NCBI GenBank assembly: GCA_001772335.1
Contig: METM01000020.1
Span: 17,795-81,794 of the forward strand
Direction of reading: 5' to 3'
From: a candidate division WOR-1 bacterium RIFCSPHIGHO2_01_FULL_53_15
GTDB lineage: Bacteria; Margulisbacteria; WOR-1; O2-12-FULL-45-9; XYB2-FULL-48-7
DNA: 64,000 nucleotides
In this document: positions 1 through 64,000 of the stretch, one piece after another
How the letters are laid out: the number at the start of each line of letters is the position of its first letter
How positions within the stretch are numbered: the stretch's first letter is position 1
Notes under the pieces: generated by a model
Told to the model about the DNA's origin: nothing
Databases searched by the model: none
Seen by the model: only the letters and a program-made list of their open reading frames with translations
Program-made: the position numbers and the translations under genes

Positions 1-833
1 GTCAACTGGCGCCAGACAAAGAGCATAGGGATAGCGGTCAAAAAGGCCGCCGCTAAAATGCCGGCGATCGTCGGCGGGTCGGCATTCAAGACATACTTGG
101 CAAAGAACGGGATGGCGGCCAGGATCGTCAGAAAACTATACTGGACGAAAAGATTGGCAAAGACAAAGGCCAGGAACGAGCGGTTCTTGAGCGTGGCCAT
201 GAGCGCCTGGCCGATTGGTAATTTCCGATCCCGCTCGTAGGCCGCACTCTCCCGGCTTCCCCAGATGGCAGCGCCCAAAGAGAGAACGATGACCGCTCCG
301 AAGATGCCACCCATCACGCCCCAGCCCCAACGTGAAAATATGAGCGGCGGCAGTGCGATTCCGATCAGTAGTCCGATGAAACCAAAACTTTGGCGGTAAG
401 AGTTGACCTCGGCCCTCTCCTTGAAGCGGGGATACATCTCCGGGAAAAGGGCGGCCCAGTTGAGGATCGTCATCGAATAGAAACCATCGAAGAGGCAGAC
501 AATGACCACAAAATAGATGAAGAGCGGCGCCACCTGCCCCAGGTCGCGGAACGGCGGGACCCAGAGAAGAAAATAGATCAGGCCGAACGGCAGGGCGCCG
601 AGGATGAGATACGGCAGCCGCTTGCCCCAATGGCTGCGGGTGCGGTCGGAGAGATAACCGATGACCGGGTCGTTGATGGCGTTCCAGATCGCGAAGACAA
701 GCATGCCGGCGGCGGCCAGATAGACCGGCATTTTGGCTACATCGACATAGAAAAAAAGGATGTAAGTGGAAAAGGCCTGATAAGAGACGGCGGTGGCCAC
801 CGCGCCCAAACTATAGGCGAGTTTCTTGATCAA
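1..833 (-). CDS. MFS transporter of the GPH (glycoside-pentoside-hexuronide:cation symporter) family. It is partial, with the C-terminus beyond the window start.
   Basis: I translated the minus strand by hand in the frame that is not in the ORF track. The N-terminus reads M/L-IKKLAYSLGAVATAVSYQAF...DPVIGYLSDRTRSHWGKRLPY, the GPH/MelB signature D-x-x-G-x-LSDRT-x-x-x-GKR-x-P, with multiple TM helices. The likely TTG start at 831-833 overlaps the cobO stop. The listed 136..630 ORF is an out-of-frame artefact. Confidence 0.6.
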   Translation of the reverse strand, partial: MIKKLAYSLGAVATAVSYQAFSTYILFFYVDVAKMPVYLAAAGMLVFAIWNAINDPVIGYLSDRTRSHWGKRLPYLILGALPFGLIYFLLWVPPFRDLGQVAPLFIYFVVIVCLFDGFYSMTILNWAALFPEMYPRFKERAEVNSYRQSFGFIGLLIGIALPPLIFSRWGWGVMGGIFGAVIVLSLGAAIWGSRESAAYERDRKLPIGQALMATLKNRSFLAFVFANLFVQYSFLTILAAIPFFAKYVLNADPPTIAGILAAAFLTAIPMLFVWRQL

Positions 834-1339
834 TATTCGATCCCTTTCCTGGCTTGAATTCCGCGGTCAAAGACATGCTTGACCTTTTTGACAACGGAGA
901 CGCCGTCGGCGATCTTATAGAGGCGGGTCGAGGCATGCCGGCCGGTCAGGACGACGTCGACCGACTTCGGGACTTTCTTCAGGAAAGCGATCACATCTTT
1001 TTCGGGGACCATCTTCGCCGCCATGGCCAGGTTGAGTTCATCGAGGATCAATAGATCTGGTTTCGACCTGACCGCTCGCCGGGCGAATTCGAAACCTTTC
1101 CGCGCCAGGGCTTTGTCCGCCTCGTCCGGGTCACGCAGGTTGACGAACCCCGGCCGGCCGAACTGGAATACTTTCAAATATGGTTTCAGCTTTTGGGCAA
1201 TCTTGAACTCGCCGGTATCTTTGCGCCCTTTGAGGAACTGGATCATCACGACTTTGCGCTTCTGCCCAACCGAGCGCAGGGCGAGCCCCAGCGCCGCGAT
1301 GGTTTTGCCGCCGCCTTCGCCGGTGAACAAATAGATCAT
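830..1339 (-). CDS. cobO: ATP:cob(I)alamin (corrinoid) adenosyltransferase, CobO/BtuR family
   Basis: The protein reads MIYLFTGEGGGKTIAALG...LLILDELN, the P-loop and layout of CobA/CobO. The ATG at 1337-1339 overlaps the nrdJ stop (ATGA), so I prefer this start over the upstream in-frame M at 1357. Confidence 0.8.
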   Translation of the reverse strand: MIYLFTGEGGGKTIAALGLALRSVGQKRKVVMIQFLKGRKDTGEFKIAQKLKPYLKVFQFGRPGFVNLRDPDEADKALARKGFEFARRAVRSKPDLLILDELNLAMAAKMVPEKDVIAFLKKVPKSVDVVLTGRHASTRLYKIADGVSVVKKVKHVFDRGIQARKGIEY

Positions 1340-2856
1340 AGCGCGCACTCCGGACAACCGCTGTCCTCGAGGTAGAGCACCTGCTGAGGTTTACTGCCGT
1401 AACGGTAAACGGTTATCCCCTTGCATTTTAACTCATAAGCTAACAAATAAGAACGGCGCACATCGTCGACCGTCGCTTTTTCCGGCAGGTTGATCGTTTT
1501 TGAGACGGCGTTATCGACGTGTTTCTGGAAGGCGGCCTGCATCCTGACGTGCCACTCGGGGGCGATCTCTAGCGCGGCAACAACCGCGTCCTTCTGTTTT
1601 GTGTTGAGTTTGTGGTGGAGCCGGACGCCGCCCAGCACTTCCTTGACAAACTCGGCGGCAAAAAGCGGCTCGATCCCCGACGAGCAGTTGGCAATCAGGC
1701 TGATCGTGCCGGTGGGGGCGATCGTGCAGACGGTATAGTTCCGTTTTGAGCGTTTGCGGGCGTGAGAATAGATGAATGCCATCAATTTCTCGCCGAGGCC
1801 GATGGCTTCCTCCGTATTATAGCGCACCCCCATCTCGATCAGCAGCTCGGCAAAGCCCATGACGCCGAGCCCGATCTTGCGGGTGCGCAAAGTGGCTTTC
1901 TTTATTTCTGGGACAGGATAACGATTCTTATCAATAACATTATCCAAAAATGGGACGGCAATCTTAATTGTCCTTTCAAGTTTTAACCAATCGATTTCTT
2001 GCCCGTTCAGCATTTTCGTTAAATTTATGGAGCCAAGATTGCAACTTTCATAAGGCAACAAAGGCAATTCACCACAAGGATTCGTCGCCTCGATCGTGCC
2101 GAATTTTTTGGCCGGATGGCGGCGGTTGATCTCGTCGATAAAGATGAGGCCGGGGTCGCCGGTCTGCCAGGCGTTTTCGGCGATCTTATCGAACACCTCT
2201 GGCGCCTTGGCATAGGCAACGACCTTTTGCGTGCGCGGATTGATCAGCTCGTATTTCTCACCGTCCTTGACCGATTGCATGAACCGGTCGGTCGCCGCAA
2301 CGGAGATGTTGAAATTAGAAAGCGTCTCCCCTTGCCGCTTGGCGGCGATGAACTCGAGGATGTCGGGATGATGAACCGAAAGTATCCCCATGTTGGCGCC
2401 GCGGCGTTTGCCGCCCTGCTTGATGACATCGGTCGTGGCGTTAAAGATGTTCATAAATGAGACGGGGCCGGAGGCCACGCCGTGCGTGCTTCTCACGATG
2501 TCAGCCTTGGGGCGCAGGTGCGAGAAAGAGAAGCCGGTGCCGCCGCCCGACTGCTGGATGAGCGCCACATGCTTGAGCGTCGTGAAGATCGAGCCGAGGT
2601 CGTCATCAACTGGCAAAACAAAACAGGCCGAGAGTTGTCCCAGCGGCGTGCCGGCGTTCATGAGCGTTGGGGTGTTGGGCAGGAATTCCAGGTTCGACAT
2701 CAGGCCGTAAAAGACCTTTGCCTGCTCTTTGGTTTTCGCCACGCCGCGGGCGACACGGTGAAATAGTTGGTCGGGGGTTTCGATGATGTTGCCGGCGTCG
2801 TCTTTTAAAAGATAGCGTTTCTCGAGGACCGTTAGCGCGTTCGGAGAGAGCTCCAT
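1336..2856 (-). CDS. nrdJ: Class II (adenosylcobalamin-dependent) ribonucleotide reductase NrdJ, compact monomeric type
   Basis: 506 aa, with LPNTPTLMNAGT, SACFV, GGGTGFSFSHLRP and ATNPCGE motifs characteristic of B12-dependent RNR. It ends in a C-terminal CPEC redox tail. Confidence 0.85.
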   Translation of the reverse strand: MELSPNALTVLEKRYLLKDDAGNIIETPDQLFHRVARGVAKTKEQAKVFYGLMSNLEFLPNTPTLMNAGTPLGQLSACFVLPVDDDLGSIFTTLKHVALIQQSGGGTGFSFSHLRPKADIVRSTHGVASGPVSFMNIFNATTDVIKQGGKRRGANMGILSVHHPDILEFIAAKRQGETLSNFNISVAATDRFMQSVKDGEKYELINPRTQKVVAYAKAPEVFDKIAENAWQTGDPGLIFIDEINRRHPAKKFGTIEATNPCGELPLLPYESCNLGSINLTKMLNGQEIDWLKLERTIKIAVPFLDNVIDKNRYPVPEIKKATLRTRKIGLGVMGFAELLIEMGVRYNTEEAIGLGEKLMAFIYSHARKRSKRNYTVCTIAPTGTISLIANCSSGIEPLFAAEFVKEVLGGVRLHHKLNTKQKDAVVAALEIAPEWHVRMQAAFQKHVDNAVSKTINLPEKATVDDVRRSYLLAYELKCKGITVYRYGSKPQQVLYLEDSGCPECAL

Positions 2857-2874
2857 TTAACCCTCCGGGGGCTT

Positions 2875-3048
2875 CTAAATGTTTATCGCTTCGACCGGGC
2901 AGGCGTCGGCCACTTCTTCCAAACTGTGCAGCTCGCACTCGTGCGCGGTCGCCTGCGCCTTCCCTTCTTCGGTGCTGGTAAAGATCTCGGGACACATGTC
3001 GTAGCAGATGCCGCAGCCGGTACATAATGATTGATCTACCGATACCAT
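2875..3048 (-). CDS. Small [4Fe-4S] ferredoxin (57 aa). It is not in the ORF track because it is under 60 aa.
   Basis: Hand translation gives MVSVDQSLCTGCGICYDMCPEIFTSTEEGKAQATAHECELHSLEEVADACPVEAINI. It has a CxxCxxCxxxCP cluster motif plus a distal C...CP. It fills the gap between phoU and nrdJ on the same strand. Confidence 0.7.
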   Translation of the reverse strand: MVSVDQSLCTGCGICYDMCPEIFTSTEEGKAQATAHECELHSLEEVADACPVEAINI

Positions 3049-3054
3049 GATTTA

Positions 3055-3063
3055 ATTATACCA
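3055..3063 (-). promoter_or_regulatory. Extended -10 element (TGGTATAAT on the minus strand) ending 6 nt upstream of the ferredoxin ATG. This implies a leaderless transcript.
   Basis: The minus strand reads TGTGGTATAATTAAATC-ATG. There is no Shine-Dalgarno sequence. The same TGnTA(T/A)AAT-then-ATG pattern is seen upstream of pstS, hydG and ychF. Confidence 0.4.
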
Positions 3064-3066
3064 CAA

Positions 3067-3732
3067 CTATTTCGGGGCGTGCTTGATGACTTTGCCTTCC
3101 ACCATATAGACGACGTCTTCGCCGATATTGGTCGTGTGGTCGGCGATCCGCTCGAGATGCCTGGCGATCAGGATGAGCGGCAGAGCTCGGGAAATGGTGG
3201 ACGGGTCCTTGGTCATGATCCCTACCAATTCGTCATGGATCAGGTCGCGATAGCCGTCGGCTTTTTCCTCATCTGCCCAGAGTCCCCGCGCCATCGCCGC
3301 ATCGCGTTTGACGAAAGAGTCAAGCGCCCGGTGGACCATCTTTTCCGCCAGTTCCGCCATTTTGGGAATGTCTTCGAGCGGCTTGAGGAGCGGCTGTTTG
3401 GAGAGCTCGAAGGCGCGCAAAGCGATATCGACCGCCAGGTCGCCGATCCGTTCGATGTCCGAGGCGATGCGCATGCCGGTCGTAATAAAGCGCAAGTCGA
3501 TCGCCATCGGCTGCTGCGTCGCCAGGAGCTCCAGGCAGAGCTCATCGATCTCCAGCTCGAGCTTGTCGATCCCGTCATCTAATTTAATGACCTGATCGGC
3601 CATTTTGGCATCCGACTTCTTGAGCGCCTCGACCGAATTGAAAATGCTCTTCTCGACCATTCCCCCCATTTTTAAGATGAGGTCGTTCAACTTCGCCAGC
3701 TCCTTTTGAAAGTGCTCCCTCTGTTCTATCAT
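3067..3732 (-). CDS. phoU: Phosphate transport system regulator PhoU
   Basis: 221 aa with two PhoU repeats (DxxIDxLE, ERIGDLAVDIA, ERIADHTTNI). It lies at the 3' end of the pst operon. Confidence 0.9.
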   Translation of the reverse strand: MIEQREHFQKELAKLNDLILKMGGMVEKSIFNSVEALKKSDAKMADQVIKLDDGIDKLELEIDELCLELLATQQPMAIDLRFITTGMRIASDIERIGDLAVDIALRAFELSKQPLLKPLEDIPKMAELAEKMVHRALDSFVKRDAAMARGLWADEEKADGYRDLIHDELVGIMTKDPSTISRALPLILIARHLERIADHTTNIGEDVVYMVEGKVIKHAPK

Positions 3733-4481
3733 TAACCAAACCTCCCTGTGATGTAATCCTCCGTCCGTTTATCAGCCGGGGTCGTGAAGATCTTTTTCGT
3801 GTCGGCAAACTCGACCAGCTCGCCCAGGAGCAGATAGCCGCAATCGTCGGAGATGCGCGCCGCCTGCTGCATGTTGTGCGTCACGATAACGATAGTATAC
3901 TGCTTTTTCAGTTCGATCATCAACTCTTCGATTTTCATGGTCGCAAAGGGGTCGAGCGCCGAACAGGGCTCATCCATCAGCAGGACCTCCGGCGTGACGG
4001 ACAAAAGCCGCGCGATGCAGAGGCGCTGCTGCTGCTCGAGCGAGAGGCCGAGGGCGTTCATTGAGAGCTTGTCTTTTAGCTCATCGAACAGGAGCACGGC
4101 CGACAAACTCTTCTCCGCCGCCTCGGCCAAAACCTGTTTGTTCTTTTCGCCGTGGACGCGCAGGCCATAGACGACATTCTCGAAGACCGAGAGAGGGAAG
4201 GGATTAGGGCGTTGAAAGACCATGCCGATCCTTTTGCGCAGGGTGATCAGGTCAATTTCATGGTCAAGGATCTCCTTGCCCTCGAAATTGACGCTGCCCG
4301 ACATCCTGACACCCTCGATCAGGTCGTTCATCCGGTTAAAGACGCGCAGGAGCGTCGACTTGCCGCAGCCCGACGGCCCGATCAGCGCGGTGATCCGGTT
4401 GCGCTCGATCGCCAGGTCAACATCGATCAGCGCTTGGAATGCGCCATACCATAGGTTCAATTTGTTCGTTTTGATGATCAT
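3732..4481 (-). CDS. pstB: Phosphate ABC transporter ATP-binding protein PstB (copy 2). Walker A, Q-loop and H-loop are canonical, but the signature motif is degenerate.
   Basis: It carries [30 protein letters not shown] and VTHNMQQ. The signature reads [13 protein letters not shown] instead of [13 protein letters not shown]. Confidence 0.9.
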
Positions 4482-5230
4482 TATCCGAATCTCCCGGTAA
4501 TATAATCTTCAGTGCGCTTGTCTTTAGGCACGGTAAAGACCTGTTTCGTCTCGCCGATCTCGATCATCTCGCCCATCAGGAAGAAAGCTGTCCGGTTGGA
4601 GACGCGGGCCGACTGCTTGACGTTGTTGGTTACGAGTATCTGGGTGTAATTTTTCTTGAGCTCCTGCATCGCCTCTTCGACCTTCAGCGTGGAAATAGGG
4701 TCAAGCCCCGAGCACGGCTCATCATAGAGGATAACCTCCGGCTCGACCGCCAACGTCCGCGCAATGCAGAGCCGCTGCTGCTGCCCGCCGGAGAGTTTAA
4801 AGGCATTCGTCTGCAGACGATCTTTGACTTCATCCCAGATAGCGGCGGCTTTCAGCGATTTCTCAACGATTTCAGAGAGCCGCGCCCGGTTTTTTATGCC
4901 ATGCATTCTCGGCCCGTAGGCAATGTTGTCAAAAATGGAAAGAGGGAAAGGAAGAGGAAGCGCAAAAACGATTCCGACCCTTTTTCTCACCGAGTGTTTA
5001 TCGATCTCTTTTATTCTCACTCCGTCCAGAAGGATTTCTCCACTGGTTCTGGAATTTGGATAAAGTTCGTTCAAACGGTTCAGGGCCTTCAGAAACGACG
5101 TCTTGCCGCTGTTGGAAGGGCCGATGATTCCAAGGATATCATGCTCCTTGACCTCCAGCGACAAGTTCTTGACCGCGTGGACGCCCTCAAAGAAGACGTT
5201 CAGGTTCTTAACTTCGATTTTGTTCACCAC
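4481..5230 (-). CDS. pstB: PstB paralog (copy 1). The signature motif is intact but the Q-loop and H-loop are substituted.
   Basis: It carries [22 protein letters not shown] and [11 protein letters not shown]. The Q-loop reads [10 protein letters not shown] (Q to A) and the H-loop reads VTNNVKQ (H to N). Confidence 0.85.
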
Positions 5231-6072
5231 GTCTTCCTCTTTCTAAACCGCGCCCGGATATAAGCAGCGATAACGTTCAGAATAAAGATCATGCCGACCA
5301 GGACGAGAACCGTGCCGTATTGGATCTTGACGCTGACGCCCGGCACCTGGGTTGAGAGAACATATATATGGTACGGCAAAGCCATGGCCTGGTCATAGAC
5401 CGATTGCGGCAGGCGGGGCAGGTAAAAAGCCGCCACCGTAAAGAGGATCGGCGCCGTCTCGCCGGCGGCGCGAGAGAGCTCCAGAATGGTTCCGGTCATG
5501 ATCCCCGGCACGGCATTGGGCAGGACAACGTGGCGCACCGTCTGCCAGCGCGAAGCGCCCAGCGAATAGCTGACTTCACGAAACGAACGAGGCACGGCGC
5601 CGAGCGCCTCGCGGGTGGCGGTGATGATCACCGGCAAGCCCTCGATCGCCAGCGTCAGGGAACCGGCCAGAATTGACGAGCCAAAATTGAGAAAAATGAC
5701 AAAAAGTCCCAGGCCGAACAGGCCGTAGACGATCGAGGGAACGCCGGCCAGATTAATGATGGCCAGCTCGATCAGCCGCGTCAGCCGGCTTTTTGGCGCG
5801 TATTCATTCAGATAGATCGCCGCCAGGATCCCCAGCGGGATGGAAAAAACTGCCGCGCCCAGCACCAGGTAAGTTGTGCCAACGATAGCCGGGAAAATGC
5901 CGCCCGCCCGCATCCCCTCGCGCGGCATACTAAAAATAAATTCCAGCGAAAGACCGGGTAAGCCGCGGAACAGGACTAGCAGGACGATTAGCGCTACCGG
6001 GATGACGATCAGGATCGTGGCTGCTTGCAGACAGGCAAAAGCTATTCGCTGGGTACGATTGGTGTCTCTCAT
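5224..6072 (-). CDS. pstA: Phosphate ABC transporter permease PstA
   Basis: 282 aa polytopic membrane protein with an EAA-like loop (ALGAVPRSFREVSYSLGASRWQT). Its position in the operon fits. Confidence 0.9.
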   Translation of the reverse strand: MRDTNRTQRIAFACLQAATILIVIPVALIVLLVLFRGLPGLSLEFIFSMPREGMRAGGIFPAIVGTTYLVLGAAVFSIPLGILAAIYLNEYAPKSRLTRLIELAIINLAGVPSIVYGLFGLGLFVIFLNFGSSILAGSLTLAIEGLPVIITATREALGAVPRSFREVSYSLGASRWQTVRHVVLPNAVPGIMTGTILELSRAAGETAPILFTVAAFYLPRLPQSVYDQAMALPYHIYVLSTQVPGVSVKIQYGTVLVLVGMIFILNVIAAYIRARFRKRKTW

Positions 6073-6938
6073 CTGGCCGCCTTCCTGTGCAAAAAGAGAT
6101 CGGCCAGCAGGTTAATGACGAAGCTGATAATAAAAAGAACAATGCCGATGGCGAACAGTGCGTAATAATGCTCACTGCCGGAGACCGCCTCCCCCATCTC
6201 GGCGGCGATCGTCGCCGTCAGCGTCCTGACCGGCTGGAGTATGCTCGTCGGCAGGACCGCCGCGTTGCCGGTGATCATGAGGACCGCCATCGTCTCGCCA
6301 ATCACCCGTCCTATACCAAGCATGACGGCCGCCAGGATGCCGGACGAGGCGGCCGGCAGGACAACGCGATAAATAGTCTGCCAGTGGGTGGCCCCCAGCG
6401 CCAACGACCCCTCGCGATAGTTCTTGGGTACGGAGACGATGGCGTCTTCGATGATCGAAACGATCGTCGGCATTGCCATGAAGGCCAGCATGATCGAGCC
6501 GGCCAGCGCGGTCAGCCCGCTCGACAGGTGAAAAACCGATTTTAAAAAGGGCGCCAGGGTCACAATACCGATAAAACCGAGAACGATGCTGGGAAAGGCG
6601 GCCAGAAGCTCAATACCCGATTTGAGGATATCGCGCAATTTGGGCGGCGCCACCTCGGCCACGTAAATGGCCGACGCCAGGCCCAGCGGCACCGCGATCA
6701 CGATCGCCCCCAGTGTTACCAGGAGCGATCCCAGAAATAGCGGCAGGATACCGAAACGCGGCGGATCGGAGATTGGGTACCAGTTCTTGCCAAAAAGAAA
6801 ACCGGTTAAGCTTTCGGTCTGGAAGAGCGCCAGACCTTCCTTGAGCAAAAAGAAAAAGATCAGCACCACGAAAATGATCGAGGCGATCCCCGAAAGGAAG
6901 ATCGCCCGCTCGATCAGGAATTCGAAGGCTCTTTTCAC
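6069..6938 (-). CDS. pstC: Phosphate ABC transporter permease PstC
   Basis: 289 aa polytopic membrane protein with SLALGATHWQT. It overlaps pstA by 4 nt. Confidence 0.9.
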   Translation of the reverse strand: MKRAFEFLIERAIFLSGIASIIFVVLIFFFLLKEGLALFQTESLTGFLFGKNWYPISDPPRFGILPLFLGSLLVTLGAIVIAVPLGLASAIYVAEVAPPKLRDILKSGIELLAAFPSIVLGFIGIVTLAPFLKSVFHLSSGLTALAGSIMLAFMAMPTIVSIIEDAIVSVPKNYREGSLALGATHWQTIYRVVLPAASSGILAAVMLGIGRVIGETMAVLMITGNAAVLPTSILQPVRTLTATIAAEMGEAVSGSEHYYALFAIGIVLFIISFVINLLADLFLHRKAAR

Positions 6939-7786
6939 TTGATAGGCACAAAATCCATTTTGAGCACGACCTTTTGGCCAGCGTCGCTTAAGATATAATC
7001 AATGAAGGCCCTGGCTTCGCCCGACGGCTCGCCGTTGGTGTAAAAGAGAAGCGAGCGGGAGATCGGATACTGGCCGCTGGTCACGGTCTTAACCGAAGGA
7101 ACAACATAGGCCGAGCCGCTGTTTTTCGCCACCGCCAGCGCTTTCTCCTGCGCCGTCAAATAACCGAGACCGACATAGCCGATCGCCGATGTGTTGGCTT
7201 TAACCTCTTCGATGATCGCCTGTGAAGAAGGCATCATCAGGACAGGGGGGGCAAATTCATTGGGGTTCTTTTTTTGAGCTAGCTTGACCACATGTTCAAG
7301 GAAGAATACGTGTGTGCCGGAGTTCCTCTCGCGCGAGAGGGCGACGATCTTTGAGTCCGTCCCGCCCATCTCTTTCCAGTTCTTGATCTTGCCAGTGTAG
7401 ATATCCGAGAGCTGTTGGATCGTCAATTTGCCGACCGGGTTGGCTGGATTGACGACGATCGTGATACCGTCATTGGCCACGTGAATCTCCTGCGGGGATA
7501 TTCCTCTCTTTTTGGCCATGGCAATTTCTTTCGGTTCGATATTCCTTGATGACTCGGCAATGTCGGTCGTTCCCTGGATCATCGCCGCGATCCCGGTCCC
7601 TGAGCCGCCGCCGGTCACTGCGATCGAAATCGCCGGGTTAAGTTTCATAAAATCCTCGGCCCAGGCCTGGCCAAGGTTCACCATCGTGTCCGAGCCCTTG
7701 ATTTGAAGAGCTTTTTTCCCGCCGCCGCAGCCAGCAAGGGCAAAGGCAAGTAAGGATACCGCGAACAGAAACGCAATTTTTTTCAT
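6935..7786 (-). CDS. pstS: Phosphate-binding lipoprotein PstS
   Basis: The signal peptide plus lipobox reads MKKIAFLFAVSLLAFALAGCGGG. The rest is a PBP-like fold with SGTGIAAMIQGTTDIA. Confidence 0.9.
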   Translation of the reverse strand: MKKIAFLFAVSLLAFALAGCGGGKKALQIKGSDTMVNLGQAWAEDFMKLNPAISIAVTGGGSGTGIAAMIQGTTDIAESSRNIEPKEIAMAKKRGISPQEIHVANDGITIVVNPANPVGKLTIQQLSDIYTGKIKNWKEMGGTDSKIVALSRERNSGTHVFFLEHVVKLAQKKNPNEFAPPVLMMPSSQAIIEEVKANTSAIGYVGLGYLTAQEKALAVAKNSGSAYVVPSVKTVTSGQYPISRSLLFYTNGEPSGEARAFIDYILSDAGQKVVLKMDFVPIK

Positions 7787-7793
7787 GCTTCTA

Positions 7794-7846
7794 TTATCGG
7801 CGATGAGAATGAAGGTTTGATGACAGAAATGTTAAAAGCATGTAAA
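7794..7846 (-). promoter_or_regulatory. pstS promoter. Pho-box-like heptamer direct repeats sit at 11-bp spacing, with a -10 (GATAAT) 7 nt before the ATG.
   Basis: The minus strand reads TTTACAT-gctt-TTAACAT-tt-CTGTCAT-caaa-CCTTCAT...GATAAT-agaagc-ATG. The CTGTCAT-type repeats resemble the PhoB binding consensus. Confidence 0.45.
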
Positions 7847-8857
7847 TTATCTTGATGGAAAAACCAGCGTAAACTTCGAGCCCCGGCCGACTTCGCTCTC
7901 CACCCTGACCGAACCGCCGTGGATCTCCATGATGTGCTTGACGATCGAGAGGCCAAGTCCGGTCCCACCCTGGTCGCGCGAACGGGCCTTGTCGACCCGG
8001 TAGAAGCGCTCAAAAAGCCGTGGCAGGTGCTCGGCCGAAATGCCTGCTCCCTGATCCTTGACGCTGACTTCCATAGTTTTCTCTGCCTTGCGGCAGCCGA
8101 TCTCCACTTTGCCGCCAGCCGGCGAATAATTGACGGCGTTATCGACCAGGTTGAGCAGGGCACGATAAATGAGGTTCGCGTCCCCGAACAGGCGGCAGGG
8201 CGCCGGCCGCTCGATCATTATTGCTTTTGTCTTGAGCTTGCCGGCGAGCGTCTCGATCACTCTGTCAATCTCCTGGCCGAGCTCGACTTCGGCGAACGGT
8301 TCCAGCCCTCTCCTGGCTTCTAAGCTTGAGAGCTGGAGAAGGTCGTCGATCAGGGCGGAGAGGTTCTGTGTATTCTTATCTATCTTCTGGAGAAATTCAC
8401 GGTTGTGCGCCTGATCATTGATCGCTCCGTCGATCAGTGTCTCGACATAGCCCCTGATGGCGGTCAGCGGTGTCTTGAGCTCGTGGGAAACATTGGCGAC
8501 GAATTCGGAGCGCAGGTTTTCGAGCTTCTTGATCTCGCTGATGTCGTGGAAGATCAGCGCGATGACGGCCGGCTCGCCCTCTTCGGTTTCGATCAAGCTC
8601 ACCGAGCAGGAAAATATCTTCTCCTCGGGATAGATGACCCTGATCTCTTTCTCAAGCGGCGTATCCGCCTCTCTGGCCGCCGCGGCCAGCTCGGCTAATT
8701 CCGGCAGGCGTATTACCTCGAGTAGGCGCTTGCCGATGACGTCGCCGCGCGAGAGCGAAAAATGATCCAGGAATGATTGATTGGAGTAGATTATCCCGTC
8801 GGCGTCATCGATGACGATCGCGCCGTCGCGCATACCCGATAAGATCGCCTCAAACAT
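7847..8857 (-). CDS. phoR: Soluble sensor histidine kinase (PAS, HisKA, HATPase_c), PhoR-like
   Basis: The H-box is SHELKTPLTAIRGY, and N/G1/G2 boxes are present (DQGAGI, GGTGLGLSIV). There is no TM segment. The likely ATG overlaps the phoB stop (ATGTTTGA). Confidence 0.8.
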   Translation of the reverse strand: MFEAILSGMRDGAIVIDDADGIIYSNQSFLDHFSLSRGDVIGKRLLEVIRLPELAELAAAAREADTPLEKEIRVIYPEEKIFSCSVSLIETEEGEPAVIALIFHDISEIKKLENLRSEFVANVSHELKTPLTAIRGYVETLIDGAINDQAHNREFLQKIDKNTQNLSALIDDLLQLSSLEARRGLEPFAEVELGQEIDRVIETLAGKLKTKAIMIERPAPCRLFGDANLIYRALLNLVDNAVNYSPAGGKVEIGCRKAEKTMEVSVKDQGAGISAEHLPRLFERFYRVDKARSRDQGGTGLGLSIVKHIMEIHGGSVRVESEVGRGSKFTLVFPSR

Positions 8858-9537
8858 GGAATTTATAACCCACGCCGCGCAGGGTCTCGAGATGCCGTCC
8901 GGTTTTGCCCAGTTTATCGCGCAGGCGCCGTATGTGGACATCGACCGTGCGCGTTTCGATCGCCACGTCGATCCCCCAGACCCGGTCAAGGAGCTGTTCG
9001 CGCGAGAAGACCCGCTCTTTGTTCTCGGCCAGATAGTGAAGGAGCTGGAATTCCTTGGCCGTCAGATCGATCTCTTTTCCGGCGGACAACACGATGTGCC
9101 GGTCGGAATCGATCTCCAGGTCTCTGAACTTGAGGGTCGCCTTGGCCGGCTGGCCAACAATTGTTGGCTCATAGCGGCGCAGGATCGTCTTGACGCGGGC
9201 GATCAATTCCTTGACGCTGAACGGCTTTGTAATGTAATCGTCCGCCCCCACTTCCAGGCCGACGATCTTGTCCGTTTCCGACCCTTTAGCAGTTAGCATG
9301 ATGACCGGGATGCCGGATGTTTTGGGATTGCGTTTGAGCCGCCGGCAGACCTCCAGGCCATCCAGCCCCGGCAGCATAAGGTCAAGAATGATGAGTGAAG
9401 GGATCTTGCCCTCCGCCTGCCTTATGCCCTCATTGCCATCATGGGCCTTCATAACCTTCATTCCCTCTTTCTTGAGGTTGTATTCCAGGGTTTCGACGAT
9501 GTCTTTCTCGTCTTCAATAATGAGGATATCAGGCATA
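8850..9537 (-). CDS. phoB: OmpR/PhoB-family response regulator
   Basis: The receiver domain reads MPDILIIEDE...ILDLMLPGLDG...LTAKG. It is followed by a winged-helix domain with VWG and TRTVDVHIRRLR. Confidence 0.85.
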
Positions 9538-9558
9538 TAGAAATTATAGCTTAAAAAT

Positions 9559-9567
9559 GGTAAAATA
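9559..9567 (+). promoter_or_regulatory. Extended -10 element (TGGTAAAAT) 11 nt upstream of the hydG ATG, in the 40-bp divergent phoB/hydG intergenic region
   Basis: Sequence motif only. There is no Shine-Dalgarno sequence before the ATG at 9578. Confidence 0.3.
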
Positions 9568-9577
9568 TACATAAAGT

Positions 9578-10978
9578 ATGCCCTCATTTATCGACGAAAG
9601 TTTGATCCATGCTCTCCTCAAAGAACCAAAGTTCGCCTCGCCCAAGACAGCCGAAAATATCATACAGAAAGCGCTCATGCTCAAAGGGCTCTCCCTTGAA
9701 GAGACTGCCATCTTGCTCAACTGCCAGGACAAGCGGGTCCTCGCCAAATTATTCCGCGCTGCCCGAAAAGTCAAAGAAGCCATCTACGGCCGGCGCCTCG
9801 TCATCTTCGCGCCGCTCTATATCTCAAATTTTTGCGTCAATAACTGTCTCTATTGCGGTTTTCGCCGGGGGAACCTCGCGCTGGCCAGAAAACGGCTGAC
9901 GCTCGATGAAATAAGGGGAGAAGTCCGGGTCCTCGAAGAACAAGGGCACAAACGGATCCTGCTCGAGACGGGCGAAGAGCCGAAGGCCGGCATCGGTTTC
10001 CTGGAAAGAGCGATCAGGGCTATCTACTCGACAAAATACGGGCGCGGCGAGATCAGGCGCCTCAACGTCAACGCGCCGGCCATGTCGGTTGCGAATTTCC
10101 GCCGTTTGAAAAAGTGCGGGCTCGGAACATATCAGCTTTTTCAGGAGACCTATCACCGCGAAACCTACGAAAAAGTCCATCCCTCAGGACCAAAATCAGA
10201 TTTCATCTATCATTTATTCGCCATGCACCGGGCGCAGAAAGCGGGGATCGATGATGTGGGAATCGGCGTGCTCTTTGGTTTATACGACTATAAGTTCGAA
10301 GTTTTAGCCCTCCTCTCCCATGCCCTGGAGCTGGAGCAGCGGTTCGGCGTCGGCCCGCACACCATCTCGGTGCCGAGGATCGAGCCGGCTTCGAACGCCC
10401 CAATTGCCGGCAATCCCCCATACCCCATACCCGATACCGATTTTAAGAAGCTCGTCGCCATCCTGCGCCTGGCCGTCCCCTACACCGGGCTTATCCTCTC
10501 GACGCGCGAATCGGCCAAAATGAGGGATGAAGTGATCGGTCTCGGCATCTCGCAGATCAGCGCGGGATCAAAAACCGTCCCCGGCGGCTACAAAGCGTCG
10601 GAGAATAGGAATAGGAAGAGGAAGAAGGTTAGCGGCCAGTTTTCGATCAGCGACAACCGCTCGCTCGCCGAAGTGATCCGGGATATTTCAAAACGTGGTT
10701 ATTCGCCGAGCTTCTGCACCGCCTGCTACCGGCTGGGGCGCGTCGGTGCGGATTTCATGGATATGGCCAAGCCGGGGTTAATAAAAAACTTCTGTTTGCC
10801 CAATTCACTGCTGACCTATAAAGAATATCTGTTGGATTACGGGGATAAAGCGGCAAAGAAATTAGGAGAGAAAGTCATTAAGCGGCATTTAAAAGACATT
10901 ACAAACCGCAAGATCAAAGAAAAAACAATTGATAAACTGGCCGAACTGGAAACTGGCAACCGGGACCTGTACTTCTAG
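9578..10978 (+). CDS. hydG: HydG-type radical-SAM tyrosine lyase (the CO/CN-generating [FeFe]-hydrogenase maturase family)
   Basis: 466 aa. The N-terminal cluster motif is FAPLYISNFCVNNCLYCGF. A ThiH-like core follows. The HydG-specific C-terminal motif CTAC-x22-C (CX2CX22C) lies at FCTACYRLGRVGADFMDMAKPGLIKNFC. Confidence 0.8.
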   Translation: MPSFIDESLIHALLKEPKFASPKTAENIIQKALMLKGLSLEETAILLNCQDKRVLAKLFRAARKVKEAIYGRRLVIFAPLYISNFCVNNCLYCGFRRGNLALARKRLTLDEIRGEVRVLEEQGHKRILLETGEEPKAGIGFLERAIRAIYSTKYGRGEIRRLNVNAPAMSVANFRRLKKCGLGTYQLFQETYHRETYEKVHPSGPKSDFIYHLFAMHRAQKAGIDDVGIGVLFGLYDYKFEVLALLSHALELEQRFGVGPHTISVPRIEPASNAPIAGNPPYPIPDTDFKKLVAILRLAVPYTGLILSTRESAKMRDEVIGLGISQISAGSKTVPGGYKASENRNRKRKKVSGQFSISDNRSLAEVIRDISKRGYSPSFCTACYRLGRVGADFMDMAKPGLIKNFCLPNSLLTYKEYLLDYGDKAAKKLGEKVIKRHLKDITNRKIKEKTIDKLAELETGNRDLYF

Positions 10979-11010
10979 AAACCGAAAATTTATTAATTTA
11001 TCCCCCTAAC

Positions 11011-11286
11011 TCAGGCAGGCACTAATTCTCTTCGTCTGGTTAATTTTTTCATGCCTTCTGGGCTTAAGATCTTTAGCAACGGCACGTTAAATTGCTTGGC
11101 AAAAGTGTTCAATTCCTTGCCTGACACATGCACGGGGTTAATAAACTCAAACCCAAGAACTTTATTACGTTTGTCCAAATCGACATATATTTCATTTTCA
11201 GAATCCAGCTCAACTGTTTTACTAACCTTGCCTTCACTAACTTGAATATAAAGAAGCCCTTCCGACGCATCTAATGAAATTTGCAT
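11011..11286 (-). CDS. DUF2283-family small protein, a putative antitoxin-like partner
   Basis: 91 aa, reading MQISLDASEGLLYIQVSEGKVSKTVELDSENEIYVDLDKRNKVLGFEF, the DUF2283 pattern. It lies in an AT-rich island. Confidence 0.5.
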   Translation of the reverse strand: MQISLDASEGLLYIQVSEGKVSKTVELDSENEIYVDLDKRNKVLGFEFINPVHVSGKELNTFAKQFNVPLLKILSPEGMKKLTRRRELVPA

Positions 11287-11301
11287 CTTAACCCCTCCTT
11301 G

Positions 11302-11523
11302 TTATGCCCAATATGAAGTAATGATGAGAATAGAGCTGGCTTTCCGTAATTCGTAAACGACCCAAAGCAATTTACCATTCGTATTCCCGCATATCTTATG
11401 TCTCCCTTTTTTCTTTGCCGGGACAGAAGTAGTTTTGTTCTGTAGGGCGATTTTAATCTCGCTGATCTTAATTTTTCTTGAGCTTAATCTCTGCTTAGCA
11501 TGTGGAGTTAAACTGATTTTCAC
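11302..11523 (-). CDS. DUF4258-family small protein, a putative toxin-like partner
   Basis: 73 aa, with HAKQRLSSRKI, GKLLWVVYE and ILIITSYW, typical of DUF4258 paired with DUF2283. Confidence 0.5.
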   Translation of the reverse strand: MKISLTPHAKQRLSSRKIKISEIKIALQNKTTSVPAKKKGRHKICGNTNGKLLWVVYELRKASSILIITSYWA

Positions 11524-11567
11524 ATTTGTATTATATCACACTGCCAAGACATTGGGCGCGGAGAGGG

Positions 11568-12029
11568 TTAGCTATGCACCAGCGAAACTAATTGCATGCT
11601 CGTTTCTTTTAGTTTCAGCGAGATGATCTCCGCTAATTTGTTCATGACGAGGTAGCCCCGCCGGCAGTCGTTCTTGAAGATCTTCTCGACCAGCTCATCC
11701 GCGTTGAGCGTGATCAGCTTGACGTTGTCCAGACACCTGGCGTCGGAGGCAAAGACCTTGGGCTTGGCGAGCGACGGATAGCCGAACATCTTCCCTTTAT
11801 TTTCAGTGTAAACCACGGCCTTTTTATTAGGCCCGATCTCGATTTCGATCGCGACGCGGCCTTCGAGCACGAGATAGATCTTTTCGGCCTTCGCCCCTTC
11901 TTTATAAACGTAGTCGCCCCCCTTGAATTCCTCGACCCTGGAGAGAGCGGCGATATCGCCCAGCTCGTCCAGTTTCAGGAATTCGAACAGGTTCATCCCT
12001 TTGAGTATTTCAGGCGTAACTGCCGGCAT
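11568..12029 (-). CDS. Cyclic-nucleotide-binding domain protein
   Basis: The cNMP-binding beta-barrel pattern is present (FKGGDYVYKEGAKAEKIYLVLEGRV). It is the last gene of the hydrogenase operon. Confidence 0.6.
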   Translation of the reverse strand: MPAVTPEILKGMNLFEFLKLDELGDIAALSRVEEFKGGDYVYKEGAKAEKIYLVLEGRVAIEIEIGPNKKAVVYTENKGKMFGYPSLAKPKVFASDARCLDNVKLITLNADELVEKIFKNDCRRGYLVMNKLAEIISLKLKETSMQLVSLVHS

Positions 12030-12474
12030 AATTGACCTCCTGTTTGATCTTCTCGACAATTTCTGGCATCTTTGCCTCGATCTCCGAACTCAATGACTCC
12101 AAATGCAGAACTTGCTTCGGCTGAACCCCGATGATTATAACATGGCCAAAATCTTCGTTTAAGCTTTGGCCAAGCTTAAGAACCTCGAACAGGCCAAACT
12201 CGTGCAAGGAAAAGTTCCGACTCACCGGCAGCCGCAAAAGTTCTTCGGCGCTGAATCTCGCGATGGCGCCCGGCGCTTTCCCCATCTCGACCGCGTCGAT
12301 CACCACCACTTTTGGAAAGCCTTTGAGTGTTTCAAAGAGCGACAAACCTCCGGTCGCGCCGTTGACCACTTCAACTTCGGGGCCAAGGTCGCCCAATCTA
12401 TCAAGCACCAAAACCCCGATCCCATCATCCCCTAACAAAGTGTTGCCCAGCCCGAGCACCAGGGTTTTAGCCAT
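12010..12474 (-). CDS. hycI: Hydrogenase maturation endopeptidase (HycI/HoxW family)
   Basis: The protein reads LVLGLGNTLLGDDGIGVLV...VVVIDAV, the protease signature. Confidence 0.8.
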   Translation of the reverse strand: MAKTLVLGLGNTLLGDDGIGVLVLDRLGDLGPEVEVVNGATGGLSLFETLKGFPKVVVIDAVEMGKAPGAIARFSAEELLRLPVSRNFSLHEFGLFEVLKLGQSLNEDFGHVIIIGVQPKQVLHLESLSSEIEAKMPEIVEKIKQEVNYAGSYA

Positions 12475-13799
12475 CAGACAAAATCGACTTTGAGCATGTG
12501 GACCGAGCAGGAGATGCAGGGGTCATACGCCCGGACAAGCATTTCCAGAAGCAGGGTTATCTCTTCCTGCGGCCGGTCGAGGATCGTCGGCACGAGCGCC
12601 CGCATGTCGTCCTCAATATTGGCCAGGTTCTGGCCGGTCGGGATGACGCAATTCGCCCACGAGAGGAGGCCGTCGTCATCGATGCGGTATTCGTGGAAGA
12701 GGACGCCGCGCGGCACTTCAACGGCACCCACCCCCCAGCATTTCTTGACCGGCGGCAGTTTGGCCGACCAGCCGGCGATGGTCTGGCGCTCGACCGTCTC
12801 GTCCTTGAGCCCGCGGCGCAGCAGCTCCTCGATCAAATAGATCATCCGCTCGATATTGTGGACCGATTCGACGACCTGCGCCGCCGAGATCAGGTAAGGA
12901 TTATAGTTGGGCGCGGCAAGGCCGAGCTTTTGCGCCGCGGCTTTCGCGGCCGGCATCAGCTGGTCAGAGTTGATATTGAAACGTGAAAGAGCGCCCACCA
13001 TGTACGGCCGGAACGGTCCTTTGGCTTGTTTGGCGGTCGAATGGAGCACCACTTCTTCTTTGACCTTGTTCTTATAATCCCGGTGCCTGGTCTCGCCGGT
13101 TTCCGTAGAATGAATGATCCCGTCGTAATAAGCGTACTCGTCGGGATGTTTGAGGGCGACATAATCGGTCTTTCTCTCAAAAGCAGGGAATTTCAACGAG
13201 GCGAAAAGGTCAAGCGTTGGTGGGACATCATCGGAGAGCATCGTCTTGAGCTGTTTGAGCGCGTCCCGCAGCTGCGCTTCCGTTGGAATATGAGTGAAAC
13301 CGTCGACGACCATCGAGATCGGATGCGGGTGCCGCCCGGCAATGATCGTTACGATATCATCGGCTAATTTCTTCATGCGCAGGGCGCGCTTGACGACATC
13401 GGGATGGCTGGCCGCTAACGGAATGACGCTCGGCACGCTGAAGAAATCAGGTGCGACGAGAAAATAATAGTGCAGGACGTGTGATTGCATGATCTCGGCT
13501 TCCAGCACGGCTTTTCTTAAGAGCAGCGTTTGCTCCGACGGCTCGATGCCGAGAGCGTCCTCGAGCGCCCGCAGTGAGGCGGTCGTGTGGCCGACGGCGC
13601 AGATGCCGCAGATGCGGCTGGTGATCTGGGGCGCTTCGGGAAAGCGCCGGCCGCGCAGCATCGCCTCAAAAAAGCGCGGCGACTCGACGATCTGCAGTTC
13701 CACTTTTTTGAGCTCGCCGCTCTGCACGTCGATGACGATATTGCCGTGGCCTTCGACGCGAGCCACGTGATGGACATTTATATTAATGTCTTTTGACAC
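12474..13799 (-). CDS. hydA: [NiFe]-hydrogenase large (alpha) subunit, group 3b sulfhydrogenase-like
   Basis: The N-terminal motif is RICGICAVGH. The C-terminal motif is DPCISCSVH, followed by a cleavable MLKVDFV tail. Confidence 0.9.
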   Translation of the reverse strand: MSKDININVHHVARVEGHGNIVIDVQSGELKKVELQIVESPRFFEAMLRGRRFPEAPQITSRICGICAVGHTTASLRALEDALGIEPSEQTLLLRKAVLEAEIMQSHVLHYYFLVAPDFFSVPSVIPLAASHPDVVKRALRMKKLADDIVTIIAGRHPHPISMVVDGFTHIPTEAQLRDALKQLKTMLSDDVPPTLDLFASLKFPAFERKTDYVALKHPDEYAYYDGIIHSTETGETRHRDYKNKVKEEVVLHSTAKQAKGPFRPYMVGALSRFNINSDQLMPAAKAAAQKLGLAAPNYNPYLISAAQVVESVHNIERMIYLIEELLRRGLKDETVERQTIAGWSAKLPPVKKCWGVGAVEVPRGVLFHEYRIDDDGLLSWANCVIPTGQNLANIEDDMRALVPTILDRPQEEITLLLEMLVRAYDPCISCSVHMLKVDFV

Positions 13800-14551
13800 T
13801 ACTTGCCAACCTCCATCATCCCATTTAACATGCGGTAGAATTTCAAACTCTCCTCAACAGTCAAACCGGCGCCGGAGAGGGTCTCCTGATGGGCGTTGAG
13901 GTTCGGCTCCTCGACCAGCCCGCGGCAGCCGATGCAGGCGTTGCCGTAGCTCGGGCAGTGGGCGCTGCAACCGGCGCGGGTGACAGGGCCCAGGCAGGTG
14001 ATCGGCCTCTCTTTGTGGAACGTGCAGACGTTCCCCTTCATCTTGCACTGGACGCAGACCGGGAAGTTCGGTATATACGGTTTCTTCCCCTGCAGGATCG
14101 CCGTCACGATCTCGACAAACTCTTCGCCGTCGCGGTTCGGGGGACAGCCGCGCGAATAATAATCGACCTTGACGACGGCGTCGATCGGCTGGGCCAGGAT
14201 CGAATCGAAATTGGCGACCTTATCGCCGTAAACGGATTTTTTGATCTCGAACTGGTTGTCGAAGTTCCTGATGCAATTGATGCCGCCGATATGGGCGCAG
14301 GCGCCGAGCGCGATCAGGATTTTGGCCTGTTGTCTGATCGCGCGGATCTCCTCGATCTCGTGGACGGTGGAGAGGGCGCCTTCGACGATCGCCACGTCGT
14401 AATCCTCGCCCTTGTAGCTTGAGGCCTCGCGGAAGTTGACGACCTCAACGGCGCCGAGGAGATCGAAGAGCTTGTCGGCCATCGAGAGGACGACGAGCTG
14501 GCAGCCCTCGCAGCTCGTGAAACTGAAAAACCCGACTTTCGGTTTACTCAT
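13799..14551 (-). CDS. hydD: [NiFe]-hydrogenase small (delta) subunit
   Basis: It shows the FTSCEGCQ proximal-cluster motif and additional Cys clusters. Its start/stop (ATGA) overlaps the large-subunit gene. Confidence 0.85.
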   Translation of the reverse strand: MSKPKVGFFSFTSCEGCQLVVLSMADKLFDLLGAVEVVNFREASSYKGEDYDVAIVEGALSTVHEIEEIRAIRQQAKILIALGACAHIGGINCIRNFDNQFEIKKSVYGDKVANFDSILAQPIDAVVKVDYYSRGCPPNRDGEEFVEIVTAILQGKKPYIPNFPVCVQCKMKGNVCTFHKERPITCLGPVTRAGCSAHCPSYGNACIGCRGLVEEPNLNAHQETLSGAGLTVEESLKFYRMLNGMMEVGK

Positions 14552-14552
14552 A

Positions 14553-15374
14553 TTAAATACTTTCCGGTATTTTCTTGAGCTCGGCGTAGTTAAAGACCGG
14601 TCCGTCCTGGCAGACGTAGATCTCGTTCATCTGGCAGTGGCCGCACTTGCCGACGCCGCACTTCATCTTGCGTTCAAGCGACATCCAGATATTGGCATCC
14701 GCCAGCCGCCGGGCCTTGAGCTCCTTGATCACGAAACGGTACATGACCGGCGGGCCGACGATGACCGCCTGGGTCTTTTTTTCGTCGATCTCGACGCGGG
14801 GGATGAGCGTCGTGATGACGCCGACGTCGCCCTGCCAGTTCTCATCGCCCAGGTCAACCGTGATCATGCACTCAACAGTGCCGCCGCACTCCCACGATTT
14901 CAGTTCCCCCTTGAACAAGAGATCGCGCGGCGTCTTACAGCCATAGAGGACATTGATCTTGCCGTATTCCGGCCGCCGATTGAGGACTTCAAGGATCAGC
15001 GACCGCAGAGGGACCAGCCCGATCCCGCCCGCGATGAAGAGGATATCCTTGCCCTTGAACCTGGCGATGTCAAAACCGTTGCCGAACGGGCCGCGGATGC
15101 CGATCTTGTCGCCGACTTTCTTCTCGAGTAAGGCGTTGGTAACGTTGCCCACCTTTCTGACGCAGAGCTCGAAAGTCGGCTTGTCGGGCTCCGGCGCGGA
15201 AGAGATGGAGATCGGCGCTTCACCGATACCAAAGATCGAGACCTCGACGAACTGGCCCGGTTTGTGGCCGAGCGTTTTTCTCTCCGTCAACTCAAGCTCA
15301 AAAAAGGTCTCGAGCGGCGTCTGGGGGATGACTTTTTTAATGACGGCCAATTCCGGCGTATAAAGCGTTTTCAT
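14553..15374 (-). CDS. hydG: Sulfhydrogenase gamma subunit-like oxidoreductase with FAD/NAD(P)-binding and a [2Fe-2S] domain
   Basis: A ferredoxin-reductase-like fold is followed by a C-terminal CGVGKCGHCQ motif. The likely start MKTLYTPEL overlaps the beta-subunit stop (ATGA). Confidence 0.8.
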   Translation of the reverse strand: MKTLYTPELAVIKKVIPQTPLETFFELELTERKTLGHKPGQFVEVSIFGIGEAPISISSAPEPDKPTFELCVRKVGNVTNALLEKKVGDKIGIRGPFGNGFDIARFKGKDILFIAGGIGLVPLRSLILEVLNRRPEYGKINVLYGCKTPRDLLFKGELKSWECGGTVECMITVDLGDENWQGDVGVITTLIPRVEIDEKKTQAVIVGPPVMYRFVIKELKARRLADANIWMSLERKMKCGVGKCGHCQMNEIYVCQDGPVFNYAELKKIPESI

Positions 15375-16408
15375 ATTTTCCTCGAATAAATCTCGTTGGC
15401 GATCTCTAAGGGACTGACGATCTTTGTCAGGCAGGCCTTGATGCAGCGGCCGCAGCCGGTGCAGAACGACTCGCCCCATTTATCGAAGAGGTAATTGAGC
15501 TTGCGGTAGGTGCGGTGGCGCAGGCGGTGCGAGCGGTCTTCGCGGAAGTTCTCGCCCGAAGCGACCTTGGCGAATTCTTCGGTCATACAGCCGTCCCAGA
15601 CGCGGCTGCGCACTCCCTTGACCAAACTGACGTGCATGTAATCCTGCACGTCAAAACAATAACAGGTTGGGCAGACCATGTTGCACGAACCGCAGCCGTA
15701 GCAGAGTTTGCCGTGCTCCTCCCAGACCGGATGATCAACGTTCGCTTTCATCAATTTCGGCAGATCCTGATATTTCGGCAGGAGTTTTTTCTCTTTCTTG
15801 TCAAAGATTAAGTTCCGCTTTTTCCTGACGGCCGAAAGTTTCTTCTTATCGGCGGCCTTCGCCGCCACCGCCCCCTCGATCAGCGCCTCGCCTTTCGGTG
15901 TGGCCGCCTCGGCAGAGAATGAATTCCCGATATCGGTCAAAAAGAGATCGAAACGGCCTTTGGGATCGAGGCCGCCCAGGCGCAGGCAGATCGCCTCCGG
16001 CGAACATGGAGTGAGGCAGTCGACGCCGACAAGCGTCATCGCCTTGCGTTTTGCGGGGTAATTCGAGTCGATGTTCTTTTCCGCCCAGACGCGGTCCATC
16101 TGGCCGATAGCATTGAGATCGCAGGGATGGACACCGAAGAGTATCCTCTCTTTGACGGTATTGAGCCCGGTTATTTTGACCTCATCGTTGCTGAATTCAT
16201 AGGCCAGCAGATCCTCTGACTGCGGATATAAGAATTGTTTCGGCGGGATGACGGTTTGCGGCGCGCCCCAGACGATCTGGTCGGGTGAGCTGAGCGGGGC
16301 AAAGGCGGTAAAGTTCTCATGGGCGACCGGGGCGATGACCTCGTTCGTCTTGATCAGGTTTTCGATCAGATCATTGAGCCGCTCTTTTTTGACGATATAG
16401 TTCTTCAT
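15371..16408 (-). CDS. hydB: Sulfhydrogenase beta subunit-like Fe-S protein (AsrA/HydB family)
   Basis: 345 aa with two Cys clusters (CYGCGSCNMVCPTCYC and CTGCGRCIKAC). Confidence 0.8.
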   Translation of the reverse strand: MKNYIVKKERLNDLIENLIKTNEVIAPVAHENFTAFAPLSSPDQIVWGAPQTVIPPKQFLYPQSEDLLAYEFSNDEVKITGLNTVKERILFGVHPCDLNAIGQMDRVWAEKNIDSNYPAKRKAMTLVGVDCLTPCSPEAICLRLGGLDPKGRFDLFLTDIGNSFSAEAATPKGEALIEGAVAAKAADKKKLSAVRKKRNLIFDKKEKKLLPKYQDLPKLMKANVDHPVWEEHGKLCYGCGSCNMVCPTCYCFDVQDYMHVSLVKGVRSRVWDGCMTEEFAKVASGENFREDRSHRLRHRTYRKLNYLFDKWGESFCTGCGRCIKACLTKIVSPLEIANEIYSRKI

Positions 16409-16642
16409 TCACTCTACGCGGATCGACTCGAGCACCAGCTCTTCGCCGCTCGTCGAATCGATCTCCAGCCGGGCGGCTTCGGCCTTGGTTCCCCTCGCCG
16501 CTTCCCTGAAGAGATATTCTATATCATGCGGCCGGGCGTGGCAATTCTCGCCGACCTTCAGACGGACGGCTTCGACTCTTCTCCCCTCACAACGGGCCAG
16601 AACTTCCCTCAAAACGTCAGCGACCAGCTTTAAGCCATGCAT
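16409..16642 (-). CDS. HypA-like N-terminal nickel-binding domain protein lacking the zinc-finger C-terminal domain
   Basis: 77 aa, reading MHGLKLVADVLREVLARCEGRRVEAVRLKVGENCHARPHDIEYLFREAARGTKAEAARLEI, which parallels the HypA N-domain (MHE...). It stops without any CxxC pair. Its stop overlaps the hydB start. Confidence 0.45.
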   Translation of the reverse strand: MHGLKLVADVLREVLARCEGRRVEAVRLKVGENCHARPHDIEYLFREAARGTKAEAARLEIDSTSGEELVLESIRVE

Positions 16643-17914
16643 TTAAATTCCCAGATCGGTCGGCGCCCGGCCCAGGGAATAGAGGAGATCGAGCGTCGCC
16701 TTGATCTGCGCTTCGATCGTTTCTTCGGCGTGAGCGCGGCCGGGATAAATTTCGTAGAGCTTTCGGTATTTGAGCGGCGTCACGTTGAGCATGACGGAGT
16801 TCGCGCCGGCCATCAGACCAAGTTTTTGGGCGCTGGGCTCAAGCGTTTCAAAGCCGGTCGTGACGAGTATCCTCGCGTTTTTCGGATCGACCAGCCGGCT
16901 GACGGCGAGGACTTTAAGGACAAGCTCGGTCTTCGGCCCGTACGGCAGGACCGGACCGAACGAATACATCTCGGCGTTCAGCTCTTTGGTCAATAATATG
17001 TCATCCAGCAAGCTTTCGATCGACTGGCCGGGGAGGCCGATCAAGCCACCGGTCAGGACGAGATAGCCAAGAGAATAAGCGTCTCGTATATTTTGAAGAC
17101 GCTCTTCGAGCTTATCGCCGCAGTGAAGATTGGCATAAAGCTTCGGGTCGCTCGTCTCAAACCTCGTCAGAACGCCTCTCGCTCCGGCGTCATAAAATTT
17201 CTGGAGCCCTTCCCTGCCAACCTCCCCAACCGAAATGAAGATCAAAACTGGATATCGCTTCTTGATCTCCTTGATCACCCCTACGACTCGATCCACTTGA
17301 TATTCTTGATCCTCTCCCGACTGGAGGACTAAAGCCTTAAACCCATGCTTCTCTATCGCCTCCCCCGCCGCCTCAACGATCTCCTCCTCGCTCATCCGAT
17401 ACCTCTTTAAGATCGAATTGCTTTTTCGTATACCGCAATAGACGCAGTCGTGCCGGCAGTAGTTGGAAAATTCAATTATGCCGTGGACACAGCAGGAATT
17501 CGAGAGATATTTCTGGCGCAGGAAGTTGGCCGTCTTAAAGAGCTGGTCGAGCTCGGCCGGCTTTTCGGTGGCCAGGAGTTTTAACAGTTCTTCTCTTTTC
17601 AGCTCACGCCCCTCTGCCGCTTTGTCGAGGATTAGCGAAAGATCATTGCCGATCCCGGTCTCCTCTTTCGGGCGGCGCGAGAGGCGCAGATCCGTCTCGC
17701 GCAGTTCAAAGAATGTTTCTTTCCAGAGCTCGAGCGTGGCCAGCGCCTCTGGCTCGGGCACCACCTTGATCACATAGCCCCCCTGGGCGTAGATGAAGTC
17801 GCCGGCCTTTAGCTCCGCGATCTCATTGATCGCCTTCTTCTTTTCGCCAAAGTATTCGACCGTGACGGTCTTGCTGTTTATTTCGACAACCTGGCCGGGG
17901 ATGGCGTAGCACAT
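16643..17914 (-). CDS. Fusion of a HypC/HupF-like N-domain with a HydE-type radical-SAM enzyme
   Basis: Residues 1-70, MCYAIPGQVVEI...GDFIYAQGGYVIKVV, match the HypC signature (Cys2, MC-x-A-[IV]-P). The rest reads GIIEFSNYCRHDCVYCGIRKSN (CX3CX2C) with a BioB/HydE-like TIM barrel of ~350 aa. Confidence 0.7.
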   Translation of the reverse strand: MCYAIPGQVVEINSKTVTVEYFGEKKKAINEIAELKAGDFIYAQGGYVIKVVPEPEALATLELWKETFFELRETDLRLSRRPKEETGIGNDLSLILDKAAEGRELKREELLKLLATEKPAELDQLFKTANFLRQKYLSNSCCVHGIIEFSNYCRHDCVYCGIRKSNSILKRYRMSEEEIVEAAGEAIEKHGFKALVLQSGEDQEYQVDRVVGVIKEIKKRYPVLIFISVGEVGREGLQKFYDAGARGVLTRFETSDPKLYANLHCGDKLEERLQNIRDAYSLGYLVLTGGLIGLPGQSIESLLDDILLTKELNAEMYSFGPVLPYGPKTELVLKVLAVSRLVDPKNARILVTTGFETLEPSAQKLGLMAGANSVMLNVTPLKYRKLYEIYPGRAHAEETIEAQIKATLDLLYSLGRAPTDLGI

Positions 17915-18477
17915 TAGCGAGGCCCCCGGAGCAATTTGAGGAGGGCCGCCACCGGCAGGCCCACGACGTTGTCAAAATCGCCGTCGATCCGCTCGATGAA
18001 TATCGCCTCGATCTCCTGGATGCCATAGCCGCCGGCCTTATCAAGCGGACTGCCGGTCGCGACATAGTCGGCGATCTCTTTTAACTTCAGTTTTTTCATT
18101 TTGACCTTGGTAATTTCATGGTGGGTCAGCGTCTCACCGCTCTTCGTATCGATCACGGCGATACCGGTGATCACCCGGTGGATCCGGCCCGAAAGCGACT
18201 TGAGTATTCGTACCGCATCTTTTTTGTCCCTGGGCTTGCCGATGATCTTTTTGCCAAGCACGACGACAGTATCGGCCCCGATCACGATCGCGTCCTTGTT
18301 TTTGGCCGCCACCGCCTTCGCCTTGGCCACCGCCGCTTTGACGGCGAAGGCATCCGGCGTCTTCGCTTTTATCTTTGTTTCGTCAACCCGGCTCGGCTTA
18401 ACTTCCAGGTTCTGGATGATGTTTTTCAATAACTCGGCCCGCCGGGGAGAAGCCGAAGCCAGAATAACTCTCATCAT
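17914..18477 (-). CDS. maf: Maf-family nucleoside triphosphate pyrophosphatase
   Basis: The protein reads ILASASPRRAELL...GADTVV...GKP, the Maf signature. Confidence 0.8.
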   Translation of the reverse strand: MMRVILASASPRRAELLKNIIQNLEVKPSRVDETKIKAKTPDAFAVKAAVAKAKAVAAKNKDAIVIGADTVVVLGKKIIGKPRDKKDAVRILKSLSGRIHRVITGIAVIDTKSGETLTHHEITKVKMKKLKLKEIADYVATGSPLDKAGGYGIQEIEAIFIERIDGDFDNVVGLPVAALLKLLRGPR

Positions 18478-19439
18478 CCCACCGCCTCGACCAGCCGGAT
18501 CATATCCTCGTATTTATCGGTGCGGTTGACCTGGTCGCGCCAGTGCGCCGCGCCGTGGAATTTTTTCAAGTACCAGATGGCGACTTTCCTCATCAGGCCG
18601 ACCTTATTTCTGATCCGGCTGTATTCATTAATATATTTAAGATGCCTCTTGAGAACGGCTTTTCTTGTTTCAAAGCCGACATCGGGCAGAAGCTTTCCTG
18701 TCTTAAAAAAGTGCTCGATCTCTTTATATATGAAAGGATTACCCAGGCCGCCGCGCGCTACCATAATACCGTCGCAGCCGGTCAGATCGATCATTTTCTT
18801 GGCCAGTTCGGCCGACATCACATTGCCGGAACCGAAGACCGGGATGCCAACGCTCTGTTTGACGACCTTGATGGCGCCGTAATTGACCGCGCTCTGATAG
18901 AGCTGGGCCGCCGTCCGCCCGTGAATGAAAATGGCGGCGGCGCCGGCCGCTTCGCATTTCTTGACGAGCTTTATGAGCGCTTCCTTATCATATTTTTCGA
19001 AGCCGATGCGCAGTTTGACCGTCACCGGCAGTTTGATTGCCTCGCTTAATTTTTTGATGATCTTTGAGAGGATCGACGGTTTTTGCATGAGGTAAGCCCC
19101 GGCTTTTTTCTTGACGACTTTATTAACCGGACAGGCGGCGTTGATGTCGATAAAAGGGACGCTGATCTGTCCCAGTAGCATTTTAGCCCCCTCGACCATG
19201 GCGCCCGGGTCGGCACCGACTAATTGCGCCGCGATCGGCCGGTCCTGCGCGTTCGTCTGGAGCATTGATTTGATCGTCCTCTCCGAGTTGTGCGTCAGCG
19301 AGTTGCAGTCGATCATCTCAAAGAAACAGAGACTGGCCCCTTCCTCGCGCGCGATCAGGCGAAACGGCAAATCGGTACAGCCCGACATGGGGGCCATGAT
19401 GATATTGCTGTCTAATTGATATGAGCCGATGGTGATCAC
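18474..19439 (-). CDS. dusB: tRNA-dihydrouridine synthase
   Basis: It has the Dus TIM-barrel motifs APMSGCTDLPFR and NAACPVNKV. Confidence 0.85.
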   Translation of the reverse strand: MITIGSYQLDSNIIMAPMSGCTDLPFRLIAREEGASLCFFEMIDCNSLTHNSERTIKSMLQTNAQDRPIAAQLVGADPGAMVEGAKMLLGQISVPFIDINAACPVNKVVKKKAGAYLMQKPSILSKIIKKLSEAIKLPVTVKLRIGFEKYDKEALIKLVKKCEAAGAAAIFIHGRTAAQLYQSAVNYGAIKVVKQSVGIPVFGSGNVMSAELAKKMIDLTGCDGIMVARGGLGNPFIYKEIEHFFKTGKLLPDVGFETRKAVLKRHLKYINEYSRIRNKVGLMRKVAIWYLKKFHGAAHWRDQVNRTDKYEDMIRLVEAVG

Positions 19440-19451
19440 GATTGTAGATAG

Positions 19452-20543
19452 TTAAAAATACCCGCTGACGAGGATGTCTTCTTCGAGGCGCTCGACGTGG
19501 GGCTGCTTGAGCCAGATTGCCTCCGACGGCTTAGCGACGCCTTCTCCCTCAACGCAGGTTTTGGCATCTTTGCCGCCGAAGATTTTTGGAGCGATCACAA
19601 AGATCGCCTTGTCAACCAGTCCGGCTTCAAGGAACGAAGCGTTGACCGCCCCGCCCCCCTCGACCATCACGCTCGTGATGCTCAATTTGACAAGTTCTTT
19701 GGCCAGCCGCTTGAGGTCGATCAGGCCGCCCGGCGCGGGCACGGCCAGAATCTCGGCGCCGCGCTTTTTTAAGGCCTCGACACGCCCCTTTGGCGCCTTC
19801 GGGCCGACGACGATGATCGTGCGGATGCCGCGGGAGAGGACCCGGGCGGAGAGCGGCGTTCGGGCAGAAGCGTCAAGGACAAGCCGGATCGGGTCCTTCA
19901 CTTTCTTGACCAGCCGGACATTGAGCCTGGGGTTGTCGATGAGGACGGTGCCGACGCCGACCAGGATCGAATCATAAATATTGCGCAGGTGGTGCGCGAA
20001 GCGGCGCGAGGCCCCGCCCGCCACCCAGCGGCTGGCCCCGGTGCGCGTGGCGATTTTGCCGTCGAGCGTGATCGCCGATTTCATCAGGATAAAAGGAATC
20101 TTTTTTGTAATAAATTTTATAAAGACCTCGTTCAACTGCCTGGCTTCTTCTTCAAGCAGGCCGGGCCTGACCCGGACGCCGGCTTTTTTTAAAATGGCGA
20201 AACCGCGGCCGTTGACCAGCGGATTGGGGTCTTTCATGGCGCAGACGACTTCCCTGATCCCGGCCCTCACGATAAGATTGGCGCAGGGCGGGTTATTGCC
20301 GTAATGCGAGCAGGGCTCCAGGTTGATGTAGAGCGTTGAGCCGTTGGTCTCTTCCCCCGCCTTCTGGATCGCCCAGGCCTCGGCGTGCGGCGTGGCCACC
20401 TCGCCGTGATAGCCCATTGAAATGATCCGCCCACCCTTGACGAGAACGGCGCCGACCATCGGGTCGGGCGTGGTGCGGCCCTCGGCCGACCTGGCCAGGT
20501 TGAGCGCCTCGCGCATGAACTTGACATCGTCTTCATTCCACAT
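19452..20543 (-). CDS. ribD: Bifunctional riboflavin biosynthesis deaminase/reductase RibD
   Basis: The N-terminal CMP/dCMP deaminase zinc motifs are HAEAWAI and PCSHYG. The C-terminal domain is a RibG reductase. Confidence 0.85.
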   Translation of the reverse strand: MWNEDDVKFMREALNLARSAEGRTTPDPMVGAVLVKGGRIISMGYHGEVATPHAEAWAIQKAGEETNGSTLYINLEPCSHYGNNPPCANLIVRAGIREVVCAMKDPNPLVNGRGFAILKKAGVRVRPGLLEEEARQLNEVFIKFITKKIPFILMKSAITLDGKIATRTGASRWVAGGASRRFAHHLRNIYDSILVGVGTVLIDNPRLNVRLVKKVKDPIRLVLDASARTPLSARVLSRGIRTIIVVGPKAPKGRVEALKKRGAEILAVPAPGGLIDLKRLAKELVKLSITSVMVEGGGAVNASFLEAGLVDKAIFVIAPKIFGGKDAKTCVEGEGVAKPSEAIWLKQPHVERLEEDILVSGYF

Positions 20544-20544
20544 T

Positions 20545-21213
20545 TTATTGTCCTTTTAAACCTTTGATGGCTTGCGCGTAATCTTTTGAACTAAAGATCG
20601 CCGAGCCCGCCACCAATATATCGGCGCCGGCTTTGACGGCTTCTTTCGCCGTTTCAAGGTTGATTCCGCCGTCGATTTCGATCTCAGGTGGTTTATAATT
20701 CCCCACACTTAAGTGTGGGGAATTAGTAATTTTATCTTTCAGCTTTCTAACCTTCCCCAGCGCCTCCGGCATGAACTTCTGCCCGGCAAAACCCGGATTG
20801 ACCGACATGACGAGGACCATCGCAACTTTATCCAGAACGTGAAAGATCTTTTCCACGGGGGTGGCCGGATTGACGACTACCCCCGGCTTGACATTATTCT
20901 GCCTGATCAATTCAATGTCTTCGTCCAAACTTTTCGAGGTCTCGGCGTGGATGGTGATGAGATCGGCTCCGGCTTTGGCAAAATCCGGGATATAGCGGTC
21001 TGGGTTCTCGATCATCAGGTGGACGTCGAGCGGCAGTTTTGTCGCCCGGCGGCAGGCCCTGACAACCAGCGGGCCGATCGTGATGTTGGGGACAAAATGG
21101 CCGTCCATGACGTCGATATGGATGAGGTCGGCGCCGGCCGCCTCGACCTTTTTTATCTCGGCCTCAAGATTTCGGAAATCGGCGGACAGGATCGACGGCG
21201 CGACTTTTATCAT
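20545..21213 (-). CDS. rpe: Ribulose-phosphate 3-epimerase
   Basis: The protein has HIDVMDGHFVPNIT, HLMIE, VNPGFAGQKF and EIDGGIN. It contains an in-frame insertion (see the palindrome feature). Confidence 0.85.
   Translation of the reverse strand: MIKVAPSILSADFRNLEAEIKKVEAAGADLIHIDVMDGHFVPNITIGPLVVRACRRATKLPLDVHLMIENPDRYIPDFAKAGADLITIHAETSKSLDEDIELIRQNNVKPGVVVNPATPVEKIFHVLDKVAMVLVMSVNPGFAGQKFMPEALGKVRKLKDKITNSPHLSVGNYKPPEIEIDGGINLETAKEAVKAGADILVAGSAIFSSKDYAQAIKGLKGQ
20697..20724. repeat. 28-bp perfect palindrome AATTCCCCACACTTAAGTGTGGGGAATT inside rpe. It encodes the extra loop NSPHLSVGNY.
   Basis: I read it directly. The sequence is its own reverse complement. Relative to canonical Rpe, the region between KLKDKI and EIDGG is about 7-9 residues longer. 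Confidence 0.8.
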
Positions 21214-21214
21214 G

Positions 21215-21832
21215 TTATTCTCCTGTTTCTTCGGTCATGACCTCGACCGTGGTCGAGACGAGCAAATCAATGTTTGAGCCGGCCGGCGCCTGCTCGCCCG
21301 GCAGGGGCTCCTGGGCGATGACGGTCCCCTCAGCCATCTCCGGATGCTTTTCAAAACGCACCTCGCCCGGCTGGAACTGGGCCGCCTGCAGGAGGGCCCC
21401 GGCCTGCGAGAGCGGCTGGCCGATCAGGTTGGGCGCCGGGATCTTATTTTCTCCGGAGTTGATCATCAGATTGATGACCCGCCCGACCTTGACATGCCGG
21501 CCGGCTTCGGGCCGCTGGGAGACGACAAAGTCCTCCGGGTATTTTGACTGGTAGACATTGCCGGCTTCCCTGCCCCGCAGGTCGACGGCGGCCAGCAGTT
21601 CTATCGCGGTTGGCAGCGGCCGGCCGGTGACATTGGGGACCACGACCTCCGGCAGGGAGTTAAAATAAACCAGGTAGAGATAGCCGACGAAGAGCGGCGA
21701 GGCGACAAAAATAACAAGCACGGCAATGATCAGCCGCGGCGAAGGCAGTTTAAGCCGGAGCACTAACAGGCCGACCAGCAAGCTGATGACGATAATGAAA
21801 CCGAGATAAACGCTCAAATAACCGGTGATCAT
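21215..21832 (-). CDS. Membrane-anchored PASTA-domain protein (two PASTA repeats)
   Basis: N-terminal TM segments are followed by VVPNVTGRPLPTAIELLAAV and IPAPNLIGQPLSQAGALLQ, which are PASTA-like. The start overlaps the kinase stop (TGATG). Confidence 0.6.
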   Translation of the reverse strand: MITGYLSVYLGFIIVISLLVGLLVLRLKLPSPRLIIAVLVIFVASPLFVGYLYLVYFNSLPEVVVPNVTGRPLPTAIELLAAVDLRGREAGNVYQSKYPEDFVVSQRPEAGRHVKVGRVINLMINSGENKIPAPNLIGQPLSQAGALLQAAQFQPGEVRFEKHPEMAEGTVIAQEPLPGEQAPAGSNIDLLVSTTVEVMTEETGE

Positions 21833-22866
21833 CAGTTATTCCCCAGGAAAAACGCGTAGAGGACGCCAATCGCCACGGCGGCCAAAAGGATCGCCGCCAG
21901 AAGGAAATTGCGGTGCTTTTCCTTGCCCCAGCGCAATTTGAGACGTCCGACATCCTGCAGTGATTCGCTCTCGATGGTGATCTCTTCGCCGCCGTATTGC
22001 GTGACAACGCTCTCAAAGACCCTGGCCAATCCCGGCTCGCCGCGGGCGGTTCGCGGGAGCGCCTTCCGCTCCAGGCTCTGCCGGAATTCGGCGGCGGAAG
22101 CAAAGCGCAAAAGCTGGTCTTTGGCGGTCGCTTTGCTGATTATCTCTTTCAGGTAGCCGGGCAAAGCGGCCAGCTCTTCCTTTGAAAAGACGCCGCCCTG
22201 AAGCTTGCCCAGGTTGCCGCTGATGCCGGCCGCGAGGCGGACCGGTTTGCCGGCCGTCATCTCATAAAGGATGATGCCGAGTGAATAGAGATCGGAGGCG
22301 AACGTGGCCGGCTCGCCCGAGAGCTCTTCCGGCGAGGCGTATTTCGCGTTCTCTACGATCTCCTGAATCCGCTGCGGCAGGGCGCTCTTTATCTCCCCCT
22401 CGATCACAAAATCGGCCAGCTTGACCAGCCCCTGGCTGTCGAGAAAAATATTTGACGGCTTGAGCGCCCCGTGGATGATCCCCTTGGCGTGCGTGACGGC
22501 GAGCGTTTCCAGCGCCTGGTCGGCGATGGCAGCGGCTTTCTCCGCGCCGATCTTCTCGCCGCGCTCAAAAAGCTCCTGAACACTCACCCCGTCGATATAT
22601 TCGCGCACGTAATAGAAGCCCTGCCAGCCGTAGTCGCCGTCAAGCAGTTTGGCGGCGCCGTGATGGGCAAGAAGCGCAAAGTCCTTCACCCTCTGCTTCA
22701 TGCTCTTGATCAGAGATGAGTTGAGCGTGCCGCGCTTGTAGATCTTGACGATGACCGGCTTCTCCGTTCCGATCAAGAACCCCATGTAGGTCACGCTGAA
22801 AGGATTTTCCGAGACCTTCTTGCCAATCCGGTAACGGCTTTTCAGGATGTTTTCCACGCTGGAAAA
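21832..22866 (-). CDS. Hanks-type Ser/Thr kinase homolog with degenerate catalytic motifs (a predicted pseudokinase) and a C-terminal TM anchor
   Basis: VIVKIYK (VAIK-like), ASPEELSGEP (APE) and SDLYSLGIILYEM are present. The catalytic loop reads IHGALKPSN (HRD to HGA) and DFG reads DFV. The Gly-rich loop is degenerate. The start is uncertain and may be a GTG. Confidence 0.55.
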   Translation of the reverse strand, partial: FSSVENILKSRYRIGKKVSENPFSVTYMGFLIGTEKPVIVKIYKRGTLNSSLIKSMKQRVKDFALLAHHGAAKLLDGDYGWQGFYYVREYIDGVSVQELFERGEKIGAEKAAAIADQALETLAVTHAKGIIHGALKPSNIFLDSQGLVKLADFVIEGEIKSALPQRIQEIVENAKYASPEELSGEPATFASDLYSLGIILYEMTAGKPVRLAAGISGNLGKLQGGVFSKEELAALPGYLKEIISKATAKDQLLRFASAAEFRQSLERKALPRTARGEPGLARVFESVVTQYGGEEITIESESLQDVGRLKLRWGKEKHRNFLLAAILLAAVAIGVLYAFFLGNN

Positions 22867-24355
22867 ATTATACCACAAAAAAAGAATGAAATTCTTTCGT
22901 GTGGTGGACGAAATATATTCGCCAATGAAAGCCCAAACGATCGGGACAATTAAGACGCCCGCCCTGCCGCTCAGGTTCGATGGTGATGAGATCCTAGCCC
23001 GGGTCGAAAAATACCAGCGCGGCGGCCCTTTGCACGGCCTGGCTGGCCGGGTCGGCGCCTGGTCGCCGGTCTTGCAGGACCTGGTTGCCCCGACCGGGCT
23101 GGCCCATAAGGACTTAAAGATTGAGCTCAAGAACGGCGTCGTCACGAAAACCGACCCTCATACCAGGTTGGTCAAGGAAGACCACATCTTCAATCTACCC
23201 GGTCTCCGCCTCCCCGGCGGCGAAGAGATCGATTCGTTCACCATGTTCGTCGCCCGCGTCTATCACCGCTTCAAGCTCGATTCAAAGCGGCTCCCGGTCG
23301 TCCTCTGCCACGGCGCCTTCACGAACGGCAACAGCTGGCAGGTCGGCACCGAAGGTCGTAACGTCCGCCACCTGCATAAATACGACTCTTTCGCAAATTT
23401 CCTCGCCAGCAAGGGTTTTGACGTCTATATGCTGAACCTCCCCTACGCCAAGCGGATCTACTCGCGGTATGTTCAGTCGGTCTACGGCGTTCCCTACCGG
23501 CCCGACCCGGACATCGGCTTCGACGAATTGCAAGAGTATGTCCCCTCGGTGATCGATTTTGCCCTGGCGACTCACAATGAGACGATGCGGGCGGAAAACG
23601 ACAAGGAAAAAGGGAAGATCAACTGGATCGGGCACTCCCTCGGCGGCATGCTGATGTACGCCTATTTGAGCCGGCAGGATGAGCGGATCAATGCCGTAGC
23701 GGCACTCGGCAGTCCAATCAGTCTTAATGCTCAGATTCTGCGCTGGGCGTCGAATTTCAATCGGCTGATCGAGCGTTTGGGCAAAGAGGAGCGGCGCACG
23801 CAGGAAGCGGCGGCGCAAAAAGAAGCGCTCGGAGCCGGCTTGAGCCCCGCCAAAAGGCTCGCTCTCGCGATCGTCCCTTTGACGGACGGCCTGTATTTCA
23901 CGCCGAGCCTGGCGATCTCAACTGTTGCCAGGTTCGCGCCGCTGATCGACTACATTTACAACCCCGAAAACGCCGACCCGTACATGATCAAGCCGTTCAT
24001 CCTGAGCGCCGCGGAGCCGATCTATGCCCGGCTTTTTGATTTTTTCCTCCATATGGCCCGACGCAATGAATTCGTTTCGGCCACGCCCGGCCTCGACTGC
24101 GATTATATCGAATTGATGGGACAGATTGAGACGCCGTTATTTCTGGGCGCCGGCGAGAAGGACTGGCTGGCCACCGTCGGTTCGATCAAGAACGCGCGGC
24201 GCTTTATCGCCAACCGCCTGCCGGCCAATGAGCGCGACCATCGCTTCCCCATGCAGGTTTTCAAGAACACCGGCCACGCCGACTTGATCAGCGGCCACAA
24301 CGCGCTGACCGAAGTGGCAAGATCCGTGATCGCATTTTTTGACCGGCATGCCTAA
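22847..24355 (+). CDS. Alpha/beta-fold hydrolase (lipase/esterase-like)
   Basis: It has a GHSLGG nucleophile elbow and an HG oxyanion region (VVLCHGAFTN). The true start may be an internal Met near 22886-22925. Confidence 0.55.
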   Translation: MFSTLEKLYHKKRMKFFRVVDEIYSPMKAQTIGTIKTPALPLRFDGDEILARVEKYQRGGPLHGLAGRVGAWSPVLQDLVAPTGLAHKDLKIELKNGVVTKTDPHTRLVKEDHIFNLPGLRLPGGEEIDSFTMFVARVYHRFKLDSKRLPVVLCHGAFTNGNSWQVGTEGRNVRHLHKYDSFANFLASKGFDVYMLNLPYAKRIYSRYVQSVYGVPYRPDPDIGFDELQEYVPSVIDFALATHNETMRAENDKEKGKINWIGHSLGGMLMYAYLSRQDERINAVAALGSPISLNAQILRWASNFNRLIERLGKEERRTQEAAAQKEALGAGLSPAKRLALAIVPLTDGLYFTPSLAISTVARFAPLIDYIYNPENADPYMIKPFILSAAEPIYARLFDFFLHMARRNEFVSATPGLDCDYIELMGQIETPLFLGAGEKDWLATVGSIKNARRFIANRLPANERDHRFPMQVFKNTGHADLISGHNALTEVARSVIAFFDRHA

Positions 24356-24436
24356 AGTGAAATTTCCGGTGAAACTTGACGATAAAGATATGGGAGAGGG
24401 GAATGAAGGCAGAAGAGGGCAGAAGAAGGCAATAAA

Positions 24437-24628
24437 ATGAGCAACGAAAAAACAGACAGAAATAATTACGATATCGCTTCCATCAGCCACCTCGGCCAGG
24501 AAAAACGCACCAATCATGTGCAGAGCGCGCTCCAAATGGATAAGGTCGAGAAGTCGTCCGGCCAGTTCGTTAAGGTTTTCGCCGATATTTTTCTCAAGCA
24601 CGAAGCCGGTAAAAAGAGCTATTTTTAA
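24437..24628 (+). CDS. Hypothetical small protein (63 aa)
   Basis: It has a strong purine-rich RBS (GGGAGAGGGG...GAAGGCAAUAAA-AUG). Its composition is not low-complexity. Confidence 0.35.
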   Translation: MSNEKTDRNNYDIASISHLGQEKRTNHVQSALQMDKVEKSSGQFVKVFADIFLKHEAGKKSYF

Positions 24629-24639
24629 GAGGCAATAAA

Positions 24640-24858
24640 ATGAATACCCGGGATAACGCCAAGGTCATCGAAACCATTGAGCGCTGCACGCTCTTCAATT
24701 ATTTTGAAAAACTGGTCGACGCCCCCACGCGCAAAGTCACTCTCTTTGGGCTCTTCCCTTACACCGCGGCGGCCAACCTGGCCGACCCGCGCCGCTTCTT
24801 CATGCTTGATGACATCGCGCGGCTGACCAGCTTAAACTGCGGCAATCCGAATAATTAG
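24640..24858 (+). CDS. Hypothetical small protein (72 aa)
   Basis: Its initiation context is nearly identical to the preceding ORF (AGAGGCAAUAAA-AUG). Confidence 0.35.
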   Translation: MNTRDNAKVIETIERCTLFNYFEKLVDAPTRKVTLFGLFPYTAAANLADPRRFFMLDDIARLTSLNCGNPNN

Positions 24859-25616
24859 TTCCCCGACCCGAAACCGAAGGTCTTCCCCACCCTGGCGAAA
24901 AAGCCGTAATCTTTGAGGCGGATGAACCGCGTCTTTAGCTTCGATCGGCTGACCGCGATCTTTTGACCCGCCTTGATCGGCAGCAATTGCTGGCCGTCGG
25001 CCGTCACGCTGACACCTTCGCCGCGTTTGAGAATTATTTCAACCGGGCCGTCAAGGACCAGCGAGCGGTTGCTTAAAGAGTGCGGGCAGATGGCGGAGAC
25101 GATCAAACTCTTTGAATTGGGCGCCAGCAGCGGCCCGCCGGCCGCCAGGTTGTAGGCGGTCGAGCCGGTCGCCGTGGCCACGATCAACCCATCAGCCGTG
25201 TAGCGGCCGATCTCCGATATCTCGAATTTGATCACGCGCGAGATGCCGCTTTTGGCCAGCACAACGTCGTTTAAGGCCAGTAATTTTTTGCCGCCGAGCC
25301 GCGCTTCGAGCATCGCGCGCGCGTCAAGCTTGTAATGGCCGCTTTTCACGCTTTTGAGCGCGGTCGAGAGCTCCGAGAGCTCGATCTCCGACAAAAAGCC
25401 GACCCCGCCCAGATGGACGCCGAGAATGGGAATACCGTCGCCCGCCACCAGCCGCGCCGCCCGCAAAATTGTTCCGTCACCCCCCAGTGTCACGATAAAA
25501 TCTGCTTTTTTGAGATCGACTTTGCAGCCCTGCTGTTTCAGGTCCCTGGCAACCTGGCTCGCTGTCCCGGCGATCAGCTTGTCTTCTTTCTTATATATAA
25601 TGCCGACGGTTGTCAT
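24855..25616 (-). CDS. nadK: NAD+ kinase
   Basis: It has the GGDGT motif (TLGGDGTILRAAR) and the NE/D and DGxxxxTxxGSTAY motifs. Confidence 0.85.
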   Translation of the reverse strand: MTTVGIIYKKEDKLIAGTASQVARDLKQQGCKVDLKKADFIVTLGGDGTILRAARLVAGDGIPILGVHLGGVGFLSEIELSELSTALKSVKSGHYKLDARAMLEARLGGKKLLALNDVVLAKSGISRVIKFEISEIGRYTADGLIVATATGSTAYNLAAGGPLLAPNSKSLIVSAICPHSLSNRSLVLDGPVEIILKRGEGVSVTADGQQLLPIKAGQKIAVSRSKLKTRFIRLKDYGFFARVGKTFGFGSGN

Positions 25617-26050
25617 CAGAACAATTTCACCTGTACCATGAGATAGATTATACCAACAACGATGGCAATAATGAAGAGCGCGCTGAAGAACTGGAAATAG
25701 AAATCAAGCCCGCGCTCGCGGGGGAATTTGAAGCTCACGGTGTGTATCTCTTCCGCCTCCGGATCAACGAGAAGGATGCCGTTCAAGCCGAAAGCCCGCG
25801 CGTATTCGATCAGCTTGCGGCGAAAACCCGGCTCGGTCGGGTCAAAGCTCCCCTCGCCCCGCTTAACTACCACGACGAATTTCTTCCCGCTCCTTTCAAC
25901 AGTGTATTCCGCCTCAAGACTGCTAAGGTGATCTTGTCCGTCAACATTGACGAGGATGGACTCTTTCTGGTTCTTGCCGAGGATCTGATAACCGCGGCGC
26001 CTTAATAAGTTTTCGACCTCATTTTTCAAGCCAGATGAGATATTCAACAT
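25616..26050 (-). CDS. Hypothetical protein, possibly YraN/PD-(D/E)xK-like, with a C-terminal TM helix
   Basis: The match is weak: GYQILGKNQK...VNVDGQD...EAEYTVE...KFVVVVK. The C-terminus is hydrophobic. Confidence 0.3.
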   Translation of the reverse strand: MLNISSGLKNEVENLLRRRGYQILGKNQKESILVNVDGQDHLSSLEAEYTVERSGKKFVVVVKRGEGSFDPTEPGFRRKLIEYARAFGLNGILLVDPEAEEIHTVSFKFPRERGLDFYFQFFSALFIIAIVVGIIYLMVQVKLF

Positions 26051-26588
26051 TGCCTTTTGCTCCTTCGATCGGCGACTGCGTCAAGCCTTTGGCCCTAAAG
26101 CCTATTGCCTCCGCCTGTGCCTTAACTCTCTCGATCGTCTCACTCCGAACTTCTTCACTCCGGACTACTCCGCCTCTCGGCACCTGCTCCCGCCGCGCCT
26201 CAAATTGAGGCTTGATAAGTGCGACGACCTCCGCTTTGTCAGCCAGCAAATTATAAACCGCGGGCAGAACTTTCGAAAGCGAAATGAAAGAAACATCGAT
26301 GGTCGCCAGTCGAATGTCGGAGATCATAAGTCCAAGGTCGTTCAAAGTTAAATAACGGGCGTTGGTGCGTTCGCTAACCTTTACCCGCGGGTCCTGCCGC
26401 AGTTTCCAGGCGAGAACGCCATAGCCGACATCGACCGTGTAGACTCGTGAAGCGCCGTGCTGGAGCAGACAATCGGTGAAGCCGCCGGTCGAGGCGCCGA
26501 TGTCGAGCGCGACTTTGCCTTTGACGTCGAGCTTGAATTCTTTGAGGGCGTGCTCAAGTTTTAGCCCGCCCCGGCTGACATAAGTCAT
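26019..26588 (-). CDS. tlyA: TlyA/FtsJ-like rRNA 2'-O-methyltransferase. It is MTase-only, with no S4 domain.
   Basis: It has GGLKLEHAL, DIGASTGGFTDCLL and DVSFISL. Confidence 0.7.
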   Translation of the reverse strand: MTYVSRGGLKLEHALKEFKLDVKGKVALDIGASTGGFTDCLLQHGASRVYTVDVGYGVLAWKLRQDPRVKVSERTNARYLTLNDLGLMISDIRLATIDVSFISLSKVLPAVYNLLADKAEVVALIKPQFEARREQVPRGGVVRSEEVRSETIERVKAQAEAIGFRAKGLTQSPIEGAKGNVEYLIWLEK

Positions 26589-27598
26589 TCAAAGGGGGTT
26601 TCGCGCAGGAATTTGGCGGCGCTCTCGGGAATGACGGTGTTGATGTAGATGCCCGAGCCGAGCTCAAAGCCGGCCACGGCCGTCACCCGCGGCAGGATCA
26701 TGATATACCAGTGATAATACTCGAGGGAGCGTTCATGGCTCGGCGAAGAAACGATGACGTAGTTGTAATCGGGATTGTTCAGCGAGCGATAGATTTTCTT
26801 GAGAGTCAGGCGCATGACATAGGCCAGCTCCTTGCAGCGCTCGGGCGCTATGGCATCGAAGGTCGAGGCGTGGCTTTTCGGGATGACCATCGTCTCGAAC
26901 GGCGAGCGCGAGGCGAAGGGTTCGAGCACGATAAAATTCTCGGTCTCGGCCACGATCCTGTCGCCGAGCTTCTTCTCCTTTTGTATCATGTCGCAATAGA
27001 CGCAATGGCCGTGGTCGTCGAAATAACGCATGGCCTCCTCGATCCGGTGGCGGATATGGTTGGGGGTGATGGGCGCGGCAATGATCTGCGAGTGCGGGTG
27101 GCGCAGAGAGGTGCCGGCAGCGAGGCCATGGTTCTTGAAGATTATCACCATCTCAAAGCGCGGGTCCTGGCTCAAGGCAATGTAGCGCTCGCGGTAGGCG
27201 AGAAAGATCTCCTCCACCTGCTTCTCGGGCATGGTGGCGATCGTGAGTGTATGCTCGGGCGATTCGATCAGGACTTCGTGCTCGCCGACCCCGTTCATGT
27301 AATGGAAGAGGCCTTCTAACTCAACCCGGTCCGGGCTGCCCTGCGGCAGGAGCGCGGCGAACTTGTTCGGGATAACGCGGATCCACCAGCCGGGGGTGTT
27401 GGGGGCGGTGCCAAAGGAGCGGAAGGAGAATATTTCGTTCGGCGTCGATCTTTCGTGGCCGGCGCAGAAAGGACAGCGCTCTTTTTCATTGGCCGGCGGA
27501 TTGGCGACCCCCAGGCCCATTTCTTCGGGGCGCTTGGCGCGCTCGGTGGCGATGATCACCCATTCCTTGGTCGCGGGATTCTGGCGCAGTTCCGGCAT
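26585..27598 (-). CDS. galT: Galactose-1-phosphate uridylyltransferase (type 1, HIT-like)
   Basis: It has a CPFCAGHE zinc site and the active-site HPHSQI. Confidence 0.8.
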   Translation of the reverse strand: MPELRQNPATKEWVIIATERAKRPEEMGLGVANPPANEKERCPFCAGHERSTPNEIFSFRSFGTAPNTPGWWIRVIPNKFAALLPQGSPDRVELEGLFHYMNGVGEHEVLIESPEHTLTIATMPEKQVEEIFLAYRERYIALSQDPRFEMVIIFKNHGLAAGTSLRHPHSQIIAAPITPNHIRHRIEEAMRYFDDHGHCVYCDMIQKEKKLGDRIVAETENFIVLEPFASRSPFETMVIPKSHASTFDAIAPERCKELAYVMRLTLKKIYRSLNNPDYNYVIVSSPSHERSLEYYHWYIMILPRVTAVAGFELGSGIYINTVIPESAAKFLRETPFE

Positions 27599-27619
27599 AG
27601 GTGATTTGAATTATAACAC

Positions 27620-29728
27620 ATGAAATGCTATAATTTTATTCTCCAGATGCGGCTTTCTATTATCATAATCTTATTTTTGGCCGTCGCCCAAATTAGCTTT
27701 GCCCAGACAGGCGAAGGTTTGGCGGCCAGCCCTGTCCTGGCCGACTACGCCCGGTTTGAGGCCGCCGAAACTTTTTACGCTTCGGCGGAATACGCGGCCG
27801 CCCTGCCCGGCTACGCGCGGCTCAGCGCCGATTTCCCCGGGAGCCTGCTTCTCCCCCGCGCCCAATTAATGGTCGGCAAGAGTTATTTTAATCTCAAGGG
27901 CTACGGCAATGCGATCAAGGCATTTCGCGGCCTGCTGGCTAAATATCCGGAAGCAAAAGAAGCCGCGGAGGCCCGGTATCTTATCGCGCGGGCGCTGGAA
28001 AAGCAAAACAATTGGCGCGGCGCTTATCTGGCCTATGAAGAGACTGATCTTACCTCCCCCTTAAGCTACTTCGGCCGGGAGGCGCGCCTGGCGATCGCGC
28101 GGCTGAAAAAAGCCCACCGGAAAAAACTGCCGAAACTTAAGGTCAGCGCGCAGTCCCTCTTCAAAAAAGGGATGGCCTATTTTGAGCAGGATGATTTCGA
28201 GACCGCTTCGAATATTTTTAACCGCCTGGCCCGCCAGTACCCCAAAAGCAAATATGTGGATGAGGCCTGGCTGATGCTGGGCCGGGCCGAGATGCAGACG
28301 GGATCTCCCGCGGCGATCGGCGATCTTGAGCGGGCGGCGCAAGGCCCGCCCAACCTGGCGGGGCGGGCGACTTATTATCTCGGCCTCGCGCACGGCCGGC
28401 GCGGCTCGTTTGATAAGGCGATCGCGGCCATGAATAAAGTCGTCGACCGCTATCCCGAGTCCGACCTGGCCGACGCAGCCGCCTACTGGTCGGCTTTTTA
28501 CAGGGAAGTGGCTGGCGACGTCGACGGCGCCCTGCAGGGCTATTACGGGCTGATCAAAAAATATCCTTACAGTGAATCCGTCCCGGCCGCGATCTGGCGG
28601 CTCGGCCGGGCTTATTACTGGCGAGGCGACTGGCAGAACGCGTCGACCTCCCTCCATATGGCGCAAATCTATCCGCCGGGCGAAGACACCCCGCGCTGTT
28701 ATTTCTTTGAGGCCAAGGCGCAGGAGCGGCTGGGCAACCGGGCGGCCGCCGCCGCTATCTATGAAAAACTGGCCCAGCGCTTCGACCACTCATACTACGC
28801 GTACCGGGCGAAAGATAAGCTTATGAGCGGCGGCTACGCTTTGGCCGAACAGACGCCTTTTAACGGCGAAGAGTTTTCCGCGGCCTTAAAAGAGATCGCT
28901 GAGACAGGCCAGGAAGAGCTGGCCGCGATCATGGAGATCTGGGAGCAGACCAATAACCGGGCGCTCGAAAGCGAGAGCAGCGAAGAAGCTCGAGCGCATC
29001 TCGCCAAATATAAAGAGCTGATGAATCTCGGTTTTGCCGGCTACGCCGCCGACGAAGCCCGCTACCTGGTCAACCTGACATCCGTTGAGGAAAAAGAATC
29101 GGCGCAGGCCCGGCTGGGGGAGATGCTCATCTCGGCCGGCAATTACAAGACGCCGATCCGCTTCGCCGACCGCCGGGTCAAGGCGGCCGTCATGGCCGGC
29201 AAGCCCGGCGCCGTCTCAAAAAAGGTCTGGCAGTTAGCTTATCCCAAGGGCTACTGGCAGCACGTCGCCAATGGGGCAAAAATTTACGGCCTTGATCCCT
29301 ACCTCGTCCTCGCCGTGATCAGGGAAGAGAGCCGCTTTAACCCGAAAGCGACTTCGCGCTCTAGCGCGCGGGGACTGATGCAAATCATGCCGAAGACCGG
29401 CCGGGGAATTGCCGAGGATCTGGACATTAAGCGTTACCGGACCACGCGCCTGTATGAGCCGAAGCTCAACGTCGAAATGGGGATCTATTACCTCTCCTGC
29501 CTGATCAAGAACTTTAGCAGTAACGCATATCTCGCGCTGGCCGGCTACAACGGCGGCCCCAACAAGATAAAAAAATACGTCAAGAACTGGTATAATGACA
29601 ATCTGGCGACCGTTGATATCGACGAATTCATCGAGAGCATACCGAGCCGCGAGACACGGCTCTACGTGCAAAAGGTGATGGGGAGCTACTTTGAATACAA
29701 ACGACTCTACGAACGAAAAAGAGGCTAA
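27620..29728 (+). CDS. slt: Soluble lytic murein transglycosylase with N-terminal TPR-like repeats and signal peptide
   Basis: The SLT catalytic region is [23 protein letters not shown], followed by YNGGPN. Confidence 0.75.
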
Positions 29729-30710
29729 CGCTTTTGAGGGTCTGCGCCCCCGCCGGTTCGATAATTTCATCGGCCAGGCGCAGATCAAAAAAAATTTAAA
29801 AATACATATCGAGGCCGCCCGCGCCCGCGGCGAATCACTGGAGCACCTGCTCTTCTACGGCCCGCCCGGCCTGGGCAAGACGACGCTGGCCAATATCATC
29901 GCCGGCGAGATCGGCGCCGACATCAAGATCACCTCTGGCCCGGCCATTGAGCGGCCGGGGGACCTGGCCGCCATCTTGACCAATCTCAAAGCCCACGACA
30001 TTCTCTTTATCGACGAGATCCACCGGCTCAATAAAGTAGTGGAAGAGGTGCTCTACCCGGCCATGGAGGACTTTGGCCTCGACATCATCATCGGTAAAGG
30101 TCCCAGCGCCCGCTCGATCCGCCTCGACCTGCCAAAATTTACGCTGATCGGGGCCACGACTCGCATCGGCCTGCTCTCGGCTCCCCTGCGCGACCGGTTC
30201 GGCATCGTGAACCGGCTGGAGTTCTACGCGCCTGAAGAGTTAAAACAGATCATCATCCGCGCGGCCAAGGCCCTGGAGATCGAGATCGACGAGCAGGGAG
30301 CGGTCGAGATCGCCAAGCGCTCGCGGGGCACGCCGCGCATCGCCATCCGCTTCCTGCGCCGCGCCCGCGACTTCGCGCAGGTCAAGGGCTCCGGCAAGAT
30401 CACCAACCAGCTCGGCAAAGAGTGTCTCGATTCGATGGAGGTCGACGAATTCGGCCTCGACAAGATCGACCGCAAGTACCTGATCACCATTATTGATAAA
30501 TTCGGCGGCGGGCCGGTGGGCGTGGAAACACTTTCGGCCGGAATCTCCGAAGAAGTCGAAACCATTGAGGACGTCTATGAACCATATCTCATGCAGTTAG
30601 GTTTTATCGAGCGGACCCCCAGGGGCCGGATGGTCACGCTATCGGCAGCAAACCACGTGGGGCGGAAGTTAAAGATCGACAAGAACAGGCAACAGGAGAA
30701 ATTATTCTGA
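29691..30710 (+). CDS. ruvB: Holliday junction branch migration ATPase RuvB
   Basis: It has [24 protein letters not shown] and the RuvB C-terminal domain. Confidence 0.9.
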
Positions 30711-31336
30711 TGAAAATGAGGCAAATTAAGGTCCACCGAAAAACTAAAGAAACTGACATCAAGATAGAGCTGAATCTCGACGGTTCCGGTAAAAGCAAGA
30801 TCGACTATCCCATCCCCTTTCTCGCCCACATGTTCACATTGTTCGCCAAACACGGACTCTTTAACCTCAAGCTTGCAGCCAAAGGAGATATCGAAGTCGA
30901 CTTACATCATATTATTGAAGACACGGGGCTGACGCTAGGCGAAGCTTTCGCCAAAGCCCTCGGGAAAAAATTGAAGATCGAGCGCTACGGCCACGCCGTC
31001 GTCCCGATGGACGAGTCGCTGGCCGAGGTCAAAGCCGCCGTTGACATCTCCGGCCGGCCGCATTTTACCTTTAAAGCCAAATTTCCCAAAGAACTTATTT
31101 ACGCAGAAATCGGCAGGGAACGGGTCAAGCTCGCGCTTGACGCTGAAATGCTGAGGGAATTCTTTGAGGCCCTTGTTTACAAGGCCGGAATTTCTCTTCA
31201 CATCGATCTCGTCCGCGGCAAAAACACGCACCACAAGATCGAAGCGATCTTCAAAGCGTTTGGCGTGGCCATGCAAAGGGCCTGCGCCATCAACCCGCGG
31301 AAAAAAGGAGTGCCTTCGACCAAGGGAGTGCTGTAA
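30710..31336 (+). CDS. hisB: Imidazoleglycerol-phosphate dehydratase
   Basis: It has RKTKETDIKIELNLDG, FLAHMF and HHIIEDTG. Confidence 0.85.
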   Translation: MKMRQIKVHRKTKETDIKIELNLDGSGKSKIDYPIPFLAHMFTLFAKHGLFNLKLAAKGDIEVDLHHIIEDTGLTLGEAFAKALGKKLKIERYGHAVVPMDESLAEVKAAVDISGRPHFTFKAKFPKELIYAEIGRERVKLALDAEMLREFFEALVYKAGISLHIDLVRGKNTHHKIEAIFKAFGVAMQRACAINPRKKGVPSTKGVL

Positions 31337-32062
31337 TTGGCCTACGAAGAAAGGACTTACCGCAATTACGTCAAAGCCGATAATCTCGTCAAGTTTGAGG
31401 TGATCGAAAAAGAAACTGATCTCCTCATCCTGGCCGAGCAGAATCTCTATGACAAAGCCCTGGCCTTGACCTTGAAATATCGCACCGAGCTGGAAAGCTA
31501 TATCCAGAGAGACCGAAAATTCCTCGAAGCGCTCTCACCGCATCGCATCCAGTACGACGCCCCGCTGATCGTCAAAGAGATGGCTTCAGCCTCCAGGAAA
31601 GTCCGGGTCGGGCCGATGGCGGCGGTCGCCGGCGCCGTGGCAGAATTTGTCGGTAAAGACCTCCGGCAATTCACCGATGAGATCATCGTTGAGAACGGCG
31701 GCGACATTTTCTTAAAGATCAACCAGCCGCGCAAGGTCGGCATCTATGCCGGGGCTTCTCCCTTTTCGGAAAAGATCGCGCTCGAAGTCGAGCCGCGGTC
31801 GAAGCCGTTTTCGGTCTGCACATCTTCAGGAACGGTCGGTCACTCGTTGAGCTTCGGCAAGGCCGACGCCGTGGTCGTCATCGCCGAAAGCGCTTTATTG
31901 GCCGACGCTGCCGCGACCGCTATCGGCAACGCCGTTACGGAAGTCACCGATATTGAAAAAGGGCTGAAATTCGCCAAGAAGATCCGCGGCTTGGATGGCG
32001 TATTAATTATTAAAGACGATCAGATGGGAGCGCTGGGGCGGGTTAAGATTGTGCCCCTTTGA
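31337..32062 (+). CDS. UPF0280-family protein
   Basis: It has GPMAAVAGAVAEFVG and TSSGTVGHSLSFGKADAVVVIA, an archaeal-type family resemblance. Confidence 0.4.
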   Translation: MAYEERTYRNYVKADNLVKFEVIEKETDLLILAEQNLYDKALALTLKYRTELESYIQRDRKFLEALSPHRIQYDAPLIVKEMASASRKVRVGPMAAVAGAVAEFVGKDLRQFTDEIIVENGGDIFLKINQPRKVGIYAGASPFSEKIALEVEPRSKPFSVCTSSGTVGHSLSFGKADAVVVIAESALLADAAATAIGNAVTEVTDIEKGLKFAKKIRGLDGVLIIKDDQMGALGRVKIVPL

Positions 32063-33235
32063 TCAGATCACATGCGGTGTGATCAAAAAGACGATCTCCG
32101 TTTTCTCCTTCTCGGTATTTTTGTTCTGGAATAACAGCCCCAGGACCGGGATGTAGCCAAGAACTGGAACCCTGGTGACATTCTCCCGCTCGCTCTCCGA
32201 CATCAGCCCGCCGATCACGATGCTCTCGCCGTCCTTGACGCGGACCGTGGCGGAGGCGTTGCGCGTCGAGATGACGGGGAAATCGCCGGCGGCGGTCGTG
32301 CGCCACTCGGAGATCGAAGAGACCTCCGGCTGGATAAAGGTTGATATGTAGCCCTCTTGCCCGAGCTGGGGAGTGATCTTCAATTTCACCCCGGCGTCGA
32401 TATAGTCGACCGTCCACTGGGTCGTTGTCCCGGTGGAGACCGGCACGGCGAAAGGGATGCGGCTGCCGATATTGATCTGCGCTTCCTGGTTGTCGAGCGT
32501 GGCGATCCTCGGGCTGGCGATGACATTGGCCCGCCCTTCGGCAATCAGCGCGTTCAACGTGGAATTGATATCCTCCGATAACGAGGTCTTTTTCGTTTCT
32601 TTGCCGGTAATGAACTTGAACGTCCCGTTGCCATAAGAGACGCCTAACTTTTTGGAATCGCTCTGGGAGATCTCCATCACCTTGCTCTCGATAAGAATTT
32701 GCGGCGTTAGTTTGTCGATCGAGTTGAGAAGTTTCTTAACGTCGTCGATCTCCGAATCGCGCCCACGGATGATGAGGGAATTGGCCCGGCCGCCAACCTG
32801 AAAGACGGCTGAGGGAATGATCTTGCCGAGGAGCTCTGCCGCCTTGCCAGCCGAGAGATATTTCAGCGTGATGACCTCGACCGCCGGTTTGTAGGCGGTC
32901 TGGTTGAGGTCCTGCGGCAGGGACGAGACCAGGAGAACCTGGCCTTTCCTTTCATAATTAAAGCCGTTCGTCCGCAGGATATATTCGATCGCCTCTTCCG
33001 GCGTCGCGTCTTTTAAGTGGATAGTGGCTTTCTTGCTCCGGGCGAAAGTTTGATCGCCCGAGACGACCAGATCGAACCCGCCGCTCTTGGCCAGCGCCTG
33101 CACCACATTGATGACCGCCGCGTCTTCAAAGTCGATGCGCGGGATCCTTTCTGACGCGTTGGCTTGAAAGCCAAAATTACAAATAATAAGCAACAAACAA
33201 GCCCAAAATCCCAAACTATTTCTCAAGTACAACAT
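32063..33235 (-). CDS. pilQ: Secretin (PilQ/GspD family)
   Basis: The C-terminal secretin motif is VPVLGYIPVLGLLFQNKN...IVFLITPHVI, and an N0-like domain is present. The start is trimmed to avoid overlap with the upstream lipoprotein. Confidence 0.7.
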   Translation of the reverse strand: MLYLRNSLGFWACLLLIICNFGFQANASERIPRIDFEDAAVINVVQALAKSGGFDLVVSGDQTFARSKKATIHLKDATPEEAIEYILRTNGFNYERKGQVLLVSSLPQDLNQTAYKPAVEVITLKYLSAGKAAELLGKIIPSAVFQVGGRANSLIIRGRDSEIDDVKKLLNSIDKLTPQILIESKVMEISQSDSKKLGVSYGNGTFKFITGKETKKTSLSEDINSTLNALIAEGRANVIASPRIATLDNQEAQINIGSRIPFAVPVSTGTTTQWTVDYIDAGVKLKITPQLGQEGYISTFIQPEVSSISEWRTTAAGDFPVISTRNASATVRVKDGESIVIGGLMSESERENVTRVPVLGYIPVLGLLFQNKNTEKEKTEIVFLITPHVI

Positions 33236-33590
33236 GATCGCTCGCAATCCTAATGATTCTATAAGCATCGATCGTTTCTCCTTCCCCGAGGGCAAGCCCG
33301 CCTCCCGCGATCTCCAAACAGGCCGTCGGCTTTTCGCCGCTGACCACCCCTGCTAACCGCAGATAGCCGGACGGCAGGAGTACGGGCTCGCCCCCTATTC
33401 TTAAAATTAATGTTTTCGGCAGGTCTCGCTGGTTGCCATATATATAGACCGCTTCCCGGCTCGGTGCGATAACGGCTTCGCCCGAAATATCTTCTGCCTC
33501 ATTTCTGATCGTAATTTTTCGTTCAGGCGAGGCACAGCCGGCCAGCGCCAGGCCAAGGATCAATAATATGACGATCGCGAGTTTGTTCAT
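33216..33590 (-). CDS. Lipoprotein (PilP/pilot-like)
   Basis: The lipobox reads LALAGCAS. It sits immediately upstream of the secretin. Confidence 0.4.
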   Translation of the reverse strand: MNKLAIVILLILGLALAGCASPERKITIRNEAEDISGEAVIAPSREAVYIYGNQRDLPKTLILRIGGEPVLLPSGYLRLAGVVSGEKPTACLEIAGGGLALGEGETIDAYRIIRIASDHVVLEK

Positions 33591-33654
33591 GCAATACGCA
33601 CAGCAATTTTATTGCCACGCTCAAGCGAGGGAAAAAGCGGCGAAATTTCGCCAC

Positions 33655-33999
33655 TTAGAGGGGGGTGAACTCTCTTTTCAGCCGTTCAACGATCCGCTGG
33701 CCGATGAATCCGAGGTCGCGCCGCTTGCCTAACAGCTCGAACATGCCGCGCCTGACCTCTTGGCCGGCGGGGGAGTCGTCCTTGCGCCATTTTTCATATT
33801 CGCGGCTGAAGACCTCTTCGGCCTCTTCTTGCATCCGGTCGACCCGCCGCTCTTTTTCTTCAAGCTCCTCGCGCTGGACGGCAGGGTAGAGTTGGCGATC
33901 GAGCGACCGCCGCCATTCCCTGGCCCAGCCGCGCTGGCTCAAGTATTCGCGGGCGATGCGTTTGCCTTCTTCGGTTGGATTGAACTCAGGGTCCGCCAT
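33655..33999 (-). CDS. Hypothetical charged protein (114 aa)
   Basis: The ORF has coding-like composition and I recognise no motif. Confidence 0.3.
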   Translation of the reverse strand: MADPEFNPTEEGKRIAREYLSQRGWAREWRRSLDRQLYPAVQREELEEKERRVDRMQEEAEEVFSREYEKWRKDDSPAGQEVRRGMFELLGKRRDLGFIGQRIVERLKREFTPL

Positions 34000-34000
34000 G

Positions 34001-34636
34001 TTATAAGGTAGTTGTGGGAGGCACCGTCGTGGTCGGCGTGCTTAAGACAAAGTTCTGCGTCGTTGTTTGCCCGATCACAATGGTTACCTCGGCAGAGGCG
34101 GCCTCAGTGTTGCCATGCGCGCTGGCGTCAATGTCGGCCTCATAAGTGCCGGGCGGGATGTAAGAGATCAGGTATTTGCCGGCCGAATCGGTCCCATCGC
34201 CATAGGTTGGGATCTCCTTAAGGTAAACCCTGATGCCAGAGACCAGCGTACCATTTGAATCCGAGACAATACCGCCGAGCCAGCCGGTCGTGGTAACAGT
34301 GACAGCGGCCGAGCCGGAAAGTGAATCGGCGGTCGCGATCACGCTCCCCGTGGCATCGACCGCGCCGGCCGTGAACAAACCGCTGCTGGTAATGCTGCCG
34401 ATATTGCCCGAAACGCTCCAGGTCGGACTGATGGCGATCAATTTGCCGCTGGCATCGCGGCCGAGAGCTGTAAAGAATTGCGTCTGGTTGACGCCGATGA
34501 TCGCCGGCGACGGGCTGATGACAATGCCCCCTACGCCGTCAGTGATGTCGCCACAGCCAGCTGGCAAAATTACCAATGACAAAATCAGAATGACGAAATA
34601 ATAACTAAATCTGAATTTAGTCAACAAGCTTGCCAT
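34001..34636 (-). CDS. Secreted protein with Big_2-like and carboxypeptidase-regulatory-like beta-sandwich domains
   Basis: It has a signal peptide. The rest is Thr/Ser/Gly-rich Ig-like sequence. Confidence 0.45.
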   Translation of the reverse strand: MASLLTKFRFSYYFVILILSLVILPAGCGDITDGVGGIVISPSPAIIGVNQTQFFTALGRDASGKLIAISPTWSVSGNIGSITSSGLFTAGAVDATGSVIATADSLSGSAAVTVTTTGWLGGIVSDSNGTLVSGIRVYLKEIPTYGDGTDSAGKYLISYIPPGTYEADIDASAHGNTEAASAEVTIVIGQTTTQNFVLSTPTTTVPPTTTL

Positions 34637-35912
34637 CTCTTACCACGATCCTGCCGCCAACGATGGTATTGATGACTTTACCTTTTAATTTCCAGCCGCC
34701 AAACGGCGTGTTCCTGCTCTTCGAGGCGAATTTGGCCGCGTCGACCGTCCACTCCGTCTTTGGGTCAACGATCACGACATCAGCGGCGGAGCCCGCTTTG
34801 AGCGTCCCCTTACCGGCCAGGTTGAGTATTTTAGCCGGGGCCGAGGTCAGTTTTTCGACCGCCTGCTTGGCAGTTAATACTTTCGTCTCGACCAGTTTTG
34901 TAATGACCAGCGCCAACGCGGTCTCGAGACCGACCAGGCCGCTCGAAGCCAGGTTGAACTCGATATTTTTCTCCTCGACATTGTGCGGCGCGTGATCGGT
35001 GGCGATCGCGTCGAGCGTGCCATCCTTCAAGCCGCGTATGACTTCTTCGACATCCGCCGATGATTTGAGCGGCGGGTTGACTTTCGCATTCGTGTCATAC
35101 TCCCTGACCGCGCTCTCCGTCAGCGAGAAATAATGCGGGCAGGTCTCGGCGCTGATGCCGATCTTATCTTTTTTCGCCTGGCGAATTAATCTGACCGAAG
35201 CGGCCGAGGAGACATGCGCGATGTGGACGCGGCCGAATTCCCTGGCCAGCAGGATATCGCGGGCGACCATGACCTCTTCGGCGAGCGACGGTATGCCGGG
35301 CAGGCCGATCTCGGTCGAGATCTCGCTCTCGTTCATCGCCCCGCCGGCCGAAAGATACGCGTCCTCGCAGTGGGAGATGACGGGGACGCCGAACTGCCGC
35401 GCGTATTCGAGGGCTCGGCGCATGATGTCGGCTCGCATGACCGGCTTGCCGTCGTCGGAGAAGGCGACCGCTCCTTCGGCAAAACAGCGGCCCATCTCCG
35501 CCAGCGCCTCGCCTTTAAGCCCTTTCGTTATGGCCGCGATCGGCAGGACGTTGACGACCGCCTCATTCTTCGCCTTGGCGACAATATACTCGACCACCGC
35601 CGGATTGTCGATCGGGGGATCGGTGTTGGCCAGACAGCAGATGGTGGTAAAGCCGCCGAGCGCGGCCGCTCTCGCGCCGCTCCTGATCGTCTCCTTGTCC
35701 GGCCGACCGGGATCGCGCAGGTGCGTATGCATGTCGATCAGGCCGGGGAGAACCCACAGCCCTTTCGCATCGATGATCTCTGCCTCTTCTTGCCCCTTGC
35801 CCCTTGCCCCTAATGCCCTTATCTTGCCATCTTCGATCAGTATATCCCTAACTTCATCGACGTTCGCCGCCGGATCAATGACCCGGCCCCCTTTAATCAG
35901 TATGCTTTTCAT
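34617..35912 (-). CDS. pyrC: Dihydroorotase
   Basis: It has DMHTHLRDPG and the DHAPH motif. Confidence 0.85.
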   Translation of the reverse strand: MKSILIKGGRVIDPAANVDEVRDILIEDGKIRALGARGKGQEEAEIIDAKGLWVLPGLIDMHTHLRDPGRPDKETIRSGARAAALGGFTTICCLANTDPPIDNPAVVEYIVAKAKNEAVVNVLPIAAITKGLKGEALAEMGRCFAEGAVAFSDDGKPVMRADIMRRALEYARQFGVPVISHCEDAYLSAGGAMNESEISTEIGLPGIPSLAEEVMVARDILLAREFGRVHIAHVSSAASVRLIRQAKKDKIGISAETCPHYFSLTESAVREYDTNAKVNPPLKSSADVEEVIRGLKDGTLDAIATDHAPHNVEEKNIEFNLASSGLVGLETALALVITKLVETKVLTAKQAVEKLTSAPAKILNLAGKGTLKAGSAADVVIVDPKTEWTVDAAKFASKSRNTPFGGWKLKGKVINTIVGGRIVVRDGKLVD

Positions 35913-36720
35913 CAGGTTTTATTTTTTTCCTCACGCGCGAGATCAAGCCGCGCAGGCCGCCCGGCTCTTTTCTCTCTCCCTTGTGCGCCGGGTGGGCCGG
36001 GGCGCCACCCTTCTCCTCAAGCTTCATGCTCTTGAGCGCCATGGCCGCCGCTCTCTGCTCGGCCTCTTTTTTGTTGCCGCCGCGGCCGAGGCCGTATTTC
36101 TTCCCCCGCACCCTGACCTCGATCCAGAAAACGCGCCGGTGCTTGGGGCCGGTCTCTTTGATGACGCGGTAGTGCGGCAGCTGCTGTTTGTGCTTCTGCG
36201 CGTATTCCTGGAGCGCCGATTTATAGTCGCGGATATAGCCGGCGCGCGAGACCGTCTCGATCTCCTCCCTCAGCCGGTCGATGATGAGGTCGCGGGCCTT
36301 GCCGAGGCCGGCGTCAAGATAGAGCGCGCCGATCAGCGCTTCAAAAGTGTTGGCGAGGTTAGATTTCCGGCGCTGGCCGCCGCTCCGCTTTTCGTTCCCG
36401 GAGAGAAGAAGCATGTCGCCGAGGCCAAGTTTGCCGCCGACCCGGGCGAAGGTCTCGTCGGAGATGACCGTCGCCCTGATCTTGGTCAGGTCGCCTTCGG
36501 CGAGAGCGGGGAATTTGTTGTAGAGGTATTCAGTGGCGGCGAGCTTCAAAACGGCGTCGCCCAGGAACTCCAGACGCTCGTTGTCGGGAAGCCCCCTTTC
36601 GTGGCCGTAAGAGCTGTGGGTCAGCGATTGGTTGAGCAGATTGATGTTCAGGAAGGTGACCCCGAGCTTGACTTGGAAATCGTGCAGTTCTTTTTCGCGT
36701 TCGGGTGAGAGCGGTTCCAT
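35893..36720 (-). CDS. rnc: Ribonuclease III
   Basis: It has the ERLEFLGDAVL signature and a dsRBD. The C-terminal tail is Lys-rich. Confidence 0.85.
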   Translation of the reverse strand: MEPLSPEREKELHDFQVKLGVTFLNINLLNQSLTHSSYGHERGLPDNERLEFLGDAVLKLAATEYLYNKFPALAEGDLTKIRATVISDETFARVGGKLGLGDMLLLSGNEKRSGGQRRKSNLANTFEALIGALYLDAGLGKARDLIIDRLREEIETVSRAGYIRDYKSALQEYAQKHKQQLPHYRVIKETGPKHRRVFWIEVRVRGKKYGLGRGGNKKEAEQRAAAMALKSMKLEEKGGAPAHPAHKGERKEPGGLRGLISRVRKKIKPDEKHTD

Positions 36721-36775
36721 TTGACATTATATTTTACATTAATTATAATCGCTTATCAAGGCAGTTGGAGGTATT

Positions 36776-37693
36776 ATGACAATTCTATCCCCGGTCATGA
36801 GCTATATCGTTGACAAAGAGGTCGGCTTCCCCATCCCGTCCGAAAAAGAAAAGATTAACCGGCTCCTGCGCCGCTACCGCAATATCTTGAGCCAGCACTC
36901 CAGGCGCTCCGACGCCCCCGAGATCATGTTCGGTATCGCTGATCTTCTGGTCGGCCGTGGCGAGCTGGGCGACCACGCCGAAGCGATGAAGATCTACGAC
37001 CAGATCCTCCTGCGCAACCCGCCGGAATACCTCAAGGCGCGCGCCCTCATCGGCAAGGCGGAGCTCTTGATCGGCGTGCCGCAGGACTTCGGCAACGCGA
37101 TCTCCCTCTGCGAAAAGGCCCGCAGCATCCTGGGCAACAACGTCTCCGATTTTTTCGCGGCCAAGACCTTCATCGTCGAGGCCGAACTGCGGCTGGCCCG
37201 CCGCGACAAGGGCGACTGGGCGAGAGCGCTCGAGCTGATCAATGCTGTCGTCAAGGAGAAGAACGCCCACTGGTATTTCCGCGGCCGGGCGCTCCTCTCA
37301 AAATCCGAGATCATCCTCTACCGCAATCCGGACGATCTCGCGCCGGCGCTCAAGACCGTCGATTTCTCGCTGAAAGAAATGGCCTCGCGCCCCGACGACT
37401 ATTTCACGAACAAGGGCAAGATCGTCAAGGCCGAGATTCTGACCCGCCGGGTCAAAAAAGGCGACTTCCAGAAAGCCGAAAAACTGCTGACCGAGGTCAT
37501 CAAGATGTCGCTCAATTACCGCGACCTGATCGCGCGCGCCAAGCTTGATCTGGCCGATATCGCGGCGCACCCGAAGGCGCAAAAACTGCTCAAAGAGGTC
37601 CACGAGATGGAAGGGCTTGACCCCTACCTGATCGAAAAAGCCAGTTTGATCGAAGCAGCTCTCAAGAAGAGAAAGAAGCCGGGCGGTTTTTAA
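36776..37693 (+). CDS. Hypothetical TPR-like helical repeat protein
   Basis: The prediction is a repetitive alpha-helical protein. I recognise no catalytic motif. Confidence 0.4.
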   Translation: MTILSPVMSYIVDKEVGFPIPSEKEKINRLLRRYRNILSQHSRRSDAPEIMFGIADLLVGRGELGDHAEAMKIYDQILLRNPPEYLKARALIGKAELLIGVPQDFGNAISLCEKARSILGNNVSDFFAAKTFIVEAELRLARRDKGDWARALELINAVVKEKNAHWYFRGRALLSKSEIILYRNPDDLAPALKTVDFSLKEMASRPDDYFTNKGKIVKAEILTRRVKKGDFQKAEKLLTEVIKMSLNYRDLIARAKLDLADIAAHPKAQKLLKEVHEMEGLDPYLIEKASLIEAALKKRKKPGGF

Positions 37694-37739
37694 TTCGCCC
37701 CTCCACTAAAGGGGAAAAGAACTAAAGGACAAGGCGCAA

Positions 37740-38837
37740 TTATTTGTCCTCGGCGACGCGGAAGCCAACGAAGTCGAGGCGATCCTTGGGAAGAGCGGCG
37801 CTCCGGTACGCGCTCCGCAAATTGCCGGAATCTTCGTCTTCCCACGACCCGCCACGAATAGCTCTCAATATGCCAGTTTCAGGTCCCTTAGGATCAATCA
37901 AATCTTCAGAATCATACAGGTCATGCCAATCCGCTCTCCATTCCCCAACATTGCCAGAGAGGCCCATAACGCCGAAAAAAAGGCTGGCTCCATCAGGATG
38001 AGCATCTACGGGACTCGTCCTATCGGTATTGAAAGTCACCCTTGAAAGATCAAGTTTGTTGCCCCAGGGATATATTAACCCTACATGTCCTCTTGCCGCG
38101 TACTCGCCTTCGGCTTCGGTCAGCAGCCGTCGCCCGTGCCATAGGGAAAAATTATTGGCATCATCATAGTCAACGCCAACAACTGGATTCTTCGGCTGAT
38201 CTTTTCCAAATTTTTCGTCTTCCCAATATTCCGGCGCGCGATAGCCGGTTTGCCCCATGTATATTCCATATTGTTCATTGGTAACCTCATATTTACCACT
38301 CCTGAAAGCGGAGATTGTCGCTTCCCTCACCGGCTGTTCGGTTGAATCTTCCGTGCTGCCCATCGGGAATTTCCCGGCCGGGATATTAACCGTCTCCAGC
38401 TCGATTTCCGGCATCTGCCATTCCAGCAAAGAAGCGATATCCGATATCTTCACAATAGATAACTTCCCTGCCCTCTCTTTGATCTGACTGCCAAATAATG
38501 CGGTGACATTGGTTATATGCGGCGCGATGACCTGGCCCAAAAGCGCTTTTCGCTTCGCGGCATCAGTAGTCGCCTCAAGCAATTGGCCGGCTTTATTCAG
38601 CCATTCACCGCTCATACTGGCGCGGGCCAGCACCGCTGACGGGAACAACTTCGTTTGTTTGCCCCAAGCTTCGCGCCTGGCCGCGTTGACGCCTAAATAT
38701 TTATTAAACACACCGATACCGGCGGCCTGCTTTACTTTTAATTCGCCGGTCATCACCGCATGGGCGTGAAGCATCGCCCCCGCCAGCATCCGTCCCGAAA
38801 CATTCCCTTTTACCAATAATTGATTTGCCATATTCAT
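37740..38837 (-). CDS. FGE-sulfatase (SUMF1/EgtB-like) domain protein with an uncharacterised ~135 aa N-terminal domain
   Basis: The C-terminal region (YRAPEYWEDE, LSGNVGEWRADW, RGGSW) is typical of the formylglycine-generating enzyme fold. There is no signal peptide. Confidence 0.6.
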   Translation of the reverse strand: MNMANQLLVKGNVSGRMLAGAMLHAHAVMTGELKVKQAAGIGVFNKYLGVNAARREAWGKQTKLFPSAVLARASMSGEWLNKAGQLLEATTDAAKRKALLGQVIAPHITNVTALFGSQIKERAGKLSIVKISDIASLLEWQMPEIELETVNIPAGKFPMGSTEDSTEQPVREATISAFRSGKYEVTNEQYGIYMGQTGYRAPEYWEDEKFGKDQPKNPVVGVDYDDANNFSLWHGRRLLTEAEGEYAARGHVGLIYPWGNKLDLSRVTFNTDRTSPVDAHPDGASLFFGVMGLSGNVGEWRADWHDLYDSEDLIDPKGPETGILRAIRGGSWEDEDSGNLRSAYRSAALPKDRLDFVGFRVAEDK

Positions 38838-38947
38838 CTTCCTCCCGTTTACTATAACCCGAATTCTTGGTACAATTGTTTATCGGCAGGGGTTCCTAGA
38901 AATTTCAGGGGATTTTGGGAAATTGCGGGATTAGGGGGGATCGAAGA

Positions 38948-39286
38948 ATGATTGGAAAGCTGAACGAAATTGAAGAAAAGGCGGTTAAGGAATTTACTCA
39001 TGAATTAAGATCCTTTGCCGGTAGAAGCGTTAAACAGGTCTTGTTGTTCGGCTCAAAAGCCAGGGGCGATTTCAATAAAGAATCCGATCTTGATTTATTT
39101 GTGCTTGTCGGGCAAGCCGATCGCGATTTAAGGCGCAAAGCCGCGCAGATCGTAAATGAAATCCTGCTTAAATACGGCGTTTTGATCTCGCCGAGATTAA
39201 TTCCCGAAATCCGCTATGCTTTCCAAAAACGCCTGGAAACCGGTTTTATAAAAAATGTTGAACGGGACGGCATAGAGATTGAATAA
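38948..39286 (+). CDS. Nucleotidyltransferase (MNT-like) antitoxin component
   Basis: It has the LLFGSKARGDFNKESDLDLFVLV Pol-beta NTase motif. The RBS is AGGGGGGA. Confidence 0.7.
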   Translation: MIGKLNEIEEKAVKEFTHELRSFAGRSVKQVLLFGSKARGDFNKESDLDLFVLVGQADRDLRRKAAQIVNEILLKYGVLISPRLIPEIRYAFQKRLETGFIKNVERDGIEIE

Positions 39287-39686
39287 AGAAACCTTAAAAG
39301 AAAAGATCCGCCTTGAGTTGGAAAGAGGGGATGAATCGCTGAAAAGCGCCGGGCTGAATTTAAGGGAAGCGCTGTTTGACGAGTCAGTTTCCAGCGCTTA
39401 TTACGCGATGTTTCATTCGATCAAAGCCGTTTTATTGACCATCGGACAAGAGCCGGCCACTCATCAGGGGGTTGTCGCCCTTTTTGGCCTGCACTTTATT
39501 AAGCCCGGGCTGATCGAAAAAGAATACAACGCTCTTTTTATCGAGGCCAAAGATGACAGGGAAGACAGTGATTACGATGTCACTAGAAAATTTATCAAAG
39601 CCGAGGCTGAAGAGCGGCTTTTAGCGGCGCAAAAACTTGTTTCCCGAATTCATAAATATTTATCTGAAAAAGATTTTATCAGTTAA
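39279..39686 (+). CDS. HEPN-domain toxin component
   Basis: It shows an all-alpha HEPN pattern (SAYYAMFHSIKAVLL). It overlaps MNT by 8 nt. Confidence 0.65.
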   Translation: MNKETLKEKIRLELERGDESLKSAGLNLREALFDESVSSAYYAMFHSIKAVLLTIGQEPATHQGVVALFGLHFIKPGLIEKEYNALFIEAKDDREDSDYDVTRKFIKAEAEERLLAAQKLVSRIHKYLSEKDFIS

Positions 39687-39692
39687 TAGATC

Positions 39693-40946
39693 ATGGGCAA
39701 AACTATCGCCGAAAAAATACTCTCGAGCCACTCCGGCCGCGACGCCAAAGCGGGAGACATTGTCATTGCCGATCTCGACTTCATGATCGGCCAGGATGGA
39801 ACATCGGGCGTCGCCATCGATTCTTTCCGCAAGATGAACGCCAAGAAGGTCTTTGACCCGAAGAAGATAGCCATCATTATTGACCACAGCTCCCCCTCCC
39901 CCAACGAAGGAGTTTCAGCAATCCATAAAAAGATCCGCGAGTTCTCTAAAGAACAAGGCATCTCTCTCTACGACATCGGCTGCGGCGTCTGCCACCAGAT
40001 CACGCCGGAGCAGGGCCACGTCGTGCCGGGCGATCTGGCCATCGGCGCCGACTCGCACACCTGCACCTACGGCGCCATCAATGTCTTTTCGACCGGCATC
40101 GGCTCGACCGATCTGGCCGCCGGCATGATCTCGGGCAAGCTCTGGTTCAAGGCCCCCGAAACGCTGAAGGTCGTCTTCAAAGGCAATTTCCCTAAAGGCG
40201 TCTATTCGAAAGACCTGATCTTGAACTTTATCGGCAAGATCGGCGCCGACGGCGCGACTTATCTGGCGCTCGAATTTTACGGCGATGTCATCAAGGCGAT
40301 GTCGGTCGACGCCCGCATGACCATCTCCAACATGGCGATCGAGTGCGGCGCTAAGGTCGGCATCATGGAGGCAGACGAGAAAACCCTCGCCTACGAAAAA
40401 CTGCACGCGACGAGGAAGCCCAACCCCGTCTCGGCCGACAAGGACGCTGTCTATAAAGAGGTTATTGAGATCGACATCACAAAGCTCGAGCCGCAGATCG
40501 CCAAGCCCCACACCGTTGACAACGTCTCACCGATCTCGCAAGTCCTCGGCACGCCGATCCAACAGGCCTATATTGGCACCTGCACCAACGGCCGACTCGA
40601 GGATTTCCAGATCGCGGCGAAAATGCTTAAGGGGAAGAAAGTCCATAAGGACTGCCGCCTGATCATCGCCCCTGCGTCAAAGGAAATAATGCTCGATATG
40701 ATCAATGACGGGACCTATCAGACGCTCATTGAAGCCGGCGCGGTCGGCGTCACCCCCGGCTGCGGGCCTTGCGTCGGCACCCACAACGGCGTCCCCTCCG
40801 ACGGCGAGAACGTCATCTCTTCCGCCAACCGCAACTTCAAAGGCCGCATGGGCAATCCCAACGCTTTTATCTATCTGGCCTCGCCGGCCACGGTGGCGGC
40901 TTCGATGCTTGAGGGAAAGATCGCCGACCCGAGGAAATATTTATGA
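39693..40946 (+). CDS. leuC: 3-isopropylmalate/homoaconitate dehydratase large subunit (archaeal-type, 417 aa)
   Basis: It has the aconitase-family Fe-S ligands (CTNGRLED, CGPCVG). Confidence 0.8.
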   Translation: MGKTIAEKILSSHSGRDAKAGDIVIADLDFMIGQDGTSGVAIDSFRKMNAKKVFDPKKIAIIIDHSSPSPNEGVSAIHKKIREFSKEQGISLYDIGCGVCHQITPEQGHVVPGDLAIGADSHTCTYGAINVFSTGIGSTDLAAGMISGKLWFKAPETLKVVFKGNFPKGVYSKDLILNFIGKIGADGATYLALEFYGDVIKAMSVDARMTISNMAIECGAKVGIMEADEKTLAYEKLHATRKPNPVSADKDAVYKEVIEIDITKLEPQIAKPHTVDNVSPISQVLGTPIQQAYIGTCTNGRLEDFQIAAKMLKGKKVHKDCRLIIAPASKEIMLDMINDGTYQTLIEAGAVGVTPGCGPCVGTHNGVPSDGENVISSANRNFKGRMGNPNAFIYLASPATVAASMLEGKIADPRKYL

Positions 40947-41452
40947 AACTGAACGGAAAAGCCCGCCTGCCGCAGAATAAGATCATTAACGACATCAATA
41001 CCGATTATGTCATTTCAGGAAGATACAAGTTTAAGATCCAGGACCCCAACGAGCTGGCCAAGCACGTGATGGAAGACCTTGACCCCGAATTTTACAGCCG
41101 TTTGCAGAAAGGCGATTTTCTCGTCGCCGGACGCAACTTCGGCTGCGGCTCCTCGCGTGAGCAGGCGCCGATGGCGATCAAATACGCCAACATTTCGGCT
41201 GTCCTGGCTAAATCGTTCGCCCGCATCTTCTATCGCAATTGCTTCAACCTGGGCCTCCCCGCCATCGAGGTCGATACCGACCAGATCAACGAGGGAGATG
41301 AGCTGGAGGTCGACCTCGACAACGGCGTCATCCGGAATAAGACAAAAAATACGGAGTTAAAGATCGCTCCCCTGCCAAAAACCATGCAGATCCTCCTGGC
41401 CGACGGCGGCCTGGTCGAGCACTTTAAAAAATACGGTGGATTCAAAGTTTAA
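40943..41452 (+). CDS. leuD: 3-isopropylmalate dehydratase small subunit
   Basis: It has the aconitase swivel domain (GRNFGCGSSREQAP). Confidence 0.8.
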   Translation: MKLNGKARLPQNKIINDINTDYVISGRYKFKIQDPNELAKHVMEDLDPEFYSRLQKGDFLVAGRNFGCGSSREQAPMAIKYANISAVLAKSFARIFYRNCFNLGLPAIEVDTDQINEGDELEVDLDNGVIRNKTKNTELKIAPLPKTMQILLADGGLVEHFKKYGGFKV

Positions 41453-41843
41453 ACCGATCGACCATCCCTCGGATGTCGGCATCATTGCCTACGGCAAATC
41501 CCGCGAAGAGATCTTCGCCAACGCCGCCTACGGCATGTTCTCGTTGATGGCCGACCTCAATACCGTGAGCCCCGATCAGGCGCTTAACGTCAAGGTCGAA
41601 GCTGATGACCTGGATGAATTGCTGGTCAACTGGCTCAATGAACTGCTTTTTATCGAGGAAACGAAAAAACTGCTCTGCAAAGAATTCAAGGTCAAAAAGC
41701 TGACCGATAAATTGCTTGAGGCGGAGGTGGCCGGCGAAGAGATTGATCCTGCCCGGCACACGCTCTATTCGGCCCTCAAGGCCGCCACCTACAACCAATT
41801 GCAGATCAAGCCAGACCAAGCTATAATTATTTTCGATGTCTGA
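41436..41843 (+). CDS. Archease
   Basis: It has the DHPSDVGIIAYG motif (archease HTADVG-like). It is 135 aa. Confidence 0.55.
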   Translation: MDSKFKPIDHPSDVGIIAYGKSREEIFANAAYGMFSLMADLNTVSPDQALNVKVEADDLDELLVNWLNELLFIEETKKLLCKEFKVKKLTDKLLEAEVAGEEIDPARHTLYSALKAATYNQLQIKPDQAIIIFDV

Positions 41844-42267
41844 CTTAATTATCACCGGCAATCTCCTGCTCGCCTTCCTGCTCGGGGGCTTGATCGGCTG
41901 GTTCAGGGAAAAAGAAGGCCGGGCCGCCGGCATGCGCACCCATATCCTCGTTGCCCTCGGCGCCGCTCTCTTCATGACCGCTTCGATCCAGCTGGCGGCC
42001 GCTCACGCGGGAGCTGATCCGGCCCGGCTGGCTGCCGGGGTCGTGACCGGCATCGGCTTTATCGGCGCTGGCTGTATTCTGCAGACCGGGAGCGGCGTGC
42101 GCGGTATTACGACCGCCGCTTCGATCTTTATCACCTCCGCGGTTGGTCTCTCCGCCGGCGCCGGTTTCTATCTCTCCGCGATCACCGGCGCAGTTCTGAC
42201 GGTCGTCGCGCTCGAGGTCATCCGCGAAGTCGAGATCCGCATCATCAAAACCAAGCCGCGGGAATAA
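41836..42267 (+). CDS. mgtC: MgtC/SapB-family membrane protein
   Basis: The N-terminal LLGGLIGWFRE...GMRTHILVALGAALF fits this family. Confidence 0.6.
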   Translation: MSDLIITGNLLLAFLLGGLIGWFREKEGRAAGMRTHILVALGAALFMTASIQLAAAHAGADPARLAAGVVTGIGFIGAGCILQTGSGVRGITTAASIFITSAVGLSAGAGFYLSAITGAVLTVVALEVIREVEIRIIKTKPRE

Positions 42268-42268
42268 G

Positions 42269-42970
42269 ATGAATATCCGCGGCTTCATTGAAACTTCGTT
42301 CCTCGACTGGGACGGCAAGATCAGTTCCGTCGTCTTTTTGCCCTACTGCAACTTCAAGTGCCCGTTCTGCGACAACGGCCTGCTGATCGAAAACCCCGAG
42401 GCCGACCTGCCGGAGGTAAAACTCGAGGCCGTTGACGATTTTATCAAGCGGAGGAAGGATTTTATCGACGGGATCGTCATCAGCGGCGGCGAGCCGACCA
42501 TCCATCCCTGGCTGACCGACCTGATCAGGCACTTTAAAGAAAAGGGAATGCTGGTAAAACTCGACACCAACGGCGCCAGTCCAAACCAACTAACAAACTT
42601 ACTAACCAGCAAACTAATCGACTACATCGCCATGGACATCAAAGCGCCGTTCAATGATAAATACCACGCGGCCGCCGGGCAGAAGATCGATCTCGGCAAA
42701 GTCAGAGAGAGCGTAAAATTAATAATGAATTCCGGGCTCGACTATGAGTTCCGGACGACGGTCGTGCCAACCATTCTTGACGAGCCGGAGATCGAAGCGA
42801 TGGCGCGCTCGATCGCCGGCGCCAAGAAATACGCCCTCCAGCAGTTCGTCCCCGATCACACGCTGGATGAAAGGTTAAGAATGATTGCCCCCCACCCTAA
42901 AGAAAAGATATTGAAAATGGCCGAGATCGCCAAAAAGCACATCGCCAACACCATTGTCCGCGGCGTTTGA
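42269..42970 (+). CDS. Radical-SAM activating enzyme, NrdG-like (anaerobic RNR activase family)
   Basis: It has CNFKCPFCDN (CX3CX2C) and the DGIVISGGEP glycine-rich SAM motif. It is 233 aa. Confidence 0.5.
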   Translation: MNIRGFIETSFLDWDGKISSVVFLPYCNFKCPFCDNGLLIENPEADLPEVKLEAVDDFIKRRKDFIDGIVISGGEPTIHPWLTDLIRHFKEKGMLVKLDTNGASPNQLTNLLTSKLIDYIAMDIKAPFNDKYHAAAGQKIDLGKVRESVKLIMNSGLDYEFRTTVVPTILDEPEIEAMARSIAGAKKYALQQFVPDHTLDERLRMIAPHPKEKILKMAEIAKKHIANTIVRGV

Positions 42971-42988
42971 TTTTGCTATAATACATAT

Positions 42989-43666
42989 ATGTTTTATGAT
43001 CCGACGTTCATTCTTTTGATCCCGGCGTTGCTGCTGGCTTTCTACGCCCAGTGGAAGGTCAAGAGCACCTATGCAAAATATTCCGAGGTTGCCTGTTCAA
43101 GGGGCTACACCGGCGCGCAAGTGGCCCGCTATATTCTCGACGACTTTCGCCTGCAAGATATCGCGATTGAATCAACGCCAGGTGAATTGAGCGACCATTA
43201 TGATCCAAGAGACCGGAAGCTTCGTCTCTCACAGAGAGTTTATGAGAGTAATTCGGTCGCCGCGATCGGCGTCGCCGCCCACGAAGCCGGCCACGCCATC
43301 CAGGACGCCAAGTCCTATGTCCCGCTGAAACTGAGGAACGGCCTTGTCCCGATGACGAATCTCGGCACCACCATGGCTTTCCCGCTCTTTATCCTGGGCA
43401 TGTTCGCCGGCCTGCCCCAGTTGATGGACATCGGGATCGTTCTTTTCTCGCTGGCGGTCGTCTTCTCGGTCGTCACCCTGCCGGTCGAATTCAACGCCAG
43501 CTCCCGGGCGATCAGGGTGCTGGCGGACGGGAATTTCCTGACCGAAAAAGAACTGCCGATGGCCAGGGCCGTCCTCAACGCCGCGGCCTTAACCTATGTG
43601 GCGGCCACGACGATGGCCGTCCTCAACCTGGCCCGTCTGCTGATCATGCGCCAGCAGAGAGATTAG
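42989..43666 (+). CDS. Membrane zinc metallopeptidase (YpfJ/neutral zinc metallopeptidase family)
   Basis: It has HEAGHAIQ (HExxH) and TM segments. Confidence 0.65.
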   Translation: MFYDPTFILLIPALLLAFYAQWKVKSTYAKYSEVACSRGYTGAQVARYILDDFRLQDIAIESTPGELSDHYDPRDRKLRLSQRVYESNSVAAIGVAAHEAGHAIQDAKSYVPLKLRNGLVPMTNLGTTMAFPLFILGMFAGLPQLMDIGIVLFSLAVVFSVVTLPVEFNASSRAIRVLADGNFLTEKELPMARAVLNAAALTYVAATTMAVLNLARLLIMRQQRD

Positions 43667-44562
43667 TGCGCTCGATCGTCCTCCTCGGCCCCACCGCCGT
43701 CGGCAAGACCAAGCTCTCCATCGAACTCGCCAAGGAACTGAACGGCGAAATAATCTCCGCCGATTCGATGCAGGTCTACCGCGGCCTGGACATCGGCACC
43801 GCGAAGCCAACCATGGAAGAGCGGCAAGGCATTCCGCATCACTTGATCGACATTCATAATCCCGATGAAGAGTGGACGGTCTCTGACTTCGTCGAAGAAA
43901 GTCAAAAGTTAAAAGTTAAAATTCAAAATAAAGGTAAATTACCAATTATTGTTGGCGGAACTGGACTCTATCTCTGGTCGCTGCTTGAAGGATTTGCCTT
44001 TCCGATCAGTCCGGCGGATAAAGAGTTGAGGGGACGACTGGAAGAGCTTCCTACCACTACGCTCTACGCTCAACTATCTGCTAGCGATCCGAAAGCCGCC
44101 GAAAAGATTCACGCCAATGATAAGAAGCGGATAATTCGGGCTTTGGAAGTCTTTGAGTTGACGGGGAAACCAATATCAGAATTGCAAGAAAGCCGAAAGC
44201 CGGAAGCAGAAAGCAGAACACGGAATTATACGCTGATCGGGATCAACCTCACCCGAGAAGAACTCTATGAGCGGATCAACGCGCGCATCGACAACATGAT
44301 AGCCCAAGGGTTGATCGGGGAAGTCGAAGGTTTGCTGGCCAAAGGCTATTCCAAGAGCTTAAATTCGTTCCAGGCGCTGGGCTATAAGGAAGTCGTCGAG
44401 TATCTGGACGGCAAGTGGGACAAAGAACAGATGGTCGAAGAGCTAAAAAAACGCACCCGCAATTTCGCCCGCCGCCAGCTAACCTGGTTCCGTCGCTTCA
44501 AGGATGTTAAGTGGTTCCGGCCCGAGGAAAAAGATGCTATAATTGAGTCATGCCAAGGTTAA
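43666..44562 (+). CDS. miaA: tRNA dimethylallyltransferase
   Basis: It has the GPTAVGKT P-loop and the ADSMQVYRGLDIGTAKP motif. Confidence 0.85.
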   Translation: MRSIVLLGPTAVGKTKLSIELAKELNGEIISADSMQVYRGLDIGTAKPTMEERQGIPHHLIDIHNPDEEWTVSDFVEESQKLKVKIQNKGKLPIIVGGTGLYLWSLLEGFAFPISPADKELRGRLEELPTTTLYAQLSASDPKAAEKIHANDKKRIIRALEVFELTGKPISELQESRKPEAESRTRNYTLIGINLTREELYERINARIDNMIAQGLIGEVEGLLAKGYSKSLNSFQALGYKEVVEYLDGKWDKEQMVEELKKRTRNFARRQLTWFRRFKDVKWFRPEEKDAIIESCQG

Positions 44563-44651
44563 GAAAACAGGAAATAAAACGGCGCCAAAAAAGACGAAAA
44601 GAAGTCCTGCGCAAAAAAGGCCTGCTGAAAAAAACGCCGCCAACCTCCCGC

Positions 44652-45854
44652 TCAGCGTCGGCTTAGCTTAGCCACCGCTTCCACGTGCTCCGTCTGCGGG
44701 AACATGTCGACCGGCTGGATCAAATCTATCTTATAATTCCCCGCCAGGGCCTTGAGGTCCCGCGCCAGCGTCTCGGGATTGCATGAGACGTAGATCACTT
44801 TTCGGGCGCCTGATCTTACGACCGATTCCAGCGCTTTCGCCGAACAGCCGCCGCGCGGCGGATCAAGCACGACCACATCGGCCACTTTGGGGAAGACTTT
44901 TTCGATCAACCCGGCCTTCATTGTGATATTGACCATGCTGTTCAATTTAATGTTCTCGTTGGCGTCTTTGACCGCTTCCTCGCGCTCCTCGATGCCGATC
45001 ACGCTCTCGGCTTTGCCCGCCAGCCAGAAGGCGATCGTGCCGATCCCGGCGTAGGCGTCCACGACCACTTCGCCGCCGGCCAGGTCCGCGTACTGCCTGA
45101 CCAGATCGTAGATCTTTTCGGCCTGGACCGGATTAACCTGGAAAAAAGACGGCAGATGGACATGAAAATTATATTTGCCCAGTCGCTCATGCATAAACGA
45201 ACTGCCGAAGAGCTTAGTATTGTGCTGGCCCAGGATCAGATTGCCACGGTTGGTGTTAACATTCTGGACAATCCCCACGATCCTTGGCCTCTTGGTCAGT
45301 TTCGGATAATCATCGTGGCGGGTTGCCAGCCGATGCATCAGCCGCTCCTGTTTTTTGATCTCATCAGCCACGGTAAAGCCGGCGGGCAGTCCCCGCTGGT
45401 TGATCACGATCCCCAATAGTATCTCGTTGGTCCGGAAGCCGCTGCGGCCGATAAAGTGGCGCAGGAGGCCCTGGCCGGTCTTTTCATCATAGGCGGAAAG
45501 CTCCCGCTCCTCAAATATCCCCCTGGCGATCTGCGCGATCTCGGTCAGAAATGGGTCCTGGATGTAGCACTCTTTGATGTTGACGACTTCGTGCGTCTTT
45601 GCCTTAAAGTAGCCCATCTGCAAATGATTGTTCTGGGAGCGGATCGGGAATTGGATCTTGTTACGGTAAAACCAGGGATCTTTCATGCCCAGGGTCGGCT
45701 TAACTTCTATCCCTCCTACTCCCTTCTCCTCCATCTGCTCCCTGACCATCCCTGTCTTCAGATCAAGTTGGTCTTCGTAGGCGAGGTGCTGGAGCTGGCA
45801 GCCACCGCAGGTCCCGAAATAGGGACAGCGGGGTTTGACATGCTTATTGGTCAT
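44652..45854 (-). CDS. rlmD: 23S rRNA (uracil-5)-methyltransferase, RlmD/RumA family
   Basis: It has the N-terminal Cys cluster CPYFGTCGGCQ. The SAM-MTase motifs are DAYAGIGT and DPPRGG. The catalytic motif is SCNP. Confidence 0.8.
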   Translation of the reverse strand: MTNKHVKPRCPYFGTCGGCQLQHLAYEDQLDLKTGMVREQMEEKGVGGIEVKPTLGMKDPWFYRNKIQFPIRSQNNHLQMGYFKAKTHEVVNIKECYIQDPFLTEIAQIARGIFEERELSAYDEKTGQGLLRHFIGRSGFRTNEILLGIVINQRGLPAGFTVADEIKKQERLMHRLATRHDDYPKLTKRPRIVGIVQNVNTNRGNLILGQHNTKLFGSSFMHERLGKYNFHVHLPSFFQVNPVQAEKIYDLVRQYADLAGGEVVVDAYAGIGTIAFWLAGKAESVIGIEEREEAVKDANENIKLNSMVNITMKAGLIEKVFPKVADVVVLDPPRGGCSAKALESVVRSGARKVIYVSCNPETLARDLKALAGNYKIDLIQPVDMFPQTEHVEAVAKLSRR

Positions 45855-45916
45855 AATGACATCTTATCATGTTTTTTAGTTTCGTAGGTCAGGGGGCGGC
45901 CGGATACGAGCTGAAA

Positions 45917-48238
45917 CTACAGAGACAGCGCTTTTCGGAGCCCTTCTTGAATCTCCCATCTAATGAAAGCAGATAATTGCCCGCCTGTCAGTCGATCCCT
46001 GAGATAAAAGACATTGTCTATCCCCTGCTCGGAGGTTGTCACCTTTGCATTTACGATTTCCGCAAGAGAAGAGATCACAGAAACTTGGTCAAAAAGCAAA
46101 AAAAGACGGTCAGCATAGCCGCGAACGGTCAATTTGGTCCCGCCAAGGAATGGAAATTTGCCGTCGGTAAATACAAACCCCGCTTGGTTCATTCGGTCCT
46201 GGGGCGCCCGAAATAAACCAAGGCGCGCCTCTTCGATCAGTTTAACCAGGCCGTCGATCTGCAGTGGCTGTGCCGGGGCATCGGTCGTCAGGAATTCGCC
46301 GAGAACTCGGGACAACGCGCGTAATTCCTTATTCAGCGGGATAAATGACCTCTGCGGATCGACATATAATGTATCAATTGCAATGCCGTCGCGCCGCGTA
46401 AAGATTTCCGCGCCTTGAATATTATAGCCGCACAAACTGCTTGCCCCGACGATAGTTTTCAGCAGATGCGCGCGATCATGGGTGATCACCGTGATCGGCA
46501 GGCCGCGCCCGTCAACCGCTCCTTGGCTCGCCTTGCCCGTCCTCATAATAAAACCGCGCCGCTTCAAATGGGCAAGCGCGCTGATATCGCGTACAATATT
46601 TTTCATTTTGCCCTGATCGGCCACCCAGCCCGCCAGGTAAGTAAAGGGCATGCCGTGTATGTGGCGCACTATCTCTTCATCGAGCCCCTTAAGCAACCGC
46701 ATGTCCAGCAGCCGTTCGATCAACCGTTCTCGCTCAGCGGTTTCCCCTCTGAATCGCTCATCCAGGCGCTTATAAAGTTCCGGCAGTTTGGGGCGGGCGG
46801 TTTCGACTTGTGCCACGATCTGCGATTCCGACGGCCGCAGTTGCGTTCTCATCCCCAGGCCGTCAGCCACGGTCAACAAATAGAGCATTTTTAAAAAATC
46901 TGGATCGCCCAGTTCAAAAGCAATTTCCCCCAAATTGTCTTCGGGCAGTTCTCCAATGTTCACATCTTTTCGCCCGGCGATAGAATTGAGCGCCGTATCA
47001 AGCCGTACCAAGCGGCCCACCCGCTCCGCCTCGCTCTCCAAACCAAGACGCCGGGCGATCGCTTGAGCGATCTGAGCGCCGCTTATGTCATCGTCTTTCC
47101 CTGTGGACTTGCCGATATCATGTAAAAGGGCCGCCAGGAAGAGGGTCAGGGGATTATTAATTTCAGTATAAACGCGGTGTAAATGCCGCCAATTTTCAGG
47201 CAATTCACCCGCTTTGTCCGGCGGGGCGCCGCGGGCTATTCTCTCTATAATGCGCACGACTTCGAGACTATGCGTCCCCACGGTAAAGCGATGAGCGTCA
47301 TCCTGGCGCAGCCTTTCGATGCGGCCAAATTCCTCAATGATTATGCCCAAAATACGGAAATGATCGAGAAATCTCAGTTGCCGATATACGTCCTGTTTGC
47401 CAAAAATCGACAAAAAGGCCTGATTCACGTCCCGCGTATGCCGGACCCGGTTAATCTGCGCTGCCGAGATAGCAGAAAATTTTTGCCAGATACGGTTGCG
47501 GGCTTCATAGGATATGCGCAAGCCCCGAGCAGTGTAGCGCATGAGCTGACGCAGCATTTCCGGCAGCGGTGTTAGCGCTTCAGCCGCCGAAGGATAGTCA
47601 ACCTCGGCGAAGGGCTCTGTTTTAGGTCGAAAGCCTATGTTGCCGCTTTCCGGGATGAAACGGGCGCCGTAAAAACAGTGAATATGAGCGTCTTCCTCGC
47701 GCGGCGCCAGATCGTCTGCCAATGCAAATTTGTAATAATGGTTCAGCACGGAAGCCAGGAAAAATTGTACCTGGCGGCATTTATTGTAATAATCATTCAT
47801 GAAACCCGCGACATCAATGCGGTTCACGCCGCCGCTCTCAATACTCCAGCCGATTTTCTCCGCCAGGAAATCCTGCAAACGGTACCCGAGCACATAGGGC
47901 GCCAGCTTCTCACCCTTATTATAGGAGGGATTGTTGGCCGCCAGGTCAAGGAGTGCGCCAAAATGATCGTACGCCTGGCGCGCCGAACGCGCCCCCGGCT
48001 CGCTTCTCATATTGCCGCCCGCAAAATGCAGCAAGGCCTGCGCGGTTTCAAAATCTTCCACTCCGCCCGGCCCCTGAATGATGTGCGGCCGCTGCAGCGT
48101 GACCGTGTTAAAATTTTGGCGGTAACGATGAGCGGTTCGATCCAATAGATCCGCCAATTCGGCCTCATTGGGTCGGTGCTGCAAACGGAAATAGTTTGCC
48201 GTGTAAAGATTGGAGAGACGATAAAAATTTACCCTCAT
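45917..48238 (-). CDS. GlnD-like protein (HD domain plus two ACT domains) with an apparently degenerate N-terminal nucleotidyltransferase region
   Basis: It has a GlnD-like HRFTVGTHSLE motif and the HD motif LLHDIGK. The C-terminal ACT repeats are intact. I found no GSxxRGE/DxD NTase motif in the first ~240 aa. Confidence 0.55.
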   Translation of the reverse strand: MRVNFYRLSNLYTANYFRLQHRPNEAELADLLDRTAHRYRQNFNTVTLQRPHIIQGPGGVEDFETAQALLHFAGGNMRSEPGARSARQAYDHFGALLDLAANNPSYNKGEKLAPYVLGYRLQDFLAEKIGWSIESGGVNRIDVAGFMNDYYNKCRQVQFFLASVLNHYYKFALADDLAPREEDAHIHCFYGARFIPESGNIGFRPKTEPFAEVDYPSAAEALTPLPEMLRQLMRYTARGLRISYEARNRIWQKFSAISAAQINRVRHTRDVNQAFLSIFGKQDVYRQLRFLDHFRILGIIIEEFGRIERLRQDDAHRFTVGTHSLEVVRIIERIARGAPPDKAGELPENWRHLHRVYTEINNPLTLFLAALLHDIGKSTGKDDDISGAQIAQAIARRLGLESEAERVGRLVRLDTALNSIAGRKDVNIGELPEDNLGEIAFELGDPDFLKMLYLLTVADGLGMRTQLRPSESQIVAQVETARPKLPELYKRLDERFRGETAERERLIERLLDMRLLKGLDEEIVRHIHGMPFTYLAGWVADQGKMKNIVRDISALAHLKRRGFIMRTGKASQGAVDGRGLPITVITHDRAHLLKTIVGASSLCGYNIQGAEIFTRRDGIAIDTLYVDPQRSFIPLNKELRALSRVLGEFLTTDAPAQPLQIDGLVKLIEEARLGLFRAPQDRMNQAGFVFTDGKFPFLGGTKLTVRGYADRLFLLFDQVSVISSLAEIVNAKVTTSEQGIDNVFYLRDRLTGGQLSAFIRWEIQEGLRKALSL

Positions 48239-48289
48239 ATCTATTGTTTTATCGGCCGGAAAGCGGAAGAATTTCAGGGGAATCGTGAC

Positions 48290-49558
48290 CTAAGAAAACC
48301 TGACATCGATCGAGCGGGCGTGGGCGTCGAGCCCTTCGATCTCGGCCAACAGTTTGACGTCCTTCCAGACATTTTTGAGCGCCGGCTTGGTGTAGCCGAT
48401 GATGCTCTGGTGCTTGACGAAATCATAGACCCCTAACGGCGAGGCGAAGCGGGCAGTGCCGCCCGTCGGCAGGACGTGGTTGGGGCCCGCGATGTAGTCG
48501 CCGACGGCGACCGGCGAGTGCGGGCCCAGGAAAACGGCGCCGGCGTTCTTGATCTTCTCTAACACCCGCTGCGGCGAGCCGACCTCAAGCTCCAGGTGCT
48601 CCGGCGCGATCCGGTTCGAGAGCTCGATCGCCTGGCCGATCGTTTCGGTCTGCATCAGCACGATCTCCGCCTCTTCGATAATTTTTTTGCGGGCGAGTTT
48701 CGGCAGCTGCTTAGCCACCTCTTTCTCAACCTTCTCCAGAACTTTTTCGGAATTGGTGATCAAGACAGCCGACGAGCTCGGATCATGCTCGGCCTGGGCC
48801 AGGAGATCGGCGGCGATGAACTCGGCATCGGCGTCGGAGTCGGCGATGATCACGACATCCGAGGGGCCGGCCAAGCTTTCGATGCCAACCGTTCCAAAGA
48901 CCGCTTTCTTGGCCAGCGTCACATAGATATTGCCCGGGCCGACGATCTTGTCGACTTTGGGGACGGTTTGCGTCCCGTAGGCCAGCGCGGCGATCGCCTG
49001 CGCGCCGCCGACCTTATAGATCGCGCTGACGCCGACTTCGGCGGCGGCGACCAGAATATAAGGGCTGATAGGCGGCGGCGAAACGAGAATTATTTCTTTG
49101 ACATCGGCAACTTTGGCCGGGATAACGTTCATGAGGACGGAAGACGGATAGGTCGCCCGGCCGCCCGGCACATAGACCCCCACCCGCGTGAGCGGGATCA
49201 GGCGCTGGCCGAGGACAACATCGAGCGGCAGCGTCTCGAACCACTCGTCGCTTTTTTGCTTGCGATGATAGGCGGTGATATTCTGGATCGCCTTGGTCAG
49301 CGAATCAAAAAAGCCCTCCTTAACCTTCTTGTAGGCCTTTTTGATCTCCTCATCCGTCACCTTCAGTTCGTCGGGCGCGATCTCTTCGCCGTCAAATTTC
49401 TTTGTGTACTCGAAGAGCGCCTCGTCGCCTTTTGCTCTCACCGCCTCGATTATTTCGTTAACGACCTTCTCCTGCGGCAGGTCGGCCGAGATAGTTTTCT
49501 TTTTGATCAGCCGCTCGATCTCGGCTTCGTTCTTCCCCTCGGGAATTATCTTGAGCAT
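48290..49558 (-). CDS. hisD: Histidinol dehydrogenase
   Basis: The zinc/NAD motifs include AEHDPSS and HLEL. Confidence 0.9.
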   Translation of the reverse strand: MLKIIPEGKNEAEIERLIKKKTISADLPQEKVVNEIIEAVRAKGDEALFEYTKKFDGEEIAPDELKVTDEEIKKAYKKVKEGFFDSLTKAIQNITAYHRKQKSDEWFETLPLDVVLGQRLIPLTRVGVYVPGGRATYPSSVLMNVIPAKVADVKEIILVSPPPISPYILVAAAEVGVSAIYKVGGAQAIAALAYGTQTVPKVDKIVGPGNIYVTLAKKAVFGTVGIESLAGPSDVVIIADSDADAEFIAADLLAQAEHDPSSSAVLITNSEKVLEKVEKEVAKQLPKLARKKIIEEAEIVLMQTETIGQAIELSNRIAPEHLELEVGSPQRVLEKIKNAGAVFLGPHSPVAVGDYIAGPNHVLPTGGTARFASPLGVYDFVKHQSIIGYTKPALKNVWKDVKLLAEIEGLDAHARSIDVRFS

Positions 49559-50637
49559 AAAAGCGAACCCCTTTTTATCAGCGAGTGATCGGCCAGGACG
49601 ACGCCGTCGCCGATCGTTACATTATCTTCGATGACGCAGTCAAAGCCGATGATGCAGCCGTTCAGGTTGACATGGCTGCCAATGCGCGTGCCGCGCCAGA
49701 CAACGGCGCGCGAGATGGTCGTTTCGCGGCCGAGCCAGGTCTCGTCGCCAAGCACCGTGTAGTCCTGGACCTTCGTCTCGGCGGCGATCGTGACCCCGCG
49801 GCCGATGATGGCCGGCCCGATCAGTTTGGCGGTCTTATCGAAATTGGCTTCATCGCCGATCCAGACCCGGCCGTCGGAGCGGGCGCCGTAGATCTTGACC
49901 GCGACCTCGCCGCGCAAGATCGCCTCGTGGGCCTGCCGGTACTGCTCGGGCTTGCCGATATCGATCCAGTAGCGGTCGGAGACGAAACCATAGACCGGCT
50001 CCCCCTTTTCCAGCAGGGACGGAAAAAGCTGCCGCTCAAAAGAATACTCAACTCCCTTGGGCACGTCCTTAAAGATCGCCGGCTCGAGCACATAGATGCC
50101 GGCGTTGATCGCGTTGGCGGGCCGCTCTTCGGCGCCAAGATTGGCGACCTGCTCCCAGCTCGGTTTTTCCACAAAACGAGAGACCTTGCCGTTCTCGTCC
50201 ATCAGGACCACGCCGTAATGGGTAGGGTCATCGACGCGCGTCAGCGTGAGCGTGGCCCGGGCCTTTTTCTTTTTGTGATATTCAATGATCTGCGCAATGT
50301 TGATGTCGGTCAGGGCATCGCCGTTAAAGACGACCATCGAGTCCCCATCAAAGAATTCTTCGGCCAGCTTGACCGCCCCGGCCGTGCCCAGCGGATGGTC
50401 TTCAATTGAATATTGGATCTTGACGCCGTATCGACTGCCGTCGCCCAGGACTTTTTTAATCTCCGCCGCCAGATAATGGAGGTTCAAAATGATCTCAGTG
50501 ATGCCGTGCTGGCGCAGAAGCTCGATCTGGTGCAGAACAAACGCGCGGTTGGCGACCGGCACGATCGGCTTGGGCGTGTTGTAGGTAAGCGGGCGCAGGC
50601 GCGTCCCCAGGCCGCCGGCGATGATGACCGCCTTCAT
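49546..50637 (-). CDS. NDP-sugar pyrophosphorylase with C-terminal left-handed beta-helix (likely mannose-1-phosphate guanylyltransferase)
   Basis: The GGLGTRLRPLT NTP-transferase motif is followed by hexapeptide repeats. It is adjacent to PGI/PMI. Confidence 0.65.
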   Translation of the reverse strand: MKAVIIAGGLGTRLRPLTYNTPKPIVPVANRAFVLHQIELLRQHGITEIILNLHYLAAEIKKVLGDGSRYGVKIQYSIEDHPLGTAGAVKLAEEFFDGDSMVVFNGDALTDINIAQIIEYHKKKKARATLTLTRVDDPTHYGVVLMDENGKVSRFVEKPSWEQVANLGAEERPANAINAGIYVLEPAIFKDVPKGVEYSFERQLFPSLLEKGEPVYGFVSDRYWIDIGKPEQYRQAHEAILRGEVAVKIYGARSDGRVWIGDEANFDKTAKLIGPAIIGRGVTIAAETKVQDYTVLGDETWLGRETTISRAVVWRGTRIGSHVNLNGCIIGFDCVIEDNVTIGDGVVLADHSLIKRGSLLCSR

Positions 50638-51704
50638 CGGGCCAGCTCCTTTTTGAGGCGGCTGATCGCCTCGACCGGCGTCGGATCAACCCCGCTCGCG
50701 ATCGCCAGATAGACGCTCAGATAATCGCCATAGAGGACAAGCGAAAGGAGACGGGCGAGCGGCGACTTGCCCTGCGAGGCGATCTCGCTGGCGCCGCCGA
50801 GCTGGCGCACCAGCAGCGACTTGGTGATCTCGATCCTTTTTTTAACCCGCTCGTTGTCGTCTTCGTCGCGCAGGATAAAGAGAGCAAAATTGTGCGCCTC
50901 GCGCTTGAGGGCCGCGAGATTGACGATCTCGTTGTGGTTGAGCTCCGGAAAAACATTGAGGAGCGCGGTCAGCTTGCTGTTTTCGTTGAGCTGGCACTTG
51001 AAGCGCAGGGCGGCCGCGCCGGTCGTGCCGCTCGAGCCGAAGATGATCGGCAGTTTGCCGGCGGTCCGGCTCGCCAGTTGTTTGATCGGGTTGTTGCGCG
51101 CGGGCTTGGCCGGACCGAATTCGTCCCTTAACCGCGTCAGAAGAGAGATCGATTCTTTGATCTCATCCGGCGCGAGCGAGGCGACTTTCAAACGATCCAG
51201 CGCGGTCAGGAGGGGGATCAGCAAATACGGCAGAGCGGCTCTCGGCTGCAGCCCGCCCGGGCTGAGAAAAAGCGGCCAGCTTCGGCTGTCGGAGAGTTCC
51301 TTCAGCTTGCCGCCCGAAGTGACGCAGATGATCTGCGCCTTTTTTTTATCGGCCTCCTTGACCGCGGCCAGCGTTTCCTCGGTATTGCCGGAATAAGATA
51401 TGGCGATGACCAGCGTCTTTTCGCCGACATAATTGGGCAGTGAGTAATTGCGGGAAGCAATGATCGGCGCCGCGGCTTTTTTGAAAAAAAGATCGGCCGC
51501 GATGTCGCCGGCGATGGCCGAGCCCCCCATGCCAAGAACGAGGGCATGGTCATATGGTTTGGCCGCTGGCAGGGAGACATAGGAGGCGAGTTTTTCCGCC
51601 TCGGCGATCATCTCCGGCATGCGCCCGACCGCCTTGAGCATGCCGCTCCGATCGATCTTGCCGAGCTCTTCTTCGCTGTCTAAGAGTTCAACTTTGGCCA
51701 CCGC
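50634..51704 (-). CDS. Bifunctional phosphoglucose/phosphomannose isomerase (archaeal-type, double SIS)
   Basis: It has two SIS domains. The start is trimmed to avoid overlap with ctpA. Confidence 0.6.
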   Translation of the reverse strand, partial: AVAKVELLDSEEELGKIDRSGMLKAVGRMPEMIAEAEKLASYVSLPAAKPYDHALVLGMGGSAIAGDIAADLFFKKAAAPIIASRNYSLPNYVGEKTLVIAISYSGNTEETLAAVKEADKKKAQIICVTSGGKLKELSDSRSWPLFLSPGGLQPRAALPYLLIPLLTALDRLKVASLAPDEIKESISLLTRLRDEFGPAKPARNNPIKQLASRTAGKLPIIFGSSGTTGAAALRFKCQLNENSKLTALLNVFPELNHNEIVNLAALKREAHNFALFILRDEDDNERVKKRIEITKSLLVRQLGGASEIASQGKSPLARLLSLVLYGDYLSVYLAIASGVDPTPVEAISRLKKELAR

Positions 51705-52884
51705 TCCGCTCCTGGATCTTTTTTCTGAGGACCTGAATTGCTTTCTGGAGCTGGATGTCATCAGCTTCCTCGGGCAGCTCATCCGGCGCCGCGGCGGCTT
51801 CCCGCGTCGGCACGACCACCTCGACTTCCGGCGAGATCCCCTTCTTCATGATGTAATCACCGTTGGGGGTCAGGTATTTGGCGATCGTGAGGAGCACCGC
51901 CGAGCCGTCATTTAACTGCCTGACATTCTGGACCGAGGCCTTGCCGAACGAATGCGTGCCGACCAGCGTCGCGATCTTATGGTCGCGCAGGGCGCCGGCC
52001 AGGATCTCCGAGGCCGAGGCCGAGCCCTCATTGATGAGCATGACGACCGGTTTGCTCCAGAGGACGCGGCCGGATGTTTCCAGCTGTTCCTTTTTCTCTT
52101 CCCGGTCGACCGTTTGGACGATCGTGCCGCGGCCGATGAACAGACTGCCGATATCGATCGCGTTCTGCAGGAGGCCGCCGCCGTTATCCCGCACGTCGAT
52201 GATCAGCCCTGGCGTGTCCTTTGACTGGCGCAGGGCTTTCTCAAATTCGGTCGCGGTGTTGAGGTTCTCGAACGTATTGATCTTGATGTAGGAAACGCCT
52301 TCGTAGACCTTGCGGACGACGCTCTTGATCGTGATCTTGGCTCGCATGATCTCGAACTCTTTCGGCTCTTTCCAGCCGTTGCGCAGGATGAGGAGCTTGA
52401 CCTGGGTCCCCGCCACGCCGCGGATCAGGCTGACGGCCTCCTCGAGCGCCATATCCTTCGTATCCTTGCCGTCGATCTTCTGGATGTAGTCGCCGGAGCG
52501 CAGGCCGGCTTTTTTGGCCGGGGTGTCAATGATCGGCGAGATGACGGCCAGCTTGGAATTCTTGATGCCGATATAGATGCCGATCCCCGAATAGGAGCCG
52601 CTCATTCGCGTTTTCATTTCTTTGTACGATTTTGGCTCCATGAAGCGGGTGTACGGGTCGTCAAGCGCCTCGAGCATCCCCCGGATCGAGCCGTAGACCA
52701 GCTTCTGGTCGTCAACGTTCTTCTCAACGTAGTCATTCTTGACGATGTCGAGCACCTGCAAATAGGTCTCAAGCTTTTTCTCCATGCTCTCCGGCTGGGC
52801 GACAACTTTGCCGAGACTGAAAGCGGTGATCGAGAGCAAAAGGATCAGGCCCCACAGCTTGAACCGCTTATTTGTTTTTAACAT
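51688..52884 (-). CDS. ctpA: Carboxyl-terminal processing protease (S41) with PDZ domain
   Basis: It has a signal anchor, a PDZ domain (GDYIQKIDG) and the S41 catalytic region (GSASASEILAGAL). Confidence 0.8.
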   Translation of the reverse strand: MLKTNKRFKLWGLILLLSITAFSLGKVVAQPESMEKKLETYLQVLDIVKNDYVEKNVDDQKLVYGSIRGMLEALDDPYTRFMEPKSYKEMKTRMSGSYSGIGIYIGIKNSKLAVISPIIDTPAKKAGLRSGDYIQKIDGKDTKDMALEEAVSLIRGVAGTQVKLLILRNGWKEPKEFEIMRAKITIKSVVRKVYEGVSYIKINTFENLNTATEFEKALRQSKDTPGLIIDVRDNGGGLLQNAIDIGSLFIGRGTIVQTVDREEKKEQLETSGRVLWSKPVVMLINEGSASASEILAGALRDHKIATLVGTHSFGKASVQNVRQLNDGSAVLLTIAKYLTPNGDYIMKKGISPEVEVVVPTREAAAAPDELPEEADDIQLQKAIQVLRKKIQERSGGQS

Positions 52885-52906
52885 TTATATTTTCCCCTCT
52901 TGCACA

Positions 52907-54013
52907 TTACGGTAAAAACGTTTCAGGATTCTTCGGCACGCCGTTGATGCGAACCTCAAAGTGCAGGTGAGGTCCCGTCGAATAGCCGGTTGTTCCTTCT
53001 AAGCCGATCGTCTGTCCCTTGGCCACCGCGGCGCCGACGCTCGGATAAATGCGCGACAGGTGGGCGTAAACCGTCGCCCTGCCCCGCCCGTGGTCGATGA
53101 CGACCGCCTTGCCGTAACCGTCCCACCAGCCGGCAAAGATCACGTCGCCCGAATCGGCCGCCGCGATCGGCGAGCCGTACGGCGCGGCGATATCGAGCCC
53201 GGTGTGCCGCCCCTGCAGGCGGTGCCGCGCCCCGAAACGCGAAGTGGTCCGGCCCCTGAGCGGCCAGGTCAGCTCACCGGTGCCGGCTGCCTTGATCCCG
53301 GCGCGGCCGCGCTCAACCATCTTCCTCTGGATCAGGAGCTCGAGTTCGCGCGAACTCTTCTCAAGCTCGGCCACCTTGGCCGCGAACTCGGCCTCCCGCG
53401 CCTTGAGCGCCTCAAGCGCCTTCTTTTTCTCATCGGCCTGATCGGCGATCTTCTGCTTGTTCTCGGCGATAACCTGCGCCAGTTCCTTGATCTCGCGGGT
53501 CTTCTCCGAGAGCGCCGCCTTCTGCCTTCTGGAGGCCTGCAGGTCTTCCTTGATCCCCATGATCAGCCCGGCGTCGCGAGCCACGACCTTTTCAAAATAA
53601 TAGAGCCGGTTGAGCAGGTCCGACATCGAGCGCGCGCCGAGCAGGAGATCGAGATAATTGGTCCCGCCGGCCTTCCACGCCTCGCGCACCATCAGCTCAA
53701 GTTTGCTCGCTTTTCGCCCGAGTTCCGCCTCGGTCTGTTTCTGCTCGACGACCAGCTCGCCGATCTTCGTCTCGTTAATCTCGATCTTCGCCTTCGCCTT
53801 GTTCAGAGTGCGGTTGGCTTTTTTGAGCTCCTGGGTGATGACGACCAGCTTGCCAAGCACTGCCTGCCGCTGCACCCGGGCCTGCTTTAGTTTTTCCTGA
53901 CTGGTCTTGAGCTCCTCTTGAATGACTTTTAGCTTTGCCTGCTCGTCAACGCCTTCCGCCCGCACCACTCCCACGGCCAGCAGAATAGCCAGCAGGGCTA
54001 TTATTTGCTTCAT
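52907..54013 (-). CDS. M23-family peptidoglycan metalloendopeptidase with N-terminal coiled coil (EnvC-like)
   Basis: It has a signal peptide and a long coiled coil. The C-terminal M23 motifs are HTGLDI and HLHFEV. Confidence 0.75.
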   Translation of the reverse strand: MKQIIALLAILLAVGVVRAEGVDEQAKLKVIQEELKTSQEKLKQARVQRQAVLGKLVVITQELKKANRTLNKAKAKIEINETKIGELVVEQKQTEAELGRKASKLELMVREAWKAGGTNYLDLLLGARSMSDLLNRLYYFEKVVARDAGLIMGIKEDLQASRRQKAALSEKTREIKELAQVIAENKQKIADQADEKKKALEALKAREAEFAAKVAELEKSSRELELLIQRKMVERGRAGIKAAGTGELTWPLRGRTTSRFGARHRLQGRHTGLDIAAPYGSPIAAADSGDVIFAGWWDGYGKAVVIDHGRGRATVYAHLSRIYPSVGAAVAKGQTIGLEGTTGYSTGPHLHFEVRINGVPKNPETFLP

Positions 54014-54055
54014 GAATTAGCCAATAATAACACAATTATATGGCGCAAACAACGC

Positions 54056-55318
54056 TCACTGAAAAAGCGCTTTCTTTCTCTTTTCGCGGTGGAAAGTGAT
54101 GGCGAAGCGGTGGGCCTCGTCGCGCACGCGCTGGAGAAGCTGGAGAGCGGCCGAGTCCCGCGGCAAGGAGAGCGGCTTGCTCTTATTGGGAAAATAGATC
54201 TCCTCCTCCCGCTTGGCCAGGCCGATGAGCGGGCGGTTGACGCCGGCTTCCTTCAGCGCCTTCTGCCCAAAGCTGACCTGGGCGGGACCACCGTCGACCA
54301 TGACGAGGTCGGGGAGTTCCATTTTTTTAGCGAGGGAGCCGCCGTAGCGGCGTTTGACCACTTCATAGATGGCCTGGACGTCGTTGGGCTTGCCGGAGAG
54401 GCCCATGATCTTGAACCGGCGGTAATCATTCTTGAGCGGCAGGCCGCCGAGGAATGCCACCATTGAGCCGACAATGTTCGTTCCCTGGATGTTCGAGATG
54501 TCAAAGCACTCGATCCGCATCGGTTGTTTTGCTAATTTCAACTCTTTCTGCAGTTCGCCGATCTCGCGCAGGAGCCGCGGTGACGGCGCCTTGGCCAGGT
54601 CGGTCTTGCCCTCCAGCATCTTCTCGAGCATTTTGATCTTGTCGCGCAGGAACGCCGCCTGCTCAAAGTCCTGCCCGGCCGAGGCCTTCTTCATTTCGGC
54701 GCGCAGGCCGTCGATCGCCTTCTCCATTTTACCCTCGAGAAGCATCATTATGCTGTTGATGAGCGCCAGGTAATCATTGTGGGAAATATTGCCGGTGCAG
54801 GGGGCGGCGCAACTGCCGATGTGATAATAGAGGCACGGCTGCTGCCGCATCTTGAGCGGCGTTTCCTTGCACCAGCGGATGGGGAAGAGTTTTTTCGCCA
54901 GCCGCAGGACCGCCCGCACCATCCCGCCCTGGTAGCGGCCGAAGTAGAGCGCGCCGTCATTTTCTTTGCGCCGCGCCAGGATCAGCCGCGGCCACTTCTC
55001 ATTGATCGTCAATTTCAAGAATGGGTAGGCCTTGTCGTCGCGCTGGGCGACGTTGTATTTCGGTTTATATTTTTTGATCAGGTCGTCTTCTAAGAGGAGC
55101 GCGTCGAGCTCCGTGCCGGTGACGATGTAGTCAATGTCGTGGAGGCGCTCGATGAGAATGCTGGTCTTGAGCTCCGGGCGGGGCTTGAAATACGAGGCGA
55201 CCCGCTGGCGCAGGGACTTGGCTTTGCCGACGTAGATGATGACCCCTTTTTTGTCCTTAAAGAGATAGACGCCCGGCTTGGCCGGCAGGGAGGCAAGCTT
55301 CTCTTTGAGAGGGCTCAT
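54056..55318 (-). CDS. uvrC: Excinuclease ABC subunit C, compact form lacking the C-terminal (HhH)2 domain
   Basis: It has GIY-YIG (GVYLFKDKKGVIIYVGKAKSLRQR), Cys-rich, UVR and RNaseH-like endonuclease domains. It is 420 aa, against about 600 typical. Confidence 0.7.
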   Translation of the reverse strand: MSPLKEKLASLPAKPGVYLFKDKKGVIIYVGKAKSLRQRVASYFKPRPELKTSILIERLHDIDYIVTGTELDALLLEDDLIKKYKPKYNVAQRDDKAYPFLKLTINEKWPRLILARRKENDGALYFGRYQGGMVRAVLRLAKKLFPIRWCKETPLKMRQQPCLYYHIGSCAAPCTGNISHNDYLALINSIMMLLEGKMEKAIDGLRAEMKKASAGQDFEQAAFLRDKIKMLEKMLEGKTDLAKAPSPRLLREIGELQKELKLAKQPMRIECFDISNIQGTNIVGSMVAFLGGLPLKNDYRRFKIMGLSGKPNDVQAIYEVVKRRYGGSLAKKMELPDLVMVDGGPAQVSFGQKALKEAGVNRPLIGLAKREEEIYFPNKSKPLSLPRDSAALQLLQRVRDEAHRFAITFHREKRKKALFQ

Positions 55319-55324
55319 AAAGAG

Positions 55325-55750
55325 CTATTTGGGCAGGACTTTGATCTTCGGCGCCGCGACGATATCCTGATAGAGCTTGATGTGGATGGTGTAGTCGCCG
55401 ACGACCTTGATCGGCTCTGTCAGGTCGATCTTTCTTCTGTCGATATCGAGACCGGAGGCCTGTTTGAGGGCGCGGGCGATATCGGCGGTCGTGACCGAGC
55501 CGAAGAGCTTGCCGCCCTCGCCGACATCGGCGGTGATGGCGACCTCGAGCGCGCCGAGTTGTTCGGCCGACGCTCTCATCTCCTGCTTTTTCTTTTCGAT
55601 CTCGGTCTGCTTTTTCTCCCTGCGCTTCTCGACCGCGGCGATCGCGGCCGGCGTGGCCAGGGCGGCCAGGCCGCGCGGCAGGAGGAAGTTGCGCGCGTAA
55701 CCGTCGGAAACGTTCTCGACCCGGTCGTCTTCTAAAATAATTACTTTCAT
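55325..55750 (-). CDS. rplI: 50S ribosomal protein L9
   Basis: The N-terminus reads [29 protein letters not shown]. Confidence 0.85.
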
Positions 55751-55754
55751 ATTA

Positions 55755-56009
55755 TTAATCCACCACGTACGGCACGGCGCCGATCTGGCGCGCGCGCTTG
55801 ATCGCCTTGGCGACCATGCGCTGGTGCTCGGCGCAGCAGCCGGAGAGCCGGCGCGGGGCGATCTTGCCCCGGTCGGTCATAAAGCGCCGGACAAAGCCGG
55901 CATCTTTATAATCAAGGTTCGTCTGCTCGATGCAGAAGAAGCACGGCTTCCTTTTTCTTTTCTTGAACTGGCCCGGTTTTGTTTTCGGCTTTCTGGCTTC
56001 TCGCGTCAT
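55755..56009 (-). CDS. rpsR: 30S ribosomal protein S18
   Basis: It has the S18 signature (FCIE...DYKD...LRRFM-like). Confidence 0.85.
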
Positions 56010-56022
56010 TTACGCACCTCTT

Positions 56023-56442
56023 TTAAAATGGTATCTCGTCTTCGGCTGCTTGTGGGTCTTGAGTTTGAGTCTTGGGTCTTGAGTCTTGAGCCGCGCTCTC
56101 GGGTCTCCCGCCTAACATCTGCATGCCGTCGGCCACCACTTCCGCCATCGTCTTCGGCTGGCCGTCCTTGCCGGTATAACTTCTGATCTGCAGGCGGCCT
56201 TCGATGGCGACCGGCCGGCCCTTTTTCAGATACTCGCCGCAGATCTCAGCCAGCCGGCGCCAGGCCACGATATTAATAAAATCAACAGCCTGCGCTGAGT
56301 TTGACCCCGCCCCGGCTTCATCGGTTTTCTTCTTGAAGCGGTTGACCGCGATGGCGAACGAGGCGACCGGGATGCCGCTCGTCGTAAAGCGCAGTTCCGG
56401 GTCGCGCGTCAGGTTGCCGATCAAAAATACCTTGTTATACAT
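56023..56442 (-). CDS. ssb: Single-stranded DNA-binding protein
   Basis: It has an OB fold (VFLIGNLTRDPELRFT), a Q/P-rich linker and an acidic tail ending DEIPF. Confidence 0.85.
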   Translation of the reverse strand: MYNKVFLIGNLTRDPELRFTTSGIPVASFAIAVNRFKKKTDEAGAGSNSAQAVDFINIVAWRRLAEICGEYLKKGRPVAIEGRLQIRSYTGKDGQPKTMAEVVADGMQMLGGRPESAAQDSRPKTQTQDPQAAEDEIPF

Positions 56443-56445
56443 AGC

Positions 56446-56853
56446 TTAAAACGGCAAGTCGCTTTCCAACTCCGAATCATCAATGATCTCTTCTTTAACT
56501 TGCGAACCGGCAACCGGCGAACTGTTAGGCGAACCGTCCAGCCTCGTCATATTCTTCGCCACGACCTCCGTCACCCAGCGGCGCTGGCCGCTTTGGTCTT
56601 CGAACGAGCGATTCTGGATGCGCCCCTCAACAAGCGCCAACCGTCCCTTTTTCAAATCCTGGCCGCAAACCTCGGCCAACCGCTGCCAGGCCACCACGTC
56701 GATCAGGTCGATGCTGTCATCGCGCCGGGCGCCGGCCACGGGCCGGTCGACCGCCAGGCGGAATTTCGTGACGGCCGTGCCGTCGGTGGTGGTGCGGGCT
56801 TCGGGGTCGGCCGTCAGCCGGCCCACGAGAATGATCCTATTGAGATTCGCCAA
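56446..56853 (-). CDS. ssb: Second SSB paralog in tandem
   Basis: The OB fold reads IILVGRLTADPEAR. The acidic tail ends DLPF. Confidence 0.7.
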   Translation of the reverse strand: MANLNRIILVGRLTADPEARTTTDGTAVTKFRLAVDRPVAGARRDDSIDLIDVVAWQRLAEVCGQDLKKGRLALVEGRIQNRSFEDQSGQRRWVTEVVAKNMTRLDGSPNSSPVAGSQVKEEIIDDSELESDLPF

Positions 56854-57241
56854 GGGGTTTGCCTTTTATTTCGCCGATCTCGACCGCTTCGGGCGCGGCC
56901 GGGGCGGCTCCGGGCGCCGTCCTTTTTGACGAGGTGCCCGGCAAGACGACGACGGCCCGGGTGAGGAAATAACGAACGATATTCTCGGAGACCTTGAGGA
57001 AGGACTTGAGCTCCGCCGGCACGCTGGCCGGGCTCTTGAAGCGGACGAGGACATAATAGCCCTGGGTCATGGCTTTGGCCTTTTTCATCATCGAAGCGAG
57101 GCGCCGCACACCCCACTTGTCGACCTTCTCGATCTCGCCGCCAAGGGCTTTGATCTTTTCCTCGACCTTGCCGACCATGGCGCCGGTCTTTTCTTCGCCG
57201 AAATTGGGGTCAAAAATAAGTATTAATTCATAGTTGTTCAT
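56837..57241 (-). CDS. rpsF: 30S ribosomal protein S6
   Basis: It has an S6-like N-domain (YELILIFDP...GGEIEKVDKWGVRRLA...YYVLVRFKS) with a C-terminal extension. The start is placed at MNNYEL. Confidence 0.75.
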   Translation of the reverse strand: MNNYELILIFDPNFGEEKTGAMVGKVEEKIKALGGEIEKVDKWGVRRLASMMKKAKAMTQGYYVLVRFKSPASVPAELKSFLKVSENIVRYFLTRAVVVLPGTSSKRTAPGAAPAAPEAVEIGEIKGKPLGESQ

Positions 57242-57248
57242 GAGTAAA

Positions 57249-58333
57249 TTATACACCAAAGCGGATCAGAAGTAAATCCCCGTCCTCGACCGCATATTCC
57301 TTCCCTTCGGTGTGGACAAGCCCCTTTTCTTTGGCTTTGGCCATCGTGCCGGAGGCGATAAAATCATGGTAGTGGACAACCTCGGCGGCGATATAGCCGC
57401 GTTCCATGTCGGAGTGGATCCTGCCGGCCGCCTGCGGCGCTTTGGCGCCGCGGGTGATCGTCCAGGCGTGGGAATCCTTCTCGCCGGCGGTAAAAAACGT
57501 GATCAGGTTGAGCAATTCGTAACCGGCGCGGATCAGTTTAGCGAGCGCCGCTTCCTTGACCCCCAGCTCGGCCAGGTAGGCCTGCGCGTCCTCGGGAGTG
57601 AGTTCGGCCAGCTCGGCCTCGAGTTTGGAGGAGATGGTCACCACGCGAGCATTCTCTTCTTTGGCGATCGCCCGGATGATCTCGACCTGGTCGTGGTCCC
57701 CCGATTCGTCGACGTTGGCGGCATAGAGGACCGGCTTGACGGTCAAAAGCGAGAGCTCCTTCAAGAATTCCCGGTCCTTGTCCTCGATGTGGAAGTTACG
57801 GGCCACTCGCCCGGCTGCCAGCCAGTCATAGAGCTCCAGCAAAAAAGCGTTCTCTCGGACAGCGCGCGGGTCGCCGGTCTTGACCCTTGGCTTGATATAA
57901 GTCATTCTCTTATCGGCCTGCGACATGTCGGCCAAACTTAATTCCAGGTTAATGATCTCGATGTCGCGTTTGGGGTTAACTTCCCCCTCAACATGGACAA
58001 TCTCCTCGCTCTTGAAACAGCGCACCACGTGGAGGATGGCGTCAACCTCGCGGATGTTGGCCAAAAACTTGTTGCCCAGCCCTTCCCCCCGGCTTGCCCC
58101 CTTGACCAGCCCGGCGATATCGTAGAACTCGATGATGGCCGGCACGATCTTCTTGGAGCTGAACATTTTGGCCAGCGTCTGCAGCCGCTCATCCGGCACC
58201 TCGACCACGCCGATGTTCGGGTCGATGGTGCAGAACGGATAGTTCGACACGTTCGCCTTCGCCCGAGAGAGCGCGTTAAAGAGCGACGATTTGCCGACAT
58301 TGGGAAGGCCGACGATACCGAGGGAAAAGCTCA
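57249..58333 (-). CDS. ychF: Ribosome-binding ATPase YchF
   Basis: It has [12 protein letters not shown] (G1), the TGS domain and the YchF C-terminus. The start is placed at [11 protein letters not shown], preceded by TGCTATAAT 6 nt upstream (leaderless). Coordinates are +/-1 nt. Confidence 0.85.
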
Positions 58334-58349
58334 TGTAAAGATTATAGCA
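58269..58349. repeat. Direct repeat copy 1 (~81 bp), the native ychF 5' end plus promoter
   Basis: I read it directly. It is near-identical to 59022..59102, with 3 substitutions and one 2-bp indel. Confidence 0.8.
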
Positions 58350-58381
58350 TATACGCTCTGGGACCCTGCTATAATTGCTGT

Positions 58382-58747
58382 ATGTCCGACAAAAAGGAAG
58401 TTTATATTGTTGGCGGCCCGAACGGCGCGGGGAAGACAACCTTTGTTGCGCAATTCCTTCCAAAATATGTGAACGTTTCCAATTTCATTAATGCCGATAA
58501 TATTGCCAAAGGGCTCTCTCCGCTTGGCGCCCCGCTAATGGACATCACTTCAGGCAAACTGATGCTAAAATTGATCGACAAATATCGTAATAAAGGAGAA
58601 AACTTTGCTTTTGAAGAAACTTTAGCCGGCAAGACGTTGGTCTCGAGCAAGACACCGGAGCTGATCGCCAATAATATCGCCGGAGAATTAAAAGTGATCG
58701 ACCCGAAATATTTGAAAATTTTTGAAGATACTTTAGGTGAGAGATAA
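58382..58747 (+). CDS. Zeta-toxin/AAA-like P-loop protein, probably a C-terminally truncated remnant
   Basis: The protein reads YIVGGPNGAGKTTF. It is 121 aa where the family typically runs ~190-250 aa. It lies between the direct repeats. Confidence 0.45.
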   Translation: MSDKKEVYIVGGPNGAGKTTFVAQFLPKYVNVSNFINADNIAKGLSPLGAPLMDITSGKLMLKLIDKYRNKGENFAFEETLAGKTLVSSKTPELIANNIAGELKVIDPKYLKIFEDTLGER

Positions 58748-58752
58748 ACAAT

Positions 58753-58950
58753 ATGGTGCCGCGCGATAAAACCGATAAGCTTGGACAAATGGCGGAGAAG
58801 GCCCTGAAAGAAGCCGTCAAGGGAGCGCTCGAACAGCATCGCCGCATGAAAGTCCCCGCTGTTTACATGCGAAACGGCAGGATCGTTTATTTAATGCCGG
58901 ACGGCAGGGTGGTCAATAAGCCCAATGACCGCAAAAGCGCAAAGAAGTAG
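58753..58950 (+). CDS. Hypothetical small basic protein (65 aa)
   Basis: The ORF sits immediately downstream of the P-loop gene and inside the repeat-bounded cassette. Confidence 0.3.
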   Translation: MVPRDKTDKLGQMAEKALKEAVKGALEQHRRMKVPAVYMRNGRIVYLMPDGRVVNKPNDRKSAKK

Positions 58951-59021
58951 CTTTCCTCTCCCCTCCCCTCTCCTGCCTTGACTCTGACTTTCCTATAGGA
59001 CTACTGCAAATTAGTCAAGAC

Positions 59022-59102
59022 AGCGCGTTAAAGAGCGACGATTTGCCGACATTGGGGAGGCCGACGATCCCGAGGGAAAAGCTCATAAGATTATTATAGC
59101 AT
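59022..59102. pseudogene. Direct repeat copy 2, a duplicated ychF promoter plus the first 23 codons ([23 protein letters not shown]) with no downstream continuation
   Basis: Its reverse complement contains TATAAT, an ATG and a ychF N-terminal fragment that ends abruptly. Confidence 0.7.
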
Positions 59103-59163
59103 GACAGAAACTTGAAGACCCTTCTGATATTCTGATATACTGATATTCTGAATAACCTGACAC

Positions 59164-59235
59164 GGCCCCATCGTCTAGGGGTTAGGACACCAGCTTTTCA
59201 AGCTGAGAACCGGGGTTCGATTCCCCGTGGGGCTA
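59164..59235 (+). tRNA. tRNA-Glu (anticodon UUC)
   Basis: I folded the cloverleaf by hand. The acceptor is GGCCCCA/TGGGGCT and the T-arm has GGTTCGATTCC. The anticodon loop is TTTTCAA with TTC at positions 34-36. No CCA is encoded. Confidence 0.8.
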
Positions 59236-59267
59236 ATTTTTCTCTTGGTCTTAGAGTAATCAAATTT

Positions 59268-61505
59268 ATGTTGAAACCCGTATTCAATATCGCTTTTGTT
59301 GGTAATTATTCCCCGCGCATTTGCGGGATCGCCACTTTTACGACCGATCTTTGCGAGGCGACCGCTAAACTCCTTTCTCCCCGGTCGAATGTCTTTGCGC
59401 TCGCCGTCAACGACACGGATCAAGGGTGCGCTTATCCGCGCCGGGTGGAATTCACCCTGCAAAAGAACCAGCAGAGGGATTATTATGAAGCGGCTAATTT
59501 TATCAATGCCAGCAATGCCGATGTGGTTTGTATCCAGCACGAATACGGGATCTACGGCGGTTGGGACGGCGTTTATATCCTCTCTTTGATCTCCAGCCTC
59601 AGCGTACCGGTGGTAGTGGTGCTGCACACGGTGCTCAAAAATCCCACCCCCAACCAGAAAAAGATCATCCAGGAGATGGCCCAGCGGGCCAGCCAGCTGG
59701 TGGTGATGAGTAATCTGGCCATAACTATATTGCAGGAGGTTTACGCCATACCGGCCGAGAAGATCAGGATGCTCTATCACGGCACGCCCGATTTTACTAC
59801 GCTCAATAACAGCCACTATAAAAAACGTTTCCAGGTTGAAGGGAACCAGACCCTGTTGACCTTTGGCTTGCTCAGCCCGAACAAAGGGATCGAGACGGTC
59901 ATTAAAGCTCTCCCCAAAATAGTCCGGGAATTTCCCAGGTTGATATATATTGTTCTGGGAAAAACCCACCCCAATGTCCTTAAGGAATACGGCGAGAAAT
60001 ACCGGACCGGTCTGGTCGCGCTGGTCGATGAGCTGGGACTGCAGGAGCATGTGATCTTTGATGACCGCTTTGTCAGCCTGGAAGAGCTCTATGCCTGGCT
60101 CATGGCGGCGGATATCTATATCACGCCATATTTGAACGAGGCGCAGATCGTCAGCGGGGCCCTCTCTTACGCGATCGGGGCGGGAAACGCCATAATCTCC
60201 ACCCCTTACTGGTATGCCAAAGAGATGCTCGCCGAAGGAAGGGGACGATTAATAAACTTTGGGGACGCCGAAGCGCTGGCCGCGGCTCTGCGCGACCTCT
60301 TGTCGAACAAAGCGACGCTAAAGTCGCTGCGCGATAAAACCTATAAATTTGGGCGGCAGATGCGCTGGGAAAAAGTGGCGGAAAAGTATTTGGGAATATT
60401 CAAGCAAACCGCGTCTACCGCGGCCAAAAGATCTTTAGCGCTAAAAACCCCCGTCCTGCTTTTGCGCGAACCGCTATTCGATCTGACGCACTTGAAGCGC
60501 CTGACCGATGATACCGGACTGATCCAGCATGCCAAGTATATTGTGTCCGACCGGCATACGGGTTATTGCCTGGACGATAACTCCCGCGCGCTGATGTTGT
60601 GCGCTTGGGCGTTTTTCCTGCTGCAGAGCGACGATGCCAAGGAGTTAATTTCCACTTATTTCAGCTTTACCCATTTTATGCAAAATTCCGACGGGCGTTT
60701 TCGGAATTTTATTGATTACCAGCGCCACTTTCTTGATGAAATCGGCTCGGACGACGCGTGCGGACGGGCGCTGTGGGCTTTGGGCTATATAATATGGCGG
60801 CCGCCGCGCGATGCCTATCGCTCCCTGGCTTATGAGTGTTTTAAGAAGGCGTTGCCCCACGTGAGCGGCTTGAACCTGCGCGGAAAAGCCCTGGCCATGT
60901 TGGGTTTGGCATCCTATCTGCGCTGCTACCAGGGGGATGAGAGCGTCGCCGCGCAGCTTCGCGAATGCGCTGACTATCTTTTGGCTTTATATAAAGATGT
61001 GGCTGATGATAATTGGCGCTGGTTTGAAGATATCATTTGTTACGATAACGGGATCATGCCGATGGCGCTATTCCAAACCTATTCCATTCTCCGCGAAGAA
61101 AAATATTTGCAGATCGCCAGAGAGTCTCTGGGCTTCCTCGAAAAGAACATAGTCCATAATGACCGCCTTTCGATCGTTGGCAGCCGCGGCTGGTATAAGA
61201 GAGGCGGGGAGAGGGCGCAGTATGACCAGCAGCCGATCGACGCGGCGGCCATGGTCCTGGCTTATCAATCGGCTTACCGGGTTACCCGGGAGAAAGATTA
61301 CTTAATAAAGATGCGGCGGGCGTTCGGCTGGTTTCTCGGCGAGAACGATATGGGGATGTCTTTGTACGATCACGAGACCAAGGGCTGCGCCGACGGATTG
61401 CTGCCGGAGGGGGTCAGCTTGAACCAGGGGGGCGAAAGTACGGTCTCTTTTCTGATGGCGCTTTTGGCCATGAACGAAGAGTATGAAATAGCAAGCGCGG
61501 TTTAG
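59268..61505 (+). CDS. GT4-family glycosyltransferase fused to a C-terminal (alpha/alpha)6-like glycosidase-type domain
   Basis: The N-terminal ~380 aa have the GT-B fold and GT4 motif (EGNQTLLTFGLLSPNKG). I infer the six-hairpin character of the C-terminal ~350 aa from aromatic/acidic repeat motifs. Confidence 0.6.
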   Translation: MLKPVFNIAFVGNYSPRICGIATFTTDLCEATAKLLSPRSNVFALAVNDTDQGCAYPRRVEFTLQKNQQRDYYEAANFINASNADVVCIQHEYGIYGGWDGVYILSLISSLSVPVVVVLHTVLKNPTPNQKKIIQEMAQRASQLVVMSNLAITILQEVYAIPAEKIRMLYHGTPDFTTLNNSHYKKRFQVEGNQTLLTFGLLSPNKGIETVIKALPKIVREFPRLIYIVLGKTHPNVLKEYGEKYRTGLVALVDELGLQEHVIFDDRFVSLEELYAWLMAADIYITPYLNEAQIVSGALSYAIGAGNAIISTPYWYAKEMLAEGRGRLINFGDAEALAAALRDLLSNKATLKSLRDKTYKFGRQMRWEKVAEKYLGIFKQTASTAAKRSLALKTPVLLLREPLFDLTHLKRLTDDTGLIQHAKYIVSDRHTGYCLDDNSRALMLCAWAFFLLQSDDAKELISTYFSFTHFMQNSDGRFRNFIDYQRHFLDEIGSDDACGRALWALGYIIWRPPRDAYRSLAYECFKKALPHVSGLNLRGKALAMLGLASYLRCYQGDESVAAQLRECADYLLALYKDVADDNWRWFEDIICYDNGIMPMALFQTYSILREEKYLQIARESLGFLEKNIVHNDRLSIVGSRGWYKRGGERAQYDQQPIDAAAMVLAYQSAYRVTREKDYLIKMRRAFGWFLGENDMGMSLYDHETKGCADGLLPEGVSLNQGGESTVSFLMALLAMNEEYEIASAV

Positions 61506-63070
61506 CGCTGTTTTAAAAGCTTTTCGAGCAGTTCGTCCACCGGGATGCTGGCCACATGCGATTCCGAGTCGGAAATGGCGTAAGGGATGATCAATTCGCT
61601 GTTGAGTATGATAGAACCGCAGCTGTAAACCACGTTGGGCACATAGCCCTCGCGCTCCTCTTCCCGCGGCATAAGCAGCGGCTCTTCCAGCCGCCCGATT
61701 ATTTTCGAGGGATCTTTCAGGTCTAAAAGCACAACGCCAATGCAGTATTTGCGCATCGGCCCCACACCGTGGGTTAGCAGTATCCAACCTTTTTTGGTTT
61801 CGAGCGGTGACCCACAATTGCCTATCTGTACCAGTTCCCAGCTTTTTTCCGGCGCTTCAATCTTACCCCCTTCAAACCAGAAATGGATATTATTGGAATA
61901 GCTTAAGTAAAGGTTTTCCCCGTCGCTGCGCGTGATCATGGCATATTGTCCGTTGATCTTGCGCGGGAAAAGAGCCATCCCCTTATTGCGCGCCAGGGGA
62001 CCGTTGAGGGTTGAGATCTTGAAATGGTGGAAATCTTTTGTTTCGATCAATTGAGGCAGTATTTCCCGGCCGTTATAAGCGGTATAGGTCGCATAGTAGG
62101 CAACACTGCCGTCTTCGTCAACAAAACGGACAAAACGCGCGTCTTCCACCCCGTTGCTTTCGTTTTGCGAGAGAGGAAAAATGACCCTTTCCGAGATCAA
62201 TTGTCCGTGCGGGAAAAAGACCTCATAATTTGATTCCGCCAGCCACCTGATGTGGACGATGGTGTCATCCAGGTCGCTGGAGGTAAAGGAGTTGCTATTG
62301 CGGATGGTGTTGATCGCCTGGCCCATTTCTTCCAGATTGAAGCTCTCCTTCAATTGCTGGTAGATCGCCTTTGCCGCTTCGCTGAACTGTCCCATTTCCT
62401 CAAGTTTGGCCTTGAACAGCTCCCGGTCGTAAGTCGCATTCAAAACGATCTCGGGTGTGCCCAAAAATGGGCTGACCGATTCCAGAAAAATTGAATTATC
62501 TTTGTCAATAATGGCGCTGCGGAAAACGATCGAGGAGATATGCCCTTCGCCGGTGGCGCGGAAGCTGAAGATCGCGCGGGTTTGCCCCTTCTTCATCTGG
62601 TTCTGTTTGGGATAGATGACGATCGAAGGATTAAAAAGGGCGGCCGATTCGATAGAGTATTCCATCGTAAAACAGGCGCCGAGCAGGAGTTTTCTTTCCT
62701 CTGACAGGGTCGCCGGCTCCTTGATGTTTCCCTCGATCTTCCGGTAATTACTCATCAGGATAGTTTGAATATCCTTGTGGCGGTGCGCAAATTCTTTGAG
62801 CGTTTGCTTGAGCAGCTCTTTTGCTCTCGGTTCGTCCAGCGCCAGGATGCGGCTGATGATGTTTGTCATGTGGTTTTCGCTGCGGGGGTGGAAAGGCCGC
62901 GTAATTACTCTTCTCTTGTCCGGGCGGATATTTTTTAAGGTTTTATTGGTGATGCGCTTAAATAGGCGCGAAATAATGACCGGATCATGGAGCGCGGATT
63001 TGCCCAGTTGCTTATGGGCGATCAAAACCTCCGCGTTTTTTCCAAAAGGAACTTTCTGCTCTTTAGCCAT
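61502..63070 (-). CDS. GH130-like beta-mannoside phosphorylase-family protein with a ~220 aa N-terminal extension
   Basis: The C-terminal region (EDARFVRF, YYATYTAY, beta-propeller) is GH130/DUF377-like. Confidence 0.55.
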   Translation of the reverse strand: MAKEQKVPFGKNAEVLIAHKQLGKSALHDPVIISRLFKRITNKTLKNIRPDKRRVITRPFHPRSENHMTNIISRILALDEPRAKELLKQTLKEFAHRHKDIQTILMSNYRKIEGNIKEPATLSEERKLLLGACFTMEYSIESAALFNPSIVIYPKQNQMKKGQTRAIFSFRATGEGHISSIVFRSAIIDKDNSIFLESVSPFLGTPEIVLNATYDRELFKAKLEEMGQFSEAAKAIYQQLKESFNLEEMGQAINTIRNSNSFTSSDLDDTIVHIRWLAESNYEVFFPHGQLISERVIFPLSQNESNGVEDARFVRFVDEDGSVAYYATYTAYNGREILPQLIETKDFHHFKISTLNGPLARNKGMALFPRKINGQYAMITRSDGENLYLSYSNNIHFWFEGGKIEAPEKSWELVQIGNCGSPLETKKGWILLTHGVGPMRKYCIGVVLLDLKDPSKIIGRLEEPLLMPREEEREGYVPNVVYSCGSIILNSELIIPYAISDSESHVASIPVDELLEKLLKQR

Positions 63071-63170
63071 GGTGTTATTATATTATGCTTAATGCGGCGA
63101 AAAAGCAATGAGCGCGCGCCGGTCGGTTAGCCCCGCTGAAATATTCTCTCATGCTTGCCGATAAACATCC

Positions 63171-63632
63171 ATGATCAGGATCAACTTGTTATCGCCGGTG
63201 AGGATGCGTCTGGCCCCCATCGACAACGACGAGCGGTTCATCTTTACTAACCTGCAAAACTTCCGCGCCATGTCCTTTTGGTCTTTTCACAAGGAAATGC
63301 TCCGGGTAAAAAGCGATTGGCAGCTTGAGGTAGCGCGGGACTGGCATTCGGAAAAGGCAAGCGCCCCAAAAGAAACCGTTAATACTCTCATTAATGATTT
63401 TGGCGCTTATATCCAGCGGCAGTTGGCGGCAAAGCTGATTGAAGCTGACGCGCTCATCGTCAGTTCTGGCAATAAAGACGTCCTCTCAATGAGGCAAAAC
63501 GCCCTCTCGCCTCATGTTTTCAGCGCTTACCTCAAAGCCCAGCTCCGAGACTCTGTCCGGGGATTTGACAATAAATTCAACATAAGCGATCTTCATTCGC
63601 TCTTCGCGCGAATCGAAAATTTATTGTGGTGA
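63171..63632 (+). CDS. Hypothetical protein (153 aa)
   Basis: It is an ORF only. Confidence 0.3.
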   Translation: MIRINLLSPVRMRLAPIDNDERFIFTNLQNFRAMSFWSFHKEMLRVKSDWQLEVARDWHSEKASAPKETVNTLINDFGAYIQRQLAAKLIEADALIVSSGNKDVLSMRQNALSPHVFSAYLKAQLRDSVRGFDNKFNISDLHSLFARIENLLW

Positions 63633-63646
63633 CGCGGTTCTAGGGT

Positions 63647-64000
63647 TTACGTCTTTAATAGCGCCTCAAGCGTCGAAATCCCCTGCTTCTCTAACATCTC
63701 GATCAACTTTAACCATAATTGATAGGTGATCTCGACATCCCCCGGGGCACGGTGGGTAAGCGGTGTAGGAATTTGGAAGTGGGCGGCGACTTTGGCCAAT
63801 TTGTGAGACGGCAAACCCGGCAGGAGGCGGCGTGAGAGCTTGAGAGTGCAGATCGTTGGATTCGGCAGTGTCTGCCCCAAGGTTTCCCCCAGGTGCCGGT
63901 TGAGGAACGGCAGGTCGAAGTCGACATTGTGGGCGACGAGGGGCGTGTCGGCGGCAAAGGCGTGGAGTTTTTCCATGACCGCGAATTTATCTTCACCGTC
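63647..64000 (-). CDS. DnaQ-like 3'-5' exonuclease domain protein. It is partial, with the N-terminus beyond the window end.
   Basis: It has Exo II (HNVDFDLPFL) and Exo III (HRAPGDVEITYQL) motifs of the DEDDh family. The reading frame continues past 64000. Confidence 0.6.
   Translation of the reverse strand, partial: DGEDKFAVMEKLHAFAADTPLVAHNVDFDLPFLNRHLGETLGQTLPNPTICTLKLSRRLLPGLPSHKLAKVAAHFQIPTPLTHRAPGDVEITYQLWLKLIEMLEKQGISTLEALLKT

Follow-up and report, generated by a model that had tools for sequence, protein, structure and literature searches.

Do two adjacent pstB genes, each encoding an incomplete set of consensus ABC motifs, together specify the ATPase of a single phosphate importer? 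The question is raised by a pst locus in the window, that is, the whole stretch of 64,000 nucleotides from a candidate division WOR-1 bacterium that was analyzed here. An initial annotation of this DNA had described tandem PstB paralogs with complementary degenerate motifs, and had suggested that they pair as an asymmetric heterodimer in which just one ATP site is catalytic.

A pst cluster with two pstB genes

The locus lies entirely on the minus strand, in the gene order phoB-phoR-pstS-pstC-pstA-pstB-pstB-phoU. The first gene of this co-directional cluster (8850..9587) encodes a phoB-like response regulator and the second (7847..8989) a phoR-like histidine kinase; both were named from the sequence. 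By phmmer, the product of the phoB-like gene matches that of the gene upstream of phoR-pstS in another locus, L002, and the kinase likewise matches its L002 counterpart. The actual start of the phoB-like gene is possibly an internal Met.

Next come pstS, for the phosphate-binding protein (6935..7786; TIGR02136, 257.3 bits with a cut-off of 206.6), the permease genes pstC (6069..6938; TIGR02138, 299.9 bits, cut-off 196.45) and pstA (5224..6072; TIGR00974, 279.5 bits, cut-off 193.45), the two pstB genes and finally phoU (3067..3732; TIGR02135, 213.8 bits, cut-off 130.25). Since each of these pst and phoU neighbors scores above its own NCBIfam cut-off, the cluster context of a PstB is in place.

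Both pstB reading frames were confirmed. Copy 1 (4481..5230), which we call N-type, scores 349.4 bits and copy 2 (3732..4481), the E-type, 375.2 bits against TIGR00972; as this is an equivalog model with a curated NCBIfam cut-off of 343.2 bits, both are PstB members, copy 1 only narrowly so. The two ORFs are intact and encode stand-alone ATPase subunits of 249 aa each, which share 51% identity. The stop of pstA and the start of copy 1 overlap by 7 nt (GTGGTGA), and a TAATG overlap joins the stop of copy 1 to the start of copy 2 and, again, the stop of copy 2 to the start of phoU. The same gene order was also found in loci L002, L005, L101, L201, L203 and L204. In current annotation both genes are described just as "phosphate ABC transporter ATP-binding protein (PstB)".

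Motifs of the two copies and their conservation

Motif positions were set by full-length alignment of both copies to E. coli PstB (PDB 9k3x), with E = 5e-81 and 3e-84 and at most one gap, of two residues. The substituted positions coincide with the Q-loop Gln, the H-loop His and the signature glycines of the E. coli protein, so that the motif assignments of the initial annotation withstood this check.

Copy 1 retains a consensus signature (LSGGQQQR, residues 146-153; 4772..4795), but carries Ala90 for the conserved Gln in its Q-loop (4943..4972) and Asn202 for His in its H-loop (VTNNVKQ; 4613..4633), where Lys205 also replaces a Gln. In the Walker A motif (residues 37-45; 5096..5122), which contains GPSNSGKT, Lys43 and Thr44 are kept and the fourth residue is Asn for Gly. 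The Walker B motif and D-loop (ILYDEP and SGLD; 4700..4732) keep Asp170 and Glu171, with an N-type-specific replacement of Ala by Gly175. Three of these N-type-specific changes, namely the Walker A G-to-N, the D-loop A-to-G and the Lys at H+3, had been overlooked initially.

Copy 2, as had been claimed, is canonical except for its signature. The Walker A motif (4353..4379) and the Walker B motif with the D-loop (LLMDEP and SALD; 3951..3983) are consensus, the Q-loop (4194..4223) keeps Gln90, and the H-loop (VTHNMQQ; 3864..3884) keeps His202. In the signature, LSLEQQQR (4023..4046), Leu148 and Glu149 stand in place of Gly-Gly, the acidic fourth residue being the hallmark of the family. The Walker A lysine is present in both proteins. 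A complete consensus ABC motif set is found in neither, copy 1 lacking the Gln and the His and copy 2 the signature Gly-Gly.

Only eight near-invariant changes distinguish the two types, six of them within or next to motifs of the ATP site. In E. coli numbering, these six are Q97A, F102L, A181G, H208N and Q211K in the N-type and G155E in the E-type. Q97A, H208N and G155E all affect residues of one composite pocket.

The substitutions are strictly maintained. All 120 nearest homologs of copy 1 retain the Ala/Asn/LSGGQ combination, and all 120 nearest homologs of copy 2 retain L[ST]LEQ with the other motifs canonical, a conservation that places the pattern far beyond chance. Across several phyla, and at identities down to ~43%, hundreds of sequences show these substitutions as fixed features. 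The whole N-type clade also keeps Lys/Thr in Walker A and Asp-Glu in Walker B; the aromatic residue of the A-loop is retained in 41 of 49 N-types.

Genomic pairing was surveyed in metagenomes with the search pattern VTNNxKQA, which samples only N-types having that H-loop context and returned 97 N-type genes. Wherever some contig was left on the relevant side, a second pstB lay directly downstream (87/87), and the fourth residue of the partner's signature was Glu or Asp in 78 of the 78 cases in which it was visible, LSGGQ occurring in none. The reciprocal pattern, for which a survey had been suggested, therefore recurs in every informative locus. Four GTDB genomes, found independently of the search pattern, show the same N/E pair, and five targeted look-ups agree with the pairing. 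Look-ups from E-type proteins led to an N-type gene upstream; a Chlamydiae MAG and a divergent N-type with the H-loop VTNNLRQA, outside the search pattern, were also in accord.

Judging from a few named MAG proteins and the four GTDB titles, the ordered N/E pair occurs in Margulisbacteria/Saganbacteria (the lineage of the window), Omnitrophota, Planctomycetota, Chlamydiae and Ignavibacteriaceae MAGs. The labels Methanomethylicaceae, Micrarchaeia and Patescibacteria were set aside as possible binning errors, the contigs being of 2-4 kb or otherwise unverified. In two loci, one of them from an Ignavibacteriaceae MAG (L005), the N/E operon adjoins a complete canonical pst operon.

A scan of genome contigs with generic 8-residue peptides, which provides a control set of canonical loci and no estimate of prevalence, gave N/E pairs in 4 of the best 80 loci. 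Among the matches listed, 75/75 sampled loci with a single pstB were consensus at the Gln, the His and SGGQ. The expectation that single pstB genes would be free of the substitutions thus held in these loci, but with exceptions elsewhere: signatures varying at the first glycine (LSVGQ, LSIGQ) do exist in single-copy pstB, and one lone PstB-like gene (P0339, locus L214) has an H-loop Asn and no adjacent partner.

Selection on the two genes could be compared in the three closest locus pairs, the only informative ones, as synonymous sites are near saturation in almost all others. In these pairs, purifying selection is similar on both copies (pN 0.035-0.09 vs pS 0.36-0.57). In a neighbor-joining tree the N-types form a single clade and the E-types nearly so; monophyly was recovered in 26 of 40 bootstrap replicates for the N-type and in 34 of 40 for the E-type, and in fewer when the motif columns were removed. 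We regard this as moderate support for a single origin of the N clade and of the E clade. A candidate intermediate was noted at locus L207.

The proposed heterodimer and its alternatives

In E. coli PstB, ATP is held between the Walker A/B motifs of one monomer and the LSGGQ of the other, and in the E. coli PstSCAB complex PstA and PstC each receive one of the two PstB monomers (PMC12976172). By homology, and with the head-to-tail geometry of E. coli PstB, we infer an all-consensus and a degenerate site for an N/E dimer. If the N and E subunits pair head-to-tail, as in every ABC ATPase dimer, one pocket would combine Walker A/B, Gln and His of copy 2 with LSGGQ of copy 1, and would carry out the hydrolysis that powers transport. 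The other would combine the altered Walker A, Ala Q-loop and Asn H-loop of copy 1 with the LSLEQ of copy 2. This arrangement of one consensus and one degenerate composite site, as originally put forward, is supported by every comparative test, be it alignment, pairing or controls.

We consider it likely, on these motif data, that the N/E pair provides the two ATPase subunits of one phosphate importer, with a single hydrolyzing ATP site and a degenerate second pocket. The importer would have the composition PstS-PstC-PstA-PstB(N)-PstB(E); its N and E subunits would be produced in roughly equal amounts through their overlapping, translationally coupled genes, and each would serve one specific membrane subunit, PstC or PstA. 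The degenerate pocket most likely retains nucleotide binding, given that it still has Lys/Thr in Walker A, Asp-Glu in Walker B and, in most cases, an aromatic residue in the A-loop; ATP hydrolysis there is probably slow or absent, which would make it a structural or allosteric half-site. Such an importer would consume roughly one ATP in each cycle rather than two. We infer the physical association of N and E, the loss of catalytic activity in the degenerate pocket and the saving of ATP from comparison of the proteins, and on that basis this Pst importer probably has just one ATP site that is catalytic.

The composition of the possible dimers bears on whether the two proteins could serve separately. 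In a homodimer of copy 1 the Gln and the His would be missing at both sites, and in a homodimer of copy 2 both sites would have LSLEQ. As copy 1 lacks the Gln and the His and copy 2 has LSLEQ, a consensus site can be assembled only in the heterodimer, and neither PstB copy is likely to work alone. It seems improbable, then, that the two genes encode separate homodimers with separate jobs, for example one in transport and the other in signaling to PhoU/PhoR. The tandem PstB1 and PstB2 of E. faecalis do offer a precedent for functional non-equivalence, with non-overlapping roles, even if excess PstB2 can substitute for PstB1 (PMC12096839). Those two copies, however, are both canonical, unlike the present pair, in which a homodimer of either copy would be left with no consensus ATP site. 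Moreover, separate homodimers would leave the complementary changes unexplained, whereas the strict adjacency, fixed order and stop/start overlaps of the genes fit a stoichiometric complex.

It is also rather unlikely, in our judgment, that N and E form a heterodimer in which both ATP sites hydrolyze, the substitutions merely slowing or re-regulating one of them. The retained Walker residues of copy 1 and of its whole clade, which include the catalytic Glu, would be compatible with activity, as would the A-loop aromatic residue found in most N-types. Yet the Gln, the His, the second signature Gly (which became acidic) and a Walker A residue were changed jointly at one pocket and then fixed, and in characterized ABC proteins hydrolysis usually falls severely when the H-loop His is lost or the signature glycines are altered. 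In favor of activity, MRP1 mutants with the His of the active H-loop, that of NBD2, replaced by Asn or Gln still transported (PMC7756269). As for one copy being a decaying duplicate (a pseudo-enzyme), or the pair being a product of chance or of faulty assembly, the narrow margin by which copy 1 passes the PstB cut-off is what might be said for it. But both ORFs are intact, the substitutions are fixed across phyla under similar purifying selection on the two genes, and copy 1 has kept precisely the motif, LSGGQ, that completes its partner's site. We rejected decay on this conservation evidence and regard the whole explanation as extremely improbable; as far as the sequences can tell, the motif pattern is neither chance nor decay.

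For the single-site heterodimer that we favor, a further question is whether the degenerate pocket is merely an idle half-site. That it is instead a purpose-built regulatory or latch site strikes us as doubtful. On this view, Glu149 of the E-type signature and Lys205 of the N-type (H+3), both near-invariant, would have arisen alongside the loss of the Gln and the His, and might contact each other across the interface; alternatively, they might belong to a pocket that senses nucleotide or phosphate without hydrolysis. Such a latch or sensing pocket could hold the subunits permanently engaged, and could signal energy or phosphate status to PhoU/PhoR. If so, these proteins would define a distinct class of one-ATP phosphate importers, present in some genomes alongside the canonical two-ATP Pst, and possibly suited to energy-limited lifestyles.

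Comparison with known ABC systems

How much ATP is spent per cycle by binding-protein-dependent ABC importers, and whether both sites must fire, are old questions, approached mostly through engineered half-dead dimers. The N/E PstB pair would represent a naturally occurring type I importer that has only one consensus site, evolutionarily stable and widespread. The two loci in which an N/E operon lies beside a conventional two-site Pst (L005 among them) would allow ATP cost, affinity and regulation to be compared directly. The uniform PstB naming hides the likely inability of either gene product to act alone.

Consensus/degenerate asymmetry had been described at the outset as familiar from heterodimeric exporters and as no textbook feature of the phosphate importer ATPase, and the literature agrees: in the papers searched we found no description of a degenerate-site PstB pair, the degenerate sites reported there being those of exporters and of the fused RbsA and NupO. 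Degenerate-site ABC heterodimers are already known, but such a pair in Pst, a type I importer, appears to be new.

E. coli PstSCAB (PDB 9k3x, 9k3y, 9k3s) is of the same family, TIGR00972, and has the same operon context, pstSCAB-phoU. It uses two identical subunits that form two consensus sites, whereas the subunits of the N/E pair differ and their deviations are concentrated in one site. The Firmicutes PstB1/PstB2 genes resemble the N/E pair in that two pstB lie adjacent within one pst-phoU operon, and the B. subtilis proteins PstBA and PstBB have been modeled, by assumption, as a heterodimer (PMC11466899). We nevertheless rejected a Firmicutes-type duplication, as the E. faecalis copies PstB1 and PstB2 are reported to be canonical and show no reciprocal degeneration, in contrast to the reciprocally non-canonical N and E proteins.

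RbsA and NupO are importers with fused ATPase domains, one ATP site of which is predicted to be non-functional (PMC11466899). They are single polypeptides of another family and their second Walker A lacks the Lys (NupO having lost its second Walker B as well; PMC11466899), while the N/E pair consists of two polypeptides that both have the lysine.

The logic, one degenerate and one consensus site, is shared with the exporters TM287/288, BmrCD, TAP1/2, MRP1, CFTR and Pdr5 (reviewed in PMC7756269). As in degenerate-site heterodimers generally, two non-identical ATPases always occur together here and their changes converge on one composite site, to which one domain contributes catalytic-side changes and its partner an altered signature. 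The degenerate signature of Pdr5, LNVEQ, even has Glu at position 4, as in the E-type (PMC7756269). The details differ, however. In degenerate-site exporters it is usually the Walker B Glu that is lost, whereas the N-type keeps this Glu and has lost the Q-loop Gln and the H-loop His. Furthermore, the fused transmembrane domains and exporter fold of the type IV exporter heterodimers are absent from the N/E system, whose separate ATPases, separate PstC and PstA and accompanying PstS are those of a type I importer.

Motifs and gene cluster of the tandem PstB copies

The two pstB genes belong to a co-directional cluster, phoB-phoR-pstS-pstC-pstA-pstB-pstB-phoU, at 3067-9587 (-), in which PstS, PstC, PstA, both PstB copies and PhoU each scored above the curated cut-off of their own NCBIfam model. 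Copy 1 (4481-5230, -) overlaps pstA through GTGGTGA, while TAATG forms both the copy 1/copy 2 overlap and that of copy 2 (3732-4481, -) with phoU; such overlapping junctions are a usual sign of translational coupling. No third PstB-like ATPase is encoded within the 64 kb window. Copy 2 matches, at 100% identity, a protein of a MAG labelled candidate division WOR-1, in the Saganbacteria/Margulisiibacteriota.

Both copies are 249 aa long, share 51% identity and can be aligned from end to end with E. coli PstB from the solved PstSCAB complex (PDB 9k3x; E = 5e-81 for copy 1 and 3e-84 for copy 2). The alignment places the substituted positions at the Q-loop, H-loop and signature, and every particular of the initial annotation proved right. 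Copy 1 has Ala90 instead of the Q-loop Gln and Asn202 instead of the H-loop His (VTNNVKQ), with LSGGQ and the Walker B Asp170-Glu171 kept. Copy 2 has the signature LSLEQ, Leu148-Glu149 replacing Gly-Gly, and keeps Walker A (GPSGCGKST), Gln90, a consensus Walker B (LLMDEP) and His202 (VTHNMQQ). What that description omitted were further changes in copy 1, namely in Walker A (GPSNSGKTS), in the D-loop (SGLD, against SALD in copy 2) and three residues after the H-loop His (H+3).

Elsewhere in the window, a short ORF of 506 aa at 830-2856 (-) resembles the ribonucleotide reductase large subunit (Ribonuc_red_lgN plus barrel domain); an ATP:corrinoid adenosyltransferase gene directly downstream overlaps it by ~20 nt, which suggests that the reductase is B12-dependent. 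A 466 aa radical SAM and BATS-domain protein, ThiH/HydG/BioB-like, is encoded at 9578-10978 (+), divergently from the pho/pst cluster. At 11011-11523 (-), a small DUF2283 and DUF4258 gene pair in an AT-rich patch (GC 0.40 vs ~0.55 around) looks like a small inserted two-gene module.

Conservation and pairing of the two types

Among database homologs, the 120 nearest to copy 1 (72-100% identity) had the Q-loop Ala, the H-loop Asn and LSGGQ without exception; likewise, L[ST]LEQ occurred in 120/120 of the nearest copy 2 homologs, whose Walker A, Q-loop, Walker B and H-loop were canonical bar a few single-residue deviations. Contigs of equal size recur in both match lists, suggesting that the two are encoded on common contigs. 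We refer to copy 1-like sequences as N-type and to copy 2-like sequences as E-type. When 93 canonical PstB sequences were compared with 49 of the N-type and 47 of the E-type (E. coli numbering), only eight columns were type-specific, with a residue that reached at least 90% in one type but was rare in the canonical set. These were Q97A and F102L (Q-loop region), A181G (D-loop), I205L, H208N and Q211K for the N-type, and G155E (the second signature Gly) and M104L for the E-type. The Lys at H+3 was partly selected by the search pattern described below, but it was also present in 119/120 unbiased close copy 1 homologs and in 7/9 divergent cluster representatives. N-type sequences retain the Walker A Lys/Thr and the Walker B Asp-Glu, and 41/49 have the aromatic A-loop residue.

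The reciprocal pattern recurred in a wider survey. A scan of metagenome contigs for the back-translated N-type H-loop VTNNxKQA, a pattern biased to one H-loop context, returned 120 loci, 97 of them with an N-type pstB. Wherever the contig continued downstream (87/87; 83 by an automated distance filter and four outside it with the partner visible on the contig), the next same-strand gene was a second pstB; of the remaining N-type genes, nine lay within 240 nt of a contig end and one was a broken fragment. The fourth signature residue was Glu or Asp in all 78 partners whose signature region was on the contig (variants include LSLEQ, LSGEQ, LTLEQ, LPLDQ, LSPEQ, LSAEK and LTDEQ), and none of these 78 had LSGGQ. 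Walker A, Q-loop and H-loop of the partners were canonical wherever visible.

Because of the bias of the scan, independent checks were run. Among the matches listed in a generic-peptide retrieval of 79 GTDB loci, four had the ordered pair, N-type then E-type (an uncultured bacterium and MAGs of Phycisphaerales, Ignavibacteriaceae and Planctomycetia). Look-ups from two E-type proteins, one with the label Omnitrophota, each led to an N-type gene immediately upstream, and one from a Chlamydiae MAG's N-type protein led to an LSGEQ partner downstream. A divergent N-type sequence whose H-loop, VTNNLRQA, falls outside the scan pattern had a partner with LPLEQ.

Occurrence of the same substitutions in single-copy pstB had been named as evidence against the asymmetric heterodimer. 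The single-pstB GTDB loci had consensus Gln, His and SGGQ in 75/75 of the matches listed, but exceptions turned up elsewhere. In retrieved loci L208 (477-1322) and L209 (831-1676), a single-copy pstB with LSVGQ is flanked by phoU and, upstream, by a non-ABC ORF taken to be the permease, so the first signature Gly can be replaced even without a partner gene. Locus L210 (800-2229) encodes a single PstB-like ATPase with LSIGQ, Walker B ILGDES and a C-terminal extension weakly matching TusA, and the gene after it encodes an Rrf2-family regulator; the role of this locus may lie outside phosphate transport altogether. Given LSVGQ and LSIGQ in single copies, Gly148 to Leu alone is not diagnostic; from the sequences compared, it is the acidic fourth residue that marks the E-type. 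Finally, a lone PstB-like gene, P0339, lies beside phoU in L214 (4001-5454; also in L215), with pstSCA on the opposite strand and no adjacent partner at the L214 locus. Its motifs (Walker A GPPRGGKSI, Walker B LLLEES, signature LTRGQ, H-loop Asn in STNS) identify it as a heavily non-consensus single copy outside the pair rule.

Origin and distribution

In a neighbor-joining tree, the N-type formed one clade (49/49), as did the E-type (47/48, the outlier being an unrelated LTADA protein). Bootstrap recovery of the clades was moderate (26/40 replicates for N, 34/40 for E) and lower without the motif columns; a single origin of each type is likely on these sequences, but not proven. Synonymous sites were saturated in most locus comparisons, and the three closest locus pairs gave pN of 0.035-0.09 vs pS of 0.36-0.57, alike for both genes, indicating purifying selection on both copies.

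L005 (1-8195, Ignavibacteriaceae MAG) and L101 (1-10276) each have two complete operons, one straight after the other: first the canonical pstSCAB-phoU, whose single pstB is all-consensus, then pstSCA-B(N)-B(E)-phoU. Both kinds of Pst thus coexist in one genome and, since PstS, PstC and PstA of the paired operon are much nearer those of the window than are those of the canonical operon, the paired system behaves as a distinct Pst subtype. L207 (1-1160), on a cut contig that does not show the partner's Q-loop, may be an evolutionary intermediate. The upstream member of its pair combines the N-type D-loop SGLD with a retained H-loop His (IVPHSVQQA); in the downstream member only the first signature Gly is altered (LSLGQ), and by neighbor joining this protein is sister to the E clade.

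Among the named sources of the family are Margulisbacteria, Saganbacteria, Omnitrophota, Planctomycetes (Sedimentisphaerales, GWF2_42_9) and Chlamydiae. The observation is confirmed, and what was noticed at a single locus extends to a Pst subtype conserved across several phyla. Some N- and E-type proteins (P0108/P0157, P0037, P0095, P0065/P0160) carry the labels Methanomethylicaceae archaeon, Micrarchaeia archaeon, Patescibacteria or Sulfotelmatobacter; their contigs are mostly 2-4 kb, and these labels probably stem from faulty binning and not from the actual hosts.

Predicted dimer and comparison with known ATPases

In the E. coli structure with bound ATP, each nucleotide lies between the Walker A/B motifs of one PstB and the LSGGQ of its mate, and the two subunits dock on different permeases, PstA and PstC (PMC12976172). 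If this geometry is transferred by homology, Gln and His would be missing from both sites of a copy 1 homodimer, and both sites of a copy 2 homodimer would contain LSLEQ. The heterodimer would combine, as initially claimed, an all-consensus site (copy 2 catalytic side, copy 1 LSGGQ) with a degenerate one, where every deviation falls. The asymmetric-heterodimer interpretation is thus supported at the level of sequence.

Owing to this complementarity, the strict pairing and the coupled translation, we favor, with fairly good confidence, an obligate heterodimer of copy 1 and copy 2 in which the consensus pocket would be the sole catalytic ATP site. That the degenerate pocket is fully inactive in hydrolysis is what we infer; a slower but live second site is a real alternative, because copy 1 retains the Walker B Glu and MRP1 with an H-loop Asn still transports (PMC7756269).

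Heterodimeric and full-length exporters offer well-described cases of degenerate sites, and the degenerate signature of Pdr5, LNVEQ, shares the position-4 Glu of the E-type (PMC7756269). Among importers, one degenerate site has been noted in each of the fused ATPases RbsA and NupO (PMC11466899). A PstB pair with reciprocal degeneration was not described in any of the literature searched, which did not cover all journals. Firmicutes are known to have tandem pstB genes, and the authors of a study on E. faecalis state that such paralogs had never been compared before (PMC12096839). The E. faecalis copies, however, carry identical canonical motifs (PMC12096839), whereas those of copy 1 and copy 2 are reciprocally changed.

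Follow-up and report, generated by a model that had tools for sequence, protein, structure and literature searches.

Introduction

On the current view, HypA-F mature every [NiFe] hydrogenase, HypX being an addition in aerobes, and HydG and HydE are maturases reserved for [FeFe] enzymes. In the Hyp system, HypC, HypD, HypE and HypF assemble the Fe(CN)2CO unit from carbamoyl phosphate and a CO source, and the hyp genes are often unlinked from the hydrogenase structural genes. HypX, the aerobic CO-ligand synthase of O2-tolerant [NiFe] enzymes, is a formyl-THF/formyl-CoA decarbonylase. HydG, HydE and HydF mature the [FeFe] H-cluster, and HcgA/HmdB, which belongs to FeGP cofactor biosynthesis of the [Fe]-hydrogenase Hmd, is a case of HydG/HydE-related radical SAM enzymes recruited to a non-[FeFe] class.

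Here we analyse a window of 64 kb (64,000 nucleotides, the whole stretch of DNA studied) from a candidate division WOR-1 bacterium, where a hydG gene lies beside a [NiFe] hydrogenase operon that begins with a gene fusion of HypC to a HydE-type protein. From the sequences, we propose that HydG and this HypC-HydE* fusion probably form a two-protein module serving [NiFe] hydrogenases, of group 3b here and of group 4 in relatives, and not [FeFe] hydrogenases, and that the module most likely supplies the [NiFe] large subunits with a mononuclear Fe-CO/CN unit made from tyrosine.

The module shares with [FeFe] H-cluster maturation a HydG that is a full member of its family (radical SAM and auxiliary motifs, presumed dangler-iron histidine) and a HydE* with the HydE fold, the radical SAM cysteines and both M224 and M291 (TmHydE numbering throughout); the two proteins are encoded side by side or as a fusion, an arrangement familiar from many hydEG clusters. 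Unlike that system, it has no HydF or HydA nearby and none reported in the lineage, its HydE* is without R54/T134/R155 and is joined to a [NiFe]-type chaperone, and its genes lie within [NiFe] operons. With HypC/D/E/F assembly it has in common the client, a standard [NiFe] large subunit with extension, protease and HypA-like protein, and a HypC-type domain whose N-terminus holds the essential cysteine; however, this domain and a radical SAM enzyme form one polypeptide, its conserved His is replaced by Gln, HypD, HypE and HypF were not seen in the fusion neighbourhoods by motif search, and the CO and CN would come from tyrosine via HydG. The module resembles HypX as a lineage-specific accessory carbonyl route that would be added to the core machinery, but its radical SAM enzymes are oxygen-sensitive and belong to anaerobes, while HypX works under oxic conditions and is unrelated to them in sequence and chemistry. 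HcgA/HmdB offers the parallel of recruitment outside the [FeFe] class; here, in contrast, the proteins fall far below the HmdB cutoff, the hmd/hcg context is absent, and the host is a bacterium of a lineage reported to have no hydrogenases but [NiFe] ones.

A canonical HydG beside a group 3b [NiFe] operon

The open reading frame at 9578-10978 on the plus strand encodes a radical SAM tyrosine lyase of 466 aa with a C-terminal auxiliary [4Fe-4S]/dangler-Fe domain. A radical SAM motif CX3CX2C (FCVNNCLYCGF) starts at residue 86 and the auxiliary-cluster motif CX2CX22C (CTAC-x22-C; CTACYRLGRVGADFMDMAKPGLIKNFC) at residue 380. The product scores 539.2 bits with the NCBIfam HydG model TIGR03955, above the cutoff of 312.15, and 295 bits with the ThiH model TIGR02351, below its cutoff of 380. 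It aligns end to end with the crystal structure of T. italicus HydG (4WCX; 570 bits), while the solved ThiH (377 aa) aligns to residues 23-379 only, so that the C-terminal domain is missing from ThiH. The LSHALE segment lies opposite LYHANH of 4WCX, His on His, and this histidine is taken to be the dangler-Fe ligand, which in TiHydG is presumably His265. By sequence, then, the product is a full-length, canonical and genuine HydG. The initial annotation, which had read the protein as HydG-type from CVNNCLYCGF and CTAC-x22-C and had set it apart from ThiH by the C-terminal motif, was correct on both points. Identity as ThiH, CofH or another tyrosine lyase was rejected from the model scores together with the presence of the C-terminal domain. 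No thi genes were found near hydG in the window annotation, and the HmdB model of NCBIfam matches weakly (26 bits for HydG and 66 bits for the fusion, cutoff 321). NCBI annotates this HydG as an [FeFe] maturase.

The neighbouring operon runs on the minus strand; its last gene lies 590 bp from the hydG stop and its large-subunit gene 1.5 kb. It encodes the four subunits of a group 3b [NiFe] hydrogenase: the Fe-S beta subunit (15371-16408; Pfam Fer4_22; NCBIfam sulfhydrogenase HydB/ShyB, 181/172 bits), the FAD/NAD(P)-binding gamma subunit of 273 aa (14553-15374; AsrB 257 bits as best match, PRK08345, named 'cytochrome-c3 hydrogenase subunit gamma', 251 bits, and ShyC 204 bits), the small (delta) subunit (13799-14551; NCBIfam sulfhydrogenase HydD 198 bits, Pfam Oxidored_q6) and the large (alpha) subunit (12474-13799; NCBIfam ShyA 278 bits). 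P. furiosus-type sulfhydrogenase subunits are among the best matches for all four, every score being below the equivalog cutoff. The large subunit carries RICGICAVGH, the C-terminal DPCISCSVH and a cleavable extension after it, and therefore requires an Fe-CO/CN unit and a protease; the maturation endopeptidase is encoded by the next gene (12010-12474; TIGR00072, 123 bits, cutoff 47), and a small protein that consists of a cNMP-binding domain only (11568-11996; Pfam cNMP_binding) closes the cluster. These four subunits and the protease bear out the earlier claim of a complete group 3b hydrogenase 1.5 kb away on the opposite strand.

Two further genes stand at the head of the operon. The first encodes the HypC-HydE* fusion of 423 aa (16643-17914), and the second a HypA-like protein of 77 aa (16409-16642; 35.6 bits with Pfam HypA against a cutoff of 28.9, matching positions 1-68 of the 112 in the profile), which has the N-terminal nickel-binding domain only, the zinc-finger domain being missing. 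The initial annotation had interpreted the locus as a HydG encoded next to a [NiFe] and not an [FeFe] hydrogenase; this interpretation is supported, as both of the refuting outcomes that it had named turned out in its favour, the one on hydA and hydF by a published statement on the lineage and the one on [NiFe] linkage by the neighbourhoods of orthologs (both below). It gave only part of the picture, however: both head genes were overlooked, and the decisive evidence comes from one of them, the HypC-HydE* fusion.

None of HydA, HydF, HypB, HypD, HypE and HypF was found among the sizeable ORFs annotated across the whole window, which extends to all of it the earlier remark that no HydA or HydF is visible nearby. 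Genome-wide absence of HydA and HydF in the source lineage has been reported, in the form of a published statement about MAGs that Saganbacteria are without [FeFe] hydrogenases, and group 3b was described in the same work as their sole cytoplasmic hydrogenase (Carnevali et al., PMC6349859). The large subunit, OGB89834.1, appears as a label in one hydrogenase tree-label file of that study.

The fusion joins a HypC-type domain to a HydE-type barrel

The fusion (TIGR00074, TIGR03956; PF01455 and PF04055) comprises a HypC-type chaperone domain with an N-terminal Cys2 in residues 1 to ~80 and, in residues ~95-423, a HydE-type radical SAM TIM barrel whose product site is altered. Its N-terminus reads MCYAIPG and its radical SAM motif CRHDCVYC. 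An N-terminal MC(L/Y)(A/G)(I/V)PG with Cys2 is the functional hallmark of HypC-family chaperones. The HypC model TIGR00074 matches residues 1-75 with 44.5 bits (cutoff 48), a PF01455 match is recorded as well, and TkHypC (2Z1C) matches residues 1-67 with E=4e-8 to 2e-9. The HydE model TIGR03956 gives 232.1 bits, below its cutoff of 254.6, the next family being PylB with 139 bits; the alignment with TmHydE reaches 226 bits at 39-40% identity. An AF2 model of the fusion (pLDDT 82.9, pTM 0.85) matched TmHydE entries in Foldseek with a TMt of 0.86-0.91 and an rmsd of 2.0 A for the best matches, so HydE* has the predicted TIM-barrel fold of HydE.

The HypC domain departs from the solved HypCs at one site. 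Gln44 (in YAQGG) lies opposite the His of 2Z1C, 3VYR, 3D3R and 2OT2, and both Gln44 and C2 are invariant in a 57-sequence alignment (A1). The conserved histidine of HypC is the residue that we take to be His51 in E. coli; since Gln44 replaces it, canonical HypC behaviour may not hold for this domain.

The proposed dimerisation site of HydE is lost across the fusion family

In HydE, M224 and M291 carry the Fe(CO)2(CN)S intermediate (PMC11826987). A polar triad, R54, T134 and R155, makes contact with the CN ligands at S3, the site where the Fe2 dimer is proposed to form, and according to a review a one-residue mutation in this site significantly impairs [FeFe] maturation (these and the other residue roles: PMC11826987, PMC10114646). 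We compared 129 fusions with 50 plain HydEs encoded adjacent to HydG. The radical SAM cysteines C63/C67/C70 are kept in all 129 fusions, M224 and M291 are Met in all 129, and T269, V105 and L157 are conserved as well. At the polar site the two groups separate: R54 is His in 129/129 fusions and Arg in 50/50 plain HydEs, T134 is Phe in 127/129 and Thr in 49/50, and R155 is Gly or Ala in 128/129 and Arg in 50/50. A set of 150 representatives gave the same division, with H-F/Y/C-G/A in all HypC-fused proteins (one fragment being gapped at the third position) and RTR in 92 plain ones. HydG residues specific to the fusion-associated class were searched for at thresholds of 80%/10% and none was found; specialisation is therefore invisible in HydG, which fully resembles the [FeFe]-type protein.

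The fusion mostly tracks [NiFe] and not [FeFe] genes in several phyla

Fusion proteins of this kind make up a large family found in several phyla; members occur in Saganbacteria, Margulisbacteria, Scalindua, some Omnitrophota, Nitrospirae and some archaeal MAGs. The best 120 clusters (at least 64% identity) all cover most of the fusion query, nearly all with both Pfam domains, and ~25 representatives at 50% identity align with it from residue 1. Triple fusions HypC-HydE-HydG also occur, with 943 aa in the Nitrospirae locus L016, 906 aa in P0249 and 881 aa in P0257; an assembly artefact as the source of the first was excluded by the other two, which are independent. In a neighbour-joining tree the fusion-associated HydGs form one clade. 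A clade exclusive to the fusion was ruled out, as its Micrarchaeota members sit with plain HydE and HydF.

The neighbourhoods of orthologs show the recurrent linkage with [NiFe] genes that the initial annotation had proposed to look for. Among the closest relatives, L146 and L130 have hydG embedded in the 3b operon, L101 has it at the 3' end of that operon, and L099 repeats the layout of the window. The Nitrospirae locus L016 has an equivalent cluster, all on one strand; it, an archaeon (L013) and Scalindua (L018) have a 3b-like [NiFe] large subunit in the HydG locus, and in L007 and L008 HydG adjoins group 4 [NiFe] clusters. A [NiFe] large subunit is encoded in 35 of the 43 (81%) metagenomic fusion loci of at least 12 kb. 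When fusion loci were compared with the other loci, those of plain HydE, HydF/HydA motifs occurred in 0/11 vs 42/69 (Fisher p=1e-4) and a [NiFe] large subunit in 4/11 vs 2/69 (Fisher p=0.003), both p-values being optimistic since the loci share phylogeny and are not independent. The large subunit in the long loci is usually accompanied by its protease and a HypA-like gene. A HypA-like gene adjacent to the fusion is found also in L098, L099, L101, L130, L135 and L146.

These data bear on the reading that HydG is an ordinary dispersed [FeFe] maturase, with HydA and HydF encoded elsewhere in the genome or on unbinned contigs and the [NiFe] operon close by chance. Its canonical sequence without class-specific residues and its NCBI label fit such a role, the genome is a MAG that is ~96% complete (Saganbacteria HO1B, METO00000000), and there are organisms that combine both systems: a minority of loci carry the fusion plus [FeFe] genes a few kb off, namely genuine HydF, HydG and a radical SAM protein in L155 and HydA in L166. 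Against it, the sole nearby HydE-type gene is fused to HypC and is without the R54/T134/R155 site, in which the change of one residue significantly impairs [FeFe] maturation according to the review cited above, HydF and HydA motifs are confined to the other HydE loci in the comparison, relatives have hydG inside [NiFe] operons, and triple fusions with HypC exist. We regard a dispersed [FeFe] maturase as very improbable.

The neighbourhoods also bear on the nature of the client. The module could make an organometallic iron cofactor, or perform sulfur/iron chemistry, for a client other than the [NiFe] large subunit, with no more than a generic OB-fold adaptor role for the HypC-like domain. Candidate clients would be the beta subunit (Fer4_22), the molybdopterin protein that goes with the group 4 clusters, or some further protein. 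The divergence of the HypC domain (His to Gln, and the score below the TIGR00074 cutoff) would agree with this, and beta/gamma-like genes track the fusion more consistently than any hydrogenase class does, with beta-like matches in most loci and with molybdopterin and group 4 genes alongside in L087 and L091. Moreover, in the closed Saganbacteria genome RX5A hydG is clustered with radical SAM, ParA/NUBPL-ferredoxin and DUF2099 genes, and that cluster holds no hydrogenase genes. However, the invariant MCYAIPG with Cys2 is the mark of a HypC chaperone, the long loci mostly encode a [NiFe] large subunit, usually together with protease and HypA-like gene, and we know of no other CO/CN-bearing client in bacteria. 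This reading seems improbable to us. It does count against a [NiFe]-serving module that in some genomes (L088, L128) the fusion lies far from hydG, and a hydrogenase is absent within 10 kb.

A candidate tyrosine-derived route to the [NiFe] site

Under the preferred reading, a module that serves [NiFe] hydrogenases, four steps can be envisaged. HydG, as its canonical sequence suggests, would cleave tyrosine and assemble on its dangler iron a synthon of the Fe(Cys)(CO)2(CN) type. HydE* would bind the synthon, remove the cysteine backbone by 5'-dAdo radical chemistry and hold a mononuclear Fe-CO/CN-S species on M224/M291, as the conservation of the radical SAM cysteines and of both methionines would allow. 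Because HydE* is without the R54/T134/R155 site at which canonical HydE is proposed to hold and join two units, we propose that no dimer forms and that the iron unit is handed to Cys2 of the attached HypC domain. By analogy with canonical HypC, this domain would then bind the apo large subunit and insert the Fe-CO/CN unit, after which the truncated HypA-like protein and the endopeptidase, by analogy with HypA and the protease, would finish nickel insertion and C-terminal processing. HydG yields 2 CO and 1 CN and the [NiFe] site holds 1 CO and 2 CN, so an extra ligand-exchange step has to be assumed.

How much of the Hyp machinery the module would replace is a separate matter. In its boldest form, HydG and HypC-HydE* would constitute a complete pathway from tyrosine, independent of HypD, HypE and HypF, for the whole Fe-carbonyl-cyanide unit, with direct hand-over to the large subunit; on the sequence evidence we offer this tentatively, as conceivable and somewhat doubtful. 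Motif regular expressions detected no verified HypD, HypE or HypF in the 64-kb window or in ~1.25 Mb around ~100 fusion genes, and the same expressions recovered all three in a Smithella locus (L054). HypE motif hits in L139-L141 and a HypF hit in L169 were dismissed as they are actually Fic-domain proteins and NapC-type cytochrome c, and a HypF-sized ORF of 753 aa in L063 is a response-regulator hybrid amid chemotaxis genes.

Alternatively, the module would act as a donor of CO, or of CO and Fe, to canonical HypD/HypE/HypF encoded elsewhere, and so provide the anaerobic CO step of that machinery, with the CN taken from carbamoyl phosphate. HypC normally partners HypD and Cys2 is kept in the fusion; the mismatch between a product with 2 CO and 1 CN and Fe(CN)2CO is easier to accommodate if HypE adds the CN, and where the CO comes from under anaerobic conditions is recognised as an open question in the literature (PMC12134894). 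The replacement of the conserved HypC histidine by Gln speaks against a donor role, as does the lack of verified HypD, HypE and HypF around the fusions, which weighs little since Hyp genes are often unlinked. We judge the donor role rather unlikely; the estimate is a share of the probability given to the [NiFe]-serving module as a whole, which spans both the CO-donor and the full-replacement variants, and is not to be added to it.

A full-text literature search found no published account of HydG or HydE serving a [NiFe] hydrogenase, or of a HypC fusion, and a survey of [NiFe] neighbourhoods (PMC12727194) gives generic clusters only. As a conserved module present in several phyla, HydG and HypC-HydE* are a concrete candidate for a tyrosine-derived route of CO, perhaps also of CN, to the [NiFe] site, and would inform the evolutionary relation of the two hydrogenase maturation systems. 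If the full HypDEF-independent pathway is true, it would be a second, evolutionarily independent solution to [NiFe] cofactor biosynthesis and perhaps a living link that joins the [FeFe] and [NiFe] maturation systems. The module would account for 'orphan' HydG/HydE annotations in genomes without HydA, would flag systematic mis-annotation as '[FeFe] hydrogenase maturase', 'biotin synthase' or '2-iminoacetate synthase', and would give a compact gene set for the heterologous production of group 3b and group 4 hydrogenases.

The cNMP-binding protein at the end of the operon possibly has a regulatory role; its gene lies 3' of the protease gene also in L016, L098, L099, L101, L130, L135 and L146.

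HydG and the adjacent [NiFe] operon

The protein encoded at 9578-10978 (+) is 466 aa long and contains the motifs FCVNNCLYCGF and CTAC-x22-C. Its score of 539 bits with the NCBIfam HydG model (cutoff 312), against 295 with the ThiH model (cutoff 380), bears out the HydG identity proposed in the initial annotation. The Thermoanaerobacter italicus HydG crystal structure 4WCX aligns to residues 3-466 with 570 bits, taking in the C-terminal cluster domain and an aligned histidine that we take to be the dangler-iron ligand; the alignment of solved ThiH (377 aa) ends at residue 379 and, as claimed, the CTAC-x22-C domain has no ThiH counterpart. By sequence, the protein is fully a member of the HydG family.

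The initial annotation was also right in placing a complete group 3b-type [NiFe] hydrogenase close to HydG: at a distance of 0.6-1.5 kb the minus strand encodes four subunits and an endopeptidase, with sulfhydrogenase (group 3b) subunits among the best matches. Neither HydA nor HydF, whose local absence it had reported, nor HypB, HypD, HypE or HypF was found among all sizeable ORFs annotated in the 64 kb. Saganbacteria are reported to lack [FeFe] hydrogenases and to have group 3b as their only cytoplasmic hydrogenase (PMC6349859). Having noticed HydG and the operon, it missed the two genes at the operon head. The first encodes a 423-aa protein matching both HypC and HydE (16643-17914, -), and directly after it comes a HypA-like protein of 77 aa that consists of the nickel-binding N-domain only (16409-16642, -). 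The last gene, after the hydrogenase protease, encodes a protein with only a cNMP-binding domain (11568-11996, -); such proteins (142-163 aa, without a DNA-binding domain) also occur in the compared loci L016, L098, L099, L101, L130, L135 and L146.

HypC-HydE fusions form a widespread family

Residues 1-75 of the fusion match HypC/HybG/HupF, beginning with the hallmark MCYAIPG (Thermococcus kodakarensis HypC, E=4e-8; 2e-9 for the HypC domain alone), and a HydE-like radical SAM enzyme with CRHDCVYC, here called HydE*, occupies residues 95-423 (226 bits between the fusion and Thermotoga maritima HydE, TmHydE). The structure predicted by AlphaFold from 57 sequences of the family is a confident one (pLDDT 82.9, pTM 0.85), and its barrel superposes on TmHydE entries with TM-scores of 0.86-0.91 and about 2 Å rmsd for the best matches. 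The HypC and HydE parts belong only partly to their known families.

The fusion itself is a genuine and widespread family. The best 120 clusters (at least 64% identity), mostly from Margulisbacteria and Saganbacteria, all span most of the query, nearly all with both Pfam domains. When 1.84 billion representatives were searched exhaustively, some 25 clusters at 50% identity aligned from residue 1 and were separated from plain HydEs by a score gap. In loci retrieved with HydG as the query, the gene directly preceding hydG was a fusion of 47-53% identity in Omnitrophota, Planctomycetia/Scalindua, Nitrospirae, Pseudomonadota and archaeal MAGs. Three independent proteins, those of L016 (943 aa), P0249 (906 aa) and P0257 (881 aa), are HypC-HydE-HydG triple fusions with CX2CX22C intact; this Rosetta-stone evidence argues that HypC, HydE and HydG act together.

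The fusion mostly accompanies [NiFe] rather than [FeFe] genes

We scanned loci for HydF and the three H-cluster motifs, a scan that correctly finds its targets in Smithella, Syntrophaceae, Desulfofundulus, Bacillota and Micrarchaeota loci. Matches occurred in 0/11 loci with the fusion and 42/69 without it (Fisher p=1e-4), while a [NiFe] large subunit was present in 4/11 and 2/69, respectively (p=0.003), the loci of both comparisons not being phylogenetically independent. In the two non-fusion exceptions, L007 and L008 (Margulisiibacteriota), HydG lies beside a group 4 cluster. A metagenome scan added 80 fusion loci, about 1 Mb in total; of the 43 measuring at least 12 kb, a [NiFe] large subunit is encoded in 35 (24 3b-like, 11 group 4-like) and HydG in 18.

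The linkage of HydG to [NiFe] genes raised in the initial annotation recurs, with HydG accompanying a 3b operon in the closest relatives (L146, L130, L101, L099) and a 3b-like set in L016. The order on one strand in L146 and L130 is HypA-like, fusion, HydG, beta, gamma, small, large, protease and cNMP protein; L101 has the same cluster with HydG at its 3' end, L099 is laid out identically to the window, and in L016 (Nitrospirae) the whole set lies on one strand. In the archaeal L013/L089 a pair of [NiFe] genes flanks the fusion and HydG on each side, and HypA is encoded close by. In L087 (11489-21269) and L091 (13136-21269), from Margulis/Saganbacteria, the fusion is upstream of a group 4 membrane-bound [NiFe] cluster containing beta/gamma-like, molybdopterin oxidoreductase (formate-dehydrogenase-like) and ferredoxin genes, preceded in L091 by a Rex-like gene; the architecture resembles formate hydrogenlyase, and the 3b-type beta/gamma genes are shared. 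In a neighbor-joining tree every fusion-associated HydG falls in one clade with the window HydG, and no class-specific residues were found between fusion-associated and other HydGs.

The association has exceptions. Two metagenomic loci carry genuine [FeFe] genes a few kb from a 3b operon with fusion: L155 (406-4473) has HydF, a radical SAM gene and a HydG of 44% identity, and L166 (13328-15139) has a 603-aa HydA, so some organisms have both maturation systems side by side. Micrarchaeota HydGs of the fusion-associated clade adjoin plain HydE and HydF, and in some genomes no hydrogenase was found in the neighbourhood of the fusion (L088, L128). No verified HypD, HypE or HypF was found in any fusion neighbourhood examined, the apparent matches being false on inspection; Hyp genes are often unlinked from hydrogenase genes.

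HydE* has lost three polar S3-site residues

Residues with roles assigned in TmHydE (PMC11826987, PMC10114646) were scored in 129 fusions and 50 plain HydEs neighbouring HydG. The radical SAM cysteines, the Fe-carrier methionines M224 and M291 (PMC11826987), T269, V105 and L157 are kept in both. In contrast, R54 is H in 129/129 fusions (R in 50/50 plain HydEs), T134 is F in 127/129 (T in 49/50) and R155 is G or A in 128/129 (R in 50/50). At the S3 site, the proposed place where two Fe(I) units dimerise, these three polar residues are in contact with the cyanides, and a review reports that a one-residue mutation in this site markedly impairs [FeFe] maturation. Among 150 diverse representatives, all HypC-fused proteins are H-F/Y/C-G/A, one fragment having a gap in place of the third residue, and R-T-R is found in 92 plain HydEs. 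A few unfused proteins of the H/F/G type also occur (P0264, P0267, P0269, P0271, P0301); these may be HydE* with a separate HypC, or fragments. In the HypC domain Cys2 is retained, and the histidine common to all solved HypCs is replaced by Gln44, invariant in the 57-sequence family alignment.

A proposed chimeric maturation module

From the observed gene content, linkage, fusions and residue patterns we infer the chemistry; the best-supported reading is that HydG and HypC-HydE* build a unit for the [NiFe] large subunit. HydG would make its usual tyrosine-derived Fe-CO/CN synthon, which HydE* would process through its usual radical chemistry. Since HydE* is without the dimerisation site, a mononuclear unit would be released in this scheme and handed to Cys2 of its own HypC domain, which would place it in the large subunit, the HypA-like protein and protease completing maturation. 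The module may take the place of HypDEF or act in addition to it. The scheme gives no explanation for the clash between the Fe(CO)2(CN) of HydG and the Fe(CO)(CN)2 of the [NiFe] site.

We rate the system as a chimeric hydrogenase maturation module, with parts from known families in a new combination. No description of the HydG/HypC-HydE/[NiFe] combination was found in the full-text literature searched, and public annotations read '[FeFe] hydrogenase maturase HydG', 'radical SAM protein', 'biotin synthase', 'HypC family chaperone' or 'hypothetical protein'. A 2025 review lists HypA-F (plus HypX) as the [NiFe] cofactor machinery, names the origin of CO under anaerobic conditions as the most pressing open question of its biosynthesis, and makes no mention of HydG, radical SAM or tyrosine (PMC12134894). 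[FeFe]-type maturases serving [NiFe] enzymes would be unexpected to specialists, and the module makes the CO-source question open to experiment, at least in these lineages.

Other genomic observations

The Saganbacteria genome RX5A, assembled as a single scaffold, has the fusion at 1.285 Mb (L128), and the only HydG recovered from it, with intact CVNNCLYC and CTAC-x22-C, is about 0.5 Mb away (L021:7069-14797; MEUD01000001.1, about 766-773 kb). Its co-directional cluster encodes two small radical SAM proteins, a pyridine-nucleotide disulfide oxidoreductase, DUF2099 and three ParA/NUBPL-type P-loop proteins, two with ferredoxin inserts; no HydE, HydF, HydA or [NiFe] genes were found within 10 kb of this HydG. 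The cluster may represent another HydG-dependent system or a setting for iron delivery. The ferrous iron transporter FeoB is encoded upstream (L021:1216-2958, +) and, in an archaeal MAG, no more than a few kb from the module (L012:6033-7952, -), which could be coincidental or could provide iron for the dangler-Fe chemistry.

Between HydG and the window operon lies a likely toxin-antitoxin-like pair, DUF2283 (91 aa) and DUF4258 (73 aa) (11011-11523, -), in a low-GC patch (0.49 vs about 0.56). Because it was undetected in any related locus searched, it may be a recent insertion that split HydG from the cluster. Directly upstream of hydG and divergent from it is a complete phosphate-uptake regulon (PstS, PstC, PstA, PstB x2, PhoU and a PhoR/PhoB-like two-component system; 3067-9587, -). 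Its PhoB-like ORF, as listed, extends 10 bp into the start of hydG; a functional tie of the regulon to hydG is not apparent. The 502-aa ORF at 22847-24355 (+), which overlaps both a Ser/Thr kinase gene (21832-23145, -) and a further ORF on the minus strand, is probably spurious, an antisense reading frame in GC-rich DNA. The window large subunit (OGB89834.1) is named in a tree-label file of PMC6349859, and a genome with exact protein matches to the window (GCA_001771345.1, sequence METO01000014.1) comprises 1.51 Mb in 34 scaffolds and is about 96% complete.

Follow-up and report, generated by a model that had tools for sequence, protein, structure and literature searches.

A HydG and HypC::HydE-like fusion module beside a group 3b [NiFe] hydrogenase suggests a candidate tyrosine-derived route to CO and cyanide ligands

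How does a [NiFe] hydrogenase obtain the CO and cyanide ligands of its active-site iron when its operon lies beside enzymes related to the [FeFe] hydrogenase maturases, with no HypB, HypD, HypE or HypF gene nearby? This question is raised by a locus of the Saganbacterium HO1A genome, at positions 9578-17914 of the window analysed here (the whole stretch of DNA, 64,000 nucleotides). An earlier note on this DNA had listed HydG, a fusion of a HypC domain with a HydE-like radical-SAM domain (FUS hereafter), a truncated HypA, a HycI-type protease and four hydrogenase subunits. Our analysis confirmed the presence of all these genes in the interval, as follows.

9578..10978, + strand: HydG, predicted tyrosine-lyase radical-SAM enzyme (TIGR03955 score and motifs)
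11568..12029, - strand: cNMP-binding-domain protein without a DNA-binding domain, last gene of the operon (PF00027)
12010..12474, - strand: HycI/HybD-type maturation endopeptidase (PF01750, 75.7 bits; TIGR00072, 123 bits, cut-off 47)
12474..13799, - strand: group 3b [NiFe] large (alpha) subunit, ShyA/HydA-like (PF00374)
13799..14551, - strand: group 3b hydrogenase small (delta) subunit, HydD/ShyD-like (PF01058)
14553..15374, - strand: group 3b hydrogenase gamma subunit, FAD/NAD-binding and 2Fe-2S
15371..16408, - strand: group 3b hydrogenase beta subunit, AsrA/HydB-like (Fer4_22)
16409..16642, - strand: zinc-less HypA, nickel-binding N-terminal domain only, 77 residues (PF01155)
16643..17914, - strand: FUS, HypC domain plus HydE-like radical-SAM domain, first gene of the operon
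16661..17632, - strand: HydE-like radical-SAM domain of FUS, residues 95-418
17690..17914, - strand: HypC domain of FUS, residues 1-75

The cNMP-binding gene, which the earlier list does not include, is a member of the operon. It is similarly placed in several other loci (L092/L093, L100-L102, L106 and L126) and stands ahead of a HypC::HydE::HydG triple fusion in another (L087). The gamma subunit gene was retained, but not its earlier start at 15479 on the minus strand: although the open reading frame reaches that position, translation probably starts at the ATG at 15374, and the gene calls of relatives are 271-274 residues long. HydG is convergent to the operon in the window, and it lies within the operon, between FUS and the beta subunit, in two close relatives (L106 and L126).

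All four subunits of the group 3b enzyme (alpha, delta, gamma and beta) are encoded between 12474 and 16408 on the minus strand. They score below the cut-offs of the Pyrococcus-type equivalog models, and the enzyme is therefore a distant member of this group. The alpha subunit keeps the RICGIC and DPCISCSVH motifs and carries a C-terminal extension of 7 residues (MLKVDFV). The four Ni/Fe-ligating cysteines were intact in 61/61 related large subunits, as in true hydrogenases. Carnevali et al. 2019 (PMC6349859) include this alpha subunit, as Saganbacteria HO1A scaffold_383_32, in their hydrogenase alignment, their tree and their label files. In the same study, whose set includes the HO1A genome, group 3b was the sole cytoplasmic hydrogenase type of Saganbacteria and [FeFe] hydrogenase was not found in them (PMC6349859). 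A 3b [NiFe] enzyme has also been reported as the only hydrogenase of some Omnitrophota MAGs (PMC8542988).

These reports bear on the conventional explanation, in which an [FeFe] pathway with HydF and HydA encoded elsewhere simply has HydG and FUS as its HydG and HydE, the HypC fusion is incidental, and a distant hypABCDEF set matures the [NiFe] enzyme. The earlier note had held that an [FeFe] hydrogenase with HydF, together with a complete hypABCDEF set, would account for both radical-SAM genes; the [FeFe] hydrogenase half of this is removed, since none was found in Saganbacteria. Atribacteria, by contrast, possess [FeFe] hydrogenases (PMC11227167), and HydG there therefore also has a conventional client. 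On the evidence given below as well, we consider the conventional explanation improbable.

The HydG of the window is canonical by every sequence feature tested and is predicted to produce both CO and CN-. It scored 539 bits with TIGR03955 (cut-off 312), and 295 bits with the ThiH model, which is under the cut-off of 380. Compared with T. italicus HydG (PDB 4WCX), it gave 570 bits over its full length, with about 60% identity. Its radical-SAM CX3CX2C motif reads CVNNCLYC, and CTAC-x22-C matches the C-terminal CX2CX22C motif of the auxiliary 4Fe-4S/dangler-Fe cluster. No residues distinguishing FUS-adjacent HydG from [FeFe]-context HydG were found, a sameness which speaks for the conventional explanation. 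The genomic contexts speak against it. In a sample picked by HydG similarity, 13 HydG loci had a FUS neighbour and none of these had HydE, HydF or HydA, while 46 had plain HydE, HydF or HydA and none of these had FUS or [NiFe] genes. HydF was thus found in 0/13 HydG+FUS loci and is usual among the 46 canonical ones. In the 64-kb window and within 10 kb outside each of its ends, neither HydF nor HydA was found.

FUS begins with a HypC domain (PF01455 over residues 1-64, 46.5 bits, cut-off 28.5); with TIGR00074 this domain falls narrowly under the threshold (44.5 bits, cut-off 48). Radical_SAM (PF04055) and then BATS (PF06968) domains follow C-terminally. This architecture is common to more than 120 homologs with 64-80% identity. 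The HypC domain starts with MCYAIPG, an MCxxxP motif in which the essential Cys2 and also Pro6 are retained, and each of these two residues was found in 97/97 FUS sequences. The position of E. coli HypC His51 is occupied by Gln44 in the window FUS, and His51 was replaced in 97/97 sequences (Q in 92, T in 3, A in 1 and Y in 1); the reference HypC proteins 2Z1C, 3VYR, 3D3R and 2OT2 have His at this position (4/4).

Against T. maritima HydE (7O1O), the HydE-like part of FUS (residues 95-418) scored 227 bits, with an identity of about 40%. With the HydE model TIGR03956, FUS scored 232 bits, under the cut-off of 254.6, and two other FUS proteins scored 243 and 223 bits. The radical-SAM CX3CX2C cysteines are C153, C157 and C160, which were invariant in 90 FUS sequences. 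HydE holds its Fe(I) intermediates with two methionines, M224 and M291 in the T. maritima enzyme; these correspond to M316 and M375 in the window FUS and were also invariant in the 90. Other residues have changed, with R54, T134, R155 and K309 of T. maritima HydE corresponding to H144, F226, G247 and R393. In HydE, R54, T134 and R155 form a polar pocket contacting the cyanide ligands (PMC11826987). The R54 position was H in 90/90 FUS and R in 32/32 plain HydE, the T134 position was F in 82/90 FUS and T in 27/32 plain HydE, and the R155 position was G or A in 90/90 FUS and R in 32/32 plain HydE. The pocket signature was therefore found in 90/90 FUS and 0/32 plain HydE. Judged by sequence, FUS is a diverged HydE paralog with its own active-site signature and not HydE proper.

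Both sides of the conventional explanation meet in FUS. Its identity to T. maritima HydE and the two kept methionines favour the explanation, and so do six or seven Omnitrophota loci in which [FeFe] HydABC sits between FUS and HydG. Against it stand the score below the NCBIfam HydE cut-off and the loss of R54 and R155 in every copy. Moreover, an extra plain HydE was found besides FUS in two Omnitrophota loci with [FeFe] HydABC (L045 and L063), and a third (L040) has [FeFe] HydABC with an additional plain HydE and HydF. FUS is not the HydE of the [FeFe] pathway; [FeFe]-bearing loci hold a plain HydE in addition.

The match of the window HypA to PF01155 (35.6 bits, cut-off 28.9) spans positions 1-68 of the 112-position profile, and with TIGR00100 the protein scored 23 bits (cut-off 88). 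The zinc-binding domain with its two CxxC pairs is missing, and no CxxC motif was found in the protein. The earlier note had described it as truncated, but an accidental truncation does not fit the data: it belongs to a conserved family of 80-residue zinc-less proteins, and in the family alignment the zinc-finger domain was precisely lost in 43/49 members. The protein starts with MHG in the window; the consensus of the 49 members is MHE, with a few MHD or VHE.

A comparison across lineages, as the earlier note had proposed, showed that the HydG/FUS/[NiFe] arrangement is not a one-off but recurs in multiple phyla. FUS was found in about 330 GTDB species of at least 5 phyla, and the hosts of FUS loci include Saganbacteria/Margulisiibacteriota, Omnitrophota, Brevinematales, Atribacterota and Planctomycetales-labelled MAGs, among others. 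The usual gene order is beta-gamma-delta-alpha, HycI, the 80-residue zinc-less HypA, FUS, (Rex) and HydG, and the set HycI-HypA'-FUS-(Rex)-HydG also occurs downstream of Mbh-type group 4 [NiFe] operons. Among about 80 independent FUS loci, 61 had a [NiFe] large subunit within 10 kb of this gene, 48 had HycI, 48 the short HypA and 33 HydG. This recurrence far exceeds chance. Two HypC::HydE::HydG triple fusions (P0124 and P0132), from two lineages, are located within 3b operons. In every FUS and triple fusion the HypC domain is N-terminal, in line with what the chemistry of its Cys2 demands. A distant lineage (L096) has HypC-FUS-HydG adjoining a 3b operon in a different gene order, its HypC being a separate gene beside FUS. 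Speaking against a single module, FUS, HydG and the hydrogenase lie apart in several genomes, among them the complete WOR-1 45_9 (L022 and L114) and Caldatribacterium (L066). The placement of FUS directly after HycI and HypA in both 3b and group 4 operons, as well as the triple fusions inside [NiFe] operons, further argues against the conventional explanation.

The same data bear on a third possibility, namely that FUS acts on the hydrogenase, or on another cofactor, by different radical-SAM chemistry, such as a post-translational modification, with HypC acting only for docking and the proximity of HydG being coincidental or regulatory. On this view the remodelled pocket shows that the substrate or product is unlike that of HydE, and about half of the FUS loci are without HydG within 10 kb. 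However, two lineages have HydG fused to FUS and 33 loci have it adjacent, FUS invariably keeps the Fe(I)-binding methionines of HydE, and the sole known product of HydG is the substrate of HydE (PMC11826987). We regard such unrelated chemistry as highly improbable.

We lean towards the reading that the locus belongs to a conserved, multi-phylum [NiFe] maturation module, predicted from its proteins and gene neighbourhoods, which would use the first two enzymes of [FeFe] H-cluster assembly. The earlier proposal that HydG and FUS serve the [NiFe] enzyme is supported in this respect by the conserved synteny, the triple fusions, the exclusive HydG contexts, the FUS signature, the separate plain HydE and the report that Saganbacteria have no [FeFe] hydrogenase. 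Its other part, the absence of HypD, HypE and HypF, is supported for the loci covered. HypB, HypD, HypE and HypF, stated before to be missing nearby, were indeed found neither in the window nor in the 10 kb past either end. No HypD, HypE or HypF was found by validated probes in 2.55 Mb around 177 related loci, in which the HypC, HypA and HypB probes recovered distant homologs, and none lies beside FUS or FUS-type HydG in about 150 loci. HypB was detected in only 3 loci (L031, L069 and L073), two of which (L031 and L069) also have a full-length HypA. As this absence covers the window, its flanks and the related loci, replacement of the carbamoyl-phosphate route is put forward as a hypothesis.

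The family memberships of these proteins are as described above, and we infer the chemistry of the steps that follow. HydG would cleave tyrosine and, at its auxiliary cluster, assemble [Fe(Cys)(CO)2(CN)]. This unit would pass to the HydE-like domain of FUS, which would remove the cysteine by radical chemistry; in this domain the radical-SAM cluster and both methionines are kept and the cyanide-contacting pocket is remodelled. The product would be a mononuclear Fe(CO)x(CN)y, with no dimerisation and no transfer to HydF. Cys2 of the fused HypC would capture it and ferry it to the apo large subunit, so that this domain may be a carrier, the counterpart of HydF in [FeFe] maturation and of HypC-HypD in canonical [NiFe] maturation. 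Zinc-less HypA would deliver nickel via His2, and the HycI-type protease would trim the 7-residue C-terminal peptide. A point against this scheme is that the known product of HydG carries 2 CO and 1 CN, and the [NiFe] site requires 1 CO and 2 CN. Reaching Fe(CN)2CO would need a CO-to-CN exchange.

This mismatch would be eased in a mixed pathway, in which FUS and HydG feed a Hyp scaffold encoded elsewhere, for example with CO only or with pre-carbonylated iron, and HypE and HypF give the cyanide on HypC-HypD. The source of CO for [NiFe] enzymes in anaerobes is still debated (PMC12134894). Some Omnitrophota genomes encode canonical hypACDEF or HypBCDE, and the stand-alone HypC adjoining FUS in L096 also agrees with such a pathway. 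We nevertheless consider it rather unlikely, given the lack of HypD, HypE and HypF beside all of the about 150 loci. The HypC of FUS is also without His51, whose exchange in E. coli HypC abolishes function, both activity and cofactor content (PMC12134894), and the triple fusion suggests that what HydG and HydE produce is handed straight to HypC, skipping the HypD step.

Taking the module reading further, we tentatively propose, with some reserve, that the Fe(CN)2CO unit of the [NiFe] hydrogenases of Saganbacteria, of many Omnitrophota and of other anaerobes might be wholly tyrosine-derived via HydG and FUS, without HypD, HypE, HypF or carbamoyl phosphate, and that zinc-less HypA might insert nickel without HypB. 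The arrangement points to a synthesis of CO and cyanide ligands of which we found no description in the literature searched. If this is true, the [NiFe] cofactor would have a second biosynthetic route, independent of the known one, and this route would also bridge [FeFe] and [NiFe] maturation in evolution.

With the canonical HypABCDEF system of E. coli and T. kodakarensis, the module shares Cys2 and Pro6 of HypC, the MH(E) domain of HypA, the HycI/HybD-type protease and the cleavable extension of the large subunit. It differs in that its HypC, without His51, is part of a fusion with a radical-SAM enzyme, its HypA has no zinc finger, HypB, HypD, HypE and HypF are absent in and near the operon and in about 150 related loci, save for HypB in 3, and its ligands presumably derive from tyrosine and not from carbamoyl phosphate. 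With the HydE/HydF/HydG system of [FeFe] hydrogenases it has in common a canonical HydG and a HydE homolog keeping the radical-SAM cluster, M224 and M291. However, the module is without HydF or HydA, its HydE homolog is a paralog (R54H, T134F and R155G/A) joined to HypC, and its genomic client is a [NiFe] enzyme, whose site calls for one iron and not for a 2Fe unit. HypX is similar in that it adds to the core Hyp proteins an accessory, lineage-restricted way of supplying the [NiFe] cofactor with a diatomic ligand, but it is oxic, uses formyl-tetrahydrofolate/CoA chemistry and provides CO only, together with HypCDEF, whereas the module is built on radical-SAM enzymes, is found in anaerobes and could in principle provide CN as well as CO. 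Fused [FeFe] maturases, such as the HydE::HydG protein P0162, place maturases of one pathway in one polypeptide; P0162 has the canonical R/T/R pocket and no HypC domain, while FUS and the triple fusions combine domains of two hydrogenase maturation systems.

Every gene that the earlier note had named at this locus was found in the window at its coordinates. The genes are as follows.

Hydrogenase and maturation genes in the window
9578-10978, plus strand: HydG; TIGR03955 at 539 bits against a cut-off of 312, both cluster motifs present, full-length match of 570 bits to crystallised HydG (4WCX)
17914-16643, minus strand: FUS, a fusion protein of a HypC domain (residues 1-75) and a HydE-like radical-SAM domain (residues 95-418); PF01455, PF04055, PF06968
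16642-16409, minus strand: HypA', a short HypA of 77 residues; PF01155 profile positions 1-68 of 112
16408-12474, minus strand: beta, gamma, delta and alpha subunits of a group 3b-type [NiFe] hydrogenase (3b); profile matches
12474-12010, minus strand: HycI-type protease; PF01750, TIGR00072
12029-11568, minus strand: cNMP-binding protein; PF00027

The minus-strand genes abut or overlap, which indicates a single tightly packed operon running from 17914 down to 11568. ThiH, BioB, PylB and HmdB identities were rejected for the two radical-SAM proteins of the window, as the scores were far under the cut-offs. The absence of hypBDEF near the hydrogenase, reported in the earlier note, was borne out: HypB, HypD, HypE, HypF, HydF and HydA were all missing from the window and from 10 kb beyond each end, and these extensions contained housekeeping genes only. 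Carnevali et al. 2019 (PMC6349859) list the source genome (1.56 Mb, 33 scaffolds, 98% complete) in their supplements, together with the large subunit of the window under the name Saganbacterium HO1A. The FUS of the window shows 100% identity to an NCBI protein from this genome.

Between HydG and the operon end lies a toxin-antitoxin-like gene pair, DUF2283 (91 residues) and DUF4258 (73 residues), at 11011-11523 on the minus strand. The 2 kb around it have a GC content of 0.488 against about 0.56, and this stretch may be a small insertion that parted HydG from the operon. The pair was also found in the sister genome L092, and the ENA gene call in L093 is DUF2283 alone. Directly upstream of HydG is a phosphate regulon block (pstSCAB, phoU, phoR, phoB; 3067-9587, minus strand), and the HydG-phoB adjacency is shared with the Saganbacterium locus L098. 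With a GC content of 0.48-0.51, three further stretches of the window (38001-40000, 58001-60000 and 62001-64000) fall under the background of about 0.56 and may have been horizontally acquired. An FGE-sulfatase-domain gene (37740-38837) and small ORFs lie in the first of them, and the other two flank glycosyltransferase and GH130 genes.

The earlier note had also called for comparative genomics. We called and clustered the ORFs of about 80 FUS loci, each taken with 10 kb on either side, and [NiFe] and maturation genes recurred beside FUS. The [NiFe] large subunit was found beside FUS in 61 loci, the gamma subunit in 50, the beta subunit in 49, HycI and a HypA of about 80 residues in 48 each, the small subunit in 43, HydG in 33 and a Rex-like regulator in 31. 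The modal gene order was beta-gamma-delta-alpha-HycI-HypA'-FUS-(Rex)-HydG. The tail from HycI to HydG also stood behind an Mbh-type group 4 [NiFe] operon in seven loci (L041, L047, L069, L071, L074, L077 and L082), and in several Saganbacteria a group 4-type cluster followed FUS (L001, L005, L010, L017 and L021, the last closed by HydG). The motifs RxCGxC and DPCxxCxx[H/R] and the C-terminal extension were kept in all 61 large subunits, 3b and group 4 alike, so these are true [NiFe] enzymes and not Ehr-type relatives. Non-catalytic Ehr proteins were thus ruled out for the group 4 large subunits near FUS, all of which have the four cysteines.

HydG was convergent to the operon in L101, as in the window. 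It lay within the operon, between FUS and beta, in L106 and L126, whose large subunits are 82-85% identical to that of the window. Two representative proteins were triple fusions of HypC, the HydE-like domain and HydG, namely P0124 (906 residues; L087 10001-12721) and P0132 (881 residues; L091 10001-12646), and each was encoded inside a 3b operon. In L087, P0124 follows beta-gamma-delta-alpha-HycI-cNMP, a set that matches the window down to the cNMP-binding gene. P0132 is set among the 3b subunit genes, and a HypA of 84 residues is encoded close by. In L096, which represents a distant FUS lineage, HypC, FUS and HydG adjoin a convergent 3b operon. The HypC domain was N-terminal in every fusion, as the chemistry of HypC Cys2 requires.

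Several other genes were observed around these operons. In L096 the HypC ahead of FUS is a stand-alone protein of 76 residues (9766-9996), and a further radical-SAM gene (373 residues, 16474-17595) adjoins the 3b beta subunit. The cNMP-binding protein, of about 150 residues and without a DNA-binding domain, is conserved right after HycI in Saganbacteria (window 11568-12029, minus strand; L087 9440-9895, immediately ahead of the triple fusion; L100-L102, L106, L126, L129 and L130); it may act on the maturation module as a sensor or regulator. The Rex-type redox-sensing repressor (Put_DNA-bind_N and CoA_binding; 31 loci, e.g. L054 11338-11970) often separates FUS from HydG or stands upstream of beta, which implies NADH/NAD-dependent control of the module.

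The radical-SAM domain of FUS scored under the NCBIfam HydE equivalog cut-off. We mapped residues of T. maritima HydE through a PDB alignment onto 90 distinct FUS and 32 plain HydE from the retrieved loci. The cysteines C63, C67 and C70 and the methionines M224 and M291 were kept in 90/90 FUS and 32/32 plain HydE. R54, arginine in 32/32 plain HydE, was histidine in 90/90 FUS; R155, likewise arginine in 32/32, was glycine or alanine in 90/90. T134 was threonine in 27/32 plain HydE and phenylalanine in 82/90 FUS, and K309 was lysine in 24/32 plain HydE and mostly arginine in the 90 FUS. In HydE, Fe(I) intermediates are held by M224 and M291, and the cyanide ligands are contacted by R54, T134, R155 and T269 (PMC11826987). 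The pocket signature was found in every FUS representative, triple fusions included. Unlike FUS, a HydE::HydG fusion without HypC (P0162) has kept the R/T/R pocket. Unrelated chemistry could be read into the exchanged positions; both methionines are kept and HydG is fused to FUS in two lineages, and we regard it as highly improbable. Two unfused HydE-like proteins without a HypC domain, P0139 (365 residues) and P0144 (352 residues), carry the signature H/F/G; they may be split versions of the FUS system or truncated gene calls.

Another alternative is a purely conventional role of FUS and HydG in [FeFe] hydrogenase maturation. An [FeFe] hydrogenase is encoded beside FUS in the Omnitrophota loci L045 and L063, HydF and HydG stand upstream of 3b and FUS in L040, and Atribacteria also carry [FeFe] enzymes (PMC11227167). 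A separate plain HydE is present in all three loci, after HydG in L045 and L063 and upstream in L040, which indicates that FUS does not replace HydE in [FeFe] maturation. In Saganbacteria, [FeFe] hydrogenases were not found, and 3b is the only cytoplasmic hydrogenase type (Carnevali et al. 2019, PMC6349859). Ace Lake Omnitrophota MAGs have one hydrogenase each, in some a 3b [NiFe] only (Williams et al. 2021, PMC8542988). We recovered 80 loci from a metagenome scan with HydG as the anchor: HydG stood beside FUS in 13, with HydE, HydF and HydA in 0/13; beside plain HydE, HydF or HydA in 46, with FUS, HycI and [NiFe] genes in 0/46; and beside neither set in 21, 4 of them with HycI or [NiFe] genes. 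We therefore consider a purely [FeFe] role quite unlikely.

No residue separated FUS-context from [FeFe]-context HydG in our alignment, the best column reaching 0.65, and a specialised HydG was ruled out on this ground. Judged from the alignment, HydG presumably retains its usual chemistry, and it is FUS that is specialised. In L098, a HydG of 75% identity converges on an Mbh-type operon ending in HycI and full-length HypA. In the complete WOR-1 RIFOXYB2_FULL_45_9 genome, HydG (L114) and FUS (L022) are about 500 kb apart. There, within L114 6009-14797, HydG is flanked by two small radical-SAM proteins of 256 residues each, and the other neighbours are a Pyr_redox_2 flavoprotein, an Mrp/NBP35-type ParA ATPase, two CbiA-ferredoxin ATPases and DUF2099. 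The Mrp/NBP35-type ParA ATPases are the family of the archaeal ATP-type HypB and of Fe-S carriers, and these neighbours could be further maturation factors. At a single locus, L068, an 85-residue ORF right after HydG (12757-13014) is similar to HydF only in the C-terminal part that binds the cluster (48% identity over 79 residues, CxxC kept) and may be a HydF remnant or mini-domain.

An alignment of four solved HypC proteins with 97 FUS sequences showed that Cys2 and Pro6 are invariant in the HypC domain of FUS. At the position of the conserved His51, histidine was found in 0/97; the residue there was glutamine in 92, threonine in 3, alanine in 1 and tyrosine in 1. According to a 2025 review, activity and cofactor content are abolished when HypC C2, HypC H51 or HypD C41 is exchanged (PMC12134894). 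The earlier note had described the HypA of the window as truncated. The zinc finger is indeed missing, but the protein belongs to a real family of short HypA, of about 80 residues in 43/49 members, mostly with an MHE start and a precise loss of the zinc-finger domain. Full-length HypA was found in a few loci only. HypB-like GTPases were found in three (L031 282-1341, L069 8980-10001 and L073 19162-19785); in L031 and L069 the GTPase is adjacent to a HypA that retains the zinc-finger domain. Where HypA is the zinc-less form of 80 residues, HypB is absent from the surroundings. The pattern suggests a joint loss of the HypA zinc domain and HypB.

For the canonical Hyp proteins we used an E. coli HypD probe (validated by 99.7% identity to an E. 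coli record), the annotated HypF, HypC, HypD, HypE, HypA and HypB of C. necator pHG1, and HypD of Acaryochloris. In tblastn against the window and 177 loci (2.55 Mb in total), the HypD, HypE and HypF probes gave 0 HSPs at E <= 0.01. At the same threshold HypC gave 26, HypA 13 and HypB 3, and these matches, being to distant homologs, served as a sensitivity control. The outcome was the same in a motif scan that covered the window and the first 86 loci. The counts of PMC12727194 were dropped as a baseline for hyp adjacency, since hyp genes were among that study's own queries. A mixed pathway, with the canonical Hyp scaffold encoded elsewhere in the genome, would accommodate these results, and the supplementary table of Seymour 2023 gives canonical hyp genes for Omnitrophota genomes 231 and 104, with FUS status not given there. 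Set beside the lack of HypD, HypE and HypF matches in the loci covered, we judge this alternative rather unlikely. Full independence of the module from HypDEF is itself conceivable, if somewhat doubtful.

The PF01455 plus PF04055 architecture was found in >120 clusters at 64-80% identity. Scanning a single genome for each GTDB species with two search patterns (one of them within the HypC domain), we found FUS relatives encoded in 334 species. The labelled hosts among the best 80 of the 334 included Saganbacteria/Margulisiibacteriota, Omnitrophota, Brevinematales, Atribacterota, Planctomycetales-labelled MAGs and Mcinerneyibacterium. Among the Atribacterota is Caldatribacterium inferamans SIUC1, which is cultured (PMC13408713) and has FUS immediately after the 3b operon (L066). 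A search of 1.84 billion cluster representatives gave about 25 full-length FUS at 41-60% identity, with ordinary HydE of about 350 residues ranked under them at 36-46%. The plasmid collection contained plain HydE only and no FUS. Current database labels of FUS are biotin synthase, HydE, HypC or generic radical SAM protein. One locus labelled Candidatus Falkowbacteria (L034) shares its gene order with WOR-1 L035, and the two score almost identically in similarity to the window proteins; the label probably reflects mis-binning and not FUS in that phylum.

From the families, signatures, synteny and fusions observed, we infer the chemical steps of a best-supported reading. HydG would make its usual Fe-carbonyl-cyanide synthon, which the remodelled HydE-like domain of FUS would process. 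A mononuclear Fe(CO)x(CN)y would be captured on Cys2 of the fused HypC domain and handed to the large subunit, and the zinc-less HypA and HycI would finish maturation. The weaknesses of this pathway are the ligand mismatch (2 CO and 1 CN from HydG against 1 CO and 2 CN at the [NiFe] site), the canonical hyp genes of some Omnitrophota, the lack of linkage between HydG and FUS in some genomes, such as the complete WOR-1 45_9, and the [FeFe] enzymes of Atribacteria. Taking this pathway and the mixed one together, we are fairly confident that FUS and HydG are functionally linked to [NiFe] maturation. That they are the source of the Fe-CO/CN unit, as described, we favour with moderate confidence.

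The earlier note had held the CO source of anaerobic [NiFe] maturation to be an open matter, and a 2025 review of cofactor biosynthesis indeed calls it the "most pressing" question; this review gives six Hyp proteins as necessary and never mentions radical SAM enzymes (PMC12134894). A widespread, conserved module that physically ties a known CO/CN-producing enzyme to the [NiFe] iron chaperone offers a concrete, testable answer on the ligand source, at least for these lineages. As an Fe-carbonyl-cyanide donor, the HydG synthon may be of general use and not specific to the H-cluster. A HydE paralog is now defined by a clean sequence signature (H54/F134/G155), and a minimal gene set for heterologous 3b hydrogenase production is suggested. 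Where the diatomic ligands come from becomes testable in a cultured organism and with a small, defined set of genes. In the full-text literature searched, neither a HypC-HydE fusion nor an action of HydG in [NiFe] maturation is described. As far as this literature goes, the combination and the implied pathway are undescribed; the components belong to known families, and the module is a hybrid of two known maturation systems.
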